Shown: one piece after another, positions 1 to 20,321 of the stretch
Layout: the number at the start of each line of letters is the position of its first letter
Position numbering within the stretch: the first letter of the stretch is position 1
Virus genome (UHGV): UHGV-0122335
DNA length: 20,321 nt
Reading direction: 5' to 3' (one strand)
DNA from: a virus
Position numbers and translations under genes: made by a program
The notes under the pieces: generated by a model
The model's database searches: none
The model's input: the letters and a program-made list of their open reading frames with translations, nothing else
Told to the model about the DNA's origin: nothing

Positions 1-2034
1 AAGATGAGACAAGCCGCCAAATGTCCGGCGCGCCATCTGCCAGTTCGTGGTGGCCACATTCCTGAGGGATGGCGGGACGTTCCTGTTAGCACGAACCACT
101 ACTGCGGTATTGCTGGTTACAGAAATAATGTCGCAACGTAATTCTTTTGACACTTCATCGCCAGTATCAGGATCAGTTCCGGTATAAGGGAACTGTAGTT
201 GCGCGCCGACATCACTACTGGTGAAGTACGCACCACCAGAAACACTGATTGTATATTCCGCACGGTAATCCCATTCACCAGAACCACCAGTGATGGTCAT
301 CGTTCTGTCAGACGTATTTCTTCCATCATAGCTAAGGCCAGAATCAACAAAGAAAGCATCTTCATCGCTGGTAAATAAACGGCTGGACAGTCGCTCGATG
401 TATCTCACTGTTTGCCCGTTAACGGTTCGGTTAATGACGAAATACACCGCATCTTCATTGCCTTCGCTGATACTGCATGTGCTTTCATATTTTCCGGTAC
501 TGGACTGTGGTGCCCATGCAAAAACCTGTTGATCACGCAAATAGGTCATCACCAGTAATTTACCGTCATCACGAATGCAGAAGGCGCTGGAGTAAGGGAC
601 AATAGAGAAGCACCAGTCAACAATGCTGTGCTTCTGAAAAAGATGATTGGCAAGGATAGTAAGGTCGTTCCCCTGATAGCCGTCAACATCGAATGAGTAG
701 GCCAGATCACGGACAACACTGCCTTTCTCCTGGACGAACAGAGCAATATTCGCCACAGCAATTGGTGGGACGTTGCTTGAGCCATTTGATCCCTGAGAGC
801 TGAATGCAAATGATGATGGGGTTAACACTTTGTTCTGGTCGCCGGTGATGACGTACTCACCTCCGGAAGTCAGCGCCACCAGCGAACCAACATCAATCAG
901 GTGGCGGATCTCATTAACCTGACGCCCGGCATAGGTGTAGATAATTCTGTCGTCATCCTGCGTAGGATTGCTTTTGCCAAAATCCTTATAATCCCCGGTA
1001 CGGCTGGCCCAGATAGTCTGAGGGAACGCAGTCGATGCGGCGAAGTAAAGACGTTGTTGATAATAAACAACAGTGCCAGGATAACCATTAACACTGTTCC
1101 AGGCATATTTAGCCCATTTATAGCTGGCATTATCCTCGCCAACGACCTGCGAAGGGATATAGGAAATCACCTCGGCAGTTGCAGTAGTGCCGTTTACAGC
1201 AGTGATACGGGCAATGCCAAAACCACTGTGCAGATACTCCCACTCAATGCCAGTATCATCATCACCGGAGCCGCCCCAGCCATCCCATGATGTGCCTTCT
1301 GTATGCGAAGGGCGCAAAGTGCCTGTTTTGCCTGCTGTAACGGCGCGATAGTAATTACTGTCTGCACGGCGAATATCGCCAATCGACGTACTCTTACTGG
1401 TTTCCCATACCGGCACTGAATCCACTGCAGGCTGTTCCAGATAGAACAATTTGCCTACCTGCTCCGCGCCAAAAATAGAGGCGCTTGCCGTTAACGTAAT
1501 TGTCCCGGTGCTGGCGCTGGCATAAACCGTCACTGACTCGTCAATATTGATATCTTCAAATGGCCCGTTCTTCGTTACCACATCAACCAGTTGCCAGTTG
1601 TCATGCGCGTAGCGGCGCAACTCTTTCGGCGGGTATGCCGGGTGAACCAGCGTAAGCACGTCGGCGCTTTGCGTGAATTTAATTCGGAACAGATCGGCTT
1701 CAGTATATGGCGTGGCAATTTCATAAATAACATTGCTGCTGTTCAGCACCAACGCACCATCTTTGATAACGCGCATGTACTGGTGTCCGAACTCCAGAGC
1801 ATAGGTCTGAACCGTCGAGAACTGGAACGGGATCAGGCGGCATTTCCGATTTGGGTATTTTGCGGCACCGACAAAACGCGTACCTGGTCGATTCTCAACG
1901 CCGCCATACTGCCGCACGATCAACATAGCGCACTTGCGCAATGCCACCTGGTACTTCGCCATGTCGATACGTCCGTACAACGACGGTCCAATCTCACCAC
2001 CGGCAAAGCTGGGCTGGATCCAACTGATAGCCAT
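1..2034 (-). CDS. Large virion/tail structural protein, N-terminal 678 codons (gene continues beyond window start)
   Basis: Scanned the minus-strand frame by hand from ATG at 2034..2032 to position 1 and found no stop codons in 678 codons. Not in the ORF track because it has no stop inside the window. Its ATG overlaps the stop of the upstream 201-aa gene. Position after portal/scaffold/capsid suggests a tail protein; product is inferred from gene order only. Confidence 0.7.
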   Translation of the reverse strand, partial: MAISWIQPSFAGGEIGPSLYGRIDMAKYQVALRKCAMLIVRQYGGVENRPGTRFVGAAKYPNRKCRLIPFQFSTVQTYALEFGHQYMRVIKDGALVLNSSNVIYEIATPYTEADLFRIKFTQSADVLTLVHPAYPPKELRRYAHDNWQLVDVVTKNGPFEDINIDESVTVYASASTGTITLTASASIFGAEQVGKLFYLEQPAVDSVPVWETSKSTSIGDIRRADSNYYRAVTAGKTGTLRPSHTEGTSWDGWGGSGDDDTGIEWEYLHSGFGIARITAVNGTTATAEVISYIPSQVVGEDNASYKWAKYAWNSVNGYPGTVVYYQQRLYFAASTAFPQTIWASRTGDYKDFGKSNPTQDDDRIIYTYAGRQVNEIRHLIDVGSLVALTSGGEYVITGDQNKVLTPSSFAFSSQGSNGSSNVPPIAVANIALFVQEKGSVVRDLAYSFDVDGYQGNDLTILANHLFQKHSIVDWCFSIVPYSSAFCIRDDGKLLVMTYLRDQQVFAWAPQSSTGKYESTCSISEGNEDAVYFVINRTVNGQTVRYIERLSSRLFTSDEDAFFVDSGLSYDGRNTSDRTMTITGGSGEWDYRAEYTISVSGGAYFTSSDVGAQLQFPYTGTDPDTGDEVSKELRCDIISVTSNTAVVVRANRNVPPSLRNVATTNWQMARRTFGGLSHL

Positions 2035-2639
2035 CAGGACAACCTCGCAATGGTAAACTCGTCAACCGGTGGCTGTGGTTCCTGTGATTCATTCTGGCTA
2101 TGCGAGCCAGCACTAAGAATCACGCGATTGTACATATTGAGGGCAAACGTACCGAGGTCTGCATTCCCAGTCAGCGCCATGTTAATGGCTGCCGCAAGAC
2201 GCCAGGCCAACGCCTCCATAAAAATGGCATCAAACATGTTCACATCTGAAACGCGAGATACATACTTGAGCCATGCCTGCGGCTGGTCTGTGTAGATCAA
2301 CTTTCCTGTTCCGTTGGTGTCTGCACCAACTTCGTACTGAACGCGCATTGCTGCTGTTGGATTGCGTACACCAGGAAGCATAATTTCAGTAATGCGCAGA
2401 CAATCGGACGGGTACTGGTACGCATATTCCCAGTCAGGCGGTGGATTGCTCGTATCTGCAAGCGCCACGCGTTTGGTAGCAAAGTTCCAGTCAAAATCAG
2501 AAAGCACAGCATCACGGCAGGCCTCAAAGTGCAGCGAACATTCCCCCGCTTCCTTGCTGGCTTCCGTCAGGCTGTTAATACTGCGGCTGTTGCCAATATT
2601 GGACAGCGCACGATTGCAGATCTCTACTACAGAGGCCAT
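2034..2639 (-). CDS. Putative virion/tail adaptor protein (201 aa)
   Basis: ORF track 201 aa; ATG at 2639..2637 with AGGAG about 12 nt upstream; sits in the morphogenesis module and is coupled to the downstream large gene. Function inferred from position. Confidence 0.55.
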   Translation of the reverse strand: MASVVEICNRALSNIGNSRSINSLTEASKEAGECSLHFEACRDAVLSDFDWNFATKRVALADTSNPPPDWEYAYQYPSDCLRITEIMLPGVRNPTAAMRVQYEVGADTNGTGKLIYTDQPQAWLKYVSRVSDVNMFDAIFMEALAWRLAAAINMALTGNADLGTFALNMYNRVILSAGSHSQNESQEPQPPVDEFTIARLS

Positions 2640-2661
2640 AAGTTTCTATACTCCTGCAATA

Positions 2662-2679
2662 AAGGGGCCGAAGCCCCTT
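2662..2679 (-). other. Intergenic stem-loop (AAGGGGC-cgaa-GCCCCTT) between two virion genes
   Basis: Perfect 7-bp inverted repeat with 4-nt loop in the 56-bp gap between 2639 and 2696. No strong U-tract follows on the minus strand, so it is more likely an mRNA stability or attenuation hairpin than a full terminator. Confidence 0.3.
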
Positions 2680-2695
2680 GTCTGATTCGCGAGGC

Positions 2696-3031
2696 TTACA
2701 CGCCCAGTTCTTTACGCTTATCTGCGATCTTCTCGCGGAGCGTTTCGGCTTTGGCGTTATGGTGTGGCTTCTCGTTAAAGAGCAATTCGTACTCTTCACG
2801 GAGCTTATCCAGTTCACCATCATCTGACACATCGTTGATGATTTTGGTGCTGGTTGCTGCCATTGACACCTTTCCTGCAACTTTTGCTTTTGCCTGTCTG
2901 GCTGCATCGTTAACAGGTTCCAGTGCGCTACCAGGCTCACCTTCGTATTCGATTTCTGCCCCCTCCGGCCACAGAGTGTTATGGATATGAGAGAGGCGCA
3001 GAACGCGGTATCTTGGTTTCTCACCTGACAT
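2696..3031 (-). CDS. Hypothetical virion-module protein (111 aa from ATG 3031; track gives a GTG start at 3040)
   Basis: ORF track 2696..3040; internal ATG at 3031 is preceded by AAGGTGA; lies between capsid-region genes. Confidence 0.5.
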   Translation of the reverse strand: MSGEKPRYRVLRLSHIHNTLWPEGAEIEYEGEPGSALEPVNDAARQAKAKVAGKVSMAATSTKIINDVSDDGELDKLREEYELLFNEKPHHNAKAETLREKIADKRKELGV

Positions 3032-3041
3032 CAATATCACC

Positions 3042-3479
3042 TTAACCAGTTACTTTTGAGCGGATCGGATACGGCGTATTGGCATCAACATCAAGATTGA
3101 TACCCGCAGTGAATTTGCCAGCCGTTAGTGGGCCAGTTGCGACGGAGTAGTTAACACGCAGATATCGCTGAACACCGGCAGGCACCTTTGCAGAAACAAC
3201 TCGCTTACCTGCTGTCAGGGGGGCCTTTGCCAGTGCGCCACTATCATAAATAGTGGACCATGAGCTGTTATTCTCACTCGTCTGCAACTGGATGTTTACA
3301 GTTGCCTCACCACTTGCCGTGGCGGCTTCGTTAACCAGCACCCAAAACTCAAGCGGGTAACCCACACCGATATCGCGACGGTTTCCGTCAATTGGACCGA
3401 GATCGATTACGTCAGTAGAAGCCGCGGTATCAGTTACCGCCTGTGCTTCGGAGAACATCAACAGTTTGTCGGTGATCAT
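3042..3479 (-). CDS. Hypothetical virion protein (145 aa), possible head decoration or accessory protein
   Basis: ORF track; ATG at 3479 with GGAGA upstream; immediately downstream of the major capsid gene. Product inferred from position. Confidence 0.55.
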   Translation of the reverse strand: MITDKLLMFSEAQAVTDTAASTDVIDLGPIDGNRRDIGVGYPLEFWVLVNEAATASGEATVNIQLQTSENNSSWSTIYDSGALAKAPLTAGKRVVSAKVPAGVQRYLRVNYSVATGPLTAGKFTAGINLDVDANTPYPIRSKVTG

Positions 3480-3494
3480 CTTCTTTCTCCATTA

Positions 3495-3514
3495 GTGGGC
3501 CTGTTGCGGCCCAC
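3495..3514 (-). other. Stem-loop immediately after the major capsid gene (GTGGGCC-tgttgc-GGCCCAC)
   Basis: 7-bp perfect inverted repeat 17 nt downstream of the capsid stop codon; no U-run, so probably a stability hairpin or partial terminator. Confidence 0.3.
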
Positions 3515-3530
3515 AGGTTAATAACAGGCG

Positions 3531-4517
3531 TTACACCACGCGGGCTTCTGTTTCCAGAAGTGCGTCAGTTTCACGAATCGGCACACCACGAAGTGCTGTC
3601 CACCATTCGCCTTCTGTCTCTTTCACGCTGATCGCCAGAGAACTCTTCTCCAGAGATTGCAGGTCAAGCACTTCGTTAATGGTTCTGTTCATGTAGAAAA
3701 CAGGACGTCCCATCCCACGATTTGGGATTCGATGAAGGGCACGAATCATCAGTTTTGCGATATTCGCGGCAGTAGAAGGAGCGTCAAGATTACTGACATC
3801 AATGTTTGCGATACGAACTACATAGCGCCAGTCACGTAATGTCAGCCCGTTGTCCCACTTATAATGGGTACGATAACCTTCGTACTTGCCGCCTTTAGCA
3901 TCTTCCAGTGTCACCTGGCCTTTATCTTCCATCTGAATGCCAGCCTTCTGTCCTTTCGGGAAGATGCCATGCACGGTGTTTTCGCCCCACACCACTAACC
4001 AGATTGAAGTGTTATCTGTACCCGTGCCACCAGCATCAATGATGTTCTGAGCATTACCCGCAGACAGGCTGGAATAGCGGGAGGACAGTCCCATAAACTG
4101 CTGAGGGTTAACGCTGGAATCACCGTAAAACAGTGTCTGCGCCATCGCCTGATTCATCGCTTCAATAAATGCTCGGTCTTCAGACAGACGGAATTCGGCA
4201 GTATTACCGTTCAGATCAGCCAGAGACTTATCGACTTCAGCATAGGTTTCCAGCATGCCAATGGAATCGGTGACCTGCACTGTGGTTGATTTGCTTGGCT
4301 GTACGCCATAGTTCAGCAAACGCCAGGTAGCAGAAGGTAAACCAGAACGAATGGTGGTTCGGTGTCCGGTAGGAAGGTTTCCTTCAACAAAAGGCATATC
4401 CTGAAGAATTGGGTTAGTTTGATTGAGAAGCTCGATAATCTTATCGACTTTCCCATTTGGATCGACGCGCTTACCCCAGTCAGCCAGCGTTAGCGCAGTT
4501 AAGCCTTTAACAGACAT
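3531..4517 (-). CDS. Major capsid protein (328 aa)
   Basis: ORF track; ATG at 4517 with strong GGAGGAGA-type RBS; size and position (after portal and an acidic scaffold-like protein) are typical of a major capsid protein. No sequence match was confirmed. Confidence 0.7.
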   Translation of the reverse strand: MSVKGLTALTLADWGKRVDPNGKVDKIIELLNQTNPILQDMPFVEGNLPTGHRTTIRSGLPSATWRLLNYGVQPSKSTTVQVTDSIGMLETYAEVDKSLADLNGNTAEFRLSEDRAFIEAMNQAMAQTLFYGDSSVNPQQFMGLSSRYSSLSAGNAQNIIDAGGTGTDNTSIWLVVWGENTVHGIFPKGQKAGIQMEDKGQVTLEDAKGGKYEGYRTHYKWDNGLTLRDWRYVVRIANIDVSNLDAPSTAANIAKLMIRALHRIPNRGMGRPVFYMNRTINEVLDLQSLEKSSLAISVKETEGEWWTALRGVPIRETDALLETEARVV

Positions 4518-4531
4518 TGTTATCTCCTCTC

Positions 4532-5227
4532 TTATTTGCCATAGAGCACTTCGGCCGCACTACGCTGGCCTTCATTACCACCGGTGACCATGCCATCTTC
4601 AGACATAGCCTTTCCGATTTTCACGAACGTTTTGACCAGATCAGGGTGATTACCCAGCCCGGTGGTGTTCAGATATTCTTTGAGTTCAGGTGTCCCGAAC
4701 TGGTCAAGCGCACGCTGTGCGGCGCTAAGGTTAGAAATCAACTTGTCGCCACCGATTTCTTTGTCAGCTTTTACATCCGCAGCCCACTGCTCGGTTGTTT
4801 TCTGCCAGGCTTCTGCCTGGCGCTGCTGAACACCTGCCAGAATTTTCGGATAAGCATCAACCAGCTTTTGCGCTTGCTCGTTGGTCAGGTTAAGTTCTCG
4901 CGCCACCGGCTCGAACTCCTTCAACGCTTCTGTATCCAGCTCTACGCCTTCGGCAGCCTGAAACTCGTACTTCTCAGGCGCACCCTCTGGTTTATCGCCG
5001 TCCTTTTTTTCATCCTGCTTATCGTTTTCAGGCTTTTTGTCATCAGCAGGTTTATCGCCATCAGCAACAGGTTGTGGCTTATCACCTTCCTGTTGTGATG
5101 GATCACCAACTGGAGCAGGGTTATCACCTGCAGGCGCTGACGGTTCTGACGCAGCCGGAGCTGCTCCACCATCGACTGGTTGCTCATTGCAAAGACGGCG
5201 ATACAGCAAACGCTCAAATAAATTCAT
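4532..5227 (-). CDS. Scaffolding (capsid assembly) protein, acidic and helical (about 231 aa)
   Basis: ORF track 4532..5233; ATG at 5227 with AGGAG 5 nt upstream; highly acidic D/E/K/P-rich N-terminal half; located between portal and capsid genes. Confidence 0.55.
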   Translation of the reverse strand: MNLFERLLYRRLCNEQPVDGGAAPAASEPSAPAGDNPAPVGDPSQQEGDKPQPVADGDKPADDKKPENDKQDEKKDGDKPEGAPEKYEFQAAEGVELDTEALKEFEPVARELNLTNEQAQKLVDAYPKILAGVQQRQAEAWQKTTEQWAADVKADKEIGGDKLISNLSAAQRALDQFGTPELKEYLNTTGLGNHPDLVKTFVKIGKAMSEDGMVTGGNEGQRSAAEVLYGK

Positions 5228-5229
5228 GA

Positions 5230-5526
5230 TCACTCCTGTTCACTGGCCTCTTTGGCCATCTTCAAATACTGTTCAGGGCAATGCGCCATAACGCGCTGAA
5301 ACAGTTCCAGCGCCAGATTGCGTTGCCCCTCATTAAATGCCATTGCCATAGCGTCCATCGGTGAGATAGCGGAAAACACCCGGCCTTTCTCCAGCACAGA
5401 CCAGACAACGCGACGCCCCTGTTCACTGCTCATGACAAAGCGAATGTCATCAATTTCACGCTGTGCCATGTCACGTTGCTTACGGGCGTTTTCTTCTTTC
5501 AGTTGATCGTCTTCGTAATCTGTCAT
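5230..5526 (-). CDS. Hypothetical protein (98 aa) between portal and scaffold
   Basis: ORF track; its ATG overlaps the portal stop (ATGA), suggesting translational coupling. Confidence 0.55.
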   Translation of the reverse strand: MTDYEDDQLKEENARKQRDMAQREIDDIRFVMSSEQGRRVVWSVLEKGRVFSAISPMDAMAMAFNEGQRNLALELFQRVMAHCPEQYLKMAKEASEQE

Positions 5527-7202
5527 TGTGATTGCCCACCCTGACCACTAACTGCATTCGCCATAGCTGACAAAACACTCGGATCCGAAGTTTTAGCTTC
5601 GCTTAGCGTCTTGGCACCCTGTGCCGCCGCCATCCCCATCGCCATCATTTGTTGCTGCTGTTGTTGCTGTGCCCGTTGCTGGCGAGCCTGCTCAACCTGT
5701 TCCTGCGGAACAATGACGGTTGGAGACACTCCGGACATATCAGCGAATGCATCGATCGCCTGATCAACGTTGAGTTTGTCGAAAGCTTCTGGTTTCGCTT
5801 GCGCAAGTTGACCAATGAAGTTAACCGTGGACGCCAGACTGGACAGGCCGATAGACTTCTGCGCCTGAGCCATGACAGAAATGTATTCGACCTTCAGGGG
5901 CATACCTTCCATCGCGTCAGGCGGTGGCGGCAGCATGTTTTTACGCACCATCATCGAGAAAGCGCGGTCAATGAGAGGATTAAGACATTCGTCGTTCAGA
6001 CGCTCCAGAACCGGCCCCAACATCAGAAGCTTTTCTTCTTTCATTTCGATCACCGCTTCAACAGGCATTGAGCGGGTATTGATGTTCTGCAACATCATGA
6101 ACAGATCGACGAAGTAGGCGCTGTTAATGATTTGACGAGTGTCCTGAATGTCTGCCACCAAATCTGCTGTACTGGGGTTAACCAGATAAGCAGGCCTGAA
6201 GCCATCCTGACCAGTAATCTGATCGATATACGTGATGTCGCCAGGAAGAAGGGAGGCGCGCTGATTCTTGAGGGAAGTCGGAGCAACCATCGGCGGATTG
6301 GTGGCTTTATCAATCAACTGCGACTTGCGCTTCTGGAGAAGCTGCAATGCCTTAACAGGTCCAAGCGCCAGCATACCCGGGCATGATGATCCATAAACAT
6401 CTTCGCCGTTAACTTCCCAGCGCGGAGCCATAATTGGAAACTCATCGAATCCGGACTCGCGCAACAACTTGTCGTTATCGCCACCAACCTCGTAATAAAC
6501 CGATTTGAATGGCTTGTTCTTGCTATCCAGCTTCGATGCATCGCGGTCAATGTTCGGGTAAACCGAATGCATCACTTCAATCCACTTCTCGTAGGTGCCG
6601 CTTTCCCACATGCTTTTTACGGATTCGCTGACGTTATTTAGCCCGAACTCCTGAACAAGCTGACGAACAGTCATAGAGAACTTGCGAAAACAGGTGTCCA
6701 CACTGCCACGAGGTGAGTTAGCCAGGTAGTAACTGCCTATCGGGAATGGCATTGTGCGAATGATGTCCTCGTCATCCTCCAGCACTGCCATTGCACCAGT
6801 GCTGTATGTGCCGAGGCTTCCGTATAACTGCGGCAGAGACTGATAGAGATTCGACTTATTGAACATATCGTTCATGCGGTTCTGCACCGCCTCAAGCCAC
6901 AACTTAACAGGGCCATAATCCATCATTTCAGGATCTGGCGTAGCCAGGCGAAACCACGGACGCGCGGGGCTTGTGATGCCTGACATCATGCCGCTGGCGA
7001 GAGTGCGCGCCGCCATAGTCCCGGTCGAATCAATAATACGTGTATTGCGTCGATCGTTACGGTTGACCTCAGAAGTCAGAAAGCGGGAACCACGCGGGTT
7101 GATGTAATCACTCAACTCGCGCCAGTGCGGCTCGAACGATTGACGCTCGCTTTCAAGTTGTGCGAACTGTTTGTTCAATCGCTCTTTAGTTGTTTCCGCC
7201 AT
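5523..7202 (-). CDS. Portal (head-tail connector) protein, 559 aa, with Q/A-rich C-terminal tail
   Basis: ORF track; ATG at 7202 with GGAG RBS; size and position after terL; C-terminal poly-Q/Ala-rich tail resembles T7-type head-tail connector proteins (recollection, not a search). Confidence 0.7.
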   Translation of the reverse strand: MAETTKERLNKQFAQLESERQSFEPHWRELSDYINPRGSRFLTSEVNRNDRRNTRIIDSTGTMAARTLASGMMSGITSPARPWFRLATPDPEMMDYGPVKLWLEAVQNRMNDMFNKSNLYQSLPQLYGSLGTYSTGAMAVLEDDEDIIRTMPFPIGSYYLANSPRGSVDTCFRKFSMTVRQLVQEFGLNNVSESVKSMWESGTYEKWIEVMHSVYPNIDRDASKLDSKNKPFKSVYYEVGGDNDKLLRESGFDEFPIMAPRWEVNGEDVYGSSCPGMLALGPVKALQLLQKRKSQLIDKATNPPMVAPTSLKNQRASLLPGDITYIDQITGQDGFRPAYLVNPSTADLVADIQDTRQIINSAYFVDLFMMLQNINTRSMPVEAVIEMKEEKLLMLGPVLERLNDECLNPLIDRAFSMMVRKNMLPPPPDAMEGMPLKVEYISVMAQAQKSIGLSSLASTVNFIGQLAQAKPEAFDKLNVDQAIDAFADMSGVSPTVIVPQEQVEQARQQRAQQQQQQQMMAMGMAAAQGAKTLSEAKTSDPSVLSAMANAVSGQGGQSQ

Positions 7203-7216
7203 TTCAATGACTCCGG

Positions 7217-7423
7217 TTACTGACCAAGCAGCGTTTTACCGCTGGTATTAGCGGTTGATGTGTCGCCCTGAGAACCGGTAAGCAGCGTAGAACTACGACC
7301 AGCAGCAGCGCGACGGCGACGAGTTTCTTCGTCGCGGGCATCAACAACGGCGGCATCCTGCTCCTGTGGTGCTGCCTGAACTTCTGGTGTTGCAGGCACT
7401 GATGGTGAGCTACCCATGCACAT
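7217..7423 (-). CDS. Small acidic S/T/A-rich hypothetical protein (68 aa) upstream of portal
   Basis: ORF track; ATG at 7423 preceded by GGAGTCATTGAT; stop lies 15 nt before the portal ATG. Confidence 0.45.
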   Translation of the reverse strand: MCMGSSPSVPATPEVQAAPQEQDAAVVDARDEETRRRRAAAGRSSTLLTGSQGDTSTANTSGKTLLGQ

Positions 7424-7491
7424 ATCAATGACTCCGTACGCAATTAAATTATTACCAATTTAACCACATATGATTTATTTATCGTAGACAG

Positions 7492-7520
7492 TTGACATTT
7501 AATGCACGAATTATTACCTT
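7492..7520 (+). promoter_or_regulatory. Candidate sigma70 promoter (TTGACA at 7492-7497 with a weak -10) upstream of the tRNA island
   Basis: Consensus -35 hexamer TTGACA; the downstream -10 is poor (TATTAC/TACCTT region); overlaps the palindrome at 7514..7528. Confidence 0.3.
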
Positions 7521-7528
7521 TAAGGTAA
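7514..7528. repeat. 15-bp near-palindrome TTACCTTTAAGGTAA (copy 1 of 2)
   Basis: Seen directly; a second copy TTACCTTGAAGGTAA lies at 8138..8152; a further palindrome GGTTACTAACC lies at 7545..7555. Confidence 0.5.
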
Positions 7529-7857
7529 CCAAAGAGTTCATTCCGGTTACTAACCTGACTGGCTTGTCGTTAAATTGAACAGGTGGAGTGAGCTTTTATT
7601 TTGAGCAGTACGGCGTATGGCACATGCGACGATAGCGGTCTGGATACGTTTAAGGGGCACCCTCCCTTGCTCGGGCAAACGAACCAGGTAGCCGGAATGT
7701 GCAAGTCGAGCGGTTTTATTCCGCGCACGGGGATTCACCATCCCGGCGATTCGGTGTGACGCCTCGGAAGAGACGAGGGTACAACGATGAGAGCATTGGA
7801 TATTAGCGGGCTGTTCCACCCTACCTGATATCGAGCCAAACCAGTGCTCTCAGCGTT

Positions 7858-7934
7858 GTGGCATTAGCTCAGTTGGACAGAGCAACCGCCTTCTAAGCGG
7901 TTGGTCGCAGGTTCGAATCCTGCATGCCACGCCA
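7858..7934 (+). tRNA. tRNA-Arg (anticodon UCU, reads AGA), CCA encoded
   Basis: Hand-folded cloverleaf: acceptor GTGGCAT/ATGCCAC, D-stem GCTC/GAGC, anticodon stem ACCGC/GCGGT with loop CTTCTAA, T-arm GCAGG-TTCGAAT-CCTGC, discriminator G plus CCA. Phage-borne tRNA-Arg(UCU) is common in lambdoid and Stx-type phages. Confidence 0.9.
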
Positions 7935-7977
7935 GAATCACGCCTAAGGACCGTGATGCCAGAAGTTCCAGGGGATT

Positions 7978-8019
7978 GGCGGTGACTGTTTCCCTTGAAG
8001 GACTATCACCGCCCTTTTT
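7978..8019 (+). terminator. Putative intrinsic terminator downstream of the tRNA
   Basis: GGCGGTGA...TCACCGCC 8-bp stem (long structured loop) followed by CTTTTTTA. Confidence 0.45.
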
Positions 8020-8097
8020 ACAGCAGGACGCCATTGCGATGACTTCATGCTGTAAACCAGTACAGCCACGGAAGGCATAACTCATTGCTTCCAGTTC

Positions 8098-8121
8098 GCC
8101 CGGTTCGCCGGGCATTTTTTT
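8098..8121 (+). terminator. Intrinsic (rho-independent) terminator
   Basis: GCCCGG-ttcg-CCGGGC hairpin followed by ATTTTTTT. Confidence 0.65.
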
Positions 8122-8137
8122 GCCTGGTGACTGAACG

Positions 8138-8152
8138 TTACCTTGAAGGTAA
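8138..8152. repeat. 15-bp near-palindrome TTACCTTGAAGGTAA (copy 2), 33 nt upstream of the moron ATG
   Basis: Seen directly; overlaps a candidate promoter (GTGACT -35 at about 8127, TAAGAT -10 at 8150-8155). Confidence 0.5.
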
Positions 8153-8184
8153 GATAACAAAAACATTTAACATCTGGTTTAGAC

Positions 8185-8790
8185 ATGTTCGAGCAATTTA
8201 AAGAGATCGCATCATCGGCTATTAGCACAGCGTCAGAGAGAGTCCGCAACCCAGCACTTGGGGCATTTGTGTTTTCGTGGTGTTCTTTTAACTGGAATCC
8301 ACTATTATTTTTATTCTTCAGTAAGTCAGGAATTGAAGAAAAAATAAATTATATATCTTCCCATAGTGATGCGTACCACTCACTCTTATATCCAGCTTTA
8401 TGTGCATTCGCGCTGTGTGTAATAGTTCCATGGTTTAACAATATAGTGGTGATGTTTCAAAAAATTCCACTACAGAACATCGATAACTTCAAACACAACA
8501 AAAGCCTCAGGGATGTTAAAAACGCCATAGAATTGCGTAAGCTTGAGGCACAAAGGGACATTACATACGACAGAGTTAAGGTTGAGTTTGAGTCTGAGAT
8601 TCAATTCTATAAAAATGATTTAATCAAGCACCAAGAGTCTTTGAATTCTTTTTTGCAGGAAAGAGATTCCCTTATTGAAAAAATAATGGCGCTTGAAAAA
8701 GAACTTGCAGAAGAAAAAATAAAATCCAATACCAGAATTGCAAATAAGTTTAACTCAAGGAACAATCGCAACACAGACAATGCTGCTTAA
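8185..8790 (+). CDS. AT-rich moron: predicted membrane protein with two hydrophobic segments and a C-terminal coiled-coil (201 aa); function unknown
   Basis: ORF track; strongly AT-rich relative to flanks; opposite strand to the structural operon; hydrophobic stretches LGAFVFSWCSFNWNPLLFLFF and LLYPALCAFALCVIVPWFNNIVVMF followed by a K/E-rich heptad-like region; no obvious SD sequence. Confidence 0.6.
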   Translation: MFEQFKEIASSAISTASERVRNPALGAFVFSWCSFNWNPLLFLFFSKSGIEEKINYISSHSDAYHSLLYPALCAFALCVIVPWFNNIVVMFQKIPLQNIDNFKHNKSLRDVKNAIELRKLEAQRDITYDRVKVEFESEIQFYKNDLIKHQESLNSFLQERDSLIEKIMALEKELAEEKIKSNTRIANKFNSRNNRNTDNAA

Positions 8791-8794
8791 AACT

Positions 8795-10264
8795 TTATGA
8801 AAACGGATCGTACTCAGTAATAGCTTTCCCCTGCTGCTGCCGTGGGTCATTAGTTTTCTTGGCTACCGGGAAGGCGAACGTTAGCAGCAGCGCATCACCT
8901 TTACCCGGCGAACGCCCAAGTCGCTCTTTGATATCTTCCTTCGGTTCGATAACGATTTTACCGTCCACGCGAACTTTGTACTCTGCCGTCGACAGGTCGT
9001 CTGCTGTTTCCTGGTCATCCAGCATCCCGCCCAGCCTCAGCCATGTCTTGCATGAGTTGAACATCTCCCCACGCTTGTTGAGCATCTGCGGGTCAGTAGA
9101 CGCGCCACCGAACGGAACAAGTTGCCATGTACGACCCCAGCCGTCACCGATTGACTTCAGACCAGTTCCGTAACCGAAGTCGATGAACACTGCGTCAGCC
9201 TGGTACTGGTCTTCAAAGTCAGCGATACGCTTCGCCATTATCAGATCGTCAGTGGTCTTGTTGCCAGTCCACAGCACCTTACTGTGCAGCCCCTGCCGCA
9301 GGTATATCACAGCGTCATCAACTCCGGAGTATGCCGGGTCAACGCCGATTATCACCGGAGCATGTGCAACCTGCGCAGCGGTTACCACCCGTTTCATTGC
9401 CTCATCAGTAAGACCGGTAGGGATAAACTGCAATTCAGATGCATCAGGGAATATGCCGCGCACACGGATTTTAACGAAGTCGCTGTCTTCCCCGTAGTCA
9501 TCAACCCATTTCTGCAACTGCTGTTTGTTAGTACCTTCCACCGTCCGGCTGTCAATCTGCGCAGTTTTCCAGCGGTGTTTGTATTTGCGGAAACATTCGC
9601 GAAAACGCCCGGTATTACGTGTAGGGTTTCCGAACGCCACCCAGATAATCTCAGTGTCTTCGTCCGTAAGCGCACCCTCAGCAACTTCCCACACCAGATC
9701 CGCAATGTTCGACGCTTCATCGAATACCACGATGATGCGTTTGCGCTCGTTGTGTAGTCCGGCGAATGCCTCAGTGTTGTGCTCAGACCAGGGGATTGCG
9801 TCAGCTCGCCACCGCTTGTCGTGCCCAGGATCATTGCTGTACATCGCAGTAGCGGTACAGGTAAACCAGTCTTTCGTGATAGCAAGGTTCGACCACTTGA
9901 TAATTTCCGGCCAGGTCTTCGTTCGTAGCTGGTTGTCGGTGTTGGCGGTCACCACGACCTTACAATCCTCGCAAGTGGACATGCCCCAGTTGATCAGCAT
10001 TGAGATGAATGCGGATTTACCAATACCGTGACCAGAAGCGCGTGCCAGCATAAGCGGCTGATAGCGCGTCTCTGGATTCTGCAGGTGATCACGTATCTCT
10101 CGGAACGCATCAGCCTGCCACTGACGTGGGCCGGTAGCATGTGCCAGTTCAGTCCCCTCTTCCCCCCACGGGAACGCATAGAGGGCATAGCCAAGCGGAT
10201 CGTGAGTGAACCCTGCAATATCCTCGATCAACTGCTCTTCAGGAGATAACGCTGTATCTGTCAC
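8795..10264 (-). CDS. Terminase large subunit (489 aa)
   Basis: ORF track; GTG start at 10264 overlapping the terS stop (GTGA) with AGGATGG upstream; size and position immediately downstream of the small subunit and upstream of portal. Confidence 0.8.
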   Translation of the reverse strand: MTDTALSPEEQLIEDIAGFTHDPLGYALYAFPWGEEGTELAHATGPRQWQADAFREIRDHLQNPETRYQPLMLARASGHGIGKSAFISMLINWGMSTCEDCKVVVTANTDNQLRTKTWPEIIKWSNLAITKDWFTCTATAMYSNDPGHDKRWRADAIPWSEHNTEAFAGLHNERKRIIVVFDEASNIADLVWEVAEGALTDEDTEIIWVAFGNPTRNTGRFRECFRKYKHRWKTAQIDSRTVEGTNKQQLQKWVDDYGEDSDFVKIRVRGIFPDASELQFIPTGLTDEAMKRVVTAAQVAHAPVIIGVDPAYSGVDDAVIYLRQGLHSKVLWTGNKTTDDLIMAKRIADFEDQYQADAVFIDFGYGTGLKSIGDGWGRTWQLVPFGGASTDPQMLNKRGEMFNSCKTWLRLGGMLDDQETADDLSTAEYKVRVDGKIVIEPKEDIKERLGRSPGKGDALLLTFAFPVAKKTNDPRQQQGKAITEYDPFS

Positions 10265-10857
10265 TGATTACCATCCTGACGTTCTTTGAGTCGCTTCCTG
10301 GCTGCCGCTATGCGATCAGCAATTGTCACATTCACATTAACATCCAGGCGTTCTTTGAATGCATTGACGTCGACGTGCTTACCAATCAGTTCGAGGTTCT
10401 TCACCTTGTCAGGCCATTTAATTTTTTTGAGAATTGTCTCTATCGAATCCTCGTTCATGTTCATGATGGTCGATGACAGATCAAAGCCACTAAGCGTAGT
10501 GCGCCAGATTTTCGGCCACTCGCGGATTGGCTTAAGGCTCCCATCGTCATTGAGGATATCAATCACGTCCATCTGGTCGATCTCCACCAGGCGCATGAGA
10601 ACGTAATCGGCACTGACGCGCATTCGTTTGTTGCGCTCCTCCATCAACTCGGCAATCCGTTTTTGAATGCGTTCATCGCGCATCATGACACTGGCTTTAA
10701 CTGCCGCTGTATTTGGGGAGAATCCTGCGTTAATCGCTGCCTGAGTCTGGTTTTCAGGCGTTTTGATGTATGACTGGCAATAAGCCTCCTGCATTGCGGT
10801 TAGTGGCTTAAATTGCGTTGATTTGCGTTTATAGGTTTTAGGTTCAGCAGGCATCAT
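10261..10857 (-). CDS. Terminase small subunit (start uncertain: 10857, 10854 or upstream to 10935)
   Basis: ORF track 10261..10935; ATG-ATG at 10857/10854 preceded by GGTGG; basic helical protein directly upstream of and coupled to terL. Confidence 0.6.
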   Translation of the reverse strand: MMPAEPKTYKRKSTQFKPLTAMQEAYCQSYIKTPENQTQAAINAGFSPNTAAVKASVMMRDERIQKRIAELMEERNKRMRVSADYVLMRLVEIDQMDVIDILNDDGSLKPIREWPKIWRTTLSGFDLSSTIMNMNEDSIETILKKIKWPDKVKNLELIGKHVDVNAFKERLDVNVNVTIADRIAAARKRLKERQDGNQ

Positions 10858-10900
10858 AACCACCATGGTAATTGTTACCGTTGTGGTAATAGTACCATGC

Positions 10901-10926
10901 AAAATAAAGCCGCCATAGTTGGCGGC
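10901..10926 (-). terminator. Intrinsic terminator on the minus strand just upstream of terS
   Basis: GCCGCCA-acta-TGGCGGC hairpin followed by UUUAUUUU in the minus-strand transcript. Confidence 0.5.
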
Positions 10927-11010
10927 AGTATTCAAAACCCATCAAATTCATCATGCATAATCTACTCGTGACATGTCACACTATTAATTTCGTTTCATGC
11001 CAGCCTTTAG

Positions 11011-11322
11011 TCACCCAGCATTGCGAGTCACCATTACACGGGCATGAATTAACGGGAACTCTCTCGCCGCACTTACCGCAAAGTTTCTGCTGATCGATTT
11101 TATACGCCCGCGCACACGTGCATCATCCTGGCGGATCAGCAGCGCGATGTACTCGGCCATTTCATAGGGATCGCGACCAGGGCGCCGGGCGGCGCAGTTC
11201 CGCGCCAGCATTTCCTGCTCCTGCTTATCCAGCACCAGTTCAATTTTGCGCTCACCGGCGGCGGACTGCCGAGCGCGCTGCGCGGCTTTGCGTTCTGCGG
11301 GGGATTTAGCCACGAATCGCAC
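11011..11322 (-). CDS. Hypothetical Arg-rich protein (103 aa by track, GTG start with poor RBS)
   Basis: ORF track only; no convincing RBS; lies in the junction region between the early-left genes and terS. Confidence 0.3.
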   Translation of the reverse strand: MRFVAKSPAERKAAQRARQSAAGERKIELVLDKQEQEMLARNCAARRPGRDPYEMAEYIALLIRQDDARVRGRIKSISRNFAVSAAREFPLIHARVMVTRNAG

Positions 11323-11428
11323 TCCACGCCAGATTGATTAATGACTCCCAGGTAATATAAACCCGGATACCAGCAACCAGGCCGAAACCAATCACCATGG
11401 CATAAAGCAGAGCGTTGCACTTGTTCAT
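11306..11428 (-). CDS. Small hydrophobic protein (40 aa), likely membrane peptide
   Basis: Hand-translated (MNKCNALLYAMVIGFGLVAGIRVYITWESLINLAWSAIRG); GGAGG RBS; its ATG overlaps the stop of the upstream DUF551-like gene (TGATG). Below the ORF-track length cutoff. Confidence 0.4.
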   Translation of the reverse strand: MNKCNALLYAMVIGFGLVAGIRVYITWESLINLAWSAIRG

Positions 11429-12195
11429 CACTTCACCTCCTGCGGCGGTTCTGGTAGCGGCATCCAGTGGGTTACTTTCGATGCCGGTTCTTCCCCATCG
11501 TCAGTAACTGCCCACCATTTGTTTCTCGACCAATCGTAATACCCTTCGAAGGTATCGCACTCAGTCCAGCCGTAAGACTTACCCCAACACCAAACATACT
11601 GTTTATCGTTCGGCATTCGCTCACTACAGCTTATCCAACCATCCGGAGTTGCCGGAGTTGGTCCATCGAATTCGGGCATGTCAGGACCTTTTCTGATAGC
11701 TTTAGCCAGCTCCAGCGGGTCATCGTAAAGCCAGTCGCCAGTTTGTGGGTGATTTGCTTCTGCAAGCTGCGCAGCCCATTCAAGACCATCTTTTTGACCT
11801 TGGAGATAATCAAGCGGCAACTCTTCATGATTACTTGCAGGTTCGGCACTATGAAGCATGGCAGCGCGGCAGGCGTTCCAGCCTCTTACCCCTGCAATAG
11901 CGGCAACCGCATCAACCGCGTACATGCTAAGAGGATTAGGAATTGGTTTTTCTTCCGGTACTACTGGCGCTGGAGGGGTGGCGTAGAGTGGAACTCCTCC
12001 CCCTCCACCAGAAAATTCATTGCGAGCGTTATACTCACGACCATCTGCGTCATCACGCATCCACGCCACCGGCTCTGCTTCCAGCGATGCCAGAGCAATT
12101 TCATAAGCACGGCGCTCAATATTGTCTCGCACGTCCAGGCTGCCGATTCGCTCTTTGATTTCTTTAATCAGTTCTTTGTCGGTAAAAGTGGTCAT
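11428..12195 (-). CDS. DUF551-like prophage protein (255 aa; Trp-rich C-terminal domain)
   Basis: ORF track; ATG at 12195 with AAGGAGAG RBS; C-terminal W-rich region (GWISCSERMPNDKQYVWCWGKSYGW...THWMPLPEPP) resembles the DUF551 domain common in lambdoid prophages (recollection). Confidence 0.6.
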   Translation of the reverse strand: MTTFTDKELIKEIKERIGSLDVRDNIERRAYEIALASLEAEPVAWMRDDADGREYNARNEFSGGGGGVPLYATPPAPVVPEEKPIPNPLSMYAVDAVAAIAGVRGWNACRAAMLHSAEPASNHEELPLDYLQGQKDGLEWAAQLAEANHPQTGDWLYDDPLELAKAIRKGPDMPEFDGPTPATPDGWISCSERMPNDKQYVWCWGKSYGWTECDTFEGYYDWSRNKWWAVTDDGEEPASKVTHWMPLPEPPQEVK

Positions 12196-12196
12196 G

Positions 12197-13015
12197 TCAC
12201 TCTCCTTTGATGCGAATGCCAGCGTCAGACATCATATGCAGATACTCAACTGCATCCTGAACCCATTGACCGCCAATCCCGTAATAGCGATGCGTAATGA
12301 TGTCGATAGTTACTAACGGGTCTTGTTCGATTAACTTCCGCAGAAACTCTTCCAGGTCACCAGTGCAGTGCTTGATGACAGGAGTTTTCCCAGGATGGCG
12401 AACAACAAGAAACTGATTTCCGACTTCACGGACTTCGTTGCTTTTCAGTTCTGCAATGCGCTTCTCTGAGGCTTCCAGCTTCTCTCGCATATCGTCAACG
12501 TACTCGACCAGAGAACCGCCAGCAGGAATTTCGCACTCCTCGACCAGTTGGAAGTAGATATCAGCTGCGGCCCGTGTGTTGCTATGCCTAGCGTCGCCCA
12601 TCTCACCTTCACGAAGAGCATCGCGTTCGGCGGTAAGATTGGCTATTTTGCTGTCTTTGCCTTCCAGCTCAACGCGCAGCTTCCCTACCGTTAGCGCAAT
12701 ATCCTCGTTCTCCTGGTCGCGGCGTTTGATGTATTGCTGGTTTCTTTCCCGTTCATCCAGTAATGCCAAGACGGTAGCCGGATTAGCTGCGGCGATGAAT
12801 TCAGCATTGGCCTGCTGTTCCATTTGGAAATCTTCATCGAAACCGCTTTCTGGATGCGCTCCTTCAATTCTGCAAATAGGAATATATCCAGCAACTTCAC
12901 GATGAATTAGCGCATCATCACCATCAAATCGGCTCTCTCCATATTCGAGCGACCATACACCACACGTTGCTTTTTCTGCCTTGGCACGCAGTGCCTGATA
13001 GTCAATCTTGCTCAC
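12197..13015 (-). CDS. Ead/Ea22-like protein (272 aa)
   Basis: ORF track; GTG start at 13015 with AGGAGG 6 nt upstream; central coiled-coil; typical early-left accessory protein of lambdoid phages (family assignment from recollection). Confidence 0.55.
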   Translation of the reverse strand: MSKIDYQALRAKAEKATCGVWSLEYGESRFDGDDALIHREVAGYIPICRIEGAHPESGFDEDFQMEQQANAEFIAAANPATVLALLDERERNQQYIKRRDQENEDIALTVGKLRVELEGKDSKIANLTAERDALREGEMGDARHSNTRAAADIYFQLVEECEIPAGGSLVEYVDDMREKLEASEKRIAELKSNEVREVGNQFLVVRHPGKTPVIKHCTGDLEEFLRKLIEQDPLVTIDIITHRYYGIGGQWVQDAVEYLHMMSDAGIRIKGE

Positions 13016-13089
13016 TGGTTGCCTCCTGCTTTTCTGCCTTCAACACCATGCGAGAACCATCATCCAGCTCCCACGCGATCTCACCACCT

Positions 13090-13239
13090 TCAGCCATGAC
13101 CAGTCGCCTCATTGGTAACATCACGACCTGGATCATTGCCAACGCGCATACGTCCACCTTCAACATCGCGCATTTTTGCCAGCATGATAGTTTTTGATAG
13201 CGGTGAAAAACCAAGCTGTAGTCGTGCTGAATTACTCAC
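13090..13239 (-). CDS. Small hypothetical protein (49 aa, GTG start)
   Basis: Hand-translated; same start context as Ea22 (17-nt repeat CTCACTGGTTGCCTCCT giving AGGAGG, a GTG start and an overlapping upstream TGA). Overlaps the track ORF 13002..13214 in another frame, so only one of the two may be real. Confidence 0.3.
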
Positions 13240-13403
13240 TGGTTGCCTCCTTTGCGCCACGTCGCATTCAGATATCTGTTGTCGTTAACAGAACCGAAAC
13301 TCTTTCTCTTAAGCAATTCCTCTCTCGATGGCATTGGCTTTACGCGTTGGCGAATAATCATTTCTGCCGGAAGAATGCCGGGATTGTATGCAAGTCCTCT
13401 CAT
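13236..13403 (-). CDS. Small hypothetical protein (55 aa)
   Basis: C-terminal part of track ORF 13236..13556; ATG at 13403 preceded by GAGGAA; the longer track version would overlap the upstream 98-aa gene by 143 nt. Confidence 0.45.
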
Positions 13404-13413
13404 GGTAAATTCC

Positions 13414-13710
13414 TCAGTCATTACTGATAGCGCCATAGCGTGAGCGGTAATTACGCAGGCGCGGGTCGATATATTCAGGGAAGTTGGTATATGTGGCTTT
13501 GCGGAATGGTCGGATTGATGTCTGGTAAATTCGCTCGCGTTCTTCTTTCTCTGCAAGCCATATACAATGGCGAAATTCCTTTTCCTCTTTCGTTTCCTGC
13601 GGTAGCGACATTATCCGGTCGTAGTTTTTCCTGAATTTATCCAGCACCTCCGATACGGAATTGCCGGAACAGCGGCGCGGGTCATCCGCACCATACTGAG
13701 GCGCTGGCAT
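13414..13710 (-). CDS. Hypothetical protein (98 aa)
   Basis: ORF track; ATG at 13710 with AGGAG RBS; directly downstream of ssb. Confidence 0.6.
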
Positions 13711-13723
13711 GATTTTCTCCTGA

Positions 13724-14230
13724 TTAAATTGCGTGAATAGCGTGACGAGGGAAGGGGAGAGTTACTGGTGCAAAGGGTATATCGTCGTCAAAATCCATCG
13801 GAGGTTCGTTGTGTTGTGCTGGTGATGATTGCTGCTGTGGCTTCTGTGATTGCCTGCTGGCTGCTTGTTGTTTGCTGTCGCCAATGCTGCCAAGCATTTG
13901 CATCACGCCATTAATTCCGACATGAACCTCGGTTGTGTAACGGTCTTGCCCTGACTGGTCTTTCCACTTTCTGGTTCTCAGCATTCCCTCGAAATAAATC
14001 TGATCACCTTTTTTCACATACTGCCCCACGACCTCAGCCAGTTTCCCGGATACAGCAACACGATGCCATTCAGTCAATTCCTTTTGCTCGCCAGTATTTT
14101 TATCTCGCCATTGTTCTGACGTGGCTATTGTCAGGTTAGCGAACGCTGTTCCTGATGGTGAGTATCGAACTTCCGGGTCTTGTCCTACCCGACCAAGGAT
14201 AATCACCTTATTTACGCCTCTGCTTGCCAT
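13724..14230 (-). CDS. ssb: Single-stranded DNA-binding protein (168 aa)
   Basis: ORF track; N-terminal OB-fold motifs typical of SSB ([16 protein letters not shown]...WHRV) and acidic C-terminal tail ending DDDIPF; ATG immediately follows the recombinase stop codon. Confidence 0.85.
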
Positions 14231-14938
14231 CTATGCCGCCTGTTTTAGTTCGTTAACTCTGATGTTCATTACCTGAACGCATTTAGCCTGCGCCTCCTCG
14301 TTGCCAGCCATTAATTGCCAGTCACGCTGATAACGCTCGATGAGTTTTTTCTTGTCAGTTTCTGTTGACGCATAATCGCTGAAGTCTTTCAGGATTTGTT
14401 CGCAGTCAACCGATGGAGATTTCTGGTTGGTATTTTCTGGTGATGGTTTGTTATCTGATGCTGGGATTGCCCATCCCGGCAGCGATGGAGGGGACCAGTA
14501 AAATCCTGTTCCATCCTTCAGTTTTGCCCTGTGCCACCCCTGCTTTTTATCGAGAGATGTTTGTGCGAAACCTTCCTCAAGGTTATACAGATACCGACCG
14601 ATTCCCCACTGAACGGCAGCACGCTTCATTGCACCGGAACGACCACCTTTGACGGCTTCTACCTGCGTGTTTTCAGCAGCATCCCATTTGGTTACCCATT
14701 CGGAATCAATCTTGATTGATATGCCGCATTCAACTCCGCCGTTGTTGGGAATATCGCGGTATTCATTGCGCCATCCTGCTTTGCCGCAAACATCGTCCAG
14801 GCGTTTCATGATTGCCCGGTTCGTGACATAAGCCAGCACCATAGCCCACACCTTGCCATCGCGTGTTTTACCGCTTTGCTGTATTCGCCATTCGATATCT
14901 TCAGGGCTGAATGGCTCATCGAATTTGTTCAAATCCAT
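14231..14938 (-). CDS. Phage single-strand annealing recombinase (ERF/Rad52-like; exact family not resolved)
   Basis: ORF track 235 aa; ATG at 14938 with GAGGTGA RBS; directly coupled to ssb; central KRAAVQWGIGRYLY-type motif; sits where lambda carries bet/exo. Confidence 0.65.
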   Translation of the reverse strand: MDLNKFDEPFSPEDIEWRIQQSGKTRDGKVWAMVLAYVTNRAIMKRLDDVCGKAGWRNEYRDIPNNGGVECGISIKIDSEWVTKWDAAENTQVEAVKGGRSGAMKRAAVQWGIGRYLYNLEEGFAQTSLDKKQGWHRAKLKDGTGFYWSPPSLPGWAIPASDNKPSPENTNQKSPSVDCEQILKDFSDYASTETDKKKLIERYQRDWQLMAGNEEAQAKCVQVMNIRVNELKQAA

Positions 14939-14946
14939 AATTCACC

Positions 14947-15118
14947 TCAGAATGGACACGGCCCAAGGAAATAACGCTGATTTAATACTTCGACTCGGGA
15001 CAAATTAAGGCATACCCGCATTCCTTCGCGGTCACCATTATGGCGATACCAGAGAGCTTTCTGCGTGTACATGCGTCTCTGTAACTTGCTCTCCTTCACT
15101 GTGGTTGCAAGTGACATG
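14947..15118 (-). CDS. Small hypothetical protein (56 aa)
   Basis: Hand-translated; GGAG RBS 6 nt upstream of the ATG; overlaps the next small ORF by 80 nt in another frame, so uncertain. Confidence 0.3.
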
Positions 15119-15196
15119 AATATCTCCTTCGTTACCGATTAATTCTTTCATCTGACGAATGAATTCTTCGTCTGACCAGTTATCTGTAAAACTCAT
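15039..15196 (-). CDS. Small acidic hypothetical protein (52 aa)
   Basis: Hand-translated; AGGAA RBS; its ATG overlaps the stop of the kil-like ORF (ATGA). Confidence 0.4.
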
Positions 15197-15345
15197 TTCC
15201 TGCGATACCACGGAAGGTTGATAGCTGATTTCATCGCTTTATTTGCTTCAAGCCACATTTTTGAATCACCAATAAATCTGGCTATTACTGCTTTGTTCTG
15301 TGCAGCACGAAGCATCTGGTGATTGATGGCTATTTCATTGCGCAT
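15193..15345 (-). CDS. kil: Kil-like small protein (50 aa)
   Basis: Hand-translated (MRNEIAINHQMLRAAQNKAVIARFIGDSKMWLEANKAMKSAINLPWYRRK); GAGGT RBS; lies immediately after cIII as in lambda. Similarity to lambda Kil is from memory and unverified. Confidence 0.45.
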   Translation of the reverse strand: MRNEIAINHQMLRAAQNKAVIARFIGDSKMWLEANKAMKSAINLPWYRRK

Positions 15346-15461
15346 AATAAGACCTCAACTCTTTTCCATCCGTCACGTAATTTACGGGTGATTCGTTCAA
15401 GTAAAGATTCATTTAGTTGGAAGGCACCCATGCGAGCGCCTCCCGCGATTGCGTAAATCAT
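15330..15461 (-). CDS. cIII: cIII (inhibitor of FtsH/HflB), 43 aa
   Basis: Hand-translated (MIYAIAGGARMGAFQLNESLLERITRKLRDGWKRVEVLLCAMK); contains the conserved lambda cIII core ESLLERITRKLRDGWKR; AAGGAA RBS. Confidence 0.7.
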   Translation of the reverse strand: MIYAIAGGARMGAFQLNESLLERITRKLRDGWKRVEVLLCAMK

Positions 15462-15485
15462 GGGTGGTTCCTTATGTTGGTTTTA

Positions 15486-16454
15486 TTAGTAGGTTATTTT
15501 TGTTGCGAATACTTCGCCTTTTACGATGGCTGTTATGATATTTTTAGCAACATCTTCTGATGCGCCAACCTTGATAAGGTCAGCAAGTATTTTGTTATTT
15601 ACTTCTTTCCGGTGATCTTTATCCTTTGCTCTACGCTCTTCTTCGTCCTTGATTCTTTTTTCTTCTGCTATTCTGGCTTGCTCTTTTGCTTCAGCATCGC
15701 GACGGATTTGTTCAGCCTCCTCCTGTGCTTTTCTGCGTTCTGCTTCAATTGCTGCCTGCTTTTCTCTTTCAGCTCGTTCTGCTGCCTCTTTTGCTTCGCG
15801 CTGTGCTCGTTGCTCGGCTTCAATGCGTTCACGCTCTGCACGTTCTGCTGCGGCCTTAGCTTCTGCTTCTCGCCTTGCTGCTGCTTCAATTTCGGCTTTT
15901 GCCTTTGCTTCGGCTTCTGCTCTGGCTTTCTCTTCAGCTTCTCTTTTTAATCGTTCTTCATGCTCTCGCTTTTCCTGCTCCGCTTTGAGTCTTGCCTCTT
16001 CTCTTTGGCGGTCAAATTCGCGATCCATCAAAATCGCTATTTCATGGTCAGACTCAATTTGCTTTGCGAGAGCTTCAGCTGCTGCCTTAGCTTCTTCTTC
16101 GGCTTTAATCCGTGCCTGTTCCTCCTCATAATCAGTAAGAGGCTGGCGTGCCTTGGCTTTCAGCTCATCAAGTCGATCACGCACTGTCTTGCGGTTGGCA
16201 TCAATTAGCTTTGGAATTCCCTTCAGTTCAGCAACAAGGTCTTTGCCAAGACCATCGAGATATGTTTTCGTCTGCGCAACTTTATACGCCAGAGAAGCGA
16301 TCTCCTTTCTGCCCTTTGCCGTTGTGATATCAGGCACAAAGGACATAACTTCACGTTCAACCTTTTGGAGAATTTCTTCAATCTGGTCGGCAGACTGAAA
16401 TACAGTCATTGCATTTGCTTTTTCAATAACAACTAAATCTGTTACTTCACTCAT
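15486..16454 (-). CDS. Highly charged coiled-coil protein with E/A/K/R-rich repeats (322 aa from ATG 16454)
   Basis: ORF track 15486..16550; the in-frame ATG at 16454 carries a strong GGAGGATAT RBS; a roughly 120-residue central stretch of EAxAKA/ERxxRE-type repeats (low-complexity DNA); N- and C-terminal regions appear globular. Confidence 0.65.
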   Translation of the reverse strand: MSEVTDLVVIEKANAMTVFQSADQIEEILQKVEREVMSFVPDITTAKGRKEIASLAYKVAQTKTYLDGLGKDLVAELKGIPKLIDANRKTVRDRLDELKAKARQPLTDYEEEQARIKAEEEAKAAAEALAKQIESDHEIAILMDREFDRQREEARLKAEQEKREHEERLKREAEEKARAEAEAKAKAEIEAAARREAEAKAAAERAERERIEAEQRAQREAKEAAERAEREKQAAIEAERRKAQEEAEQIRRDAEAKEQARIAEEKRIKDEEERRAKDKDHRKEVNNKILADLIKVGASEDVAKNIITAIVKGEVFATKITY

Positions 16455-16466
16455 ATATCCTCCATC

Positions 16467-16496
16467 AAAAAAAATTGCCCTCACACTGGAGGGCAA
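16467..16496 (-). terminator. Intrinsic terminator on the minus strand upstream of the coiled-coil gene
   Basis: TTGCCCTC-cagtgt-GAGGGCAA hairpin followed by U8 in the minus-strand transcript. Confidence 0.6.
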
Positions 16497-16588
16497 AGAA
16501 GATTTCCAATAATCAGAACAAGTCGGCTCCTGTTTAGTTACGAGCGACATTGCTCACATAGCAGACTCGTAAATCTGCTATAGGCGCT

Positions 16589-16746
16589 TATTCGCATCGC
16601 ATGACAACATCAAATTTTTCGAGATTACTTTGTCGCAACAATCCTTCTTCTACTCGGTCAGCTTTTCTATAATTATCAAATTCGAAATGTTTAATTACTT
16701 CTTTCGTTTCTCGCTCTATAACTTCAACGATGTATTTCTTATTCAT
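16589..16746 (-). CDS. Small AT-rich hypothetical protein (51 aa)
   Basis: Hand-translated (MNKKYIVEVIERETKEV...); its ATG overlaps the stop of the upstream gene (TAATG). Confidence 0.4.
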
Positions 16747-17015
16747 TACTCATCACCTATGGCTTTTTTGATAGCTTCGCGAGCCTTATTAACAGCTCCA
16801 TACCATTCTGGATATGTTGTCGTTGTTCTATTTTCGGCTTGCTTAAGTAATAGCTGAAGTGCTTCAAGTAAATCCGGTGCAGCCATAGCTAATCTTCCAT
16901 TTGCTACGGCCTCTTCTGTTTCTTTACCGGATAGGGCCATTCCCGGGTGTGAAAATAAAATTAAGCCTGCAAAATTGGCTTCTCGCCAATTTTTCCTAGT
17001 ACCTTTAAATTCCAT
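16746..17015 (-). CDS. Hypothetical protein (89 aa)
   Basis: ORF track; ATG at 17015 with AGAGG RBS. Confidence 0.55.
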   Translation of the reverse strand: MEFKGTRKNWREANFAGLILFSHPGMALSGKETEEAVANGRLAMAAPDLLEALQLLLKQAENRTTTTYPEWYGAVNKAREAIKKAIGDE

Positions 17016-17054
17016 GTTAGCCTCTGTTGTTTATGCCAAAAATAAAGGCCACCA

Positions 17055-17306
17055 TCAGGCAGCCTTTTTGTAAATGTTGCAGGTATCAAGTAAGTAATTA
17101 GATGGAGCGCCATAAATTATGAATTCATCGTTTGTCGGGTCCATCTCCATCTCTTGGCCTATTGCCATTCTTGCGTCAGTGTCATCAGAGGCGAAGCATA
17201 AAACAGCCCACGCACCCATTGTTTTAAAAAGAACTGCAATTGGCTGTGGTTTTACTGAATTTGCGTTAGTGCGAAAATCATAAATCGCACTTTCATGAAA
17301 TTCCAT
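17055..17306 (-). CDS. Hypothetical protein (83 aa)
   Basis: ORF track; ATG at 17306 with GAGGTGAG RBS; first gene after N. Confidence 0.55.
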   Translation of the reverse strand: MEFHESAIYDFRTNANSVKPQPIAVLFKTMGAWAVLCFASDDTDARMAIGQEMEMDPTNDEFIIYGAPSNYLLDTCNIYKKAA

Positions 17307-17314
17307 ATCTCACC

Positions 17315-17647
17315 TCAATCGTAATAAGCTGGAATTGATTTTCCGCGTTGCTTCTGGCGGCCTGAGCAGGTCAAACCCATTTCACTACGTGGCTTGCTGT
17401 ACCATGTGCGCTGATTCTTGCGCTCAATACGTTGCAGGTTGCTTTCAATCTGTTCGTGGTATTCAGCCAGCACTGTAAGGTCTATCGGATTCAGTGCGCT
17501 TTCTACTCGTGATTTCGGTTTGCGATTCAGCGAGAGAATAGGGCGGTTAACTGGTTTTGCGCTTACCCCAACCAACAGGGGATTTGCTGCTTTCCATTGA
17601 GCCTGTTTCTCTGCGCGACGTTCGCGGCGGCGTGTTTGTGCATCCAT
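17315..17647 (-). CDS. N: Antitermination protein N (lambda-type)
   Basis: N-terminus MDAQTRRRERRAEKQAQWKAANPLLVGVS is the lambda N arginine-rich boxB-binding motif and the protein is near-identical to lambda N over most of its length; AGGAG RBS. Confidence 0.9.
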   Translation of the reverse strand: MDAQTRRRERRAEKQAQWKAANPLLVGVSAKPVNRPILSLNRKPKSRVESALNPIDLTVLAEYHEQIESNLQRIERKNQRTWYSKPRSEMGLTCSGRQKQRGKSIPAYYD

Positions 17648-17845
17648 CTGGATTCTCCTGTCAGTTAGCTTTGGTGATTGGATGGCCGGCGCTGAACCCC
17701 GGCTTACTGGTTAGAGCGCCCGCACTACCAGTGACGCTGTCTTGAGGCGCAGATTGGTTACTGCTTGCCATGAGCGCTGTTTATACATTGGTCGAGCATC
17801 AGCCTGCTCATTCATCCAATCCCAAAGCCTTCTGCTTTGAATGCT

Positions 17846-17875
17846 GCCCTTCTTCAGGGCTTAATTTTTAAGAGC
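17846..17875 (-). promoter_or_regulatory. nutL (boxA plus boxB)
   Basis: The minus strand reads GCTCTTAAAAATTAAGCCCTGAAGAAGGGC, one base different from lambda nutL boxA-boxB as recalled; about 200 nt upstream of N. Confidence 0.8.
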
Positions 17876-17915
17876 ATCACCTTCATGGTGGTTAGTACGT
17901 CCTGCTGATGGCTAA

Positions 17916-17944
17916 ATAGTACGATTTGTACTTTATCGAGTCAA
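17916..17944 (-). promoter_or_regulatory. pL promoter (TTGACT, 17-nt spacer, TACTAT) with overlapping operator
   Basis: Minus-strand -35 at 17944..17939 and -10 at 17921..17916 with 17-nt spacing; correct position upstream of nutL and N. Confidence 0.5.
17918..17932. promoter_or_regulatory. Candidate oL operator: palindrome AGTAC-N5-GTACT
   Basis: Perfect 5+5 inverted repeat overlapping the pL -10 and spacer; related sites occur in the oR region. Confidence 0.4.
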
Positions 17945-18010
17945 TACAAAATGTTCTAAATATAATTAGTTTTTTATAACGCTTTGTATTTAATGGGTTT
18001 ATATTTTTGA

Positions 18011-18039
18011 AAAAGAAAACCCGACGCTAAGGTCGGGTT
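18011..18039 (-). terminator. Intrinsic terminator downstream of cI
   Basis: AACCCGAC-cttagc-GTCGGGTT hairpin followed by UUUUCUUUU on the minus strand, 31 nt after the cI stop. Confidence 0.55.
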
Positions 18040-18069
18040 ATTGTTGTGTGTTTTAGAGTGGTGAGGCTG

Positions 18070-18729
18070 TTAACTAAATGTCTCTTCAGGCCACTGGCTG
18101 GCGATAACTTTCCCTACTACGGAACAGCTATCATTGCATGGAATCATTGGATATTGCGGGTTTAGTGGCTGTAGGAACACCTGACCGCTATCCCTGATCA
18201 GTTTCTTGAAGGTAAACTCGTCACCACCAAGTCTGGCTATGCAGAAATCACCTGGCTCAACAGCCTGCTCAGGGTCAACGAGAATTAACATCCCGTCAGG
18301 AAAGCTTGGCTTGGATCCTGTTGGTGCGGTCATTGAGTTACCTTCAACCTCAAGCCAGAATGCAGAGTCACTGGCTTTTTTGGTTGTGCTGACCCATCTC
18401 TCCGCATCACCTTTGGTAAAGGTTCTAAGCTCAGGCGAGAACATCCCGGCCTGAACATGAGAAAAAACAGGGTACTCATATTGTTTTTTAACGGGGGAAG
18501 ATGAGTATTCGCCAACAGGTGAAAATGTACCGTCGTGGTTGAATGAGACGTTATCAATACCAAGGTATTTAAACACCACACCAATCTCGTCAAGAGATGG
18601 ATGACGAGATCCGCGCAACCAGTGACCAATTCCACCCTGCGTCATACCAAGCTCTTCAGCCAACTTCTCTTGAGTTATGCCGAGCTCTTTCATTCTGGAT
18701 CTAGCCAGTTCATACCATTTCATTTTCAT
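18070..18729 (-). CDS. cI: CI repressor: lambda-like C-terminal dimerisation/autocleavage domain fused to a non-lambda HTH DNA-binding domain
   Basis: C-terminal about 130 aa ([22 protein letters not shown]...[14 protein letters not shown]) are essentially lambda cI; N-terminal about 85 aa differ from lambda. Start taken at MKMKW (18729); the track's upstream extension is probably not translated. Confidence 0.85.
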
Positions 18730-18785
18730 GTCCTTATTATTACGCTCTGTACTAAAACCATCCATGCACAAGATGTATTTTTTGT

Positions 18786-18814
18786 TTGCATTCCAAAAGT
18801 ACATATCGTATTAT
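18786..18814 (+). promoter_or_regulatory. pR promoter (TTGCAT, 17-nt spacer, TATTAT)
   Basis: Near-consensus hexamers with 17-nt spacer about 27 nt upstream of the cro ATG. Confidence 0.55.
18798..18812. promoter_or_regulatory. Candidate oR operator AGTAC-N5-GTATT
   Basis: 9/10 match to the oL palindrome; lies in the pR spacer and -10; a weaker third site ATTAC-N5-GTACT lies at 18739..18753. Confidence 0.4.
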
Positions 18815-18840
18815 TGCCTCATGGTTACTATGGAGGGCAT

Positions 18841-19056
18841 ATGAGCAACCTACGTAAATATCGAGAGTCACTGAATATCTCTCAAACAACACTTGCTAAG
18901 GCGGTTGGATGCACACAGGGAGCTATCGGACATTGGGAATCTGGTCGTCGCTTCCCAGACCTTAAAACATGCCGTGCTCTTGTTGAGTGCCTAAACAAGT
19001 TAGGCGCAAAAGTCAGTCTTGATGACGTGTTCCCGCCGGAACACAAAGCCGCTTAA
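18841..19056 (+). CDS. cro: Cro-like HTH repressor (71 aa), non-lambda
   Basis: ATG at 18841 with GGAGGG RBS; HTH motif (ISQTTLAKAVGCTQGAIGHWESG); divergent from cI across the operator region. The longer track ORF 18601..19056 is rejected. Confidence 0.7.
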   Translation: MSNLRKYRESLNISQTTLAKAVGCTQGAIGHWESGRRFPDLKTCRALVECLNKLGAKVSLDDVFPPEHKAA

Positions 19057-19064
19057 GACATTCC

Positions 19065-19096
19065 AGCTCTTACACATCCCAGCCCTGAAAAAGGGC
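19065..19096 (+). promoter_or_regulatory. nutR (boxA AGCTCTTACACAT plus boxB GCCCTGAAAAAGGGC)
   Basis: boxB matches lambda nutR boxB exactly as recalled; boxA is near-identical; lies between cro and cII. Confidence 0.8.
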
Positions 19097-19185
19097 ATCA
19101 AATTAAACCACACCTATGGTGTATGCATTTATTTGCATGCATTCAATCAATTGTTATCTAAGGAAATACTTACATATGGTTCGTG

Positions 19186-19469
19186 CAAACAAACGCAACG
19201 AGGCTCTAAGAATCGAGAGTGCGTTGCTTAACAAAATCGCAATGCTTGGAACTGAGAAGACAGCGGAAGCTGTGGGAGTTGATAAGTCGCAGATCAGCAG
19301 GTGGAAGAGGGACTGGATTCCAAAGTTCTCAATGCTGCTTGCTGTTCTTGAATGGGGCGTCGTTGACGACGACATGGCTCGATTGGCACGACAAGTTGCT
19401 TCGATTCTCACCAATAAAAAACGCCCGGCGGATATTTTCGCTGAGAATCAGTTAACCATGAATTTTTAA
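19186..19469 (+). CDS. cII: Transcriptional activator cII (94 aa), lambda-like with divergent C-terminus
   Basis: MVRANKRNEALRIESALLNKIAMLGTEKTAEAVGVDKSQISRWKRDWIPKFSMLLAVLEWGVVDDDMARLARQV is essentially lambda cII; the last 13 or so residues differ. Confidence 0.85.
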
Positions 19470-19479
19470 GGATGGTCTT

Positions 19480-19908
19480 ATGACTCCGTGTTTGGAATTT
19501 GGCGGTTTAAAGGACAGCAAGGGTTATGGAAGGGTTTGGATTAATGGGAAAAAAGTATTTGCTCATAGATTTGCTTATTGTGTGGCAAAAGGGATCCAGC
19601 TTGAAGATATAGATGGCTTAGTAATTCGTCACGCATGTGACAATCCTTCTTGTATTTTACCTTCTCATTTATGTGCTGGGACAAGTCAGCAAAACGCAAA
19701 TGACATGGTGGAGAGAAAAAGGCAGGCATTTGGAAGCAGGAATGGTAGGGCAAAATTAACTGAAGATGATGTAAGAAACATCATTAGTGAATATATACCA
19801 AGACACCCCTTATTCAACACAAGGGCATTATCAAAAAAATATGGAGTAACGCCAAATTATATAGCTGCCATTTGCAGAGGTGAAAAATGGAAGCACATAA
19901 AAAAATAA
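19480..19908 (+). CDS. HNH homing endonuclease (142 aa), free-standing
   Basis: Cys/His motif region typical of phage HNH endonucleases (HRFAYCVAKG...HACDNPSCILPSHLCAGTSQQNANDM); AAGGA RBS; AT-rich; inserted between cII and the O-like gene. Confidence 0.7.
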   Translation: MTPCLEFGGLKDSKGYGRVWINGKKVFAHRFAYCVAKGIQLEDIDGLVIRHACDNPSCILPSHLCAGTSQQNANDMVERKRQAFGSRNGRAKLTEDDVRNIISEYIPRHPLFNTRALSKKYGVTPNYIAAICRGEKWKHIKK

Positions 19909-19983
19909 AACGCCCGGTGTGCAAGACCGAGCGTTCTGATCAAATACAAATGGAATTTTAACAACATCCAACGAGGTAATTAT

Positions 19984-20256
19984 ATGCGAAACAAAGGCTT
20001 TAATCCACCTGATACACACAAAGAAGCTAAGCGTTTGCGCTTCCTTCGTTCCATTGATGAAAGAACTCAAATCTCTTTTGTGAAAGTTGCCAGAACTGAG
20101 CTTCTGAAGGCTGAGGCGAGGGCGTTGCTCCCGTCTCTACCAAAAGAGGAGGGATATACGTTCATTCCAAACGCATTTCTGGAAAAGCTGATCAAAGAAG
20201 ACATATCCGTAAGTCAGTTTAACGATGTTCTTAAGGTCTTTCGTCAAGGCAGGTAG
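19984..20256 (+). CDS. Hypothetical protein (90 aa), AT-rich
   Basis: ORF track; GAGGT RBS 8 nt upstream; lies between the HNH gene and the O-like gene. Confidence 0.5.
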   Translation: MRNKGFNPPDTHKEAKRLRFLRSIDERTQISFVKVARTELLKAEARALLPSLPKEEGYTFIPNAFLEKLIKEDISVSQFNDVLKVFRQGR

Positions 20257-20258
20257 TT

Positions 20259-20321
20259 ATGAGCAATACAGCAAAAATCTACGATTTCAGCGCCGCACAC
20301 GAGCGCAGGAGCAACAGGATG
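20259..20321 (+). CDS. Replication initiator O-like protein, N-terminal fragment (continues beyond window end)
   Basis: MSNTAKIYDFSAAHERRSNRM resembles the lambda O N-terminus (MTNTAKILNF..., recollection); expected position after cII. Confidence 0.45.
   Translation, partial: MSNTAKIYDFSAAHERRSNRM

Follow-up and report, generated by a model that had tools for sequence, protein, structure and literature searches.

The gap between terL and the portal gene of an epsilon15-like Escherichia coli phage is an accessory slot with a conserved structured RNA and a putative membrane-acting exclusion gene

The gap between terL and the portal gene in the DNA analyzed here (the window, 20,321 nucleotides of virus genome UHGV-0122335) is a swap-in slot for accessory genes in an epsilon15-like (Uetakevirus) E. 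coli phage. Its most unusual element is a structured RNA of about 250 nt that is conserved, folded and outside every RNA family catalogued in Rfam 15. The present cargo, ORF201, is a real protein-coding gene under selection; its family is large and unnamed, and our best guess for ORF201 is a membrane-acting exclusion or abortive-infection factor. We propose, with a little less than even confidence in the explanation as a whole, including its operator control and the exclusion or abortive-infection role, that the slot is read opposite to the packaging and head genes as two operator-controlled units. The first would begin at a promoter whose -10 lies inside TTACC-N5-GGTAA and give one transcript, a pseudoknotted RNA fused to tRNA-Arg(UCU) that ends at two terminators or attenuators. 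The second would be a cassette of the terminator T2, a second promoter with the same palindrome between its -35 and -10, and ORF201. The promoters, the terminators and the pairing of operator with repressor are all read from the sequence.

The slot and its cargo

The slot is bounded on one side by the portal gene (5523-7202; Pfam Head-tail_con, E 7.5e-187) and a 68-aa gene (7217-7423) that lies between portal and the gap, and on the other by terL (8795-10264, minus strand), which is labelled "terminase large subunit" in PP445227 and is without a Pfam match. A sequence-only reading of this DNA had placed a tRNA-Arg(UCU), two terminators and an AT-rich 201-aa reading frame in the interval, and all of them were located there. 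ORF201 (8185-8790, plus strand, 201 aa in translation) converges on terL as described, its stop TAA (8788-8790) being 4 bp from the terL stop (8795-8797, minus strand), and it is indeed AT-rich, with 36% G+C versus 52-54% in terL and portal. Positions 7204-8800 are 100% identical to phage EC.W1-9, and 7204-8121 are ~95% identical to phiV10-type phages, with divergence beyond 8121. The early region of the window is lambda-like (N, nutL and an S24-type cI). No complete E. coli genome with the whole window was found, and the ~11.6 kb epsilon15-like/lambda-like junction was absent from the collection searched.

The location inside the head-assembly operon had been called atypical, a view that has to be given up: Uetakevirus-type phages share, as a trait of the whole lineage, a plus-strand unit placed between terL and the 68-aa gene. 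The slot is present in every epsilon15/phiV10-like phage examined, with matching layout and differing cargo in phages of E. coli, Salmonella, Klebsiella and Enterobacter, and a census of 21 loci gave at least seven unrelated cargo families. The phiV10-type phages carry an unrelated 123-aa gene in place of ORF201, which is confined to EC.W1-9-type genomes, and members of the ORF201 family (family X) are found in the slot down to a copy of only 25% identity in one phage. The RNA-tRNA unit is conserved across the lineage, and the cargo unit is variable. ORF201, which is counter-oriented, AT-rich and variable among phages that are otherwise ~95% identical, is accessory cargo, as had been supposed.

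Judged by what defines a moron (Juhala et al. 2000), ORF201 is patchily present among close relatives and differs in base composition from its flanks (the G+C values given above). A promoter-like sequence, GTGACT-17-TAAGAT, is kept in three cassettes but was not called by a consensus scanner. Like the morons and accessory hotspots of temperate phages, the slot holds an extra transcription unit of unlike composition between conserved genes, insulated on its upstream side by terminators and present or replaced between close relatives. It differs from them in that its promoter appears not to be autonomous, bearing what we take to be the phage's own dispersed operator, in that it also houses a conserved RNA-tRNA unit, and in that ORF201 converges on terL without a downstream terminator. 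Beyond the ORF201 stop the scanner found no convincing terminator, its one candidate being a weak 5-pair site within terL (8830-8846), and an ORF201 transcript would therefore run antisense into terL. This counts against our main explanation, which leaves it unaccounted for.

A structured RNA fused to a tRNA

The structured RNA (~250 nt; 7608-7860, plus strand) comprises helices H1, H2, H5 and H6, a pseudoknot in which the H5 loop UCACC pairs with GGUGU, and H7 (CAACGAUGAGAGCA...UGCUCUCAGCGUUG), a long helix that closes the fold and covaries; the RNA shares its last bases with the start of the tRNA. With the covariance model R1, 7608-7788 reaches 142.8 bits. Over 29 pairs, in helices defined by hand from conserved anchors, 97% of cells were paired versus 28-44% with the partners slid, and double changes occurred in 13 of the pairs (110 cells) versus 1-7 pairs when slid. 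In a shuffle control, 0 of 500 reached the observed value for four of five measures, and compensatory changes therefore go beyond the controls. The plus strand is the folded one, because U-G pairs occur, e.g. 9-19 (49/51). Many of the unpaired nucleotides are invariant. RNAalifold run on a raw MAFFT alignment gave a poor structure, with variable hairpins misaligned. The sequence-only reading is silent on the RNA at 7608-7860.

In Rfam 15 nothing overlapped 7608-7857 even at E<=10. Like GOLLD and ROOL, the RNA is structured, covarying, phage-borne, near tRNAs and of no assigned function; unlike them it is much smaller and enterobacterial, and it matched neither family in Rfam 15. The prophage sRNAs Pas, AgvB and AsxR were set aside, as they belong to different loci, in the late region. 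Reading 7550-7819 as coding (an 89-aa minus-strand and a 52-aa plus-strand frame) was rejected, since neither frame has a family match and the indels between relatives are not multiples of three. The RNA is carried by 1840 of 5426 complete E. coli genomes, unannotated by PGAP in the genome records listed, and it is present in 84 phage records and in P1/P7; an exact 19-mer of it was found in at least 120 viral contigs, and 12 Stx2c phages carry near-identical copies. In two of its three contexts tRNA genes adjoin it.

The tRNA-Arg with anticodon UCU (TCT; 7858-7934, plus strand) was called by ARAGORN and scores 73.3 bits with the Rfam tRNA model (gathering score 29); it was found in five of six related phages checked. 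An annotated CDS antisense to it (7864-8115/8166) has no family matches and non-triplet indels, and its overlap with the tRNA led us to take it as spurious. On the plus strand, the tRNA is followed by a trailer hairpin (AUCACGCCUAAGGACCGUGAU; 7937-7957), which is near-identical in six genomes and may act as a processing signal, and by the predicted terminator or attenuator T1 (7978-8019), an 8-bp G+C stem at 7978-8013 (GGCGGUGA...UCACCGCC) followed by CUUUUU. A simple scanner missed T1 because its loop is long; in Salmonella and Klebsiella phages the stem sequence varies and its pairing is kept (GGCGGTGG...CCACCG). The predicted intrinsic terminator T2 (8098-8121, plus strand), GCCCGGTTCGCCGGGC plus T7 (GCCCGGUUCGCCGGGC then AU7), was called by both scanner and folding. 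The family-X cassette has its left edge at T2, as homology to the Klebsiella michiganensis copy starts at ~8083.

Most likely, the RNA would be released from the tRNA by RNase P as a stable, stand-alone RNA. Alternatively, it could be a cis-acting processive antiterminator that targets RNA polymerase, carrying transcription through T1, T2 and beyond into the cargo, like HK022 put in function and unrelated to it in structure, which we consider unlikely. In phiV10- and ST512-type phages, 15-20 nt separate T2 from the start of the cargo gene, too few to fit a promoter, so that at least there transcripts from the RNA promoter must read through the terminators; this fits the antitermination reading and counts against our main explanation. 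In phage cdtI, a near-consensus pL (TTGACA-16-CATAAT) directly follows the cI terminator, and the RNA begins ~45 nt beyond the pL start, i.e. where lambda has nutL and HK022 has putL. Gene order is the same in Stx2a_WGPS2, with the RNA just downstream of cI, and in both loci read (Stx2a, cdtI) the RNA comes directly after pL, as the first element of the transcript, and terminator-like hairpins follow. No N-like protein was recognized among the first pL genes of the cdtI-type locus, and the invariant unpaired nucleotides suggest a specific macromolecular partner.

Against antitermination, the whole HK022 genome gave no R1 match at E<=1, on which ground homology to put was rejected and the likeness is positional only; the RNA of the slot, ~250 nt with a pseudoknot, also differs from put, which has ~70 nt and two stem-loops, and it lacks the conserved single-stranded boxA/boxB of lambda nutL. 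A boxA-like sequence in the 3′ strand of H7 (UGCUCUUU-like) was rejected as such, being one variant of a helix whose covarying forms include GAGCGC/GCGCUC and GAUGGC/GUCAUC. The P7 copy is 2.4 kb away from the operon promoter, on its downstream side. A crude census of 94 loci found the next ORF (>=70 aa) on the same strand in 33 and a terminator-like site within 600 nt in about half, with ORF calling noisy and the census as a whole too noisy to tell action in cis from action in trans. The Nus-dependent mEpimmI phages were discarded as a comparison, being unrelated siphoviruses. In its fullest form, the antitermination reading would make the RNA an undescribed class, a protein-independent modifier of RNA polymerase and put-like antiterminator of new architecture that licenses cargo read-through and drives the pL operon of N-less lambdoid phages, a possibility that we regard as similarly doubtful. 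We favor release of a stand-alone RNA.

A shared palindrome at both promoters

An AT-rich block, TTAAATTATTACCAATTTAACCACATATGATTTATTT (7445-7481, plus strand), precedes the promoter predicted for the RNA-tRNA unit and, in an alignment of six genomes, is identical across the E. coli, Salmonella and Klebsiella phages, bar one base in one sequence; a similar AACCA(C/T)AT motif lies upstream of other operator-bearing promoters in EC.W1-9. The predicted promoter (7492-7528, plus strand) has the -35 TTGACA (7492-7497), a 17-nt spacer and the -10-like TACCTT (7515-7520), which forms the left arm of a perfect palindrome, TTACCTTTAAGGTAA (7514-7528). The -35, the spacing and the palindrome are kept in all six genomes and the spacer sequence varies; the scanner offered TAGACA-18-AATTAT instead. 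At the predicted ORF201 promoter (8127-8155, plus strand; -35 GTGACT 8127-8132, 17-nt spacer, -10 TAAGAT 8150-8155), a palindrome, TACCTTGAAGGTA (8139-8151), lies within the spacer and overlaps the -10. This layout, (N)TGAC(N)-17-TA..AT around TACC-N5-GGTA and 42-46 nt before the ATG, recurs in three cassettes whose proteins are ~43% identical, and all Uetakevirus-type copies keep a perfect palindrome in fixed register with the -35 and -10, the lambdoid copies a decayed one. The palindromes at 7515-7527 and 8139-8151 had gone unmentioned in the sequence-only reading.

TACC-N5-GGTA occurs 15 times in the sister phage EC.W1-9, versus 0.21 expected, nearly always at intergenic promoters, with four copies around the repressor and cro-like genes and others at the late, integrase and tailspike promoters. 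The window has three copies versus 0.08 expected, all within its epsilon15-like part and none in the lambda-like early region. We infer that the motif is the operator of a phiV10-type immunity repressor; a literature search, with the epsilon15 genome paper outside its reach, found no published operator for epsilon15 or phiV10. Since both plus-strand promoters carry the palindrome found around the sister-phage repressor gene, the repression circuit of the phage itself probably governs the cargo, which would then not be constitutive in lysogens. With this palindrome over its promoter, ORF201 is expected to be repressed in a cognate lysogen and to be expressed when the phage infects or is induced; both units would then be silent in such a lysogen and be switched on together with the other early promoters. 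The absence of the motif from the lambda-like early region means that the cognate repressor may be missing in this window, where the units could be constitutive. This arrangement resembles the C1 regulon of P1, in which many promoters across the genome carry one and the same repressor site, and P7 has the same structured RNA beside a tRNA inside the C1-controlled ban operon. Operator sequence and repressor family differ, and the pairing of TACC-N5-GGTA with a phiV10-type repressor is a predicted one.

These sites bear on the proposal made from the sequence that ORF201 is a moron of the classical kind, one that the lysogen would transcribe from the gene's own promoter and that would act in superinfection exclusion, abortive infection or cell-surface change, which we now think improbable. 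The case for expression in the lysogen is weakened, the promoter-like site being overlapped by a palindrome present at nearly all sister-phage promoters, the immunity-region, late, integrase and tailspike promoters among them, and that is perfect and in register throughout the Uetakevirus-type copies. Composition, counter-orientation, upstream terminators and variability between close relatives all suit a lysogen moron, as does the lambda-like immunity region of the window, which lacks TACC-N5-GGTA, so that the operator may be unoccupied. Family-X copies captured in lambdoid nin regions point the same way, since there the palindrome has decayed and the ORF is intact. Homology to SieA/SieB, Imm, Rex or PADLOC families, on the other hand, is lacking.

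ORF201 and family X

ORF201 is under purifying selection (dN/dS 0.20-0.38, with dS saturated at 73% amino-acid identity). It matches PHROG 4780 (E 6.5e-52) with residues 1-197 on profile positions 1-199 of 275, leaving the C-terminal 75 positions uncovered, and is a short-tailed member of that family. Family X gave 140 homologue clusters and 171 representatives at E<=1e-10 (50%-identity clusters), with a conserved N-terminal domain and a coiled coil that varies in length, from ~200 to 500 aa; it recurs at counter-oriented accessory positions in podo-, sipho- and inoviruses, with no conserved partner gene in any context read.

The protein has an amphipathic helix (residues 2-19), a first hydrophobic segment (23-45), a loop helix (50-60), a second hydrophobic segment (66-91) whose helix continues unbroken to residue 200, and a basic tail rich in Asn, Arg and Lys. 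The coiled-coil tail proposed earlier is borne out by an AlphaFold2 model with a single helix at 63-200 (mean pLDDT 76), and family members draw generic coiled-coil matches only. The two transmembrane segments proposed with it fared unequally: residues 66-91 are strongly hydrophobic (19-residue Kyte-Doolittle mean up to 2.1), and residues 24-46 are marginal (maximum 1.3) and kinked in the model, so that a single-pass topology with a periplasmic coiled coil may be the alternative. Basic residues directly after segment 2 favor, by charge distribution, a cytoplasmic coiled coil.

Profile and structure searches gave no named or known-function match, no structural virion homologue and no similarity to known exclusion, abortive-infection or defence proteins. 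Pfam and NCBIfam, including SieB (PF14163), gave coiled-coil noise and no family at cut-off for ORF201 or 15 relatives; PADLOC-DB 2.0 gave no component match, a single coiled-coil hit (E 0.0014, 15.8 bits) being spurious; and Foldseek of the model against PDB and BFVD returned nothing at E<=0.001.

A defence or exclusion role for ORF201 is a reasonable guess. The protein would be inserted in the inner membrane, its N and C termini both cytoplasmic, and its coiled coil may oligomerize and act on membrane-linked steps in infection by competing phages, making ORF201 an exclusion or abortive-infection factor that is produced during lytic growth, like Imm and Sp of T4. P22 SieA/SieB and T4 Imm/Sp are likewise small, phage-encoded accessory proteins of the inner membrane, the location predicted for ORF201, and Imm and Sp are made in lytic growth, as proposed here. 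They differ from ORF201 in that no sequence or fold similarity was found, and they are not known to have a long cytoplasmic coiled coil.

A less probable reading still has ORF201 working at the membrane for the lytic cycle of its own phage, in lysis timing, as a spanin-like protein, as an anchor for replication or packaging comparable to phi29 p16.7, or by neutralizing a membrane-bound host defence. The operator predicts co-expression with lytic genes, the gene adjoins the packaging genes, and the membrane anchor, coiled coil and basic tail may be likened to p16.7-type organizers. An own-cycle function is hard to square with the dispensability of ORF201, which at least six unrelated genes replace in sister phages, and with its position outside the lysis cassette, the holin, endolysin and endopeptidase genes of EC.W1-9 lying elsewhere. 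An i-spanin of the Rz/LysB type was rejected: the LysB model reached only E 3.7, the gene is far from the EC.W1-9 holin and endolysin genes, and an i-spanin needs a periplasmic coiled coil, while hydropathy and charge of ORF201 favor the cytoplasmic side. We therefore keep the exclusion or abortive-infection role as our preferred reading.

Implications and codon usage

The location of exchangeable cargo is now placed for epsilon15/phiV10-type phages, which include O157 typing phages and many Klebsiella and Salmonella prophages. The cargo is apparently plugged into a genome-wide operator network and not free-running, and such control would change which condition, lysogen or lytic cycle, suits a search for phenotypes. 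A large unnamed family of membrane/coiled-coil proteins is put forward as tractable, along with a strongly covarying RNA that is common in E. coli genomes and marked by no annotation pipeline. If this RNA were a new antitermination or host-takeover RNA, it would bear on early gene control in P1 and in the Stx phages that carry it.

The two units may also be linked through codon usage. The tRNA-Arg(UCU) reads AGA, plus AGG by wobble, and may aid translation of the neighbouring ORF201 message, which is rich in both: AGA/AGG make up seven of its 10 Arg codons and are almost absent from the structural genes, and AGA occurs 19.9 times per 1000 codons in ORF201 versus 0 in terL, terS and portal.

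Organization of the slot between the 68-aa gene and terL

The interval between a 68-aa gene (7217-7423) and terL (8795-10264), both on the minus strand, carries two units on the plus strand. Unit 1 is conserved and consists of a promoter, a ~250-nt RNA (7608-7860) and a tRNA-Arg(UCU) at 7858-7934, while unit 2 is a cargo cassette that differs among phages and here contains ORF201, an AT-rich gene of 201 codons (8185-8790). Two predicted intrinsic terminators, T1 (7978-8019) and T2 (8098-8121), lie between the tRNA and ORF201. The sequence-only reading had correctly recognized the tRNA, both terminators and ORF201, including its base composition (36% G+C vs 52-54% in the neighboring genes) and its convergence with terL across a 4-bp gap (TAA at 8788-8790; terL stop at 8795-8797). 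The minus-strand gene set, with portal (5523-7202; Head-tail_con domain, E 7.5e-187) and terS (Terminase_2 domain), is the morphogenesis module of an epsilon15/phiV10-like podovirus of the genus Uetakevirus. The window is mosaic, and this module is joined at ~11.6 kb to a lambda-like early region (11600-20321) that encodes a cro-like HTH protein and, on the minus strand, N (17315-17647), nutL (about 17840-17880; its boxB matches that of lambda) and an S24-type cI (18070-18804), followed on the plus strand by cII (19116-19469) and an HNH endonuclease (19480-19908). The junction was absent from all complete E. coli genomes in the collection searched.

Over 7204-8800, the window shows 100% identity to Escherichia phage EC.W1-9 (PP445227), and positions 7204-8121 are ~95% identical to phiV10, O157 typing phages 9 and 10, TL-2011b, ZX5 and others, and ~82% identical to SPN1S-type phages of Salmonella. 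The PP445227 record includes a CDS (9143-9394; window 7864-8166, minus strand) for a hypothetical protein antisense to the tRNA-Arg and terminator region; it matches no family and was probably called in error.

In the related phages examined, the slot is likewise transcribed on the strand opposite to its neighbors and opens with the same conserved sequence, which includes a tRNA in five of the six phages checked with ARAGORN. What follows is exchangeable. Phages of the phiV10 type have a gene for a 123-aa protein (PHROG 322), SPN9TCW has one for a 168-aa protein, Klebsiella ST512phi13.3 has one for a DUF2829 protein, and Tyrion has three small ORFs. ORF201 has relatives at this position in Klebsiella BUCT711 (263 aa, 42% identity) and, with 246 aa and 43% identity, in many E. 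coli prophages. Because a census of 21 loci yielded at least seven unrelated cargo families, a counter-oriented unit next to terL, which had been considered atypical, is instead typical of the lineage, with ORF201 as one among several alternative cargoes, in agreement with its earlier designation as an accessory gene. As an accessory-gene slot, the island is of a known kind, and ORF201 adds a member to an uncharacterized PHROG family. Two aspects exceed an ordinary slot: a widespread, covarying RNA without an Rfam family, whose novelty is judged against Rfam and the searchable literature, and the coupling of the cassettes to a putative operator.

The codon demand of ORF201 matches the adjacent tRNA-Arg(UCU). 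AGA or AGG accounts for 7 of its 10 Arg codons; these codons are almost missing from the structural genes, and terL, terS and portal lack AGA altogether. Other genes in which AGA is frequent are cI, ssb and an early gene for a 354-aa protein.

A widespread structured RNA precedes the tRNA

The stretch from the unit 1 promoter to the tRNA consists of conserved blocks interspersed with variable hairpins, whose length differences are not multiples of three. At least 120 IMG/VR contigs contain an invariant 19-mer (GGTAGCCGGAATGTGCAAG), which is found in ~70 different sequence contexts. The tRNA lies downstream of the RNA in only 3 of 69, so that the presence of the RNA is independent of the tRNA. 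The RNA was detected by blastn in 84 phage records. Among 5426 complete E. coli genomes, 1840 carry it, at a total of 2474 sites (554 on plasmids), and none of the E. coli genome records listed annotates it.

Helices H1, H2, H5 and H6 and a pseudoknot, formed by the H5 loop with a downstream GGUG, were set by hand in an alignment of 51 sequences. In this alignment 97% of cells pair, vs 28-44% when the partners are slid, both sides have changed in 13 of 29 pairs (110 cells), and for four of five measures the observed value was not reached by any shuffle. Covariation is evident in H1 (CGGCG/CGCCG vs CGGCA/UGCCG), H6 (CCUCG/CGAGG vs CCUGG/CCAGG) and the pseudoknot (UCACC:GGUGU vs UAACC:GGUUU). 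Covariation extends to H7, a long closing helix whose GUUGUGG end overlaps the first bases of the tRNA. Because U-G pairs are frequent, the plus strand is the one that folds. The covariance model of this RNA, R1, gave 129-143 bits for the copies from Uetakevirus, P7 and Stx/cdtI and no hit in HK022, and no match to the RNA was obtained in Rfam 15, even at E<=10.

In P7 the RNA is located between tRNA-Ile and ban, within the C1-controlled ban operon, and in Stx2a_WGPS2 and cdtI it closely follows cI, on the same strand as that gene. Twelve Stx2c phage records carry near-identical copies with 79% identity to the window. The cdtI copy begins ~45 nt after a near-consensus pL located directly behind the cI terminator, and in both cdtI (2894-3420) and Stx2a_WGPS2 the RNA is apparently the first element transcribed from pL. 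We infer that in the three contexts read, the RNA is placed in repressor-controlled early transcription. In cdtI, a hairpin followed by a T-run lies downstream of the RNA (3369-3412), with an 8-bp stem and a ~20-nt loop, built like T1 of the window.

Its position in the pL leader of these lambdoid phages is consistent with the possibility that the RNA is a cis-acting antitermination element. Cargo genes of the phiV10 type (positions 4900-4930 of the locus examined) and the Klebsiella ST512 type (2680-2700 of its locus) begin 15-20 nt past the T-run of T2, leaving no room for a promoter, so that they would be expressible only by read-through from the RNA-tRNA promoter, as an antitermination element would allow. 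Among the first pL genes of the lambdoid phages (PHROGs 204 and 210, both of unknown function), no N-like protein was recognized. We consider the antitermination explanation unlikely. In the mechanism that we favor, a stable RNA would instead be released from the tRNA precursor.

A dispersed palindrome may couple the units to a repressor

The perfect palindrome TACC-N5-GGTA occurs in the window at 7515-7527, 8139-8151 and 10876-10888, the last just upstream of terS (3 observed vs 0.08 expected). The complete EC.W1-9 genome contains 15 (0.21 expected), nearly all of them at promoters between genes. Four surround the repressor (39460-40044 of the record) and cro-like genes, the replication region contains two, terS, the tailspike gene and the integrase gene are each preceded by one, and the antirepressor region contains several. 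An AACCA(C/T)AT motif is found ahead of many of the sites. The predicted RNA-tRNA promoter, TTGAC(A/C)-17-TACCTT, is common to phages of E. coli, Salmonella and Klebsiella, and because it is kept while the sequence of its spacer varies, its -10 element is the left arm of the palindrome. Cassettes carrying homologues of ORF201 (family X) have a predicted promoter layout, (N)TGAC(N)-17-TA..AT, around a palindrome that is always 42-46 nt ahead of the ATG, even for alleles only 43% identical.

The simplest reading of this sequence pattern is that TACC-N5-GGTA is a repressor operator dispersed over the genome, similar to the operators of P1 C1, which are likewise scattered genome-wide. Our literature search found no published operator or dispersed site for Uetakevirus phages. 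The lambda-like immunity region of the window is without TACC-N5-GGTA, and regulation in this mosaic may therefore differ.

Under the operator reading, ORF201 would be silent in a cognate lysogen and switched on along with the early genes. This bears on the earlier proposal that ORF201 provides constitutive exclusion in the lysogen, which we regard as improbable. In our preferred mechanism, both units would be derepressed jointly with the early genes.

ORF201 and its family

ORF201 is under purifying selection (dN/dS 0.20-0.38 vs close relatives), and synonymous sites are saturated between it and a relative with 73% amino-acid identity. The protein matches four PHROGs of unknown function, among them PHROG 4780 (E 6.5e-52), and has no match in Pfam, NCBIfam or PADLOC. 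A profile of its N-terminal 143 residues recovered 140 homologue clusters from Escherichia, Klebsiella, Citrobacter, Salmonella, Cronobacter and Enterobacter. With E<=1e-10 as the cutoff, an exhaustive phmmer search gave 171 representatives of ~200 to 500 aa, and every match begins at or near the query N-terminus; no named member was found among the representatives checked. The conserved part is an N-terminal domain of ~95 residues (invariant P23, G26, N36-W37, P70, P82, N85-N86), followed by a coiled coil variable in length and sequence. There is no conserved partner gene beside family X.

The AlphaFold2 model of ORF201 (46-sequence alignment) is all-helical with a mean pLDDT of 76, and Foldseek found nothing similar in PDB or BFVD. 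Its unbroken helix from the second hydrophobic segment to residue 200 supports the coiled-coil tail proposed earlier. The two transmembrane segments proposed with it fared unequally, as the second (66-91) is strongly hydrophobic and the first (24-46) only marginal. The protein would reside in the inner membrane with both termini inside, since a basic stretch follows the second segment and the loop between the segments is slightly acidic. There it may oligomerize via its coiled coil and interfere with membrane-linked steps of competing infections. We consider it quite unlikely that the protein instead serves the lytic cycle of its own phage at the membrane, or acts in anti-defense. The overall picture of derepressed units, a stable RNA and a membrane-bound ORF201 that interferes with competing infections is one that we favor tentatively, with somewhat less than even confidence.

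Beyond the slot, family X is found in lambdoid prophages (in the nin region of KO-TP1 and Citrobacter) and in a Vibrio inovirus, where it is likewise counter-oriented. In the KO-TP1 copy, remnants of the inter-terminator sequence of Uetakevirus are still recognizable alongside a decayed operator palindrome, and cassettes therefore seem to have moved out of the slot with their flanks; this suggests the capture of whole cassettes from an epsilon15-like slot into lambdoid nin regions. Inter-terminator traces, a decayed palindrome and an unchanged distance to the ATG are found in both KO-TP1 (3840-4795) and Citrobacter (4840-5984).

At a K. michiganensis locus (5617-6192), a 191-aa gene adjoins an 89%-identical copy of ORF201. 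The 3′ end of this gene is homologous to that of terL, with the same convergent spacing of 4 bp, and the gene appears to be what is left of a terL, within a decayed or recombined element that has KilA-N/ANT, AlpA and Rap1a genes nearby. The Vibrio inovirus copy, in the Vibrio parahaemolyticus filamentous phage vB_VipaK (4001-4771), is only distantly related to the N-terminal domain (33% identity over 78 aa). It adjoins the homologue of f237 ORF9 and may occupy the position of f237 ORF8, the pandemic-clone marker.

Follow-up and report, generated by a model that had tools for sequence, protein, structure and literature searches.

Palindromic 15-mers beside a prophage tRNA gene are probable operators of the Uetakevirus lysogeny repressor Rep

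Repressor-binding sites of the Uetakevirus epsilon15 were reportedly predicted by Kropinski et al. in 2007, and the Rep-Ant switch of phage SPC32H and the structure of its Rep (PDB 5D50/5D4Z) are said to have been described by Kim & Ryu in 2013 and by Kim et al. in 2016. Dispersed operators of a single repressor are also known from more distant phages: the C1 operators of P1, which are asymmetric 17-mers, occur across the genome and include Oban/Op72 before the ban operon, and the stoperators of mycobacteriophage L5 block elongation. In the Escherichia coli Uetakevirus ZX5, Rep is the key determinant of lysogeny and Ant is its antagonist (PMC9782041). As summarized in PMC9638917, a palindromic site is bound by a tetramer of SPC32H Rep through the DNA-binding domains of two different dimers, and the tetramer is disassembled by Ant.

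We analysed a stretch of 20,321 bp of viral DNA (UHGV virus genome UHGV-0122335, here called the window), of which positions 1-11874 are 99.94% identical to phage EC.W1-9. Two 15-mers in this part, sites 1 and 2, had been proposed in the initial annotation to be operator sites for a dimeric regulator, placed over promoters. The coordinates given for them, 7514-7528 and 8138-8152, are correct, and a role as operators of an oligomeric regulator is supported by our analysis, which would now specify the regulator as a Rep of the SPC32H/epsilon15 type. We estimate at roughly 0.85 the probability that these palindromes serve as operators for Rep, the lysogeny repressor of Uetakeviruses (epsilon15, phiV10, SPC32H and EC.W1-9), the link between motif and Rep being suggested by GenBank annotation and by the distribution of the motif in genomes.

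The 15-mers are not expected by chance. With up to two mismatches allowed, TTACCTTNAAGGTAA has two matches in the whole window (at 7514 and 8138), compared to 0.05 expected from 100 dinucleotide shuffles of the window, and on these shuffle results we dropped a chance origin. Sites 1 and 2 are also the only perfect 7-1-7 palindromes in the window. When the centre is relaxed to TTACC-N5-GGTAA, a third copy is uncovered in the window (site 3, at 10875-10889). Each of the three sites matches, at 10 of 10 core positions, the consensus aTTACC-N5(A/T-rich)-GGTAAt that we derived from 32 sites of epsilon15, EC.W1-9 and SPC32H; the outer flanks are A..C for site 1, G..G for site 2 and G..T for site 3, against the A...T of the 17-bp consensus. 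Given the third copy and its one-mismatch neighbour (Table 1), sites 1 and 2 do not form a pair. Thus, the earlier description of the 15-mers as paired and flanking the tRNA holds insofar as tRNA-Arg(UCU) does lie between them, but not with respect to pairing; their location on either side of the tRNA is incidental, as they belong to separate promoters and to a regulon of ~10-11 dispersed sites. An additional palindrome singled out in the same description, GGTTACTAACC (7545-7555), did not stand up. Such 5-1-5 palindromes are at chance level (16 observed in the window versus about 20 expected), and this one is kept in the closest E. coli relatives only, so we dropped it as a further regulatory palindrome.

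Table 1. Features of the window around the putative Rep operators (positions are those of the 20,321-bp window)
Feature	Position	Strand	Details
Candidate sigma-70 promoter	7492..7520	+	-35 TTGACA 7492-7497, 17-nt spacer, -10 TACCTT 7515-7520
Putative operator site 1, TTACCTTTAAGGTAA	7514..7528	.	With flanks ATTACC-TTTAA-GGTAAC; over the -10 of the candidate rightward promoter of the ncRNA/tRNA unit
Structured non-coding RNA element, conserved	7609..7857	+	Between promoter and tRNA; final long hairpin abuts the tRNA 5' end
tRNA-Arg (anticodon UCU)	7858..7934	+	ARAGORN; Rfam tRNA, 73.3 bits
Terminator-like hairpin 1, past the tRNA	7978..8019	+	GGCGGTGA...TCACCGCC, then C and TTTTT; read from sequence
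Intrinsic terminator 2	8098..8121	+	GCCCGGTTCGCCGGGC A TTTTTTT; segment shared with phiV10 ends here
Candidate accessory-gene promoter	8127..8155	+	-35 GTGACT 8127-8132, 17-nt spacer, -10 TAAGAT 8150-8155
Putative operator site 2, TTACCTTGAAGGTAA	8138..8152	.	Across spacer and -10 of the candidate promoter that serves the accessory gene
Accessory gene ('moron'), 201 aa	8185..8790	+	phrog_4780, E=6.5e-52; PHROGs family without named function
One-mismatch operator-like site, TAACCACCATGGTAA	10857..10871	.	Directly upstream of the terS ATG
Putative operator site 3, TTACCGTTGTGGTAA	10875..10889	.	Precedes terS (minus strand, start at 10854) by 21 nt

The genomic distribution of the motif points to Rep. 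EC.W1-9 carries 11 exact copies of TTACC-N5-GGTAA, compared to 0.04 in shuffles, and 11 of 11 are intergenic; with an intergenic fraction of 8.9% in this genome, placement of all 11 copies in intergenic DNA has a p of about 3e-12. Three of these copies (at 39326, 39388 and 40100) flank rep (39460-40044), an arrangement that is not visible in the window itself. The product of this rep gene matches SPC32H Rep (PDB 5D50) over the full length with E=4e-42, and each Rep chain has two HTH-type domains. Similarly, SPC32H has 10 copies of the motif in the same syntenic places, five of which flank its rep gene, and the ortholog of site 1 (3175-3189) is among these ten shared positions.

The GenBank record of epsilon15 (AY150271.2) ties the same motif to lysogeny: it contains seven features annotated as 'protein_bind: repressor (lysogeny)', all of which read (A)TTACC-N5-GGTAAT. 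The likeness of the window to epsilon15 lies in this shared motif, ATTACC-N5-GGTAAT, and in its dispersed intergenic distribution, the epsilon15 sites being known from annotation. One of them, at 2931-2947 (annotated 'repressor, lysogeny'), is the ortholog of site 1. Site 3 has orthologs in both epsilon15 (12-27, an annotated repressor site) and SPC32H (12-26), and its one-mismatch neighbour at 10857-10871 parallels epsilon15 30-44, TTACTTCGGTGGTAA. Site 2 has no ortholog in either phage. Other differences set the loci apart: epsilon15 lacks the tRNA, its copy of the structured RNA is truncated, and its gene past terminator 2 begins at the RBS, without a promoter of its own, while SPC32H lacks the 201-aa gene along with site 2.

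Beyond the Uetakeviruses, the arrangement resembles that of P1 C1 and of mycobacteriophage L5 gp71, in which one repressor acts on many scattered short operators and silences lytic or accessory units directly. The likeness to P1 extends to cargo, in that the C1-controlled ban operon holds tRNA genes and the same structured RNA that lies behind site 1. However, going by their descriptions, the repressor families and operators of P1 and L5 appear unrelated to those considered here. With the cI-Cro switches of lambda and P22 (OL/OR), the system has in common palindromes over promoters and HTH repressors, and the clusters that flank rep in EC.W1-9, SPC32H and epsilon15 are a further likeness to OL/OR, but lambdoid operators are restricted to the immunity region.

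Site 1 is found in a fixed context in all relatives examined. It begins 16 nt past TTGACA (7492-7497), and it starts at this same distance past TTGAC(A/C) across eight named phages (from Escherichia, Salmonella, Klebsiella and Enterobacter) and 33 IMG/VR loci. Throughout this set, the half-sites are invariant and the N5 centre is variable (TTTAA, TTTCA, TTTTA, TTTTT, CTTGA, TTGCA and others). TTGAC is likewise invariant in all relatives, at a fixed distance to the operator, and the sequence of the spacer varies. Site 1 occurs in every relative, with or without the tRNA or the accessory gene; it is kept in the tRNA-less epsilon15, Tyrion and ST11-OXA245phi3.2, and with different downstream genes. 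We infer that site 1 overlies a promoter from the fixed register of candidate hexamers, the exact identity of which is less certain: TACCTT matches the -10 consensus at T1, A2 and T6 only and is thus weak, and a consensus promoter scan gave TAGACA-18-AATTAT (7485-7514) instead, the -35 of which varies among relatives.

Site 2 goes with the accessory gene, whose ATG at 8185 lies 32 nt past the end of the site. The motif (T/C)TACC-N5-GGTA(A/T), 16 nt past a T-run, is present in 8 of 8 related loci that have a phrog_4780-type gene, and the site 2 motif is present in 0 of 20 loci with other genes at the same position. Klebsiella phage BUCT711, for example, has CTACCATAACGGTAT at the place of site 2. 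The phrog_4780 homologs are widely diverged (41.7% identity to the BUCT711 homolog), yet the composite of promoter and operator is kept. The assignment of a separate accessory-gene promoter is putative; its TAAGAT -10 is weak, and a stricter automated promoter scan made no call for it. Relatives share the geometry, with better -10 boxes (GGTATAAT, GGTATACT and GGTAACAT). Homology to phiV10 breaks at 8121/8122, where the T-run of the terminator ends. Site 2 starts 16 bp further on and therefore falls within the variable cassette, where it belongs to the candidate promoter. The 201-aa protein itself is hydrophobic in its N-terminal part and resembles a coiled coil in its C-terminal part; neither Pfam nor NCBIfam placed it in a family, and PADLOC gave no meaningful match.

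We propose that Rep bound to these operators would occlude RNA polymerase. In this model, the rightward promoter for the ~250-nt structured RNA and tRNA-Arg(UCU) is overlapped by site 1 at its -10 and start region, the accessory gene has a promoter of its own in which site 2 takes up the spacer and the beginning of the -10, and site 3, with its weaker neighbour, lies just ahead of terS. Since Rep would block RNA polymerase, these units would be silent in the lysogen, and they would be switched on once Ant inactivates Rep or, after infection, before Rep accumulates; both the occlusion and this timing of expression are predictions. Moreover, with the promoter of the accessory gene built around a Rep operator, we predict that this gene is off in the lysogen and comes on with induction or infection. 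The name 'moron' would here not denote a free-running lysogenic-conversion gene. On the Rep reading, a known repressor gains three or four sites that had no annotation, in a common type of E. coli prophage.

The palindromes flank the tRNA, and the terL-gp3 interval in which they lie is a hot spot where different relatives carry different genes; both observations would suit the earlier suggestion that the palindromes bound an inserted cassette, either as targets or as scars of the site-specific recombinase by which the tRNA and the accessory gene were brought in. When cassette boundaries are compared across relatives, however, the junctions do not map to the 15-mers. The breakpoints of the variable segments are at 8121/8122, ~7645 and ~7990, the latter two being the ends of the tRNA indel relative to epsilon15 and distant from both palindromes; site 1 is present and syntenic whatever the cargo, and the same motif recurs at about 10 other intergenic places, both sides of rep included. 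There is no recombinase gene adjacent to the sites, the neighbouring genes being terL, gp3 and portal; the integrase of the Uetakeviruses is ~25 kb off (EC.W1-9 34301-35551), and in ZX5 and epsilon15 the attP/integrase-binding sites are reported or annotated directly upstream of int. A role in recombination is therefore most improbable in our view, and repressor operators at promoters are a known kind of switch and not a recombination scar. We also consider it very unlikely that the main binder is another protein, such as a Cro-like early protein beside rep or a host factor, and that its role is to fine-tune or roadblock the leftward late transcript, which runs antisense through this region, and not to repress the rightward promoters. 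Cro uses the same operators as the repressor in the classical switches of lambda and P22, and the late operon (terS, terL, gp3 and portal, on the minus strand) must read through sites 1 and 2; in addition, sites 1 and 3 are upstream of gp3 and terS, respectively, and the annotators of epsilon15 put a site with the gp3 upstream region. Binding by Rep is nevertheless compatible with all of this, which would make such a role an added function and not an alternative. Promoter scanning and inspection of the sequence gave no convincing conserved minus-strand promoter for gp3/portal near site 1, and candidate plus-strand -35/-10 elements stand in fixed register with both sites, which speaks for the rightward promoters as the targets.

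The sites also have to be considered with respect to the rest of the contig. Only the Uetakevirus part of the window carries the motif; TTACC-N5-GGTAA is absent from the lambdoid part (11875-20321), even with one mismatch, and the Rep gene is absent from the 20,321-bp window (best tblastn E=0.07). Positions 11611-20321 match lambdoid prophages (99.3% to E. coli EC11 across 11611-15200) and encode N, an S24-type cI, cro and cII, and the lambdoid (P22-like) cI region has inverted repeats of its own, of the AGTAC..GTACT type, at 17915-17934 and 18796-18815. Without the motif in 11875-20321 and with different repeats there, the sites being operators of the window's own cI was dropped. The remark in the initial annotation that the 15-mers are unlike the cI/cro operator candidates is right, yet it misleads, since cI and cro belong to the lambdoid segment; their having been joined to the sites in a low-coverage metagenome contig explains the mismatch, and they are not the relevant regulators. 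If a Uetakevirus late region were truly joined to a lambdoid early/immunity region, no Rep would be made and the palindromes would therefore be functionless relics; in that case, the ncRNA/tRNA and accessory promoters would either be constitutively active or respond only in trans to the Rep of a co-resident Uetakevirus prophage. Such a hybrid is consistent with a crossover within a 264-bp segment of the DUF551 gene that is common to both parents, and the hybrid DUF551 protein is found in two further independent samples. We nonetheless regard orphan operators as unlikely. The contig makes up an entire metagenome node of 20,321 bp, with a coverage of 2.7x, and the join may be an assembly chimera over the shared repeat; where the hybrid protein is found on other contigs, these stop short of any diagnostic lambdoid gene, and the junction is absent from every complete E. 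coli genome and phage record. Indeed, the identical late region lies in a normal Uetakevirus genome with rep, both in EC.W1-9 and in many E. coli prophages. Furthermore, the orphan state would touch this one molecule and not the nature of the sites: the operators in this particular molecule, if the molecule is real, may lack their repressor. In a true Uetakevirus/lambdoid hybrid, the repressor of one prophage could, through these operators, control the accessory genes of another in trans.

The more consequential lead is the adjacent unannotated RNA, which has good covariation support and is found in textbook phages such as P1. Its alignment has 42 consensus pairs, 10 of which show compensatory changes, and 97.4% of cells are paired, compared to 28-46% in slid controls; the observed values were reached by 0 of 500 shuffles. 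Rfam returned just the tRNA, both at the gathering threshold and at E<=10, with no match to the RNA element, and the RNA core sequence had no match in full-text literature searches. Downstream of the tRNA, terminator-like hairpin 1 is conserved among relatives and was not reported by the terminator scan, which has a loop limit of 8. In the ~100 nt conserved between the terminators (8020-8121), we found no covarying structure besides the terminator itself.

Occurrences of the RNA include the Uetakeviruses, with a Rep operator, P1 and P7, Stx and other lambdoid phages, and P4-like islands; in P1/P7, the RNA sits between trnI and ban, inside the C1-controlled ban operon. One tentative reading, which we consider possible, is that a widespread structured RNA of ~250 nt, previously undescribed, is kept by very different phages and satellites under repressor-controlled promoters of their own, often fused to or near tRNA genes, and that the palindrome marks the entry to a conserved lytic-phase RNA function. 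This function would be, for instance, a tRNA-related or anti-defence activity. Of the complete E. coli genomes, about one in four also carries the structured ~250-nt RNA that occurs in the P1 ban operon and in Stx phages.

The paired 15-bp palindromes that flank the tRNA appear to be operators of the lysogeny repressor (Rep) of Uetakevirus, the genus of epsilon15-like podoviruses; based on database annotation and genomic distribution, this assignment to the same Rep operator system as that of epsilon15 and SPC32H is well supported. The epsilon15 GenBank record annotates seven ‘protein_bind: repressor (lysogeny)’ features, all of which, once extracted, read (A)TTACC-N5-GGTAAT, and the feature at 2931-2947 is the positional ortholog of the first palindrome (site 1). 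The complete genome of phage EC.W1-9 contains 11 exact copies of TTACC-N5-GGTAA compared to 0.04 in shuffled genomes, and all 11 are intergenic, compared to an intergenic share of 8.9% of the genome (p ~3e-12). The rep product of EC.W1-9 is homologous to SPC32H Rep over its full length (PDB 5D50, E=4e-42), and SPC32H carries ten motif copies in the same syntenic positions, five of which flank rep. According to a secondary summary (PMC9638917), SPC32H Rep acts as a tetramer on palindromic DNA via the DNA-binding domains of different dimers, and the antirepressor Ant disrupts this tetramer. Overexpression experiments with the E. coli Uetakevirus ZX5 point to the repressor as the key determinant of lysogeny and to the antirepressor as its antagonist (PMC9782041). 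A scheme in which many dispersed operators let one repressor silence single units would resemble P1 C1 and the stoperators of mycobacteriophage L5, and is less like the lambda OL/OR arrangement. The epsilon15 orthologs of site 1 and of a copy before terS (site 3) are already annotated; what is new is the second palindrome (site 2), which is tied to one accessory gene.

Probable Rep operator copies in EC.W1-9 and selected features of the window
Feature	Copies	Position in window	Strand	Location
EC.W1-9 operator	two			downstream of rep, before leftward early operon
EC.W1-9 operator	one			between rep and divergent cro-like gene
EC.W1-9 operator	two			past replication genes
EC.W1-9 operator	one			ahead of terS
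EC.W1-9 operator	one			ahead of tailspike gene
EC.W1-9 operator	two			elsewhere in accessory region
EC.W1-9 operator	two			equal to sites 1 and 2
Conserved structured RNA, unannotated		7609-7857	+	directly upstream of tRNA-Arg
portal		5523-7202	minus	
gp3		7217-7423	minus	
terL		8795-10264	minus	
terS		10261-10854	minus	
Other head and tail genes		within 1-11874	minus	

Both 15-mers lie exactly where the initial annotation placed them, TTACCTTTAAGGTAA at 7514-7528 (site 1) and TTACCTTGAAGGTAA at 8138-8152 (site 2), with tRNA-Arg(UCU) between them at 7858-7934. Allowing up to two mismatches, a search for the 15-mer pattern finds just these two places in the window (mean 0.05 in 100 dinucleotide shuffles), and they are also the only perfect 7-1-7 palindromes there. 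The extra palindrome that had been singled out, GGTTACTAACC (7545-7555), is not notable, since the window has 16 such 5-1-5 palindromes versus ~20 expected, and it is retained solely in the nearest E. coli relatives. When the centre of the motif was relaxed, we found in the window a third exact Rep-type operator that had not been listed, TTACCGTTGTGGTAA at 10875-10889 (site 3), 21 nt upstream of the terS start (10854, minus strand). A one-mismatch copy lies at 10857-10871, directly upstream of the terS start codon, and the two copies are orthologous to epsilon15 sites 12-27 and 30-44.

Across phiV10, epsilon15, SPC32H, three Klebsiella phages, Enterobacter phage Tyrion and 33 IMG/VR loci, the site 1 half-sites TTACC and GGTAA are invariant, the five bases at the centre differ (TTTAA, TTTCA, TTTTA, TTTTT, CTTGA, TTGCA, TTTTC), and a TTGAC(A/C) hexamer always lies 16 nt before the start of the site, with an intervening spacer of varying sequence. 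A protein-binding site held in register with a promoter would be expected to show this pattern. The proposal that the palindromes are regulator operators over promoters is consistent with the match to the annotated epsilon15 repressor sites and the fixed register with candidate promoter hexamers. The candidate rightward promoter at site 1 would use TTGACA (7492-7497) as the -35, a 17-nt spacer and TACCTT (7515-7520) as the -10. This -10 is weak, and an automated promoter scan favoured an alternative that is not conserved, TAGACA-18-AATTAT at 7485-7514; under either choice, the -10 or start region is covered by site 1. We found no convincing conserved candidate for a minus-strand promoter near site 1. 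Between the gp3 start and the site 1 -35 lies an A/T-rich non-coding block, AATTAAATTATTACCAATTTAACCACATATGATTTATTTA (7440-7485), which is almost invariant among Escherichia, Klebsiella and Salmonella phages and could be the gp3 leader, a UP element or the IHF site that is marked in epsilon15.

The initial annotation had also offered a second reading, in which the palindromes are recombination sites that bound an inserted cassette. Homology to phiV10 ends at 8121, the last T of a terminator (8098-8121), and the sequence past this point differs among genomes, with two classes in 32 related IMG/VR loci. In the first class (20 loci), an RBS and start codon follow directly (AAGGTGAGATTATG...), and promoter and operator are absent. 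In the second class (8 loci, one identical to the window), GCyTGrTGACy is followed after 5-6 bases by (T/C)TACC-N5-GGTA(A/T), and in all 8 loci a phrog_4780-family gene lies ~30 nt past the operator. The right half-site of this class merges with the candidate -10, which gives GG-TAAGAT in the window and GG-TATAAT, GG-TATACT or GG-TAACAT in the others, and the proposed -35, (G/A)TGAC(T/C), is 17 nt upstream of the -10. Klebsiella phage BUCT711, with a protein 42% identical to the accessory protein, retains CTACCATAACGGTAT in the same register, and the homolog in a lambdoid Klebsiella phage retains the left half-site alone. Because the operator is kept in register with phrog_4780 genes, even at the divergence of BUCT711, we infer that site 2 belongs to the promoter of the accessory gene itself and is under selection in Uetakeviruses, and we reject its reading as a boundary mark.

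The accessory product of 201 aa is hydrophobic in its N-terminal part and coiled-coil-like in its C-terminal part; searches of the product yielded no assignable function. From its first residue, the full ORF (8185-8790, +) matches phrog_4780, and EC.W1-9 is annotated with this long form, whereas the metagenome gene caller reports only a 112-aa C-terminal product (8452-8790). Upstream, between two terminators, lies an element of ~100 nt (8020-8121, +; GACGCCATTGCGATGAC...GCCCGGTTCGCCGGGCATTTTTTT), which is conserved in Escherichia, Salmonella and Klebsiella Uetakeviruses and has a diverged copy upstream of the phrog_4780 homolog in the lambdoid Klebsiella phage KO-TP1. Since the RBS of the next gene comes right after the terminator in most relatives, this arrangement points to a leader of the attenuator type or a small RNA; we found no covariation in the element beyond the terminator itself. 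On the minus strand at 7864-8166, antisense to both the tRNA and the conserved element, is a 100-aa ORF that several phage records list as a hypothetical protein (PhiV10p04, phrog_4647). It entirely overlaps the tRNA gene, is absent or of other length in relatives, and is probably an annotation artefact spread between records.

The 330 nt from site 1 to the tRNA are not mere spacer, as they contain a conserved core of ~250 nt. Conserved blocks of this RNA include ACGGCrTATGGCACATGyGyCG, AGCGGTCyGG, GGTAGCCGGAATGTGCAAG and CCTCGGAAGAGACGAGG, and it ends in a long hairpin whose base is conserved and whose tip is hypervariable, at times with T-arm-like GGTTCGATTCC hairpins. RNAalifold analysis of 22 diverse sequences gave 42 consensus pairs, of which 10 show compensatory changes; 97.4% of the alignment cells are paired, compared to 28-46% with slid partners, and none of 500 shuffles reached the observed values. 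There was no match in Rfam 15, even at E≤10, and no match to the core sequence in the full texts searched. At least 120 IMG/VR contigs contain an exact 19-mer from the element; among complete E. coli genomes, 1375 of 5426 carry the RNA, under an annotated feature in none. A Rep operator lies upstream in only 33 of 119 IMG/VR contigs; in the remainder, the RNA is found behind other promoters with other palindromes or directly 3' of a tRNA(CAU). The RNA also occurs in Stx phages, mEp460, other lambdoid phages, P1 and P7. In both P1 (71023-71191) and P7 it sits between trnI and ban, an interval that is left unannotated in P1, and thus lies inside the operon under the C1 operator Oban/Op72, which carries trnA and trnT too.

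In a lysogen, Rep bound to sites 1 and 2 would block RNA polymerase at both rightward promoters, and Rep would also occupy the sites ahead of terS. Upon induction, Ant would inactivate Rep, and the ncRNA/tRNA unit and the accessory gene would then be transcribed, convergent with the leftward late operon that crosses the region. The promoter hexamers, the occlusion and the timing of expression in this scheme are inferred.

The window is an entire metagenome contig (ENA ERZ1314698 NODE_438, 20,321 bp, coverage 2.7) with two parents. Positions 1-11874 match Escherichia phage EC.W1-9 at 99.94% identity, in reverse orientation, and phiV10, TL-2011b, ZX5 and other Uetakevirus members at 95-97%. From 11611 on, the window is 99.3% identical to lambdoid (P22-like) prophages and encodes Ea22, anti-RecBCD, SSB, a Rad52-like protein, Kil, CIII, N, an S24-type cI, cro and cII. 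The parents overlap by 264 bp in a DUF551 gene (11611-11874), so that a Uetakevirus late region is joined to a lambdoid pL operon and immunity region. Only this contig shows the full join; contigs of two other samples carry the hybrid DUF551 protein and stop short of the diagnostic lambdoid genes, and the join was not found in complete phage or E. coli genomes. It may be a real recombinant or a low-coverage assembly chimera. If it is real, the operators could be orphaned in this particular molecule, because no rep was found in the window; we consider this quite unlikely. The palindromes had also been described as unlike the cI/cro operator candidates: the motifs do differ, but the comparison was misplaced, because those candidates sit in the lambdoid part. 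There, inverted copies of a 20-nt AGTAC..GTACT sequence at 17915-17934 (pL side) and 18796-18815 (between cI and cro) probably serve as operators for the S24-type cI encoded in the window; they bear no relation to the TTACC-N5-GGTAA motif.

Follow-up and report, generated by a model that had tools for sequence, protein, structure and literature searches.

The window analyzed here is the whole 20,321-nucleotide stretch of DNA of virus genome UHGV-0122335, and it showed 100% identity throughout to Escherichia phage EC.W1-9. Phages phiV10 and TL-2011b and the O157 typing phages 9 and 10 were ~94–98% identical to the window; its relatives are epsilon15-like podoviruses of the genus Uetakevirus. 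The region of interest, 7556–7857, is flanked by two minus-strand blocks, one containing a 68-aa gp3-like gene and the portal gene and the other the large and small terminase genes. On the plus strand, just three features lie between these blocks: the region itself, the tRNA-Arg(UCU) gene that directly follows it, and ORF 8185..8790. The record of the identical phage EC.W1-9 is free of CDS across 7556–7857.

An earlier reading made from the sequence alone had described this region as non-coding and had dismissed an 89-aa minus-strand ORF (7550..7819) as spurious. Our data agree with both statements. The ORFs that overlap the region (7550..7819 and 7570..7728 on the minus strand, 7601..7759 on the plus strand) are mechanical, no frame was conserved, and across the core the best frame of either strand was free of stops in only 12 of 35 diverse homologs. 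In favor of a protein-coding gene, be it the Arg-rich 89-aa minus-strand ORF or a 52-aa plus-strand ORF, one may say that such ORFs do exist in the window and that hypothetical proteins are annotated over the element in some homologous records. However, apart from the paucity of open frames, the substitutions in the helices described below are compensatory and not codon-periodic, and the variable domains differ in length between members. A coding gene is thus essentially excluded, and we gave it the lowest probability of all readings considered.

BLAST searches showed that window positions 7610–7797 are 78–81% identical to DNA of unrelated phages, with sharp borders. The matches fell mostly on feature-free stretches, with a few records annotating hypothetical proteins there. 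Copies with ~80% identity were found in three settings, namely lambdoid phages (mEp460, cdtI, Stx2a_1447/WGPS2, Stx2c phages, Ayreon and 2H10), plasmid prophages (P1, P7 and other P1-like elements) and other Uetakeviruses. Similarity to the lambdoid and P1 copies starts at 7610, which leaves 7529–7609 outside the conserved RNA. The structured part extends from 7610 to 7857/7858, where it adjoins the tRNA gene, and the copy in the window scored 138 bits with the covariance model of the core (R1). Coordinates of all features are given in Table 1.

Table 1. Features of the RNA-tRNA cassette and related elements in the window (coordinates refer to the whole stretch)
Feature	Position	Strand	Sequence, basis or remark
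Sigma-70-type promoter candidate A	-35, 7492–7497; -10, 7515–7520	+	-35 TTGACA, weak -10; sequence, consensus scan
Sigma-70-type promoter candidate B	-35, 7485–7490; -10, 7509–7514	+	TAGACA / AATTAT; within 7485..7520
Operator-like perfect 15-bp palindrome	7514..7528		TTACCTTTAAGGTAA; overlaps -10/+1 region
Lineage-specific 5' leader	7529..7609	+	common only to close Uetakevirus relatives
Conserved RNA core	7610..7781	+	covariance model R1, 156 positions; ~172 nt
P1 hairpin	7611..7631	+	7611–7616 with 7626–7631; loop holds nearly invariant UGGCACAU
P2 helix	7635..7692	+	7635–36 and 7639–42 with 7685–88 and 7691–92; closes variable domain 7643–7684
Nearly invariant 19-mer	7687..7705	+	GGUAGCCGGAAUGUGCAAG; invariant in 9 BLAST-found homologs
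Variable hairpin	7711..7725	+	GCGG-UUUUAUU-CCGC; window sequence
P4 hairpin	7730..7744	+	GGGA-UUCACCA-UCCC; 3 of 4 pairs changed on both sides
Pseudoknot	7736..7756	+	P4 loop CACC 7736–7739 with GGUG 7753–7756; 100% of cells pair
P5 hairpin	7762..7778	+	CCUCG-GAAGAGA-CGAGG; 3 of 5 pairs changed on both sides
P6 long stem	7782..7858	+	arms 7782–7799/7841–7858, variable insert 7800–7840; 4 compensatory pairs
tRNA-Arg (UCU), encoded CCA	7858..7934	+	ARAGORN; Rfam tRNA model 73.3 bits
Conserved hairpin H	7937..7957	+	AUCACG-CCUAAGGAC-CGUGAU; follows tRNA or tRNA-like module in unrelated loci
Intrinsic terminator T1	7978..8019	+	GGCGGUGA...UCACCGCC, then C and UUUUU; terminator scan
Intrinsic terminator T2	8098..8121	+	GCCCGG-UUCG-CCGGGC, then A and UUUUUUU; consensus and terminator scans
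Second operator-like palindrome	8138..8152		TTACCTTGAAGGTAA; upstream of ORF 8185..8790
Lambda N gene	17315..17647		ORF in the window
Exact lambda boxB (nutL/nutR)	17846–17860 and 19082–19096		in the window

The region almost certainly encodes a conserved structured RNA, and covariation among homologs supports four helices and a pseudoknot in its core. A de novo scan of all column pairs in 80 unique homologs, which combined mutual information with Watson-Crick/G-U pairing and assumed no structure, recovered P1, P2, P4, P5 and the pseudoknot. Among these 80 homologs, the P1 helix pair 7615/7627 was G-C in 60, A-U in 19 and G-U in one; the P2 pair 7641/7686 was U-A in 46 and C-G in 34, and 100% of P2 cells paired. 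The first pair of P4 was C-G in 51 and G-C in 25 homologs and its second pair A-U in 51, C-G in 19 and U-G in 10, whereas the pseudoknot pair 7736/7756 was C-G in 62 and A-U in 18. Three species-level loci (L149, L156 and L157) added further compensations in the P1 helix (G-U to C-G and C-G to U-A). In the 35-sequence alignment, 98.8% of cells in the proposed helices were standard pairs (90.8% in shuffles), and pairing dropped to 27–46% of cells when the partners were slid by 1–3 columns. Compensatory base changes, for which the sequence-only reading had proposed to search homologous regions, were present: 79 cells were changed on both sides compared with 23.5 in shuffles, none of 500 shuffles reached 79, and 10 pairs of this alignment showed compensatory change (6.9 in shuffles). 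Several positions had G-U pairs, which on the opposite strand would read as A-C mismatches; thus, the RNA is read from the plus strand, the same as the tRNA.

Outside the helices, the 19-mer was unchanged in 19 of 23 loci retrieved with a pattern that did not contain it. Homologs also have a hairpin at the position of 7711–7725, with other sequence and length. RNAalifold favored a long-range pairing of GCACAU (7620–7625) with AUGUGC (7697–7702) over the local 5' hairpin, whereas covariation backs the local hairpin. The long-range pairing is invariant and without covariation, it has three uncompensated singletons, and we kept it as a candidate pseudoknot only; among invariant hexamers, complementarity of this kind is not improbable by chance.

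The sequence-only reading had also called the region structured-looking, with many local hairpins. However, the z-scores of single-sequence minimum free energy folding were at chance level (-0.66 for the plus and -0.75 for the minus strand). Therefore, this impression is not decidable from the window sequence alone, and single-sequence folding is unusable as evidence for either strand. In our alignments, the structure of 7610–7857 is visible by comparison only. One hairpin singled out by that reading, GGGA-UUCACCA-UCCC (7730–7733/7741–7744), does exist and is among the helices best supported by covariation, but its proposed resemblance to a T-arm did not hold. A T-arm would be expected to have the UUCRA consensus with A58 and a 5-bp stem; here, the stem has 4 bp, a C occupies the position of A58 in the loop UUCACCA, and the CACC of this loop pairs with the downstream GGUG instead.

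The core is followed by P6, a long stem in which compensatory pairs were also found (for example, one pair with 15 G-C and 7 A-U, and another with 9 G-C, 4 U-A, 4 A-U and 3 C-G). Its 3'-arm motif was present in 103 of 132 distinct loci, and in the window the last P6 pair uses G7858, which is nucleotide 1 of tRNA-Arg. Of the 103 P6-bearing loci, 25 resemble the window in that tRNA-Arg directly follows P6, and in at least 54 its place is taken by a module that opens with a GUGG acceptor-like arm (27 loci of type a, 22 of type b and 5 of a further variant). About one fifth of P6-bearing loci have neither. By locus comparison, the tRNA-Arg of the window occupies the slot that holds the tRNA-like module in many relatives. 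The type a module has a 7-bp stem (GUGGUGA/UCACCAC), a 2-nt linker, a 4-bp D-like hairpin and a T-like hairpin that abuts the 3' strand of the 7-bp stem. Both hairpins show compensatory changes, their loops are complementary (GCUGAU/AUCAGC; in locus L089, GCUAAU/AUUAGC), and a genuine GGUUCGACUCC T-arm is kept in some members. The stem, the two hairpins and the complementary loops make it a tRNA-shaped element, which is probably tRNA-derived. The type b module has only ~4 acceptor-like pairs.

These modules bear on the suggestion that 7556–7857 is a degenerate remnant of a tRNA array or an unstructured tRNA leader. The region lies directly 5' of tRNA-Arg, it contains a hairpin with a 7-nt loop, and tRNA-derived modules are found nearby in relatives. 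However, those modules sit at the tRNA-Arg position and hence outside 7556–7857. ARAGORN searches for tRNA and tmRNA over 7401–8200 (default, 95% and 90% thresholds) detected only the tRNA-Arg at 7858–7934, the Rfam tRNA model (E up to 10) matched only at 7858–7931, and with both the 90% threshold and the covariance model the interval 7401–7857 was empty. In addition, the conserved fold is not a cloverleaf, and ~80% identity is maintained in phages that have no adjacent tRNA. A tRNA remnant is therefore essentially excluded. The description of the region as a long tRNA leader is literally right, as the RNA lies between the promoter candidates and tRNA-Arg on the same strand, but it misses the main point: at most of the loci checked the same RNA has no adjacent tRNA, and in P1 it lies downstream of one.

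Upstream of the leader, the two promoter candidates are accompanied by an operator-like palindrome, and a second such palindrome precedes ORF 8185..8790, which suggests a separately controlled promoter for this ORF. Matches to the palindrome were not as numerous in any of 100 shuffles. At the equivalent place, the epsilon15 record carries annotated 'repressor' and 'IHF' sites. A sigma-70 match of at least 9/12 ends 6–54 nt before the core in 28 distinct homologous loci; the crude promoter scan gave 43 hits overall versus 29 in shuffles (of 125), barely more, so that information comes from the positional clustering alone. Together, the signals upstream of the core point to expression that would be early and repressor-controlled. 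On the 3' side, the start of the T1 stem, UUGGCGGU, is common to different phage types, and a terminator-like site was found 200–730 nt 3' of the 19-mer in ~85 of 110 distinct loci (median, 324 nt). With a promoter candidate and operator, the RNA, the tRNA, hairpin H and terminators in succession, and with the next ORF having its own operator, the RNA and tRNA appear to form a self-contained cassette.

In lambdoid phages the element is located just 3' of cI on the same strand, in the position of the PL leader, and the early-left operon follows. Many such phages that lack N carry the same cassette here, often with a tRNA-like module in place of the tRNA of the window. At ~70 distinct lambdoid loci it lies 100–250 nt 3' of cI, with several kb of genes in the same orientation after it; the upstream repressor genes come from at least eight unrelated families. 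The mEp460 core is preceded at ~40 nt by a PL-like promoter that has repeated TTGC...GCAA operators, and an intrinsic terminator stands between the cassette and the first early-left gene. Past this terminator no obvious promoter was seen by eye, and a consensus scan of 2700–4200 gave one promoter-like plus-strand site (2712–2740). In phage P1, the core lies between trnI and ban within the C1-controlled ban operon, directly in the ban 5' region, and has no P6, tRNA-like module or terminator. A tRNA ends 14–15 nt before the start of the core in P1 and in D6-like plasmid prophages. No adjacent tRNA was present at about two thirds of the loci checked.

The element is widespread. Exact matches to the invariant 19-mer occurred in >120 IMG/VR contigs, and 1840 of 5426 complete E. 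coli genomes (~1/3) contain the element, at 1920 chromosomal and 554 plasmid places. All 40 E. coli matches listed, a sample spread over the 2120 matching records, fell on feature-free stretches. A species scan (one genome per species, with a pattern excluding the 5' half of the element) yielded 23 loci, all from Enterobacterales except for one 1.7-kb contig from a MAG labeled Bacillota, and model R1 scored 106–165 bits in all 23. No protein gene was consistently linked to the element; the first downstream ORFs are unrelated and belong mostly to families of unknown function.

The remaining suggestion of the sequence-only reading, an uncharacterized small RNA, fits best what was found: the RNA is conserved, covarying and pseudoknotted and has no Rfam match. 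In the window, only the tRNA passed the gathering thresholds of Rfam 15, with no GOLLD, ROOL, riboswitch, ribozyme or sRNA hits, and the covariance-model search proposed in that reading gave zero matches overlapping 7556–7857 at E up to 10. The mEp460 copy gave only chance-level matches at E up to 10. A CsrA sponge or an Hfq (ARN) target was also considered, and only two invariant GGA motifs were seen, too few as judged by eye. None of the phage or RefSeq E. coli records examined annotates the element as an RNA. The searchable literature on put, mEp phages, the Pas/AgvB prophage sRNAs and phage structured-RNA surveys, as well as the Minerva preprint, contains no description of it, a result that covers the searchable text and, for large motif surveys (PMC8040213), the named candidates. 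Given that no Rfam family, annotation or searchable description was found, we filed the element as a new RNA family. It appears to be a new family among phage-borne structured non-coding RNAs rather than a new kind of system.

One idea on the function of this RNA is that it is a self-cleaving ribozyme or processing element that separates tRNAs from neighboring RNA in polycistronic phage transcripts. Phage ribozymes adjoining tRNAs are known, such as the HDV-like theta ribozymes; the core has a compact fold with a pseudoknot, its unpaired segments are nearly invariant, and in P1-like, D6-like and Uetakevirus contexts it lies 0–15 nt from tRNAs or tRNA-like modules. However, there were zero matches to Rfam ribozymes at E up to 10, the local 5' hairpin topology is unlike the nested double pseudoknot of HDV, many loci have no nearby tRNA, and a cut at the tRNA side is already accounted for by RNase P. 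We regard a ribozyme as improbable. A riboswitch or other ligand-sensing leader that controls the downstream terminators is more improbable still. Its place in a 5' leader, its aptamer-like invariant nucleotides and pseudoknot, and the terminators downstream would suit such a role, but these terminators lie 150–300 nt or more past the core, with variable inserts and the tRNA or module in between, and thus there is no overlapping expression platform. Moreover, the genes downstream have no relation to one another and mostly lack a known function, the phage P1 copy lacks a terminator, and zero Rfam riboswitches matched. Both ideas are less likely than the two readings that follow.

The putL and putR sites of phage HK022 are cis-acting, protein-independent antiterminators. 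By analogy, the nascent core might act as an RNA-only, put-like processive antiterminator that binds RNA polymerase and resists the terminators that follow, i.e., T1 and T2 in the window and the terminator between the cassette and the operon in lambdoid relatives. We rank this reading second and consider it possible, albeit on the unlikely side. It would explain the PL-leader position, as lambdoid phages without N have a terminator before genes needed after induction. The ~70 lambdoid loci with the element in this place and several kb of co-directional genes after it, the upstream repressors from at least eight unrelated families, and the mEp460 terminator ahead of the first gene, with no obvious later promoter by eye apart from the one site in the scan, are all in line with it. 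So are two negative results: no N-like gene was detected among the first downstream ORFs (PHROGs assigned only unknown-function, ParB-like and RdgC-like families), and lambda boxB was absent from all 135 homologous loci. The extreme conservation would also suit a binding partner that is itself a conserved host machine, for example RNA polymerase.

Like put, the element is an RNA-only feature with no consistently linked protein gene, and its lambdoid copies start the PL transcript before intrinsic terminators, with no N gene there. In several loci the core starts 0–50 nt from the predicted transcription start, as does putL (PMC9378689). The structures are unlike, with ~170 nt and a pseudoknot here compared with put RNA, in which ~73 nt form two stems and a triplex (PMC9378689). 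No put homology was detectable, and R1 found zero matches in HK022 22000–32000, which includes both put sites. Whereas put occurs in both the PL and the PR operon, the element is present once per locus, with no second copy on the PR side; in lambdoid relatives it occupies the PL-leader position, and in the window it is not in an early operon. Some copies thus lie outside early operons, and the element is coupled to a terminator of its own and to tRNA or tRNA-like modules; an antiterminator would leave these parts of the cassette unexplained. The phage in the window poses a further difficulty, as it owns lambda N with nutL/nutR, while the element lies elsewhere on the strand opposite to all its neighbors. 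Terminator-resistant transcription would there proceed antisense into terL, and ORF 8185..8790 has its own operator. That the element constitutes a second, structurally unrelated class of RNA-only antiterminators, a functional analog of put that would have replaced N/nut at PL in a large group of lambdoid phages lacking N and spread as a portable cassette to P1-like and epsilon15-like phages, is likewise possible but on the unlikely side.

A lambda-type nut site was considered and rejected, given that genuine N and boxB are located elsewhere in the window and that the homologous loci have neither boxB nor an N-like ORF. Some likeness to nut exists in the PL-leader position of relatives, in P5 (a 5-bp hairpin with the purine-rich loop GAAGAGA) and in the 3' arm of P6, which often reads UGCUCUUU and resembles the boxA core. 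However, the P5 loop has 7 nt and the boxA-like string is base-paired within P6, which led us to discard a boxA reading.

The reading that we rank first, tentatively and on the basis of sequence comparison, is an early-lytic stable RNA that is released by RNase P at the 5' end of the tRNA. In the lysogen, the phage repressor would keep the cassette from being transcribed; upon induction or infection, transcription would set in early, from the cassette's own promoter or from PL. RNase P would cleave where the tRNA or tRNA-like module begins, and this cut would free a discrete RNA of ~250–330 nt with its 3' end buried in P6 and at the same time deliver tRNA-Arg(UCU). The nearly invariant segments of the released RNA could then bind a component conserved across Enterobacteriaceae. 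The promoter, the RNase P cleavage and the stability of the RNA are all predicted steps of this model. A tRNA or tRNA-like structure that abuts the end of the RNA, the arrangement that characterizes RNase P-released RNAs, is indeed observed: as the structured RNA borders at its 3' end on either a tRNA or a module with a 7-bp stem, this end would be set by RNase P.

A released RNA would explain the link to tRNAs or tRNA-like modules in three phage types and the terminator that travels with them. It would also account for the layout of the window, where the unit opposes all its neighbors and the next ORF has its own operator. However, the arrangement in phage P1, with the core alone in the ban 5' region, fits a role in cis better than a released RNA. 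The lambdoid layout, in which the cassette and terminator stand between PL and the early-left operon, also speaks against release and invites the antitermination reading. We note separately that the one fifth of P6-bearing loci with neither tRNA nor module counts against a released RNA.

RNase P matures the C4 antisense RNA of phages P1 and P7 and also releases MALAT1 from its mascRNA. The arrangement described here is similar to both in that a tRNA or tRNA-shaped module abuts the 3' end of a structured RNA. It differs in that the released partner would be the upstream RNA, that the tRNA itself is functional and that cleavage is predicted from the arrangement. No sequence relation to C4 is apparent, as Rfam 15, which may or may not include a C4 model, reported only the tRNA in the window. 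GOLLD and ROOL RNAs often adjoin tRNA genes and, similar to the present element, are phage- or prophage-borne and intricately structured; the whole cassette here is ~400–500 nt, with modular variable inserts. Unlike them, it has no Rfam match, its core is much smaller, and it is found in Enterobacterales as opposed to Lactobacillales and rumen bacteria.

If these conclusions are correct, a very common structured RNA has gone unannotated in ~1/3 of complete E. coli genomes as well as in phage P1 and in Stx2-converting and O157-typing phages. A practical consequence is that annotators now call spurious hypothetical proteins over the element. The finding would bear on how lambdoid phages without N transcribe the early-left operon past terminators. 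It would also bear on the role of phage stable RNAs linked to tRNAs, the same question that has been asked of the T4 species 1 and 2 RNAs since the 1970s.

The slot that tRNA-Arg fills in the window is occupied in about 54 related loci by a tRNA-shaped module. Type a of this module has an acceptor-like stem of 7 bp together with D-like and T-like hairpins, whose loops are complementary. The modules of loci L156 and L151, which retain a real T-arm sequence, look like intermediates. GUUG/CAAC repeats flank the conserved RNA core, the long P6 stem that follows it and the tRNA-like module, and alternative pairings through these repeats could form. The 3' arm of P6 carries the string AGUGCUCU(U/C)..GUUGUGG, within which a boxA-like core, UGCUCUUU, is contained; a similar string, GAGUGCGCUUCCAGGUGUG, also occurs 5' of the RNA core in some Uetakeviruses (BUCT554, BUCT711 and PAT1).

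Separately, we observed that this epsilon15-like podovirus has a lambda-type N system. The boxB sequences of both lambda nutL and nutR were matched exactly, and one stretch appears closely similar to the nutR-tR1 region of lambda.

Coordinates of the features discussed
Feature	Location	Strand	Remarks
tRNA-shaped module	L004 (mEp460) 3241-3372		occupies tRNA slot; equivalents in about 54 loci
P6 3'-arm string	window 7843-7861 and homologues
WYA78230.1, hypothetical protein	window 7864-8115 = L002 (EC.W1-9) 3465-3716	-	EC.W1-9 record annotation
Operator-like palindrome, second copy	window 8138-8152		just 5' of 201-aa ORF 8185-8790 (+)
N-type ORF	window 17315-17647	-	start reads MDAQTRRRERRAEKQAQWKAAN
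Lambda-type N-system sites	window 17846-17860; 19058-19140	-; +	exact lambda boxB sequences, nutR-tR1-like stretch
dicF-like region, annotated	L006 769-870 = P1 68791-68892		in core-bearing P1 ban operon

In the EC.W1-9 record tRNA-Arg is unannotated, and the hypothetical protein WYA78230.1 runs antisense to it and to both terminators; this CDS is probably spurious. Similar CDSs covering the RNA in other records, mEp460_037 among them, also look spurious. The 201-aa ORF beside the second operator-like copy belongs to PHROG 4780, whose function is unassigned in PHROG, and its product is predicted to have hydrophobic N-terminal segments and a coiled coil. Such cargo ORFs vary among related phages in the slot bounded by the RNA unit and terL.

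With regard to copies elsewhere, epsilon15 (L003 1501-1831) retains the promoter, leader and 5' hairpin of the element without most of the core, and its record marks an RNase III site in part of this region. A full-scoring copy (157.6 bits) was found in a 1.7-kb contig (L153, JAIIAN010000430.1) from a MAG labelled Bacillota; the contig is most likely contaminating enterobacterial phage DNA that was binned with it. Finally, the core, the annotated dicF-like region and three tRNAs all lie in the P1 ban operon, which thus carries an unusually large number of RNA genes.

Follow-up and report, generated by a model that had tools for sequence, protein, structure and literature searches.

Comparison of its two arms with complete phage and bacterial genomes indicates that UHGV virus genome UHGV-0122335 is a join of two unrelated Escherichia coli prophage types, each of them ordinary, that share a module of about 1.4 kb. 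The sequence, referred to here as the window, is the entire 20,321-nt contig ena:ERZ1314698:NODE_438_length_20321_cov_2.71874, a product of short-read metagenome assembly with a k-mer coverage of 2.7. The window had been flagged for a lambdoid pL operon that runs directly into terS, an adjacency that is most likely not a real feature. Our analysis established what each arm is, where the repeat that they share lies and what it consists of, and how both parents are canonically laid out; the origin of the join we infer to be computational, probably an assembly chimera across the shared repeat.

Nearly all of the genes in the window lie on the minus strand, and a scan of the window against Rfam returned a tRNA as the sole match. 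The first-pass annotation had described N, cIII, kil, SSAP, ssb, Ea22, and DUF551 leading into terS and terL on a single strand, and gene calls and Pfam matches bear out this order on the minus strand of the contig. It had also remarked on missing int/xis and Q/lysis genes, correctly so within the window: no int, xis, att, Q, or lysis gene is found in its 20,321 nt.

Two prophage arms on one contig

The left arm of the window, from position 1 to about 11650, belongs to a Uetakevirus. Window positions 1 to 11874 align with the Uetakevirus-like Escherichia phage EC.W1-9 at 99.94% identity, with seven mismatches, and more than 20 complete E. coli chromosomes match them just as closely; identity of this arm to phiV10, the type member of Uetakevirus, is 96 to 98%. 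More than 20 complete E. coli chromosomes match positions 1 to 13014 in two pieces at 99.8 to 99.9%. A single match covers at least 80% of positions 9800 to 12300 in 81 complete E. coli genomes, and all 30 of those 81 genomes that are among the matches listed are unbroken from 9800 past 11430. Relative to the group as a whole (Salmonella phage epsilon15 and Escherichia phages phiV10, ZX5, PAS61, and EC.W1-9), window positions 1 to 11874 have the same gene order at 96 to 99.9% nucleotide identity, sharing the tail gene, capsid genes, protease, portal, tRNA-Arg, terL, terS, the terminator upstream of terS, the p55-type regulator, a 40-amino-acid gene, and the 3' end of the DUF551 gene.

The packaging genes within this arm are colinear with those of Uetakevirus, in the order terS, terL, portal (Head-tail_con), Bbp19, protease, GP7-type capsid protein, and Bbp16. 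terL (8795 to 10264, minus strand; 489 amino acids) matches PHROG 2, "terminase large subunit" (E value, 4e-52), and its nucleotide identity to phiV10 and EC.W1-9 is 97 to 99.9%. terS (10261 to 10854, minus strand) matches Pfam Terminase_2 (E value, 1e-29) and encodes 197 amino acids from the ATG at 10854, the length annotated in EC.W1-9 and in the contig index alike; an alternative 224-amino-acid open reading frame from a TTG at 10935 would include the terminator. The TerS protein is identical in 80 IMG/VR loci.

In the layout of the family, taken from the phiV10 annotation and from the prophages of Ec55, PD23, and CH10508, int and a leftward early operon are followed by the repressor and a rightward operon. 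The leftward operon contains recombination genes (of the RecE/RecT type in phiV10), AlpA, PerC, and a methyltransferase, and the rightward operon contains a cro-like gene, a DnaT-like O, P, DUF1064, variable eae/Ea22/DUF551 genes, the 40-amino-acid gene, and the p55-type gene. The rightward operon continues into terS, terL, and the head and tail genes, then the lysis genes, and then the attachment site. Uetakevirus thus resembles the window in that terS comes directly after an early operon, and it has its lysis genes and int on the far side of the tail genes. The Q and holin/endolysin genes expected before terS under lambda-type late control are missing from the window, and they are natively absent from that place in Uetakevirus; since the partner on the terS side is a Uetakevirus, their absence upstream of terS is normal here. 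Judged by these layouts, an early operon that abuts terS codirectionally, with no Q/lysis cassette, is the already-known architecture of this family.

The window carries the p55-type regulator gene, the 40-amino-acid gene, and the conserved terminator before terS, an arrangement also present in Ec55, PD23, CH10508, and EC.W1-9. Farther upstream the resemblance ends. The early-right operon that Uetakevirus has upstream of terS (cro-like gene, DnaT-like O, P, DUF1064, and ea genes) is not found there as such; unlike Uetakevirus, the window has a lambdoid pL operon upstream of its Ea22-DUF551 module in place of the repressor, cro-like, DnaT-like O, P, and DUF1064 genes, with N, kil, SSAP, and ssb where the family layout leads one to expect O, P, and DUF1064.

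The right arm, from about 13015 to 20321, is lambdoid. Its P22-like pL operon (13002 to 17647, minus strand), recognized by Pfam assignments and by 98.6 to 99.3% identity to the prophage that E. coli EC11 carries at sbcB, comprises N (17315 to 17647; Pfam N36), Y8K6-like and TolA-like genes, cIII (15330 to 15461), kil (15193 to 15345), a Rad52-type SSAP gene (14231 to 14938), ssb (13724 to 14230), anti-RecBCD, DUF2737, and DUF7446, all on the minus strand; DUF7446 is split by a frameshifting 17-bp deletion at 13109. A pattern search located a lambda-type nutL boxB, GCCCTGAAGAAGGGC, at 17846 to 17860 on the minus strand and a lambda-type nutR boxB at 19082 to 19096 on the plus strand (2 matches versus 0.05 expected). 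On the minus strand, positions 18070 to 18804 encode a cI-type repressor with HTH_3 and Peptidase_S24 domains in Pfam; cro, cII, and an HNH gene diverge from it on the plus strand to the end of the contig. The components of a lambdoid pL region, namely, cI, N with the nutL boxB, cIII, kil, and recombination and ea genes, are therefore present on one strand. The xis/int/att end of such an operon is not found in the window; relatives that share its Ea22 allele have xis/int/att wherever the contig extends that far.

Window positions 11611 to 20321 match the sbcB lambdoid prophage of E. coli EC11/MS14385 at 98.6 to 99.3%, except for one 430-bp patch at 92%, and the order of that prophage is canonical: int, xis, DUF4752, DUF551, Ea22, DUF7446, DUF2737, anti-RecBCD, ssb, Rad52, kil, cIII, N, cI, and cro. 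P22-like lambdoid prophages with Lederbergvirus-type early regions (the EC11 sbcB prophage, vB_EcoP-683R2, Sf6, and HK633) share with window positions 11611 to 20321 the pL genes, Ea22, the 5' part of DUF551, cI, cro, cII, and the lambda-type nutL and nutR boxB sites. They differ from the window in what follows the operon, which in the window runs on into Uetakevirus genes and not into DUF4752, xis, int, and att.

The native boundary upstream of terS

The junction had been placed at 10.9 to 11.4 kb, between the end of the pL operon and terS, and attributed there to illegitimate or homologous recombination. The sole point in favor of this placement is that the interval is partly noncoding and holds a terminator and palindromes. 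The interval proved to be native Uetakevirus DNA, continuous at 99.94% identity with EC.W1-9 and colinear at 99.9% with dozens of prophages. Complete phage genomes that cross 10.9 to 11.4 kb in the same order (EC.W1-9, HEMP4, phiv142-3, PAS61, O157 typing phages 9 and 10, and TL-2011b) refute a breakpoint at this position, the intergenic part is retained across 47 distinct Uetakevirus sequences, and lambdoid homology starts only at 11611. We therefore rejected a breakpoint within 10.9 to 11.4 kb, which these comparisons leave with practically no probability.

Both a terminator and a palindrome, claimed to lie between DUF551 and terS, were found. A terminator scan identified an intrinsic terminator at 10900 to 10926 on the minus strand, about 45 nt upstream of terS, consisting of the stem-loop GCCGCCA-ACTA-TGGCGGC (10926 to 10909) followed by TTTATTTTG. 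The stem forms in RNA folding (z = -3.7) and is unchanged in 47 of 47 distinct upstream sequences. The stretch that separates the terminator from the start codon of terS contains two 10-bp direct repeats on the minus strand (10865 to 10892): CTATTACCAC at 10883 to 10892 and the degenerate copy CAATTACCAT at 10865 to 10874. In most of the 47 distinct Uetakevirus upstream sequences, taken from IMG/VR, both copies read CTATTACCAC, and conservation among all 47 extends over the 150 nt that precede terS, including the terminator stem and these repeats. The 12-bp palindrome GTGACATGTCAC (10968 to 10979), seen in the sequence and by comparison, overlaps the stop codon (10978 to 10976) that closes the regulator gene when it is read in its full-length frame. 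The phiV10 record has its ends at the equivalent of window position 10975/10976, within this palindrome.

The two small open reading frames of this stretch had been called doubtful; their PHROG matches show both to be conserved genes. The larger (11011 to 11313, minus strand; 100 amino acids) belongs to the family of phiV10 p55 and epsilon15 gp49 and matches PHROG 536, "transcriptional regulator" (E value, 1e-31). Comparison of frames identified the window copy as a -1 frameshift allele, in which the Cys-rich C-terminal domain is open in the other frame to 10976. The 740 homologues are mostly 112 amino acids long, and PGAP labels the gene "frameshifted" in CH10508. The exact allele occurs in 1857 index blocks, with a Uetakevirus context in 24 of the 24 contigs that were read. 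The 100-amino-acid product had no match in Pfam, NCBIfam, or PDB sequences, and its AlphaFold2 model (pLDDT, 57.5) was too poor for a fold search. The smaller gene (11306 to 11428, minus strand; 40 amino acids) matches PHROG 5525 (E value, 3e-29) and adjoins the regulator gene in Uetakevirus prophages; its hydrophobic sequence suggests that it encodes a small membrane protein.

The arrangement bears on how Uetakevirus late genes may be expressed. Early-right transcription would be expected to reach the regulator gene and then to meet a strong, invariant terminator some 45 nt short of terS. Immediately 5' of this terminator is a weak sigma-70-like site (GTGACA, 18-nt spacer, CATGAT), and the gap between the terminator and terS is too short for a conventional promoter. 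With no room for a promoter there, late expression would presumably need read-through or activation involving the p55-type protein.

The shared Ea22-DUF551 module

Alignment to complete phages and prophages located the break in synteny at 11.65 to 13.0 kb, 0.2 to 2 kb past the flagged stretch, within a 1404-bp Ea22-DUF551 module (11611 to 13014) that was delimited by its identity in both phage contexts. The module takes in most of the DUF551 gene (11428 to 12195, minus strand; 255 amino acids; Pfam DUF551) and the Ea22 gene (12197 to 13015, minus strand; 272 amino acids; Pfam Ead_Ea22). The 3' part of DUF551, to 11610, is Uetakevirus specific, and from about 11652 the sequence is of lambdoid type. 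At single-nucleotide polymorphisms (SNPs), the window carries Uetakevirus alleles at 11648 and 11651, and from 11709 and 11867 onward it departs from the alleles of EC.W1-9; because the alleles switch away from the Uetakevirus type within it, the DUF551 gene is chimeric. Only two contigs, both from metagenomes, encode exactly this DUF551 protein. Homology to EC.W1-9 ends at 11874 and returns only over 12663 to 13014, at 96.6%.

The module is at home in both parents. The exact Ea22 protein is encoded in six canonical lambdoid contigs in addition to the window and one 2546-bp metagenome scaffold (L017). In the six lambdoid contigs, Ea22-DUF551 is followed by DUF4752-xis-int where the contig reaches that far, and three of the six continue to int or to the flanking chromosome on the sbcB or dsdC side. 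Identity of the module between the window and the lambdoid contigs that continue to xis/int is 99.3 to 99.8%. The same module is found in OODE01000796.1 (IMGVR_UViG_3300045988_015862), with Uetakevirus O, P, and DUF1064 upstream, at 99.5% identity to EC.W1-9, and the 40-amino-acid gene, the regulator gene, and terS downstream; this copy is 99.86% identical to that of the EC11 lambdoid prophage over 1404 bp. When IMG/VR and JGI metagenomes were scanned for the DUF551 switch pattern, OODE01000796.1 was the only contig found, and its context is that of a canonical Uetakevirus.

A single clean crossover at 11652 to 11708, between an EC.W1-9-like and an EC11-like parent, was considered first. Because the exact Ea22 allele occurs in lambdoid contigs and the whole module occurs in a Uetakevirus contig, we relaxed the switch point given by the SNPs to 11652 to 12850. 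Read in this way, the window is a sequence that enters the module from the Uetakevirus side and exits on the lambdoid side. Since the module points the same way as pL in lambdoids and the same way as terS in Uetakevirus, any join through it, whatever its origin, gives a pL operon running into terS. The earlier suggestion of recombination between lambdoid prophages thus holds insofar as the genomes of two temperate phages are joined through homology and fails in the identity of the partner on the terS side, which is a Uetakevirus and not a lambdoid phage.

Origin of the join

A search for the pL-to-terS join in 5,426 complete E. coli genomes and 50,697 phage records did not find it; no single place in them covers both sides. 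In the 80 IMG/VR loci whose terS is identical, no N, cI, Rad52, ssb, or anti-RecBCD gene lies upstream of it. All of those with at least 5 kb of upstream sequence carry the Uetakevirus repressor, O, P, and DUF1064, except the rearranged loci L064 and L090, the former with Stx-phage-like replication and nin genes upstream of terS. From the other side, 0 of 80 loci with an identical Rad52-type SSAP have Uetakevirus genes or terS downstream. The only other hybrid contig is the 2546-bp scaffold L017, which comes from another sample and covers window positions 10801 to 13329. The two contigs disagree at 11709 and 11891, both of which are polymorphic among the repeat copies compared, and the switch point of L017 lies at 11652 to 11708, versus 11892 or later in the window.

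Were the join biological, one route to it would be RecA-type recombination between inverted Ea22-DUF551 modules of two prophages in one E. coli chromosome, with the Uetakevirus at guaA and the other, a P22-like lambdoid, at sbcB or close to dsdC. The 165 to 550 kb between them would be inverted, the lambdoid pL arm would be placed next to the Uetakevirus terS, and the reciprocal junction would lie elsewhere. Suitable chromosomes exist: CH10508, Ecol_881, and EC19 carry both prophage types with matches to the window on opposite strands, so that the repeat copies are inverted and a real inversion would give exactly the window contig. The positions of the prophages agree as well, in that phage ZX5, a Uetakevirus, integrates at the 3' end of guaA (PMC9782041), the Uetakevirus prophage of CH10508 sits between guaA and yfgI, and the lambdoid prophages lie at sbcB or on the dsdC side. 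Prophage-mediated inversions are documented in E. coli O157:H7, where co-resident prophages with inverted homologous segments could likewise swap arms; however, those rearrangements were mapped with long reads or optical maps and involve repeats of at least 5 kb and 98% identity on either side of Ter, whereas the join in the window is known from a short-read contig and a 1.4-kb repeat (PMC8743559). That the join was assembled in two samples also speaks for an inversion, but the two switch points would then need two independent inversions, each of which became dominant. Neither junction, including the predicted reciprocal one, was found in any of the 5,426 complete E. coli genomes. On the K-12 map, guaA, argW, and sbcB all lie on one replichore, and asymmetric inversions within one replichore are rarely fixed, which makes a fixed inversion less likely. 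On balance we consider an inversion unlikely, although it retains an appreciable share of the probability.

A viable hybrid temperate phage, in which a lambdoid immunity and early region in flipped orientation replaced the early region of a Uetakevirus, seems to us quite improbable. In such a phage, N-modified RNA polymerase from pL would run into the regulator gene, read through the terminator at 10909 to 10926, and continue into terS and the packaging/morphogenesis operon. The parts are in place, since lambda-type N and both boxB sites are intact and the Uetakevirus regulator gene, terminator, and terS, also intact, follow downstream in the same orientation, and if the contig were real, N acting with the intact nutL and nutR boxB sites could supply the read-through at the terminator. 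A flipped replacement is topologically possible because both early regions are divergent operons, and another early-region replacement beside the same terS exists in L064. However, this scenario requires a second, unseen crossover past the end of the contig, its layout occurs in no phage record and in 0 of the 160 IMG/VR loci examined, DUF7446 on the lambdoid side carries the frameshifting 17-bp deletion, and the 2.7x coverage speaks against active replication. If it were correct, late genes would be under direct N control without Q in a cross-family hybrid.

Misassembly had been named beforehand as an outcome that would undo the claim of a novel junction, and it is the explanation that we favor. 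At 2.7x coverage, the assembler probably passed into the repeat from Uetakevirus sequence and out of it into lambdoid sequence. The switch lies inside a module that is 99.4 to 99.9% identical in the two contexts, and at 1404 bp, the repeat is probably longer than the insert of the short-read library, if typical library sizes are assumed. The window and L017 differ in switch point as they would if paths through a collapsed repeat were chosen arbitrarily; if biological, the difference would imply two independent events, each having become dominant. As in other repeat-induced chimeric contigs of short-read metagenomes, the join falls in a repeat shared by two elements that likely co-occur, the flanks match separate canonical genomes, coverage is low, and the join is seen only in metagenome assemblies. 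The window differs from them in that two separate assemblies show the same kind of join, which is known here from contigs and not from reads. Weighing against a chimera, the assemblies of two different samples (the window and L017) span the entire repeat from Uetakevirus-specific to lambdoid-specific DNA, a third assembly, L007, takes the path of the window as far as 12707 and shares the private SNP of the window at 11891, and sequence comparison makes it clear that ea22/DUF551 exchange between the two phage types is natural. Assemblers, moreover, usually break at unresolved repeats and seldom misjoin them.

Should the pL-to-terS join be real nevertheless, it represents a familiar form of homologous exchange and would add one more prophage-mediated inversion to those on record, or else a cross-family hybrid with late genes under N antitermination. 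The significance of the window is mainly cautionary. Ea22/DUF551 "ea" modules are near-identical in unrelated temperate E. coli phages, which makes them both substrates for recombination and sites at which short-read assemblies break or misjoin, and an unusual operon fusion in a metagenome contig of low coverage calls for comparison with both parental layouts before a new architecture is claimed. That the zone upstream of terS is an assembly break hotspot is a further point in favor of a chimera here. Of 80 Uetakevirus contigs, 20 end 0.06 to 2.2 kb upstream of terS; L007 ends at 12707, and L015, a contig with 50x coverage, stops at 12074.

A frameshifted and mobile regulator gene

Upstream of terS, on the minus strand at window 10976-11313, lies a small gene of the phiV10 p55/epsilon15 gp49 family (PHROG 536), which also occurs in comparison loci L181-L184 and in L001 (38766-39104). 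Members of this p55-type family are mostly 112 aa long and end in a Cys-rich C terminus (CxxC...CPC...C); a -1 frameshift reduces the window copy to a 100-aa allele. The other frame is open throughout the Cys-rich domain, as far as the TGA at 10978-10976. This allele is very common, being found in 1857 index blocks, and is also carried by EC.W1-9, a sewage-derived Uetakevirus-like phage record. Among 100-aa alleles in diverged relatives, at least four distinct -1 events were recognized, all within the same short linker. Such repeated frameshifting could reflect recurrent inactivation of the gene, or it could mark a site of slippage or recoding.

A homologue with 75% identity is located downstream of ssb in the lambdoid pL operon of another comparison locus (L118, ~13634). 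Like Ea22 and DUF551, the p55-type gene moves between Uetakevirus and lambdoid phages.

Surroundings of terS and terL

Two IMG/VR contigs, L064 (IMGVR_UViG_651053022_000007, 92.8 kb) and L090 (70.7 kb), encode the same terS without the Uetakevirus early operon (region 1-10600 of each). Upstream of terS, the former carries Stx-phage-like genes (IstB-like, DUF1627, QueH, and DUF968-RusA) instead of that operon, whose place in the latter is taken by tail-fibre, invertase, and Mom genes and then DUF1064. Other rearrangements upstream of this terS thus occur in assemblies. In the window, the conserved terminator is separated from the start codon of terS by a stretch with two 10-bp direct repeats (10865-10892), a candidate pac-related or regulator-binding site; both copies read CTATTACCAC in most relatives.

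A 201-aa gene (8185-8790, plus strand; PHROG 4780; function unknown) separates terL from the portal region as a reverse-orientation insert, a slot occupied by a different gene in each of phiV10, the type member of Uetakevirus, and the prophages Ec55 and PD23. A tRNA-Arg gene (anticodon TCT; 7858-7934, plus strand) is oriented against the morphogenesis genes, is likewise annotated in related prophages, and is overlapped by a 100-aa minus-strand ORF (7864-8166), residues 18-100 of which match PHROG 4647.

Sequence differences and the contig end

A 17-bp deletion at window 13109, absent from each of the eight related sequences in the comparison, is bordered by GCC microhomology and cuts the DUF7446 gene into ORFs of 49 and 31 aa; it reflects either a genuine lesion or an assembly error at low coverage. 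Across more than 10 kb, the window differs from EC.W1-9 and the Uetakevirus-side metagenome contig L007 solely by four substitutions within 8 bp at 1921-1928 (CAACATAG versus AAAGTTAT), with one further SNP at 3221, and these differences represent either a multinucleotide variant or an assembly error.

In the lambdoid arm, an HNH endonuclease gene (19480-19908, plus strand; weak HNH_3 match) occupies the interval from cII to replication gene O, and the end of the contig coincides exactly with the start of O in relatives.

Follow-up and report, generated by a model that had tools for sequence, protein, structure and literature searches.

Candidate Rep operators at a probable terS promoter of an epsilon15-like phage genome

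The nested inverted repeats at the 5' end of the small terminase gene (terS) in virus genome UHGV-0122335 resolve into two tandem 17-bp palindromes of the form ATTACC-N5-GGTAAT, read on the minus strand and referred to here as O1 and O2. We consider it probable (about 0.72), judging from comparative sequence data, that O1 and O2 are adjacent operators for a repressor of the epsilon15/SPC32H Rep type, and possibly for a Cro-like partner too. A repressor operator of this kind, on a probable promoter, is already known, the operator being annotated in epsilon15. The observations concern the identity of the motif, its positional homology to annotated sites, its distribution over whole genomes, its co-occurrence with rep, and the pattern of conservation in half-sites, spacer and -10 element; from these we infer the binding of Rep at O1 and O2, the transcription start and repression. 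Repeats at the start of a terminase gene are not automatically packaging signals, and it is probable that epsilon15-like phages use the prophage repressor to silence the packaging and structural operon directly, at the operon's own promoter. This is useful for annotating and engineering these common prophages of E. coli and Salmonella.

Gene order and the start of terS

The window analyzed here is the whole stretch of 20,321 nucleotides. Its minus strand carries the packaging and head genes of a podophage resembling epsilon15 and phiV10 (genus Uetakevirus), and terS and all late genes are read from that strand. The terS gene (10261-10854, minus strand) encodes a 197-aa protein of the Terminase_2 family (Pfam PF03592, E 1.4e-29; phrog_51); the large terminase gene, terL, lies at 8795-10264 and the portal gene at 5523-7202, both on the minus strand. 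A terS CDS of the same 594 nt is annotated in EC.W1-9, TL-2011b and Tyrion, and the epsilon15 annotation ties its TerS to the SF6 TerS structure. Over the 401 bp that surround the terS leader, the window has 100% identity with Escherichia phage EC.W1-9 and 97-99% with TL-2011b, phiV10 and others. The gene upstream of terS encodes a small 'transcriptional regulator' (phrog_536), a homologue of epsilon15 gp49. Along the direction of transcription on the minus strand, the order is thus 12-bp palindrome, terminator, repeats and terS.

On the evidence of alignment, the true start of terS is the ATG at 10854 (MPAEPK...), which is kept in epsilon15, Tyrion and TL-2011b. A Shine-Dalgarno sequence, GGTGG (10860..10864, minus strand), can be read 5 nt before this ATG; it is kept in relatives, and Tyrion has an annotated RBS at the equivalent place. 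Two other candidates were rejected: the TTG at 10935, where the long open reading frame (ORF) begins, because the reading would cross the terminator, and the in-frame ATG at 10866, because this codon is ACG in TL-2011b and phiV10. With the start codon fixed in this way, the suggestion of the initial annotation that the repeats at the terS start form a control element is retained, whereas the start itself is to be set at the ATG named above, on the minus strand. It also means that the annotations of phiV10 and SPN1S have the wrong start. In phiV10 (NC_007804.2, 41..715), terS is annotated from the long-ORF start with 224 aa, and in SPN1S (NC_016761.1, 1..669) likewise with 222 aa; both of these long readings run through the terminator and the operators, and the conserved start gives 197-198 aa.

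The terminator scan found a Rho-independent terminator upstream of terS (10899..10926, minus strand), composed of GCCGCCaactatGGCGGC and TTTATTTT. Its GC-rich hairpin occupies 10926-10909 on the minus strand and is followed by the U-run TTTATTTT. An equivalent hairpin is annotated as a terminator in epsilon15 and is conserved in relatives, and some other relatives have different terminators at that position. The terminator ends the upstream operon. A hairpin at 10901..10926 had earlier been described as a terminator following the repeats; it is indeed an intrinsic terminator, but it belongs to the minus strand and precedes terS instead of following it.

Two adjacent palindromes of a dispersed motif

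Nested GGTAA/TTACC repeats are present at 10863-10899, as the initial annotation had reported. The outer repeat is a perfect 7-bp inverted repeat, CATGGTA (10864-10870) and TACCATG (10893-10899), inside which lie GGTAAttgTTACC (10867-10879) and TTACCgttgtGGTAA (10875-10889). What these repeats resolve into is the inner inverted repeat O1 (ATTACCacaacGGTAAC, 10874..10890, minus strand) and a second, weaker palindrome O2 (ATTACCatggtGGTTAT, 10856..10872, minus strand), each with 1 mismatch to the motif. The minus strand reads TGgTACT-ATTACCacaacGGTAAC-a-ATTACCatggtGGTTAT-g-ATG, so that O1 and O2 are spaced 18 bp from centre to centre and O2 extends over the Shine-Dalgarno sequence as far as the terS start codon. 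The repeats appear nested because the four half-sites of the two adjacent palindromes alternate left, right, left, right. The outer 7-bp repeat (10864..10899) arises incidentally, from the -10 region together with the left half of O2. Only the window and a few close relatives (EC.W1-9 and locus L064) have it, and in most others it is imperfect or absent; in TL-2011b, phiV10 and most E. coli relatives, for example, its 3' arm reads TACCACG.

The motif is strongly enriched in the window. TTACC-N(0-12)-GGTAA occurs three times (7514, 8138 and 10875), in all cases with N5, against 0.08 expected, and GGTAA-N(0-12)-TTACC occurs once against 0.05 expected. When the full motif is searched, three sites have at most 1 mismatch (0.045 expected) and four have at most 2 (0.8 expected). 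The earlier remark that the half-sites at terS are the same as those of palindromes near the tRNA gene therefore holds: they form one motif family, ATTACC-N5-GGTAAT, with counts far above expectation.

Two of these sites lie away from terS. Site A (7513..7529), where the plus strand carries the motif as ATTACCtttaaGGTAAC, is the homologue of epsilon15 repressor site 2931..2947; it overlaps a promoter-like sequence on the plus strand, TAGACA-18-AATTAT (7485-7514), which points toward the tRNA-Arg gene, and the overlap has the same register as at pL. Site B (8137..8153), GTTACCttgaaGGTAAG, matches the motif with 2 mismatches and lies between a plus-strand terminator (8098-8113) and a plus-strand gene (8185-8790).

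The surroundings of sites A and B offer some further observations. The gene for tRNA-Arg(TCT) (7858-7934) is on the strand opposite to the late genes and appears to be a transcription unit of its own, with the promoter-like site at 7485-7514 and the terminator at 8098-8113. A CDS annotated in EC.W1-9, corresponding to window positions 7864-8115 (minus strand), overlaps the tRNA in antisense and is doubtful. Between terL and the portal region, positions 8128-8790 (plus strand) hold an opposite-strand accessory gene of 201 aa (phrog_4780), and site B falls in the spacer of a possible promoter, GTGACT-17-TAAGAT.

In epsilon15, the RefSeq record (NC_004775.2) lists seven sites as 'protein_bind: repressor', all of which fit ATTACC-N5-GGTAAT. 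One of them, 12..27, is located directly upstream of terS, right after an annotated terminator. Another is found before gp3 (before the portal) and another before the tailspike; three adjoin the repressor gene, and one belongs to the early-right operon. O1 aligns to site 12..27, between the equivalent terminator and terS, and is its positional homologue; site A aligns to the one before gp3. A mismatch-tolerant scan of epsilon15 yields further motif sites in the rep-cro intergenic region. With at most 1 mismatch allowed, 11 sites are found in EC.W1-9 (0.045 expected per 20 kb), all of them intergenic, 3 of which flank its repressor gene. Epsilon15-like phages carry more than 10 copies of the motif per genome, always in intergenic positions and clustered around rep. 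Database annotation and genomic distribution together suggest that these are repressor sites. Epsilon15 Rep matches PDB 5D50, the Rep of SPC32H (E 8e-128), and SPC32H Rep is described in a secondary source as binding palindromic sites as a tetramer (PMC9638917).

The epsilon15/SPC32H system (NC_004775.2; PDB 5D50/5D4Z) and the window have the 17-bp palindrome ATTACC-N5-GGTAAT in common. The likeness to epsilon15 extends to the site upstream of terS, the companion site before the portal-proximal gene and the terminator just upstream. The window differs in that its immunity region is lambdoid, that no Rep is encoded in it, and that O1 and O2 have 1 mismatch each.

The co-occurrence of motif and repressor was followed in 10 enterobacterial prophages retrieved via terS (from Citrobacter, Klebsiella, Erwinia, Scandinavium, Buttiauxella, Samsonia and others). 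A Rep homologue with 36-99% identity to epsilon15 gp38 is present in all nine that have enough upstream DNA, and these rep genes are located 6-8 kb upstream, flanked by motif clusters. EC.W1-9 and TL-2011b likewise have a Rep homologue flanked by motif clusters. O1 precedes the terS ATG by 36-38 nt in nine of these ten prophages; the exception is Samsonia, whose motif site is further upstream, ahead of a -10-like TGgTATGAT. Neither a motif site nor Rep was found in a Novosphingobium relative. In Citrobacter phage Omnitron, a homologue of gp49 (85% identity) is present and Rep is not, and no motif site occurs in its 41.9 kb. Since the motif is present in the Rep-bearing prophages and absent from Omnitron, it appears to track Rep and not gp49, which is a correlation and not proof, all motif-positive genomes being related and thus not phylogenetically independent.

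The window itself is composite. Epsilon15-like E. coli prophages match positions 1-13014 with 99.8% identity, whereas the stretch from about 11.6 to 20.3 kb is lambdoid and matches pL operons of the P22/Sf6/HK633 type; the two parts overlap in a shared ead/Ea22-DUF551 stretch (junction 11400-13100). The right part contains a pL operon on the minus strand, cI-N-erf-ssb-abc2-ead, which reads straight into the gp49-like gene and terS. The window is either a natural hybrid, in which case the operators would be orphans, or an assembly chimera. One reading of O1 and O2 is accordingly that they are relic sites, inherited but idle, with the cognate immunity region replaced by lambdoid cI/N/pL, or that the situation reflects a chimera. 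Besides the two-part structure, it is favored by the fact that neither Rep nor a gp39-type Cro is encoded within the 20-kb window and that 80% of the window is not contained in any complete E. coli genome. We regard this reading as possible but doubtful: a rep gene could lie beyond the 20 kb in view, and the DNA is identical to that of the functional phage EC.W1-9, so the element itself is intact.

A probable terS promoter and other readings of the leader

An extended -10-like element, TGgTACTAT (10889..10897, minus strand), adjoins O1 in such a way that its last two bases are the first two of O1. In 30 aligned distinct leaders, the TG, T1, A2, A5 and T6 of TGnTAnnAT are invariant, and the -10 hexamer varies only at positions 3 and 4 (TACTAT, TAGTAT, TATTAT, TACAAT and TACCAT). 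TGnTAnnAT is also retained in three unrelated upstream contexts. This pattern is as expected for an extended -10 sigma-70 promoter, and a promoter at this position is probable. The register of -10 element and operator equals that at pL of EC.W1-9 and epsilon15 (TTGACA-17-NNNNAT, with TACC following directly), where there is a perfect TTGACA -35 at 17 bp; no -35 element was found at the terS promoter.

A transcription start is predicted near 10882. Counted from there, O1 would extend from about -8 to +9 and O2 from about +11 to +27, and the ATG would be at about +29. In the model that we propose, the early operon would end with the gp49-like gene and the terminator, and the extended -10 promoter TGgTACTAT would come directly after. 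A Rep tetramer on both palindromes would block RNA polymerase at the terS promoter, that is, by promoter occlusion. The packaging and structural operon would thereby stay silent in the lysogen and be freed once Rep is removed. Repression of the promoter by Rep only does not by itself explain late timing.

Repressor sites that are dispersed over the genome are known from phage P1 (the C1 operators) and mycobacteriophage L5 (the gp71 stoperators). The likeness lies in the many scattered sites for one prophage repressor, including sites before late or structural genes, beyond the immunity region. The sites described here differ in being symmetric palindromes placed on promoters (-10/+1), about 11-18 per genome, and not asymmetric, orientation-dependent elongation blocks. 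Another likeness is to the Q - pR' - tR' region of lambda, where, too, a small regulator gene closes the early genes, and a terminator and the late operon come next. Unlike at the lambda Q junction, the conserved promoter here is downstream of the terminator and has repressor operators, and the lysis genes, in contrast to lambda, occupy the distal end of the operon. Neither a homologue of Q nor an arrangement resembling qut was found.

How the leader is conserved was examined in 77 loci, which represent 43 distinct terS leaders. The half-sites of O1 are unchanged throughout, barring two single-base exceptions, and its 5-bp spacer takes 11 forms among the 43 leaders. Half-sites that stay fixed around a free spacer are the mark of a protein-binding site. 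In O2, the left half, ATTACY, is kept in relatives even where the gap between O1 and O2 goes from 1 to 3 nt, and O2 is degenerate in a few lineages. Comparison with the terS-proximal regions of related phages, which the initial annotation had suggested, thus shows conservation for the half-sites of O1 but not for the outer repeat, which most relatives have in imperfect form or not at all.

The same leader can be read as a device for RNA-level translational control of terS in transcripts that pass the terminator, which would be compatible with an operator function. Pairing of the left half of O1 with the Shine-Dalgarno sequence and the right half of O2 would hide the terS start, and translation would be possible only from mRNAs begun at the local promoter. 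In the window, the read-through leader folds at -20.7 kcal/mol (z -3.4) and occludes the Shine-Dalgarno sequence and both ATGs, and a leader begun at the predicted start site shows no structure (z 0.02). In many relatives, too, the minimum-energy structure is this nested fold, and changes in the left half of O2 from C to T and from A to G preserve G-U pairs. However, in 30 distinct sequences the covariation is no better than in shuffled controls, in either the nested or the outer-stem model. The outer stem has pairs in only 71% of cells, with several columns lacking them in 16-20 of the 30 sequences, and spacer positions that lengthen the helix vary without compensation. Pairing potential follows automatically from two adjacent DNA palindromes, and no Rfam family matches the terS leader, the tRNA being the sole hit in the window. 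The translational control element that had been offered as one possibility is decidedly unlikely, given covariation that does not exceed shuffles and an outer stem that is unpaired in most relatives.

A separate candidate in this region, an rseX sRNA over 10902-10987 (minus strand), was rejected; it scores 27.8 bits against a gathering threshold of 50 and consists mostly of the terminator and AU-rich sequence.

The other function that had been proposed for the repeats is packaging recognition (pac or cos-proximal). As a pac site, they would let TerS bind at the beginning of its own gene and initiate headful packaging, as in SPP1. In the SPP1 pacL/pacR paradigm, the sites of a Terminase_2-type TerS are at the terS 5' end; the position of the repeats fits this, and TerS here belongs to PF03592. 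Epsilon15 DNA was reportedly found by McConnell in 1992 to be circularly permuted, which would require a pac site somewhere. O1 is always found with this terS, and so is rep. A packaging signal would be expected to occur once and to evolve together with terS. The motif is not unique, with 4 copies in the window and at least 11 in EC.W1-9; it is found in all regulatory intergenic regions, those around rep included, and at the early promoter pL it overlaps the -10 in the same register. The 12-bp palindrome, for its part, follows gp49 and not terS, is joined to unrelated downstream modules and is up to 2.4 kb away from terS.

The likeness to SPP1 pac (pacL-pacC-pacR) therefore consists of repeats at the 5' end of a Terminase_2-family terS, whereas the motif here is repeated genome-wide, co-occurs with rep and overlaps promoters. 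No virion-end mapping data for the genus Uetakevirus were found in a literature search. With a motif that recurs throughout the genome, an epsilon15 homologue annotated as repressor-binding and a palindrome that goes with gp49, we consider a pac function of these repeats very improbable. They do not indicate pac, which may lie nearby or inside terS.

The 12-bp palindrome and the gp49-like gene

The perfect 12-bp palindrome GTGACATGTCAC that had been noticed near the repeats is confirmed at 10968..10979. The window has 1 perfect 12-bp palindrome, against 4.9 in shuffles. By chance alone the palindrome is thus unremarkable, and its significance comes only from conservation elsewhere. In intact relatives, GTGACATGTCAC supplies the TGA stop of the gp49-like gene. 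It is found at the end of this gene in about 78 of 80 IMG/VR loci, which include 20 without this terS within reach (a few of them end just past the gene), and Omnitron too has it at the end of its gp49-like gene. The GTGAC/GTCAC half-sites are invariant, and it is the two bases between them that vary. Three exact copies of GTGACATGTCAC are present in epsilon15 (2142, 19517 and 39612; about 0.002 expected), at the ends of gp49, terL and gp18, and each copy adjoins a cassette that is variable or on the opposite strand. In most prophages a second copy follows terL (in L015-L021 at about +2100 from the terS start). Similarity between genomes ends right after the palindrome, where at least 8 different sequences follow: terminators of four kinds, inserted genes with LexA-box promoters, and open reading frames.

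The palindrome is separate from the O1/O2 switch and is tied to the gp49-like gene. Our guess is that it is either a site for the gp49-like protein or a recombination junction. The more specific proposal that GTGAC-NN-GTCAC is the DNA site of the gp49-like protein and a boundary element at the ends of transcription units is, in our estimate, unlikely. If it were true, the palindrome would mark the exact junctions of accessory cassette exchange, and it might also govern how far the early operon is insulated from the late genes or reads through into them.

Two other identities were considered for the palindrome and rejected. E. coli matS (GTGACRNYGTCAC, bound by MatP) has half-sites GTGAC and GTCAC identical to those of the palindrome. 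The spacing does not agree, as the palindrome has 12 bp with a 2-nt centre and matS has 13 bp in the form GTGAC-RNY-GTCAC; the palindrome here is, in addition, tied to the phage gp49 gene. A candidate sigma-70 promoter that uses GTGACA of the palindrome as its -35 is found in the window but is not general, given at least 8 downstream contexts. In some relatives such a promoter is positionally possible, with an RNA of only 30-40 nt, and it is a minor possibility.

The gp49-like gene (10976..11313, minus strand; phrog_536, E 1.6e-31) has a 1-nt deletion near 11083 (GAAACTTTGCGG versus GAAAACGTTGCGG), which is seen against TL-2011b and phiV10. The deletion shifts the frame before the Cys-rich C-terminus (CGKCGERVPVNSCPCNGDSQCW...), and the tblastn match splits into two frames. 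The viable phage EC.W1-9 has the same deletion variant, and the 100-aa form of the protein makes up its own protein clusters, with 79-99% identity; it is therefore a recurrent variant, not just a sequencing error. The gp49-like protein has no Pfam, NCBIfam or PDB match, and all of its database homologues are 'hypothetical'. Its AF2 model is poor (pLDDT 59, pTM 0.34). The protein possibly has a ribbon-helix-helix N-terminus, together with the Cys-rich C-terminus.

In many relatives (L015, L016, L017, L005 and many IMG/VR loci), a LexA-box cassette is located between the palindrome and the terS promoter. The cassettes contain a LexA-box promoter, TACTGT-N8-ACAGTA, and a small gene. One type of cassette gene begins with MGFPSPAADY and looks UmuD-like; the cassette genes after the palindrome gave no Pfam hit. 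Omnitron (L107) has two more copies of GTGAC-NN-GTCAC, at 23734 and 37762, both inside long ORFs, which brings its total to 3 in 42 kb against about 0.04 expected.

Follow-up and report, generated by a model that had tools for sequence, protein, structure and literature searches.

The 322-aa gene in the leftward early operon of virus genome UHGV-0122335 belongs to a large phage family that is linked to recombination genes by conserved synteny. The linkage spans many bacterial groups and three families of annealing protein, and thus goes beyond the adjacency seen in the window (the whole 20,321-nucleotide stretch analysed). Defined by its N-terminal domain, the family comprises 4,926 clusters at 50% identity (E ≤ 1e-3), and a search of Pfam found no model for it. 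In our judgement the chances are about even that the product is soluble, elongated and helical throughout and serves the phage single-strand annealing module as an accessory protein, an antitermination-dependent adaptor; as regards function, this reading is taken from gene neighbourhood alone.

The gene and its place in the early operon

The open reading frame comprises 322 codons and a stop on the minus strand (Table 1) and opens with the ATG at 16454-16452. The mechanical ORF reaches an upstream ATG at 16550, with the extra stretch crossing the terminator described below. We rejected the 16550 start in favour of 16454 because the terminator lies inside the extension and all homologues begin MSEVTDL. 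The sequence-only reading had proposed a genuine 322-aa gene with a strong ribosome-binding site (RBS) of its own, and both are borne out: the ORF is intact, the RBS is present and the homologues share the same start. The gene order in the leftward early operon is N ... X - cIII - kil - erf - ssb - abc2, where X is the 322-aa gene. The pL operon context and the nearby recombination module, likewise claimed at the outset, are therefore as described, with the N-like gene upstream and the other five genes downstream. Between the gene and erf, in the window and in other E. coli phages alike, lie cIII, kil and two small ORFs.

Table 1. Features of the 322-aa gene and its operon neighbours (window coordinates)
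Feature	Position	Strand	Remarks
N-like antitermination protein, 110 aa	17315..17647	-	upstream, same operon
Intrinsic-terminator-like element	16467..16496	-	stem 16496-16475 (UUGCCCUC/GAGGGCAA) + U8 16474-16467
Shine-Dalgarno GGAGGA	16458..16463	-	read from sequence; 3 nt before ATG
CDS, 322-aa protein	15486..16454 (stop codon 15486-15488)	-	homologue of Sf6 gene 33, mEp234_033, IME10 Orf53; PHROG 1376
Conserved N-terminal domain, aa 1-118	16101..16454	-	
Link segment, aa 119-149	16008..16100	-	E/A-rich, then short conserved remnant ESDHEIAILMDREFDR
ER/K-type charged helix (predicted), aa 150-283	15606..16007	-	
Conserved small C-terminal domain, aa 284-322	15489..15605	-	
cIII homologue, 43 aa, with ESLLERITRKLRDGWKR	15330..15461	-	next gene downstream
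kil homologue, 50 aa	15193..15345	-	
Erf-family single-strand annealing protein, 235 aa	14231..14938	-	
Phage SSB, 168 aa	13724..14230	-	
Abc2 anti-RecBCD protein, 98 aa	13414..13710	-	

The gene lies 20 nt past a hairpin-plus-U8 terminator. The hairpin has an 8-bp stem with 5 G-C pairs and a 6-nt loop, and is followed directly by the T8 tract. The local RNA fold has an energy of -18.1 kcal/mol (z = -2.6); pattern and fold both fit the terminator noticed from the sequence. The homologous element is annotated as tL2A in Sf6 and as 'terminator' in mEp234, HK97 and HK620. We predict a Rho-independent terminator of the lambda tL2 type within an N-antiterminated pL operon. Since the gene is located behind such an element, it is reasonable to infer that its expression depends on N. 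By analogy with lambda, it would be a delayed-early gene of the pL transcript, reached only once N allows read-through. The terminator is not specific to the 322-aa gene; the same 76-nt terminator and RBS segment was found in 325 phage records, as against 37 for the gene, and in lambda-type and Stx-type phages it stands ahead of ea10, an unrelated gene. The element belongs to a conserved segment that marks a mosaic boundary. Lambda Ea10 occupies the identical slot, behind this segment and ahead of the cIII-kil-recombination genes, but it differs in length (122 aa against 322 aa) and has no sequence similarity. Similarity to Ea10 was rejected, the best BLASTP match having E = 1.4 over 8 residues, so that slot and upstream segment are all the two have in common.

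The gene is found in 530 of 5,426 complete E. coli genomes (~10%). Frameshifts in homologues, which the sequence-only reading had named as a sign of a pseudogene, are confined to a minority: 61 of 78 IMG/VR loci (~78%) carry the intact 322-codon ORF and five carry frameshifted copies, with a further case in CUS-3, where the allele has an additional T at codon 113. We note that the IMG/VR loci are mostly near-identical E. coli copies and that diversity was drawn from a GTDB genome scan. Frameshifted or split alleles also occur in phiv205-1, Louie and Huey, and split alleles account for PHROGs 17211 and 21365, which are artefacts. As phages with frameshifted alleles such as CUS-3 are viable, a phage can do without the full-length protein in at least some circumstances. 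These broken alleles, together with the spurious ORFs that the low-complexity DNA carries on its other strand, could be taken to mean that the ORF is decaying or non-functional and is held open merely by its composition. We regard this as very improbable, and it is contradicted by conservation: thousands of diverged homologues retain the N- and C-terminal domains with invariant residues, every indel among the aligned intact homologues is in frame, the RBS is strong and most close copies are intact.

Domain architecture and the predicted charged helix

As first described, the centre of the protein is rich in E, A, K and R; the termini on either side of it are conserved. The N-terminal domain is rich in invariant Lys and Arg residues and has the motif PDxSTxKGR..IAS.AYKVA.SKT.LD..GK.LV..K..PK.ID..RK..RD.LD....R.PLT.(W/Y)E. 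In the link segment, the conserved remnant derives from a larger middle domain found in homologues of ~355 aa from Pseudomonas and other genera. The C-terminal domain has the consensus H(R/K)..IN..AL.AL...G..E..AK..I.LIA.G.IP.V.I.Y. The AF2 model is all-helical, with helices at residues 46-153 and 158-295 and a mean pLDDT of 80.8. A 45-aa C-terminal profile gave marginal matches to the UBA of LATS2 (E = 0.0087), RuvA domain III (E = 0.19) and the UBA of HUWE1 (E = 0.76). The part ..AL.AL...G..E..AK..I of the consensus resembles the signature of UBA-like modules and RuvA domain III, with statistics that are marginal. UBA-like modules have three helices, whereas the AF2 model places two at the C-terminus, followed by the conserved IP.V.I.Y tail.

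The central region had been described as some 120 residues of near-perfect heptad-like repeats encoded by low-complexity DNA. It is longer than this, the charged stretch running from about residue 108 to 283 with a break at 133-147, and the repeat description does not hold at either level. Large hydrophobic residues account for only 8 of the 134 residues at 150-283 (6%), and the spectral power near a period of 3.5 was reached by 521 to 712 of 1000 shuffled sequences. A heptad coiled coil was therefore rejected, there being no 3.5-residue hydrophobic a/d periodicity. True tandem DNA repeats were also rejected: TRF reported weak arrays only (63-90% matches, scores 31-48), and the direct repeats in the DNA are dispersed and 66-76% identical. 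The same 134 residues contain 42 E+D and 40 K+R, with 26% alanine. Opposite charges are paired at i/i+3 and i/i+4 far beyond expectation, the salt-bridge score being 52, where shuffled sequences average 1.0 ± 9.7 (z = 5.3). In the AF2 model the helix at 158-295 is continuous, with pLDDT up to 94. Among close homologues the protein is 245-333 aa long, and the indels, all in frame, fall in the charged helix.

High E/K/R content, low hydrophobicity, i/i+3 and i/i+4 charge pairs and a predicted continuous helix are all features of ER/K single alpha-helix domains, which occur in, for example, myosin VI/X and caldesmon. From sequence and model, residues 150-283 fit such a helix, or one like TolA domain II, and not a heptad coiled coil. 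The alanine content is higher than in classical ER/K motifs. The ER/K helix is a structural motif and not a homologous family, and the helix in our protein is a prediction. KfrA-type plasmid proteins offer a similar arrangement, with a small N-terminal domain, in their case DNA-binding, followed by a long Ala- and charge-rich helix, also on a mobile element (PMC7783346). They differ in having a role in plasmid partition and no place beside recombinases; the 322-aa protein has no match to Pfam KfrA_N.

A characterised family with clear homology, the other finding that would have overturned the initial description, was not encountered when the protein and family profiles were searched against Pfam, NCBIfam, PADLOC and PDB. 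These searches returned matches to the low-complexity helix and nothing more; no Pfam family reached E ≤ 1 over any part of the sequence. PHROGs matches were to families of 'unknown function' only, a Foldseek comparison of the AF2 model with BFVD returned only unnamed family members, and in the literature we found no characterisation of the gene. Names do exist in the databases: PGAP/NCBI calls the gene 'cell envelope biogenesis protein TolA', and the annotation of phage HF4s calls it 'antitoxin protein'. That either name describes its function is exceedingly improbable. The protein does share with TolA domain II a long, highly charged, Ala/Glu/Lys-rich alpha-helical region, and the 'TolA' label derives from composition alone. 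The protein lacks a transmembrane segment (Kyte-Doolittle means over 19 residues peak at 1.03, at residue 293, and the N-terminus is not hydrophobic) and, with no Pfam match at all, lacks the C-terminal domain III. With TIGR02794 (tolA_full), whose cutoff is 59.45 bits, it reaches 11.4 bits (E = 0.14), in the low-complexity region only. In addition, TolA is encoded in the tol-pal cluster, while the present gene belongs to a phage early operon. TolA identity was rejected on the missing anchor and domain III and on this score. For the antitoxin name, neither a toxin partner nor an antitoxin domain was found. The name 'cell envelope biogenesis protein TolA', widespread as it is, thus lacks support and should be corrected.

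Association with annealing-protein modules

A recombination gene is present in the flank of 97 of 103 diverse loci, and an annealing protein in that of 86 (61 ERF, 21 RecT and 4 Sak4-like AAA_24); both are raw counts. The family accompanies modules of the Erf, RecT and Sak4-like types across Proteobacteria and further afield. In several loci its members are immediately upstream of the gene for the single-strand annealing protein. In a Pseudomonas prophage the homologue is followed immediately by ERF and YqaJ. The order in Enterobacter is KilR - X - GamL - RecT - YqaJ, X being the homologue, and in three loci (L135, L138 and L158) it is ERF - X - YqaJ - SSB, which places the gene between those for ERF and the exonuclease. 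Among relatives at 56-77% identity, each of the three classes of annealing protein is represented in the pairings. Part of the adjacency could be positional, because early-left operons hold many unrelated accessory genes. In a survey from 2025 that covered 325 lambdoid Rec modules, the only module functions counted are SSB, nuclease, annealing protein and anti-RecBCD (PMC12315714).

In Firmicute phages, genes for DUF1351 (PF07083) precede erf, sak4 and recT (PMC8093625). The DUF1351 proteins are uncharacterised, are of similar size (270-360 aa) and occupy the same slot, directly upstream of ERF and then SSB; the ERFs concerned are ~50% identical to proteobacterial ERFs. Many members have an N-terminal domain, an ER/K helix of variable length and a small C-terminal domain, as in the 322-aa family; in this comparison the E. 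coli-type protein lacks most of the middle domain. The early helices are similarly arranged, one set being a helix at 20-36, a loop and a long helix from 44, the other a helix at 22-38, a loop and a long helix from 46. The motif K.ID..RK.V+...P..(W/F)E is common to both. The C-terminal domains differ, that of DUF1351 being beta-alpha-beta-like, with 'FYKVVATPEELE..GI.Y.RR', and that of our family a helical UBA-like module ending in I-x-Y.

None of 74 diverse family members matched PF07083 at E ≤ 1, while all seven Firmicute-type proteins used as a positive control did (E = 1e-26 to 1e-50). One family member, P0274, is named in UniRef as DUF1351 domain-containing, yet has no PF07083 match. Comparison of the family alignment A4 with DUF1351 in hhalign gave a probability of 2.4% with a narrow DUF1351 alignment, and 20.7% and 18.9% once that alignment was broadened; the E value was ~1e-3 over 35-80 co-linear columns, at a probability that is low (~20%). 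An AF2 model of DUF1351 placed the family member A0A516M6H6 at rank 12 in a Foldseek search of BFVD, a weak match (E = 1.5, probability 0.28). Our N-terminal domain is a probable but unproven distant relative of DUF1351. If so, the family may reach into Gram-positive phages. It is a bolder and, we think, unlikely step to regard the family and the Firmicute DUF1351 proteins as one ancient superfamily and a fifth, hitherto overlooked core component of single-strand-annealing modules. Such a component would be an ER/K-spaced tether, with its DUF1351-like head on DNA or SSB at the recombination intermediate and its tail, like UBA or RuvA domain III, recruiting a host motor or replisome factor. Were this true, co-expression might improve recombineering based on Erf, RecT or Sak4.

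Possible roles of the protein

In the adaptor reading the protein would have three parts. The conserved N-terminal domain of ~118 aa would be followed by the ER/K-type helix of variable length, here ~130 residues and roughly 20 nm if fully helical, which would serve as a stiff spacer and not as a dimerising coiled coil. The third part would be the small C-terminal helical module, which may resemble UBA or RuvA domain III; these are protein-protein interaction folds. One end of such a tether would bind something that every recombination module shares, for example DNA, SSB or a host factor, and the other end a second partner. The adaptor would thereby help recombination that depends on the annealing protein, or replication that depends on recombination. 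Since close relatives pair interchangeably with Erf, RecT and Sak4-like recombinases, no single annealing protein is likely to be the partner. Phage annealing-protein modules drive the mosaic evolution of phages, and recombineering tools are built on them. Four functions make up the accepted list of their parts (PMC12315714), and a family of this size is a candidate for a missing accessory factor. If the function proves not to be related to recombination, the gene would be an ordinary conserved hypothetical phage gene. The family merits a model of its own.

Two other roles would be compatible with parts of the evidence. The protein could be an analogue of Gam, in the slot just upstream of the annealing protein that gam or Mu-gam-like genes fill elsewhere, that shields linear phage DNA ends or inhibits a host nuclease (RecBCD, SbcCD or another). 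Lambda Gam is likewise an all-helical protein, and in most loci our gene is upstream of the annealing protein. Genes for DUF1351, Mu Gam-like, DUF2483 and gp157-like proteins alternate upstream of erf-ssb and sak4, and analogous functions have been proposed for them (PMC8093625). However, dedicated anti-RecBCD genes co-occur with the family, Abc2 in the window and GamL immediately downstream in Enterobacter, and the Pfam, NCBIfam and PDB searches gave no similarity to any Gam family (lambda Gam, GamL or Mu Gam). DNA mimicry by the charged helix is out, because the helix is nearly net-neutral (K+R 40 against D+E 42). We consider a Gam-like role quite unlikely.

The protein might instead have nothing to do with recombination and be an accessory for host takeover or anti-defence, for example a decoy or inhibitor of an immune or SMC-like system, its proximity to annealing genes reflecting shared placement in the early operon. 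The slot is mosaic and 'moron-like', bounded by conserved sequence and filled elsewhere by ea10, and the adjoining genes (cIII, kil and ral-like) are host-directed. Fast variation in the length of the central region is compatible with an arms race. The PADLOC defence models gave no significant match; the one hit (E = 0.034, 10.4 bits) is to the part of LmuB that forms a coiled coil, and covers the low-complexity charged helix. We hold this role to be improbable. The synteny extends past lambdoid operon architecture into distant taxa, the gene at times lies between erf and the exonuclease, and the N-terminal domain is highly conserved, not diversifying.

Gene X and its operon

Gene X, the homologue of Sf6 gene 33 in the early-left (pL) operon, was taken as 322 codons rather than as the longest mechanical ORF of 354 aa, since the 32 upstream codons of the latter run across the terminator and the protein starts MSEVTDL in every homologue. 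The gene, its ribosome-binding site, the preceding hairpin with T8 and the operon context, all described in the sequence-only reading, were confirmed. The minus-strand order is N-like gene, three small ORFs, terminator, X, cIII, kil, two overlapping small ORFs, erf, ssb and abc2. RNA folding around the terminator gave −18.1 kcal/mol (z = −2.6). In the predicted read-through transcript, AUCUUCU directly 5′ of the hairpin pairs with the Shine–Dalgarno GGAGGAU over the hairpin and U tract; this pairing, a single minimum free energy prediction, could mask the gene X RBS.

Coordinates of gene X and nearby features
Feature	Position	Strand	Remark
Longest mechanical ORF	15486..16550	minus	354 aa
Gene X	15486..16454	minus	322 aa
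RBS GGAGGA	16463-16458	minus	3 nt ahead of gene X ATG
Terminator-like hairpin	16496-16475	minus	consensus scan: 8-bp stem, 5 G-C pairs, 6-nt loop, then T8
Terminator+RBS segment	16455-16530		76 nt
AUCUUCU/GGAGGAU pairing	16458-16503	minus	predicted
N-like gene	17315-17647	minus	
cIII	15330-15461	minus	
Small ORF between kil and erf	14947-15117	minus	56 aa
Small ORF between kil and erf	15038-15211	minus	57 aa
Terminator-like hairpin	17044-17067	minus	10-bp stem
Terminator-like hairpin	18018-18039	both	bidirectional
ORF	18070-18804		244 aa
ORFs opposite gene X	15612-16398	plus	several, 57-160 aa; e.g. 15649-16131 (160 aa)

The 76-nt terminator+RBS segment occurs in 325 phage records, against 37 for gene X; megablast gave X at 95–99% identity in 35, among them CUS-3, IME10, Sf101, mEp234, mEp213, mEp043, HK544, Sf6 and some Stx1a phages. 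The segment precedes ea10 in lambda-type and Stx-type phages, for instance in the lambda-type phage VT2-Sakai; the Ea10 and X sequences are unrelated. Sf6 has an annotated ‘boundary sequence bsq4’ overlapping the segment and labels the hairpin “tL2A, homology to lambda”; a rho-independent terminator is annotated at the equivalent position in mEp234. The segment is a conserved mosaic boundary and, since elsewhere it precedes the unrelated ea10, several genes can fill the slot in tL2 – (X) – cIII – kil – recombination genes, X being one of them. By analogy with lambda biology, expression of gene X can reasonably be expected to depend on N.

The structural genes in window 1-13000 (terminase, portal/connector, capsid, tail) match phiV10/epsilon15-like podophages at 96–99.9% identity and share a strand with the lambdoid early-left operon. 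The phage is thus mosaic, its virion module being Uetakevirus-like and its early region lambdoid/P22-like. The two small ORFs that separate kil from erf lie in different frames and have 80 nt in common. Each belongs to a PHROG family labelled ‘recombinase’ and is annotated in Sf6 (genes 29 and 30; homologues of HK97 gp42 and gp42.1). Among further terminator-like hairpins, the one with the 10-bp stem overlaps the 83-aa ORF following N at its 3′ end, a tL1-like position, and the bidirectional one is directly downstream of the 244-aa ORF, which we take to be the repressor gene. The plus-strand ORFs opposite gene X are by-products of codon-phased low-complexity DNA, not genes.

A predicted charged helix between conserved ends

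The N-terminal 118 aa of X are near-invariant across enterobacterial copies. Searched alone, this region matched 4,926 clusters (50% identity) at E ≤ 1e-3 and 3,392 at E ≤ 1e-10, mostly proteins of 250–430 aa, which constitute the family. The residues (near-)invariant across 50–74 diverse members (T45, R49, K63, G70, K71, K78, D85, R88, R92, R103 and P105) are mostly Lys/Arg, Asp, Gly and Pro. A further structured domain occupies the middle of the ~355-aa homologues in Pseudomonas and other genera; the E. coli type retains only a remnant of it. The C-terminal ~45 aa are also conserved, as H(R/K)..IN..AL.AL...G..E..AK..I.LIA.G.IP.V.I.Y; the profile matched the LATS2 UBA domain (E = 0.0087) and RuvA domain III (E = 0.19) marginally.

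The intervening residues 150–283 comprise 26% Ala, 24% Glu and 27% Lys+Arg. The sequence-only reading had seen in the central ~120 residues a coiled coil of near-perfect heptad-like repeats, which is not borne out: only 8 of the 134 residues are large hydrophobics, their 3.5-residue periodicity does not exceed chance (521–712 of 1000 shuffles reach it), and the DNA of X, though simple in composition, has no good repeats (TRF scores 31–48; dispersed repeats 66–76% identical). Oppositely charged residues are paired at i/i+3 and i/i+4 far more than in shuffles (score 52 vs 1.0 ± 9.7, z = 5.3). The AF2 model is all-helical, with helices at 46–153 and 158–295 and a mean pLDDT of 80.8, rising to 94 in the charged helix; the pTM of just 0.32 leaves the overall shape undefined. 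The description that suits residues 150–283 best is a single alpha-helix of ER/K type, or else a helix like TolA domain II. In-frame indels make the charged region differ in length between close homologues, which have 245, 275, 290, 300, 306, 309, 322 and 333 aa; such variation fits a spacer without a critical exact length.

Recombination genes and DUF1351

Eighty loci were drawn from one-genome-per-species GTDB contigs (Enterobacterales, Pseudomonas, Aeromonas, Comamonas, Achromobacter, alpha-proteobacteria and assorted MAGs) and more divergent IMG/VR loci were added. Same-strand flanking ORFs were called and clustered, each cluster being labelled from one Pfam-checked representative; counts refer to the 103 loci with ≥ 2.5 kb downstream and to a flank of −3 to +4 kb. 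A recombination gene is present in 97/103 flanks, and in 59 loci is either adjacent to X or second downstream of it. An annealing protein was found in 86 (61 ERF, 21 RecT, 4 Sak4-like AAA_24); other recurrent neighbours are YqaJ exonuclease (40 loci), SSB (43), DUF3799 nuclease (8) and RdgC. Of two distant X homologues, one, in a P. aeruginosa prophage, is followed directly by ERF and YqaJ, and the other, in Enterobacter, lies in the order KilR – X – GamL – RecT – YqaJ; three loci (L135, L138, L158) read ERF – X – YqaJ – SSB. Among relatives 56–77% identical to the window protein, the partner gene may be Erf, RecT or Sak4-like, which points to a role common to such modules and not to binding of one annealing-protein family. 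At several loci of Achromobacter, Bordetella and Pseudomonas (L108, L123, L130, L143 and L160), X is followed directly by YqaJ (in some also SSB) with no recognisable annealing protein inside the flank; either an unrecognised one lies nearby or the X-family protein works without one.

UniRef gives one family member the name “DUF1351 domain-containing protein”. In Firmicute phages, DUF1351 genes are reported to precede erf, sak4 and recT, a position in which they alternate with Gam-like genes (PMC8093625). The Pfam model detected none of 74 family members, even at E ≤ 1, and the family does not belong to PF07083 as now defined. For comparison we used a protein of Enterococcus phage LG62, in whose homologues PF07083 is present, and seven more diverse IMG/VR proteins, all PF07083 (E = 1e-26 to 1e-50). 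Like the X family, these have an N-domain, a middle domain, a variable ER/K helix and a small C-domain. ERF is directly next at 7/9 DUF1351 loci, ~50% identical to proteobacterial ERFs in six of the seven and 27% in L234, and SSB was recognised downstream at three. Broadening the DUF1351 alignment raised the hhalign probability from 2.4% to ~20% (E ~1e-3), the alignment being co-linear and centred on K.ID..RK.V+...P..(W/F)E. The DUF1351 AF2 model (pLDDT 77.8) has early helix spacing equal to that of X; in BFVD it retrieved an X-family member no higher than rank 12, a weak match (E = 1.5). The two families are probably homologous, although this is unproven.

Possible roles

We see about an even chance that X serves phage recombination modules of the annealing type as a delayed-early accessory protein. 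It would consist of a conserved head, a stiff spacer of ER/K type and a small tail for interactions, and would act as adaptor or tether. A survey from 2025 of 325 lambdoid Rec modules names SSB, nuclease, annealing protein and anti-RecBCD functions only (PMC12315714), so a fifth conserved companion would be new, if real. It is unlikely, if well worth considering, that X is a host-takeover or anti-defence gene unrelated to recombination; adjacency would then be positional, in a slot also filled by ea10. Somewhat less plausible still is a Gam-like role in protecting DNA ends or inhibiting nuclease, which the Gam-like genes alternating with DUF1351 bring to mind and which is weakened by the co-occurrence of X with Abc2 and GamL. 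The conserved association with recombination modules and the likely DUF1351 kinship make X a moderately interesting and readily testable candidate for an accessory protein.

Gene X, present in 530/5,426 complete E. coli genomes, is already catalogued yet uncharacterised, and is widely given an unsupported name. PGAP mostly calls it “cell envelope biogenesis protein TolA”, and Sf6 gene 33 is annotated “similar to phage D3 Orf53”. Sequence searches of Pfam, NCBIfam, PADLOC and PDB gave no significant match, and PHROGs gave three families of unknown function. The protein has no TM segment (maximum hydropathy 1.03) and scores 11.4 bits with the TolA model, against a cutoff of 59.45, so the name is unsupported; that X is TolA-like or an antitoxin, as annotations have it, is scarcely credible. 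Hardly more probable is a decaying ORF. Frameshifts or stops in homologues would have marked X as a pseudogene, which overall it is not: 61 of the 78 IMG/VR loci having its N-terminus are intact at 322 codons, and five are truncated. In CUS-3 (L169, locus 1501-2470) one extra T at codon 113 (window ~16116-16118), exactly at the N-domain/helix boundary, splits X into ORFs of 116 and 214 aa; phiv205-1, Louie and Huey also have X annotated as two ORFs. Such alleles account for two of the PHROGs, 17211 and 21365. Overall, selection clearly acts on the gene, with split alleles persisting in some phages. A 99%-identical copy on a 3.9-kb contig labelled ‘MAG: Actinomycetes bacterium’ (L088, JAFADF010000066.1) is almost certainly a binning contaminant.

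Follow-up and report, generated by a model that had tools for sequence, protein, structure and literature searches.

The interval between N and cro in UHGV virus genome UHGV-0122335 raises a question: what immunity specificity is conferred by a switch along which lambda-like and non-lambda parts alternate? In what follows, the window is the whole 20,321-nucleotide stretch of DNA that was analyzed. Operationally, an immunity type is defined by mutual superinfection immunity. A preliminary description of the locus had predicted a distinct immunity specificity. We consider it very probable that the interval is the immunity region (the lysis/lysogeny switch) of a temperate lambdoid coliphage, with the specificity of the VT2-Sakai (Sp5)/Stx1-phage type set between lambda-type flanks. 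In this joint reading, the VT2-Sakai-type determinants are the N-terminal HTH domain of cI, cro, and three OL plus three OR sites; the lambda-type flanks are N, nutL, a Timm-like terminator, the C-terminal domain of cI, nutR, and cII with pRE. The phage would most likely be homoimmune with VT2-Sakai-type phages and heteroimmune to lambda. The prediction of a distinct immunity stands insofar as the determinants are not those of lambda; by protein comparison with VT2-Sakai (96% identity for the cI N-terminal domain, 99% for Cro), however, the specificity is already known, and the non-lambda parts are not new.

Lambda-like blocks and the segments between them

Lambda-like blocks were defined by blastn against NC_001416 (Table 1). 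In this search, similarity to lambda was absent at 17677-17820, 17911-18011, and 18481-19062; the last of these intervals bears out the earlier statement that the cI N-terminal domain and cro are not lambda's. The mosaic boundary proposed within cI was likewise found, as one junction in the linker, with lambda homology beginning at codon 84. The divergent cI (minus strand) and cro (plus strand) genes flank three dyads, and a second cluster of three dyads is located at pL. Relative to lambda, the comparison supports a swap of the DNA-recognition parts only: OL, the cI N-terminal domain, OR, and cro. By the same comparison, the exchange comes as two separate segments, one consisting of OL and the other of the cI N-terminal domain, OR, and cro.

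Table 1. Features of the immunity region and its lambda-like blocks, in window coordinates; operators, promoters, and the terminator are predicted.
Feature	Position	Strand	Basis or remark
N antiterminator, 110 aa	17315..17647	-	ORF list; Pfam N36, E=1.6e-26
N block	17391-17676		99.3% to lambda (blastn)
Non-lambda N-leader segment, 144 bp	17677..17820	-	unmatched in lambda or 683R2
nutL to pL start	17821-17910		96.7% to lambda (blastn)
nutL: boxA TGCTCTTA (17869-17876), boxB GCCCTGAAGAAGGGC (17846-17860)	17846..17876	-	lambda alignment
pL TTGACT-17-TACTAT	17916..17944	-	promoter scan; VT2-Sakai pL annotated at same position
OL1 TAGTACGATTTGTACTT, perfect dyad	17917..17933		overlaps pL -10; 20.2 bits
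OL2 CAATACAAAATGTTCTA	17942..17958		overlaps pL -35; 16.9 bits
OL3 TATAACGCTTTGTATTT	17975..17991		14.5 bits
Intrinsic terminator for cI transcripts, hairpin + T-tract	18005..18039	-	terminator scan
Terminator block, just downstream of rexB in lambda	18012-18047		88.9% to lambda (blastn)
cI repressor, 219 aa	18070..18729	-	Pfam, alignment, PDB match
cI C-terminal domain block	18076-18480		94.1% DNA to lambda (blastn)
Inferred pRM TGGATG-17-AATAAT	18736..18764	-	read from sequence
OR3 TATTACGCTCTGTACTA	18738..18754		overlaps pRM -10; 14.5 bits
OR2 ATGCACAAGATGTATTT, weakest match	18764..18780		abuts pRM -35; 11.4 bits
pR TTGCAT-17-TATTAT	18786..18814	+	promoter scan (reported there as TTTGCA-18-TATTAT)
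OR1 AAGTACATATCGTATTA	18797..18813		overlaps pR spacer and -10; 18.7 bits
cro, 71 aa	18841..19056	+	Pfam HTH_3, 1.4e-12
nutR-cII block	19063-19431		97.8% to lambda (blastn)
nutR: boxA AGCTCTTA, boxB GCCCTGAAAAAGGGC	19065..19096	+	lambda alignment
cII, 97 aa	19176..19469	+	Pfam Phage_CII, 2.7e-45
pRE CII site TTGCGTTTGTTTGC (TTGC-N6-TTGC), inside cII	19185-19198	-	

N, nutL, nutR, and cII had been called near-identical to those of lambda. This holds for the aligned blocks (96.7-99.3%) and for both boxB elements, which equal lambda's exactly; it must be qualified for boxA, which differs at position 1 in each nut site, and for the N leader, the end of N, and the end of cII, which are not lambda-like. 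Protein comparison places a lambda-type arginine-rich motif at the N-terminus of N, while its last ~25 residues are a non-lambda allele. The cII gene is the lambda allele save for its last 11 residues, which are replaced by an HNH cassette with full length kept. The N-leader segment is 98% identical to that of IME10, Gally, and Stx2c phages. The counterpart of the lambda N-leader stem is a long hairpin (fold z=-4.5), whose interior and two arms come from this segment; its basal stem, the same as lambda's, has been kept through changes in both arms.

Downstream of cI, the locus is compact, as the preliminary description had indicated: the cI stop codon (18070-18072) is separated by only 30 bp from the stem of the terminator (18039-18005), and the operators and pL come next. 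In lambda, the homolog of this terminator is Timm, located downstream of rexB (35799-35834); the mEp332 record has Timm annotated in the corresponding position. A tblastn search of the window with lambda RexA and RexB returned no match (E>1); thus, the rex genes are missing from the window altogether and have not moved elsewhere in it. Across the records compared, the cI-to-Timm segment is a variable cargo slot, and the empty state seen here is one of its several known fillings.

An Rfam scan of the whole window found only a tRNA, at 7858-7931, and nothing in the immunity region. We rejected the notion that this tRNA marks a prophage end adjoining host DNA, because bases 1-13014 of the window match phage EC.W1-9 at 99.9% identity and phiV10-like phage genomes have the tRNA-Arg annotated within them.

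The repressor, Cro, and their putative operators

Comparison of the cI N-terminal domain and cro with known immunity types returned VT2-Sakai, whose putative operators are the same AGTAC-N5-GTACT-like sites. By Pfam and alignment, residues 1-83 of cI form an HTH_3 domain, at the N-terminus, that is of the VT2-Sakai type; translation from a second possible start, at 18723, would yield a protein of 217 aa. The whole protein is 96% identical to VT2-Sakai cI; the HTH is identical, and the three substitutions among the 83 N-terminal residues (D60S, E61D, and V75I relative to VT2-Sakai) all lie outside it. The N-terminal domain of 683R2 is identical to that of the window. By comparison, identity to the lambda N-terminal domain is ~30%, and the N-terminus is 14 residues shorter and armless. 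Q33, E34, and Q44 of the lambda HTH are kept, and S45, A49, and N55 are changed; the positive-control residues E34 and D38 of lambda correspond to E and E.

The C-terminal part of cI, an S24 autopeptidase/oligomerization domain (Pfam Peptidase_S24, alignment), was correctly described as lambda-like: its identity to lambda is 94% in DNA and 99% in protein. In the alignment, lambda A111-G112, S149, and K192 correspond to A94-G95, S132, and K175 here, and the protein has a PDB match to the lambda repressor (3bdn, E=5e-97). Codon differences from lambda in this domain are 23 synonymous and 2 non-synonymous, a mark of strong purifying selection. Recent recombination with lambda within cI was considered and rejected, as the C-terminal domains of the window, VT2-Sakai, and lambda share ~93% DNA identity with one another and no pair is closer. 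By this measure, the cI junction is old and common to the whole VT2-Sakai type. The CI of the Sakai Stx2a phage has been assigned to Clade I, nearest to lambda CI (PMC8951638).

Cro is 99% identical to VT2-Sakai Cro (1 substitution in 71 residues). It is of the all-helical HTH_3 type, outside the lambda Cro fold family, and tblastn detected no lambda Cro homolog in the window (E>1). Its recognition helix (TQGAIGHW) is close to that of cI (TQGGIGHW), and it shares 35% identity with the N-terminal domain of the same phage's cI.

One perfect copy of the dyad AGTACNNNNNGTACT is found at 17918-17932; the copies at 18739-18753 and 18798-18812 each have a single mismatch. These sites had been noted earlier as one perfect copy over pL and two imperfect copies over pR. 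The motif and its perfect copy stand, and the copy at 18798-18812 is at pR; that at 18739-18753, however, is OR3, over the pRM -10, and there are six sites rather than three, with OL2, OL3, and OR2 having been overlooked. All six putative sites fall on operators that the records AP000422 and AP005153 label "putative", and the OL1-3 and OR1-3 operators of the Sakai Stx2a phage are predicted ones (PMC4587872). The bit scores in Table 1 were computed with a position weight matrix based on the VT2-Sakai sites; shuffled sequences reached a maximum of 12.0 +/- 1.5. As those sites are homologous to the window's, the scores speak to specificity within the window and not to binding. By itself, OR2 scores no better than the shuffled-sequence maximum. 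Its support comes from its position (its center is 43 bp upstream of the cI ATG), from the VT2-Sakai annotation, and from a phage L site in the corresponding position. Counted over the whole window at two or fewer mismatches, the dyads are not significantly enriched (7 sites vs. 4.25 expected). However, four of the seven fall in the ~200 bp of both control regions, against an expectation of 0.042 (Poisson P about 1e-7).

That the operators are not lambda oL/oR was confirmed: the window has no match to the lambda operator consensus (TATCACCGCCAGTGGTA-like 17-mers) at three or fewer mismatches, and the lambda control regions contain none of the window's dyad sites. We rejected lambda immunity on the basis of this operator search, together with the divergent cI N-terminal domain and the absence of a lambda Cro.

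In the predicted geometry, the consensus matches for pL and pR overlap OL1/OL2 and OR1, and the inferred pRM adjoins OR2 and OR3. The consensus promoter scan missed pRM, as expected of a weak, activator-dependent promoter; its position is that of the "putative maintenance promoter" of VT2-Sakai and the Stx1 phage. Because it ends 6 nt before the cI ATG, the cI transcript is probably leaderless or nearly so, like that of lambda. Spacings between sites are 33 bp for OR1-OR2 (24 bp in lambda), 26 bp for the other OR pair, and 33 bp for OL2-OL3 (20 bp in lambda). Given the wider OR1-OR2 spacing despite a lambda cooperativity domain, pairwise cooperativity may be wired differently.

The mechanism is most likely a lambda-like CI/Cro switch, for which we infer binding, promoter activities, and cooperativity. 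CI dimers would bind the 17-bp dyads through half-sites of the form A(G/T/A)TAC...GTA(C/T)T, blocking pL from OL1/OL2 and pR from OR1 while switching on the weak pRM from OR2; occupancy of OR3, over the pRM -10, would provide negative autoregulation. The lambda-identical C-terminal domain is expected to mediate dimerization, cooperativity, and RecA-stimulated self-cleavage at Ala94-Gly95 (Ser132/Lys175). Cro, an HTH_3 paralog of CI with nearly the same recognition helix, would bind CI's sites and shut off pRM. N presumably works via the lambda-type nut sites, and cII would turn on pRE for establishment.

Alternative readings and cross-immunity

Could the specificity nonetheless be one that is absent from any described phage? 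The ~6% DNA difference between window-type and VT2-Sakai-type cassettes, the three changed residues in the cI N-terminal domain, and the centers of several operators, which differ between the two types, would speak for this. We regard it as extremely improbable, however, given the identical HTH, the matching domain in 683R2, and the occurrence of the cI N-domain/OR/cro segment at 98-99.8% identity in other sequenced phages and prophages. The half-sites point the same way: 58 of 60 half-site bases are kept between the window and VT2-Sakai, vs. 110 of 152 other control-region positions (Fisher p=1.6e-5). One of the two half-site differences is an alignment artifact. It is also very unlikely that the true operators are other sequences and that these dyads are AT-rich promoter DNA conserved for a different purpose. 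The dyads are putative operators recognized from their sequence, OR2 and OL3 are weak (three mismatches to the core), and overlapping promoter elements would conserve them as well; yet the dyad recurs six times with a constant 5-bp center length, its half-sites are kept while centers and spacers vary, and the layout mirrors the promoter/operator geometry of lambda. In addition, such dyads recur at OR/OL in phage L and epsilon34, amid DNA that cannot be aligned. VT2-Sakai-type specificity exerted through the six dyads remains our preferred reading.

Heteroimmunity to lambda, on the other hand, may not be absolute. [quoted passage not shown] Partial cross-immunity with lambda, whether by overlapping HTH recognition or by mixed CI dimers/oligomers, would fit these statements as well as the 99% identity of the C-terminal domains and the retention of Q33, E34, and Q44. 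We judge it unlikely: the VT2-Sa constants are weaker than that of any lambda operator, and non-specific binding is likely at such concentrations; the N-terminal domain is armless, divergent, and altered at S45, A49, and N55; and the window has no lambda-type operator, nor the lambda control regions any of the window's dyad sites. The C-terminal domain, nearly identical to lambda's, is under strong purifying selection across heteroimmune repressors (those of lambda, the VT2-Sakai type, and this phage), and Salmonella phage L has almost the same recognition helix and half-sites. We therefore suggest, tentatively and as a rather unlikely prospect, that repressors of different specificity could form mixed dimers or higher oligomers in polylysogens and that this E. 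coli immunity type could cross-react with imm-L across genera. If true, mixed oligomers would tie together the stability and induction of prophages that are otherwise heteroimmune, which might account for the lambda/VT2-Sa cross-immunity that has been reported. Finally, we give almost no credence to a decaying remnant with a non-functional switch in a cryptic prophage. Although rexAB is missing and the HNH cassette interrupts the 3' end of cII, every gene is intact, cII has full length with a substitute tail, and the cI C-terminal domain bears the mark of purifying selection; moreover, Louie, Dewey, 683R2, 720R6, and phi458, which have the same arrangement, were deposited as phage genomes.

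Distribution and relation to known switches

The cI N-domain/OR/cro segment is present in 68 phage records at 93-98% identity, and the specificity cassette in 773 of 5426 complete E. coli genomes (~14%, about one in seven). Phages Louie, Dewey, vB_EcoP-683R2, vB_EcoP-720R6, and phi458, as well as ~70 complete E. coli genomes (e.g., EC11, CH10508, MS14385, and Ecol_881), share the full arrangement at 98-99% identity. The discovery value is accordingly small: this is textbook lambdoid mosaicism, present in many database records, and operators of the VT2-Sakai type have been predicted since deposition of the VT2-Sakai sequence. The assignment nevertheless places the phage in an immunity group with clinically important Stx phages, which aids the prediction of superinfection exclusion and co-lysogeny. 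It also offers a clean case in which DNA-recognition parts were exchanged and the lambda oligomerization and cleavage domain was kept. We looked for published measurements of a cognate repressor binding its operators in the VT2-Sakai immunity type and found none (the records label the operators "putative", and bioRxiv 2024.03.06.583675 is without operator data), a gap for a type this frequent.

The same type comprises VT2-Sakai (Sp5), the Stx1 phage, Stx2 II, 1717, Nil2, YYZ-2008, 2851, and the PA-series (CI Clade I, PMC8951638). Over cI, OR, and cro, VT2-Sakai, the Stx1 phage, 1717, Nil2, and YYZ-2008 have 93% DNA identity to the window. VT2-Sakai has its six dyads likewise placed relative to pL, pR, and pRM, and its cI C-terminal domain is lambda-like too. 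In contrast, its N, nutL, nutR, and cII differ (HK97, 933W, or HK022 types), its OL region is just 78% identical, and ~1.3 kb with two ORFs separates cI from the terminator, a stretch that is lacking in the window. Closer overall are Louie, Dewey, 683R2, 720R6, phi458, and the prophages, with lambda-type N, nutL, nutR, and cII, the same cassette, and no rexAB; the HNH cassette is present too in EC11, CH10508, and MS14385. In the records of these five phages, however, the 144-bp N-leader segment differs from that of the window, and phi458 and some prophages (e.g., CFS3246) have a ~1-kb gene between cI and the terminator. A 1038-nt hypothetical gene occupies the cI-Timm slot in both mEp332 (EF120456, lambda immunity) and prophage CFS3246 (the window's immunity). 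Virion modules vary as well, being P22-like in 683R2 and EC11 and epsilon15/phiV10-like in the window.

Lambda shares with the window the gene order N-nutL-pL/OL-(terminator)-cI-OR-cro-nutR-cII, the three plus three operators, the placement of OR1, OR2, and OR3 relative to pR/pRM to within 1-2 bp, and a cI start directly past the pRM -10; the cI N-terminal domain, Cro family, and operator sequence are unlike the window's, and only lambda has rexAB. Salmonella phage L resembles the window in recognition instead: its c2 N-terminal domain is 54% identical, with an almost identical recognition helix (TQGAIGHWLNG). Operator half-sites of the form ATAC-N5-GTA(C/T) occur in phage L and in epsilon34/g341c. 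The OR spacings of phage L are 34 and 26 bp, vs. 33 and 26 bp here, and it has half-sites at OL too, whereas the epsilon34 sites are spaced by 24 and 35 bp, unlike the window. Phage L differs in its host, in its P22-type gene 24 (N) and nut sites, and in a c2 C-terminal domain that is not lambda-like.

Mosaic structure of the control region

The interval from N through cI and cro to cII is a standard lambdoid early control region, and comparison with lambda (NC_001416) by blastn resolves it into sharply bounded blocks of lambda match. The preliminary description had called N, nutL, nutR, cII and the cI C-terminal domain lambda-like; the blocks, at 94.1–99.3% identity, bear this out, and its view of N and cII as near-identical to lambda mostly holds, failing for about 25 C-terminal N residues and the last 11 cII codons. 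The N/nutL stretch is lambda-like at 17391-17676 and 17821-17910; the 144 bp of N leader that separate these blocks are not. Lambda homology is absent from this leader segment (17677-17820), from OL (17911-18011) and from the cI N-domain, OR and cro (18481-19062). Also upheld were the claims that the cI N-domain and cro are not those of lambda (the window has no lambda-Cro homologue), that the operators differ from lambda oL/oR (no lambda-type operator occurs in the window), that rexAB is missing (neither a RexA nor a RexB homologue was found in the window), and that cI is followed directly by a terminator and pL: a minus-strand hairpin/T-tract lies 30 bp past the cI stop, directly adjoined by the operator cluster and pL.

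Features of the control region and of the adjoining podovirus module
Feature	Position	Strand	Evidence or sequence
Phage tRNA-Arg(tct), in podovirus module	7858-7934		
Small terminase, in podovirus module	10261-10935		
N	17315-17647	minus	ORF list; lambda arginine-rich motif (Pfam)
N block	17391-17676		99.3% to lambda (blastn)
nutL to pL transcript start	17821-17910		96.7% to lambda (blastn)
OL1, predicted	17917-17933		TAGTACGATTTGTACTT
OL2, predicted	17942-17958		CAATACAAAATGTTCTA
OL3, predicted	17975-17991		TATAACGCTTTGTATTT
Terminator just downstream of rexB in lambda (lambda 35799-35834)	18012-18047		88.9% (blastn)
cI, LexA-family repressor	18070-18729	minus	HTH_3 + Peptidase_S24 (Pfam)
cI C-terminal domain	18076-18480		94.1% to lambda (blastn)
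OR3, predicted	18738-18754		TATTACGCTCTGTACTA
OR2, predicted	18764-18780		ATGCACAAGATGTATTT
OR1, predicted	18797-18813		AAGTACATATCGTATTA
cro	18841-19056	plus	HTH_3 (Pfam)
nutR through cII	19063-19431		97.8% to lambda (blastn)
cII	19176-19469	plus	Phage_CII (Pfam)

The left joint, at about 17910, falls immediately downstream of OL1 and the pL -10, and the right joint, at about 19062, directly past the cro stop. Internal joints fall at 18012 (a Timm-like terminator) and at 18480, in the cI linker (codon 84), which places the mosaic boundary that had been proposed within cI. The specificity determinants are thus inherited as two separate segments flanking a lambda-like cI C-domain. A recent event in the window phage is excluded as the source of the cI junction, since the C-domains of the window, lambda and VT2-Sakai (a Shiga-toxin phage; Sp5, AP000422) are mutually 92.7–93.4% identical in DNA. 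Relative to lambda, codon differences in this domain comprise 23 synonymous and 2 non-synonymous changes; the protein is 99% identical and retains the Ala-Gly cleavage site and the Ser/Lys dyad. The best PDB match of cI is lambda repressor. What lies between cI and the terminator is known to vary: nothing in the window, rexAB in lambda, two ORFs in VT2-Sakai, and a 345-aa hypothetical protein in both mEp332 and prophage CFS3246.

BoxB at nutL and nutR is exactly that of lambda. The first base of boxA is changed from lambda's CGCTCTTA, to TGCTCTTA at nutL (17869-17876) and AGCTCTTA at nutR (19065-19072). The 144-bp N-leader segment (within 17650-17830, minus strand) matches IME10, Gally and Stx2c phages at 98% identity. 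It forms a long basal stem as in the lambda N-leader hairpin (z=-4.5), with co-changed arms (GGGAUUGGAUG/CAUCCAAUC vs. GGGGUGUGUG/CACACACC in lambda); this hairpin is exchanged as one unit, with pairing kept.

Predicted operators and promoters

GenBank records for VT2-Sakai and Stx1 phage annotate putative 17-bp operators, with three at pL and another three in the cI–cro intergenic region, and the window operators were taken as the sequences homologous to these. The AGTAC-N5-GTACT motif proposed earlier was right, although only three of the six sites had been found, and the second copy ascribed to pR is OR3, over pRM. At up to two mismatches, the core occurs seven times window-wide (4.25 expected), which is unremarkable; four of the seven, however, cluster in the control DNA, which at ~200 bp would be expected to hold 0.042 (P ~1e-7). 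In a scan with a weight matrix built from the VT2-Sakai sites, predicted operators were five of the top six matches in 20 kb; OR2 on its own did not score above shuffled sequence. The window and VT2-Sakai lineages agree at 58 of 60 half-site bases, vs. 110 of 152 elsewhere in the control regions (p=1.6e-5). No window-type half-site dyads occur in the control regions of lambda itself. We found no published binding experiment with the cognate repressor on these operators, and VT2-Sakai-type operators have the status of predictions in Yin et al. (PMC4587872) and Fagerlund et al. (PMC8951638). EMSA on such operators has used lambda CI only; the apparent Kd of 3.7–6.4 uM indicates weaker binding than that assay gave for each of the lambda operators (PMC10742460, which cites Fattah et al. 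on VT2-Sa/lambda cross-immunity).

The promoter/operator geometry most likely mirrors that of lambda. The pL promoter (TTGACT-17-TACTAT) overlaps OL1 and OL2, and pR (TTGCAT-17-TATTAT) overlaps OR1. An inferred weak pRM (TGGATG-17-AATAAT), its -10 covered by OR3, ends 6 nt ahead of the cI ATG; the maintenance transcript is therefore probably leaderless, like lambda's. The OR2 centre is 43 bp upstream of this ATG (42 bp in lambda), and the positions of lambda's positive-control residues, E34 and D38, are both occupied by Glu in the window repressor. Cro and the cI N-domain are HTH_3 paralogues that share 35% identity and have nearly the same recognition helix (TQGAIGHW in Cro, TQGGIGHW in cI), consistent with both proteins binding the same sites. 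Judging from sequence, CI and Cro would share the predicted operators on pL, pR and pRM, and the switch would work with lambda-like geometry and a self-cleaving C-domain.

The centre-to-centre spacing is wider than in lambda for OR1-OR2 (18764-18813; 33 vs. 24 bp) and OL2-OL3 (17942-17991; 33 vs. 20 bp), which is odd given a CI cooperativity domain that is 99% lambda. The extra 9 bp at OR lie between OR2 and the pR -35.

Flanking sequences

An HNH homing-endonuclease cassette (19432-19958; ORF 19480-19908, Pfam HNH_3), bounded on both sides by AATAAAA(AA)CGCCCGG, is inserted at the 3' end of cII. The cassette also occurs in E. coli EC11, CH10508, MS14385 and 20AR1039. CII stays 97 aa long, its last 11 residues past ..KKRPA being DIFAENQLTMNF vs. 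ATERSEQIQMEF in lambda; the displaced lambda-like tail (KRPVCKTERSDQIQMEF, then stop) persists as a remnant at 19908-19958. CII is targeted for FtsH degradation through its C-terminal tail; the replacement might therefore alter CII stability.

Positions 1-13014, two thirds of the window at its left end, form a podovirus module of the epsilon15/phiV10 type that shares its strand with the pL operon. The module is 99.9% identical to phage EC.W1-9 and 96–97% to the epsilon15-like podoviruses phiV10 and TL-2011b. The early region beyond 13014 is lambdoid, making the whole a cross-family mosaic. A 354-aa minus-strand ORF (15486-16550) between cIII/kil and N carries a long repeat region that is highly charged and rich in Glu, Lys, Arg and Ala, and has no Pfam match; its equivalent is annotated as "TolA protein" in phage vB_EcoP-683R2 and "coiled-coil domain-containing protein" in EC11.

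Immunity type and relatives

Matches to the cI N-domain/OR/cro segment occur in 68 phage records. Identity is 93% to VT2-Sakai, Stx1 converting phage, Stx2 II, 1717 and further Shiga-toxin phages (Nil2, YYZ-2008, 2851, the PA series), and 98% to Louie, Dewey, vB_EcoP-683R2, vB_EcoP-720R6 and phi458; these last five have the window's complete arrangement (N and cII of lambda type, this cassette, rex absent). The 2.2-kb region is found, over 80% or more of its length and at 98–99% identity, in about 70 complete E. coli genomes, several of them with the HNH gene, and the specificity cassette alone is present in 773 of 5426 complete genomes. Comparison of the cI N-domain and cro with known immunity types, as had been suggested, yields the VT2-Sakai type, with its homologous annotated putative operators: CI is 96% identical in protein, with an identical helix-turn-helix, and Cro 99%. 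The observation in the preliminary description is confirmed and its interpretation supported.

The same half-sites extend to more distant phages. The c2 repressor of Salmonella phage L has an N-domain just 54% identical to that of the window, yet an almost identical recognition helix. Its OR has the same half-sites at three positions, spaced 34 + 26 bp (33 + 26 bp in the window), and its OL likewise has them, in surrounding DNA that is unalignable at both. The wide OR1-OR2 spacing in phage L (34 bp; X94331, L008 546-620) marks this as a family trait. The phage L cro translation (X94331; L008 314-511) agrees with window Cro over roughly 20 N-terminal residues but not beyond, which looks like a frameshift in the old record, not a true divergence. 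Epsilon34 and g341c have ATAC-N5-GTAT sites. The window's immunity type is already known and very common, in a common mosaic arrangement, and CI of the VT2-Sakai type falls in the clade nearest lambda CI (Yin et al., PMC4587872; Fagerlund et al., PMC8951638).

Follow-up and report, generated by a model that had tools for sequence, protein, structure and literature searches.

What separates cII from O in this phage, and is it a mobile element? In phage lambda, as an earlier note on this DNA stated, cII is followed directly by O (J02459, cII at 38360-38653 and O from 38686, with nothing between). The DNA analyzed here, a stretch of 20,321 nucleotides of the virus genome UHGV-0122335 (hereafter the window), has two open reading frames (ORFs) between cII and O, encoding an HNH endonuclease and a protein of 90 amino acids. 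The earlier note read both as one AT-rich selfish cassette, a homing endonuclease with a possible partner gene, occupying positions 19470-20258 at the cII/O boundary.

Comparison with insert-free relatives (JEP4, CUS-3, and the Stx2a phage 981509), as the note had suggested, gave exact junctions and limits the extra DNA to only 489 bp (19429-19917, Table 1), so that the insert starts earlier and is smaller than had been drawn. JEP4 matches the window at 99.6% over 19159-19428 and at 99.5% over 19907-20321, with 11 nt of JEP4 shared by both matches. A 16-nt direct repeat (spacing 489 nt) with the exact core AAAACGCCCGG brackets the insert; because of this repeat, 19418-19906 are equally valid coordinates for the cassette. 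The empty-allele junction reads AAAACGCCCGG followed directly by TGTGCAAGACC (JEP4-type / Stx2a-type cII 3' end), and the empty site of JEP4 (MT740315, around 29250-29340) includes ATTCTCACCAATAAAAAACGCCCGGTGTGCAAGACCGAGCGTTCTGATC. A flanking repeat of 11-16 nt is not a usual product of homing, an observation that speaks against that mode of spread.

The left end of the cassette falls within cII codon 85, 41 nt ahead of the cII stop codon, and the right end lies 9 nt past the HNH stop codon. The insertion is not at the cII/O boundary but within the reading frame of cII, where the antisense oop RNA has its terminator. In the cassette, 13 codons that substitute for the cII tail are followed by a ribosome-binding site and the gene for a 142-aa HNH endonuclease. 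The description as AT-rich holds moderately for the HNH segment (GC 38.4% vs. a window mean of 48.5%, with 3.3% of 489-nt windows equally low); the 90-aa ORF (GC 44%) is outside the insert.

Table 1. Positions of the features discussed in the cII-O region of the window
Feature	Position	Strand	Basis
Hybrid cII, 97 aa	19176-19469	+	Pfam Phage_CII 2.7e-45; alignment with JEP4, CUS-3, and lambda
Direct repeat, left copy, AATAAAAAACGCCCGG	19413-19428		Repeat search and alignment
Inserted cassette, whole	19429-19917	+	Missing with exact junctions from JEP4, CUS-3, and Stx2a phage 981509
Substitute cII tail from the cassette, in frame, with TAA stop	19429-19469	+	Alignment and translation
Spacer with Shine-Dalgarno-like motif (TAAGGATGG), overlapping the cII stop codon	19470-19479	+	Read from sequence
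142-aa HNH (His-Me finger) endonuclease with C-terminal helix-turn-helix, I-HmuI-like	19480-19908	+	Profiles and predicted fold
Direct repeat, right copy, AAAATAAAACGCCCGG	19902-19917		Repeat search; overlaps the HNH stop codon (19906-19908)
Putative OOP-like antisense RNA, about 70 nt	19903-19972	-	Suggested by lambda oop homology and a promoter-like site
Intact lambda-type oop terminator (tO)	19907-19937	-	Terminator scan, RNA fold, and alignment with lambda J02459
Native cII 3' end, untranslated remnant (ending VCKTERSDQIQMEF*)	19918-19962	+	Comparison with JEP4
Putative pO-like promoter, TGGATT-17 nt-TATAAT	19979-20007	-	Read from sequence; position equivalent to lambda pO
90-aa ORF, PHROG 2519, function unknown	19984-20256	+	Resident gene of the replication module, outside the cassette

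A two-gene cassette inserted between cII and O, with the 90-aa protein as partner of the HNH enzyme, would account for the presence there of two ORFs that lambda lacks, but it is hardly credible once empty and occupied alleles are compared, and that comparison refutes it. The 90-aa ORF occurs without the HNH gene in JEP4, CUS-3, HF4s, and about 50 Stx2a phages, and none of the 57 phage records that carry it has the HNH gene. Conversely, the HNH gene is found without the ORF, before other replication modules, in W46, L037, L041, L042, and L044, and the breakpoints leave the ORF out. From these sequence comparisons, the 90-aa ORF is an ordinary resident gene and not part of the cassette. A separate suggestion, that it is a diverged fragment of O, was rejected (Pfam Phage_rep_O sub-threshold at E 0.022; BLASTP against the adjacent O, E 0.62).

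The HNH gene is free-standing, as the earlier note described: it has its own Shine-Dalgarno motif (an equivalent TAGGAG motif is present in L037, L041, and L044), and an Rfam search of 18900-20321 with E values up to 1 detected no RNA family or intron, although OOP itself apparently has no Rfam family. The HNH catalytic motif was recovered by profile search, with Pfam HNH_3 (PF13392) above its cutoff (E 9.1e-07, 28.9 bits, cutoff 24.8) and PHROG 59 'HNH endonuclease' at 3e-28. Residues H51, C53, D54, N55, C58, H63, and N72, which include the catalytic His, the metal-binding Asn, and the Cys/His zinc loop, are invariant among 21 homologues, and the zinc-loop motif (H-x-C-D-N-x-x-C-x-x-P-x-H-L) resembles that of I-PpoI. 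The HNH genes of L041 and L044 differ with a dN/dS of 0.044, indicating purifying selection; for other gene pairs dN is 0.10-0.28 and synonymous sites are saturated.

I-HmuI of Bacillus phage SPO1 (PDB 1u3e) is the best match in both the PDB profile search (hmmsearch E 2.9e-4, with almost all of the protein aligned) and the fold search. The AlphaFold2 model has a mean pLDDT of 87.3, and Foldseek aligns it with 1u3e_M at probability 1.00 over 148 columns, with a TM score of only 0.42 because the model is extended. The predicted architecture is likewise small and modular, the His-Me/HNH nuclease at the N-terminus preceding a C-terminal helix-turn-helix DNA-binding module, although the two sequences are only 18% identical. 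The I-HmuI gene lies in a group I intron, and its product nicks a single strand, whereas the window gene stands alone without an intron. Given the invariant residues, the low dN/dS, and the profile and fold matches, the enzyme looks functional.

At the left junction, the cassette creates a hybrid cII in which residues 1-84 are native lambda-type and residues 85-97 (ADIFAENQLTMNF) come from the cassette. The C-terminus indeed differs from that of lambda (...KKRPADIFAENQLTMNF in the window, ...KKRPAATERS(E/D)QIQMEF in lambda and CUS-3). The earlier note was right to tie the insertion to this divergence, but placed the start of the insert too far downstream of codon 85. The inserted tail aligns with the lambda tail at the same length: as AAAACGCCCGG is repeated at the right end of the cassette, cII stays in frame and acquires a new tail of normal length. 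The cassette begins directly after AAAACGCCCGG, the opposite strand of which supplies the oop terminator with its U-tract and half of its stem; the left repeat copy corresponds to these terminator elements in the empty allele. On the minus strand, the inserted tail forms no terminator hairpin, and its fold is no more stable than shuffled sequences (z -0.87). Other lineages show no clear conservation of a palindrome found at the left junction, and this palindrome also folds no better than shuffles.

Downstream of the HNH gene, the displaced native end of cII persists. When the repeat is included (19907-19961), 55 of 55 positions match the functional cII 3' end of JEP4, whereas the inserted tail shares only 24 of 46 aligned positions with the native copy beyond the repeat; by sequence, the native copy is the original one. 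It contains an intact tO with a 12-pair stem followed by a U-tract that reaches about 19897 (fold -20.6 kcal/mol, z -2.55), and the hairpin is conserved in all carrier lineages, with compensatory stem changes. The putative pO-like promoter has a weak -35 hexamer and so escaped the consensus scanner. The lambda oop transcript, which terminates at the tO hairpin, overlaps the end of cII by 52 bases, and CII is directed to FtsH for degradation by its final 16 residues (PMC5869508). The window's native 3' end can be aligned with its lambda counterpart, but the carriers' translated tail is no longer the oop-overlapping sequence. The putative OOP-like RNA is predicted to be complementary to the remnant and not to the translated tail, so that the overlap now falls in an untranslated part of the transcript, after the HNH gene and before the gene that follows. 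From the A-run onward, almost all of the native sequence is restored at the right junction, which is a point against homing; self-immunity would need an enzyme that also reads bases upstream of the A-run.

The HNH gene is not universal among related phages. Of 5426 complete E. coli genomes, 6 carry the cassette, and a search of 50,697 phage records gave no instance of it; at 99.6-100% identity it is present in the six E. coli genomes and three IMG/VR contigs. The empty junction is matched in 801 E. coli genomes, with at least 80% query coverage in 368, a number that includes the six carriers, whose match splits in two. Target-like sequence occurs in 1935 of the 5426 genomes. Rarity of this order (about 0.1% of genomes) is unlike a strong driver, unless loss is fast, and in this respect also speaks against homing.

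Empty and occupied alleles could be paired for three types of cII: lambda-type (the window vs. JEP4 and CUS-3), 933W-type (M160133 vs. Stx2a phage 981509, with the same junctions), and Enterobacter-type (L042 vs. L138 and L141). A 100% identical HNH protein occupies the same junction in two cII bodies that have no BLASTP similarity, and the cassette uses the same nucleotide in cII bodies that are dissimilar only 22 nt from the left junction. It is also found beside different cI/cro immunity genes and different replication genes. HNH homologues of 83%, 71%, 69%, and 57% identity, representing four further lineages, each lie directly behind a Phage_CII gene (a 63%-identity homologue, P0004, is outside this context comparison), and all of them combine a diverged in-frame tail with an HNH stop inside the A-run, a retained native tail, and the hairpin. 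The layout of substitute tail plus retained remnant recurs in L037, L041, L044, and L042. Five lineages with 49-85% pairwise protein identity share exactly this position and layout. HNH relatives at 49% identity or less have no cII nearby at any of their loci. A scan of GTDB with the clade profile (one genome per species, and hence uninformative on host range) detected only 36-49% relatives, in non-enteric bacteria and none near cII, and a second IMG/VR profile scan added no members at 55-85% identity.

The occurrence of the cassette in unrelated cII genes and backbones, together with a clade confined to one site, points to a site-specific element. We consider it probable, judging from sequence, that 19429-19917 is a free-standing homing-endonuclease element specialized for the 3' end of lambdoid cII, where cII and oop overlap, and homing is predicted. 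The homing-endonuclease half of the earlier proposal thus stands, in that the insertion is rare and mobile-looking, carries the catalytic motif, and has I-HmuI as its closest match; the 90-aa partner falls away. The copy in L042 has an in-frame stop and L046 is a deletion derivative retaining the foreign tail only, which may be signs of a homing-endonuclease life cycle.

If the element homes, pR would drive expression of the enzyme, behind cII, upon infection or induction, and the enzyme would nick or cut insert-free cII/oop sites of co-resident lambdoid phages or prophages. Its recognition site would straddle the insertion point and so be split in carriers. Repair by recombination with a carrier would then copy the cassette in, the homology arms being provided by the cII body on one side and by the retained 3' end of cII on the other. 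The diverged tail would make the carrier allele uncleavable while leaving CII functional, and the tail that carriers translate, an FtsH degradation signal in lambda, would be both altered and removed from the OOP antisense overlap.

Alternatively, the HNH gene may be passive mosaic cargo that was caught once behind cII by illegitimate recombination at A-rich microhomology and later spread by ordinary homologous recombination only, the nuclease having some other role, for instance in packaging or against the DNA of the host or of competitors. The flanking repeat and the HNH stop inside the A-run fit a microhomology join, the cassette is rare, and lambdoid phages are mosaics whose modules join at the end of cII, a point illustrated by the differing downstream modules. 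Nor was a co-conversion signal found: no tract is readable, and the right flank of W46 (the TGTGCAAGA loop and lambda-like downstream sequence) also exists in empty sites, at 99.2%. We nevertheless regard passive cargo as unlikely, given that five diverged lineages keep one position and layout while distant relatives are never near cII, that the same nucleotide is used in cII bodies without similarity, and that a homing enzyme is the nearest homologue with a solved structure. The substitute tail with its retained remnant is, moreover, a signature of endonuclease-driven mobile ORFs (PMC3630166). As a separate matter, ordinary lambdoid module exchange at conserved junctions could by itself spread a linked gene, a consideration that weighs against homing.

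The mobile ORFs in question (mORFs) are known from fungal mitochondria (Allomyces atp6; Glomus atp6, atp9, cox2, and nad3), where a foreign in-frame C-terminal is followed by an endonuclease ORF and the native C-terminal downstream, the same architecture as the cII cassette (PMC3630166). There too, relatives have a near-identical native copy, and divergence is far greater in the inserted one (PMC3630166). The mORFs encode LAGLIDADG or GIY-YIG endonucleases in organelle genomes, whereas the cassette encodes an HNH enzyme in a phage, and its duplicated segment also encodes an antisense-RNA terminator, kept intact with compensatory changes between lineages. By analogy, the best reading of the cassette is as a phage counterpart of these C-terminus-swapping elements.

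Free-standing homing endonucleases of T4-like phages (mobE, segB, and others) offer a second comparison. They are proposed to spread by 'intronless homing', in which genomes that lack the endonuclease are cut and the gene is then copied in with flanking DNA (PMC2790892, PMC2988022, PMC2330249). Such enzymes are likewise encoded by stand-alone genes between or within conserved phage genes, with presence/absence polymorphism, although in virulent T-even phages and usually in intergenic positions. The cassette instead belongs to temperate lambdoid phages, sits inside a coding sequence, and brings along a substitute gene end.

Could the protein be kept for the benefit of its carrier? A domesticated HNH/HTH protein might cut the conserved cII/oop site of competing lambdoid phages and so exclude or degrade them, or bind there and tune the lysis-lysogeny decision. 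Strong purifying selection, the place of the gene in the early pR operon beside the decision genes, the change to the cII tail and its oop overlap, and the many potential competitors implied by the target-like sequence in E. coli would all agree with this. A selfish cycle, however, fits sporadic presence and decayed or deleted copies better than a fixed beneficial gene does, and neither the HNH protein nor the 90-aa ORF matches any NCBIfam or PADLOC (defense-system) model. Domestication in place of homing is quite improbable, and a competitive benefit and homing are not mutually exclusive.

A more tentative suggestion, possible though on balance doubtful, is that the cassette rewires lysis-lysogeny itself by giving CII a new tail, by uncoupling cII from OOP/RNase III, and by ending the endonuclease mRNA at the OOP-paired region. 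The same doubtful reading would have the cassette choose and duplicate the one stretch of lambdoid DNA that is constrained twice, by the degradation tail of CII and by the terminator-bearing antisense RNA OOP. Were this so, carriers would differ measurably in CII half-life and lysogenization frequency, and cuts at the immunity/replication boundary could help drive lambdoid mosaicism.

With the cassette as a probable homing element, temperate lambdoid phages, the classic model of lysis-lysogeny, would gain a clear-cut case of a homing-endonuclease element that is site-specific, with a predicted target of about 30-40 bp in the cII/oop overlap that is present in roughly one-third of E. coli genomes. 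The "bring your own gene end" strategy of fungal mitochondria would also exist in phages. Since carriers separate the CII degradation tail from the OOP antisense overlap, they provide natural alleles for testing the roles of OOP and of the CII C-terminus. Current records do not recognize the hybrid cII, the cII 3' pseudogene remnant, or the oop terminator.

Unusual cII tails were also considered as guides to the site. Odd long-tailed variants (P0043, P0055-P0059) were rejected as other insertions there, being frameshifts in the A-run. As a general marker of the HNH gene, an unusual tail was misleading in three natural empty alleles (P0050, P0137, and P0127). For the unusual-tailed cII P0076, an HNH gene was predicted from the tail and then found there.

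At its right end, the window contains the immunity and early-right genes of a lambdoid phage, with two open reading frames between cII and the start of the replication gene O (table). In lambda, no gene separates cII from O, as the earlier note had pointed out, and both ORFs that it described are borne out by the family matches listed in the table. The O start is annotated differently among relatives, at an ATG equivalent to window 20259 in phage CUS-3 and to 20319 in RefSeq/PGAP and in phage JEP4; read from 20259, the protein begins MSNTAKIYDF..., which by eye looks like the lambda O start. The left 13 kb, with the head genes, are 99.8% identical to prophages in many E. coli genomes. The whole window is present in no complete genome, and the phage is thus a mosaic.

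Features of the window, with emphasis on the cII region
Feature	Position	Strand	Remarks
Head genes (capsid, Bbp16-type cement protein, protease, portal, terminase subunits)	1-13014	-	
tRNA-Arg(TCT) gene	7858-7934	+	
S24/HTH repressor	18070-18726	-	
Cro-like HTH protein	18841-19056	+	
cII	19176-19469	+	Pfam Phage_CII, 2.7e-45
Imperfect palindrome	19403-19449		left junction
Direct repeat, left copy	19413-19428		
Insert	19429-19917		489 bp
142-aa ORF	19480-19908	+	Pfam HNH_3; PHROG 59
Direct repeat, right copy	19902-19917		
Intrinsic terminator	19937 to 19907	-	right junction
90-aa ORF	19984-20256	+	full-length member of PHROG 2519, function unknown
Promoter-like sequence	20007 to 19979	-	TGGATT-17-TATAAT
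O replication gene	after 90-aa ORF		start only

Megablast of positions 19000-20321 against 50,697 phage records found none that covers the whole stretch, and four P22-like phages (JEP4, CUS-3, Gally and HF4s) gave two-piece matches omitting about 490 bp. By alignment and pairwise BLAST, JEP4 is 99.6% identical to the window over 19159-19428 and 99.5% identical over 19907-20321, with 11 nt of JEP4 common to both matches. Comparison with insert-free phages, as the earlier note had suggested, therefore gives exact breakpoints and a flanking direct repeat with the exact core AAAACGCCCGG. That note had placed the insert at 19470-20258, in the intergenic region between cII and O, and had taken the 90-aa ORF as a possible partner gene of a homing endonuclease. 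The homing element is supported, and the intergenic site and the partner are not. The insert begins within cII codon 85, 41 nt upstream of the cII stop codon, so that the final 13 cII codons (ADIFAENQLTMNF) come from the insert. The breakpoints exclude the 90-aa ORF, which is present in insert-free relatives and in 57 phage records, all of them (57/57) lacking the HNH gene. Residues 55-88 of this ORF match the N-terminal portion of the Phage_rep_O profile below threshold (E 0.022), and its start region occupies the position of the lambda O start and of pO, the oop promoter; no significant similarity was found between the 90-aa ORF and the adjacent O protein.

The divergence of the cII C-terminus from lambda, also described in the earlier note, is real: at the same position JEP4 has VCKTERSDQIQMEF, and lambda and CUS-3 have AATERS(E/D)QIQMEF. 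After the inserted tail, a Shine-Dalgarno-like motif overlaps the cII stop, and next comes the HNH gene, whose stop codon lies inside the right repeat copy. The native cII 3' end is kept, untranslated, immediately 3' of the insert. Together with the repeat, this remnant is identical to the functional cII end of JEP4 (55/55), and the inserted tail shares 24 of 46 aligned positions with it. The palindrome at the left junction (GATTCTCACCAATAAAAAACGCC / GGCGGATATTTTCGCTGAGAATC; 17/23 complementary, 1-nt spacer) gives the inserted tail an opening 23 nt that look like an inverted copy of the preceding 23 nt; the palindrome is not clearly conserved in the other lineages, and its fold is no stabler than that of shuffled sequences.

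The minus strand of the native cII 3' end is the region of the lambda-type antisense RNA OOP, and the right junction can be aligned with lambda (J02459). In lambda, 52 oop bases overlap the cII end and OOP terminates at the tO hairpin (PMC5869508). A terminator scan detected 12 pairs followed by a U-tract at the right junction, and RNA folding gives this structure at -20.6 kcal/mol (z -2.55). The repeated 11 nt correspond to the tO U-tract plus one stem half, and placement of the cassette thus preserves two things: the KKRP codons at the left junction, where the hairpin is lost, and a complete terminator at the right. The promoter-like sequence lies at the lambda pO position with a weak -35 element, and is not among the sites listed by a consensus promoter scanner. 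An OOP-like RNA may be made from this region. In several cII homologues (P0043, P0055-P0059), identity to the window cII is 100% through ...LTNK and is followed by a frame change at the A-run (AATAAAAAACG) that gives long aberrant tails; this A-run, within the oop U-tract, looks like a hot spot for slippage or sequencing error.

Using a 501-nt cassette region as query, we detected the cassette at 99.6-100% identity in six of 5426 complete E. coli genomes and in three IMG/VR contigs; none was found in deposited phages, even at blastn sensitivity. The HNH gene is therefore not universal among related phages; the earlier note had named universal presence of both genes as an outcome that would count against its reading. 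The uninterrupted junction is common, being matched by 801 genomes (at least 80% of the query in 368, a number that includes the six carriers, whose match is in two parts). The carriers differ and are not a single prophage. The cI/cro pair and replication module of carrier W46 differ from those of the window, with homology ending at 19957, the end of the native cII remnant. M160133 and one IMG/VR contig have a cII body of the 933W type, for which BLASTP shows no similarity to the window cII; homology to the window resumes at 19407, 22 nt ahead of the junction. An empty 933W-type allele with identical breakpoints occurs in an Stx2a phage (LC487996). The cassette shows a site-specific presence/absence polymorphism in unrelated backgrounds.

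Protein searches identified HNH homologues at 83, 71, 63 (P0004) and 57% identity, and a 69% homologue was predicted from the odd cII tail of P0076 and then found. Genomic context was examined for the 83, 71, 69 and 57% lineages. The tie to the site extends across this clade: in all four, HNH lies directly behind a Phage_CII gene and ahead of quite dissimilar replication modules. In each, a diverged in-frame cII tail with a Shine-Dalgarno motif at its stop precedes the HNH gene, and a native cII tail with terminator hairpin and U-tract comes after it. The hairpin stems vary among lineages through compensatory changes. The HNH gene ends as AAAAA(A)TAA within an A-run in the 83, 71 and 69% lineages, and among the four lineages that share one type of new cII tail, three retain a Q-[IL]-x-M-x-F-like ending. 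The flanking repeat at loci L041 and L044 is AAAAATCCCCG instead of AAAACGCCCGG, indicating that the flanks track the local cII allele and the core tracks the HNH lineage. Natural empty alleles of the 57% lineage (L138 and L141) give the same insertion point. Among HNH relatives at 49% identity or less (about 27 loci in one set, 87 in another), none has cII nearby. A gene captured once and spread passively by ordinary lambdoid recombination is the main rival explanation; we consider it unlikely, given the constant position across deep divergence and the tail-swap layout.

The 142-aa protein scores above the HNH_3 cutoff (28.9 versus 24.8 bits) and matches PHROG 59, 'HNH endonuclease', at 3e-28, so the profile search proposed in the earlier note came out positive. 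The catalytic and zinc-loop residues H51, C53, D54, N55, C58, H63 and N72 are invariant in 21 homologues. The gene is intact and under selection: dN/dS is 0.044 between L041 and L044, and the remaining pairs have dN of 0.10-0.28 with saturated synonymous sites. Profile search of PDB sequences matched I-HmuI over nearly the full length (E 2.9e-4) and, more weakly, I-PpoI. In an AlphaFold2 model (mean pLDDT 87.3), a helical HTH module comes after a beta-beta-alpha nuclease; the top fold match to this model in the PDB is I-HmuI (probability 1.00). Based on these residues, dN/dS and matches, the protein is plausibly an active, sequence-specific nuclease or nickase. In the most divergent cII-linked copy (L042 1080-1560, 57% identity), an in-frame TAG cuts HNH short after 133 codons, with frame and homology continuing beyond; either the copy is in decay or the sequence contains an error. 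L046 (2501-2881, P0027) has a deletion derivative of the cassette, in which the foreign cII tail to ...AENQL is fused in frame with the C-terminal half of the 90-aa ORF, and the HNH gene and native cII remnant are deleted. Both fit the cycle of invasion, decay and loss expected for homing-endonuclease genes.

The cassette is likely to be a free-standing HNH homing-endonuclease element whose specificity is for the stretch where cII and oop overlap in lambdoid phages. The enzyme would cut or nick empty sites, with a recognition site presumably spanning the insertion point, and the cassette would have spread via recombinational repair. Its build is that of the mobile ORFs that swap C-termini in fungal mitochondria (PMC3630166), and its mode of action would resemble that of the genes for intronless homing in T4-type phages (PMC2790892, PMC2988022). 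Carriers translate a new sequence as the CII tail, in the region matching the lambda FtsH signal, and the segment complementary to OOP has come to lie in an untranslated stretch of RNA that separates the HNH gene from the gene after it. We tentatively suggest that this could therefore change both the stability of CII and control by OOP/RNase III. A co-opted role in competition or regulation, which could coexist with homing, seems very improbable. A full-text literature search found no paper on an HNH element in cII/oop, and the RefSeq label is plain 'HNH endonuclease'.

The 71% lineage has a 201-aa gene (L041 3516-4121) directly after the native cII remnant and ahead of the replication genes. 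Its T5orf172/MUG113 domains are GIY-YIG-related, so that this boundary may have received another mobile nuclease gene. Related prophages have further free-standing HNH genes at other early-region sites (L004 9880-10407 and L006 1452-1979), in the gaps between a ninB-like gene and an adenine methyltransferase gene and between ssb and a Rad52-family recombinase gene. Several elements of this kind may reside in the early regions of lambdoid phages.
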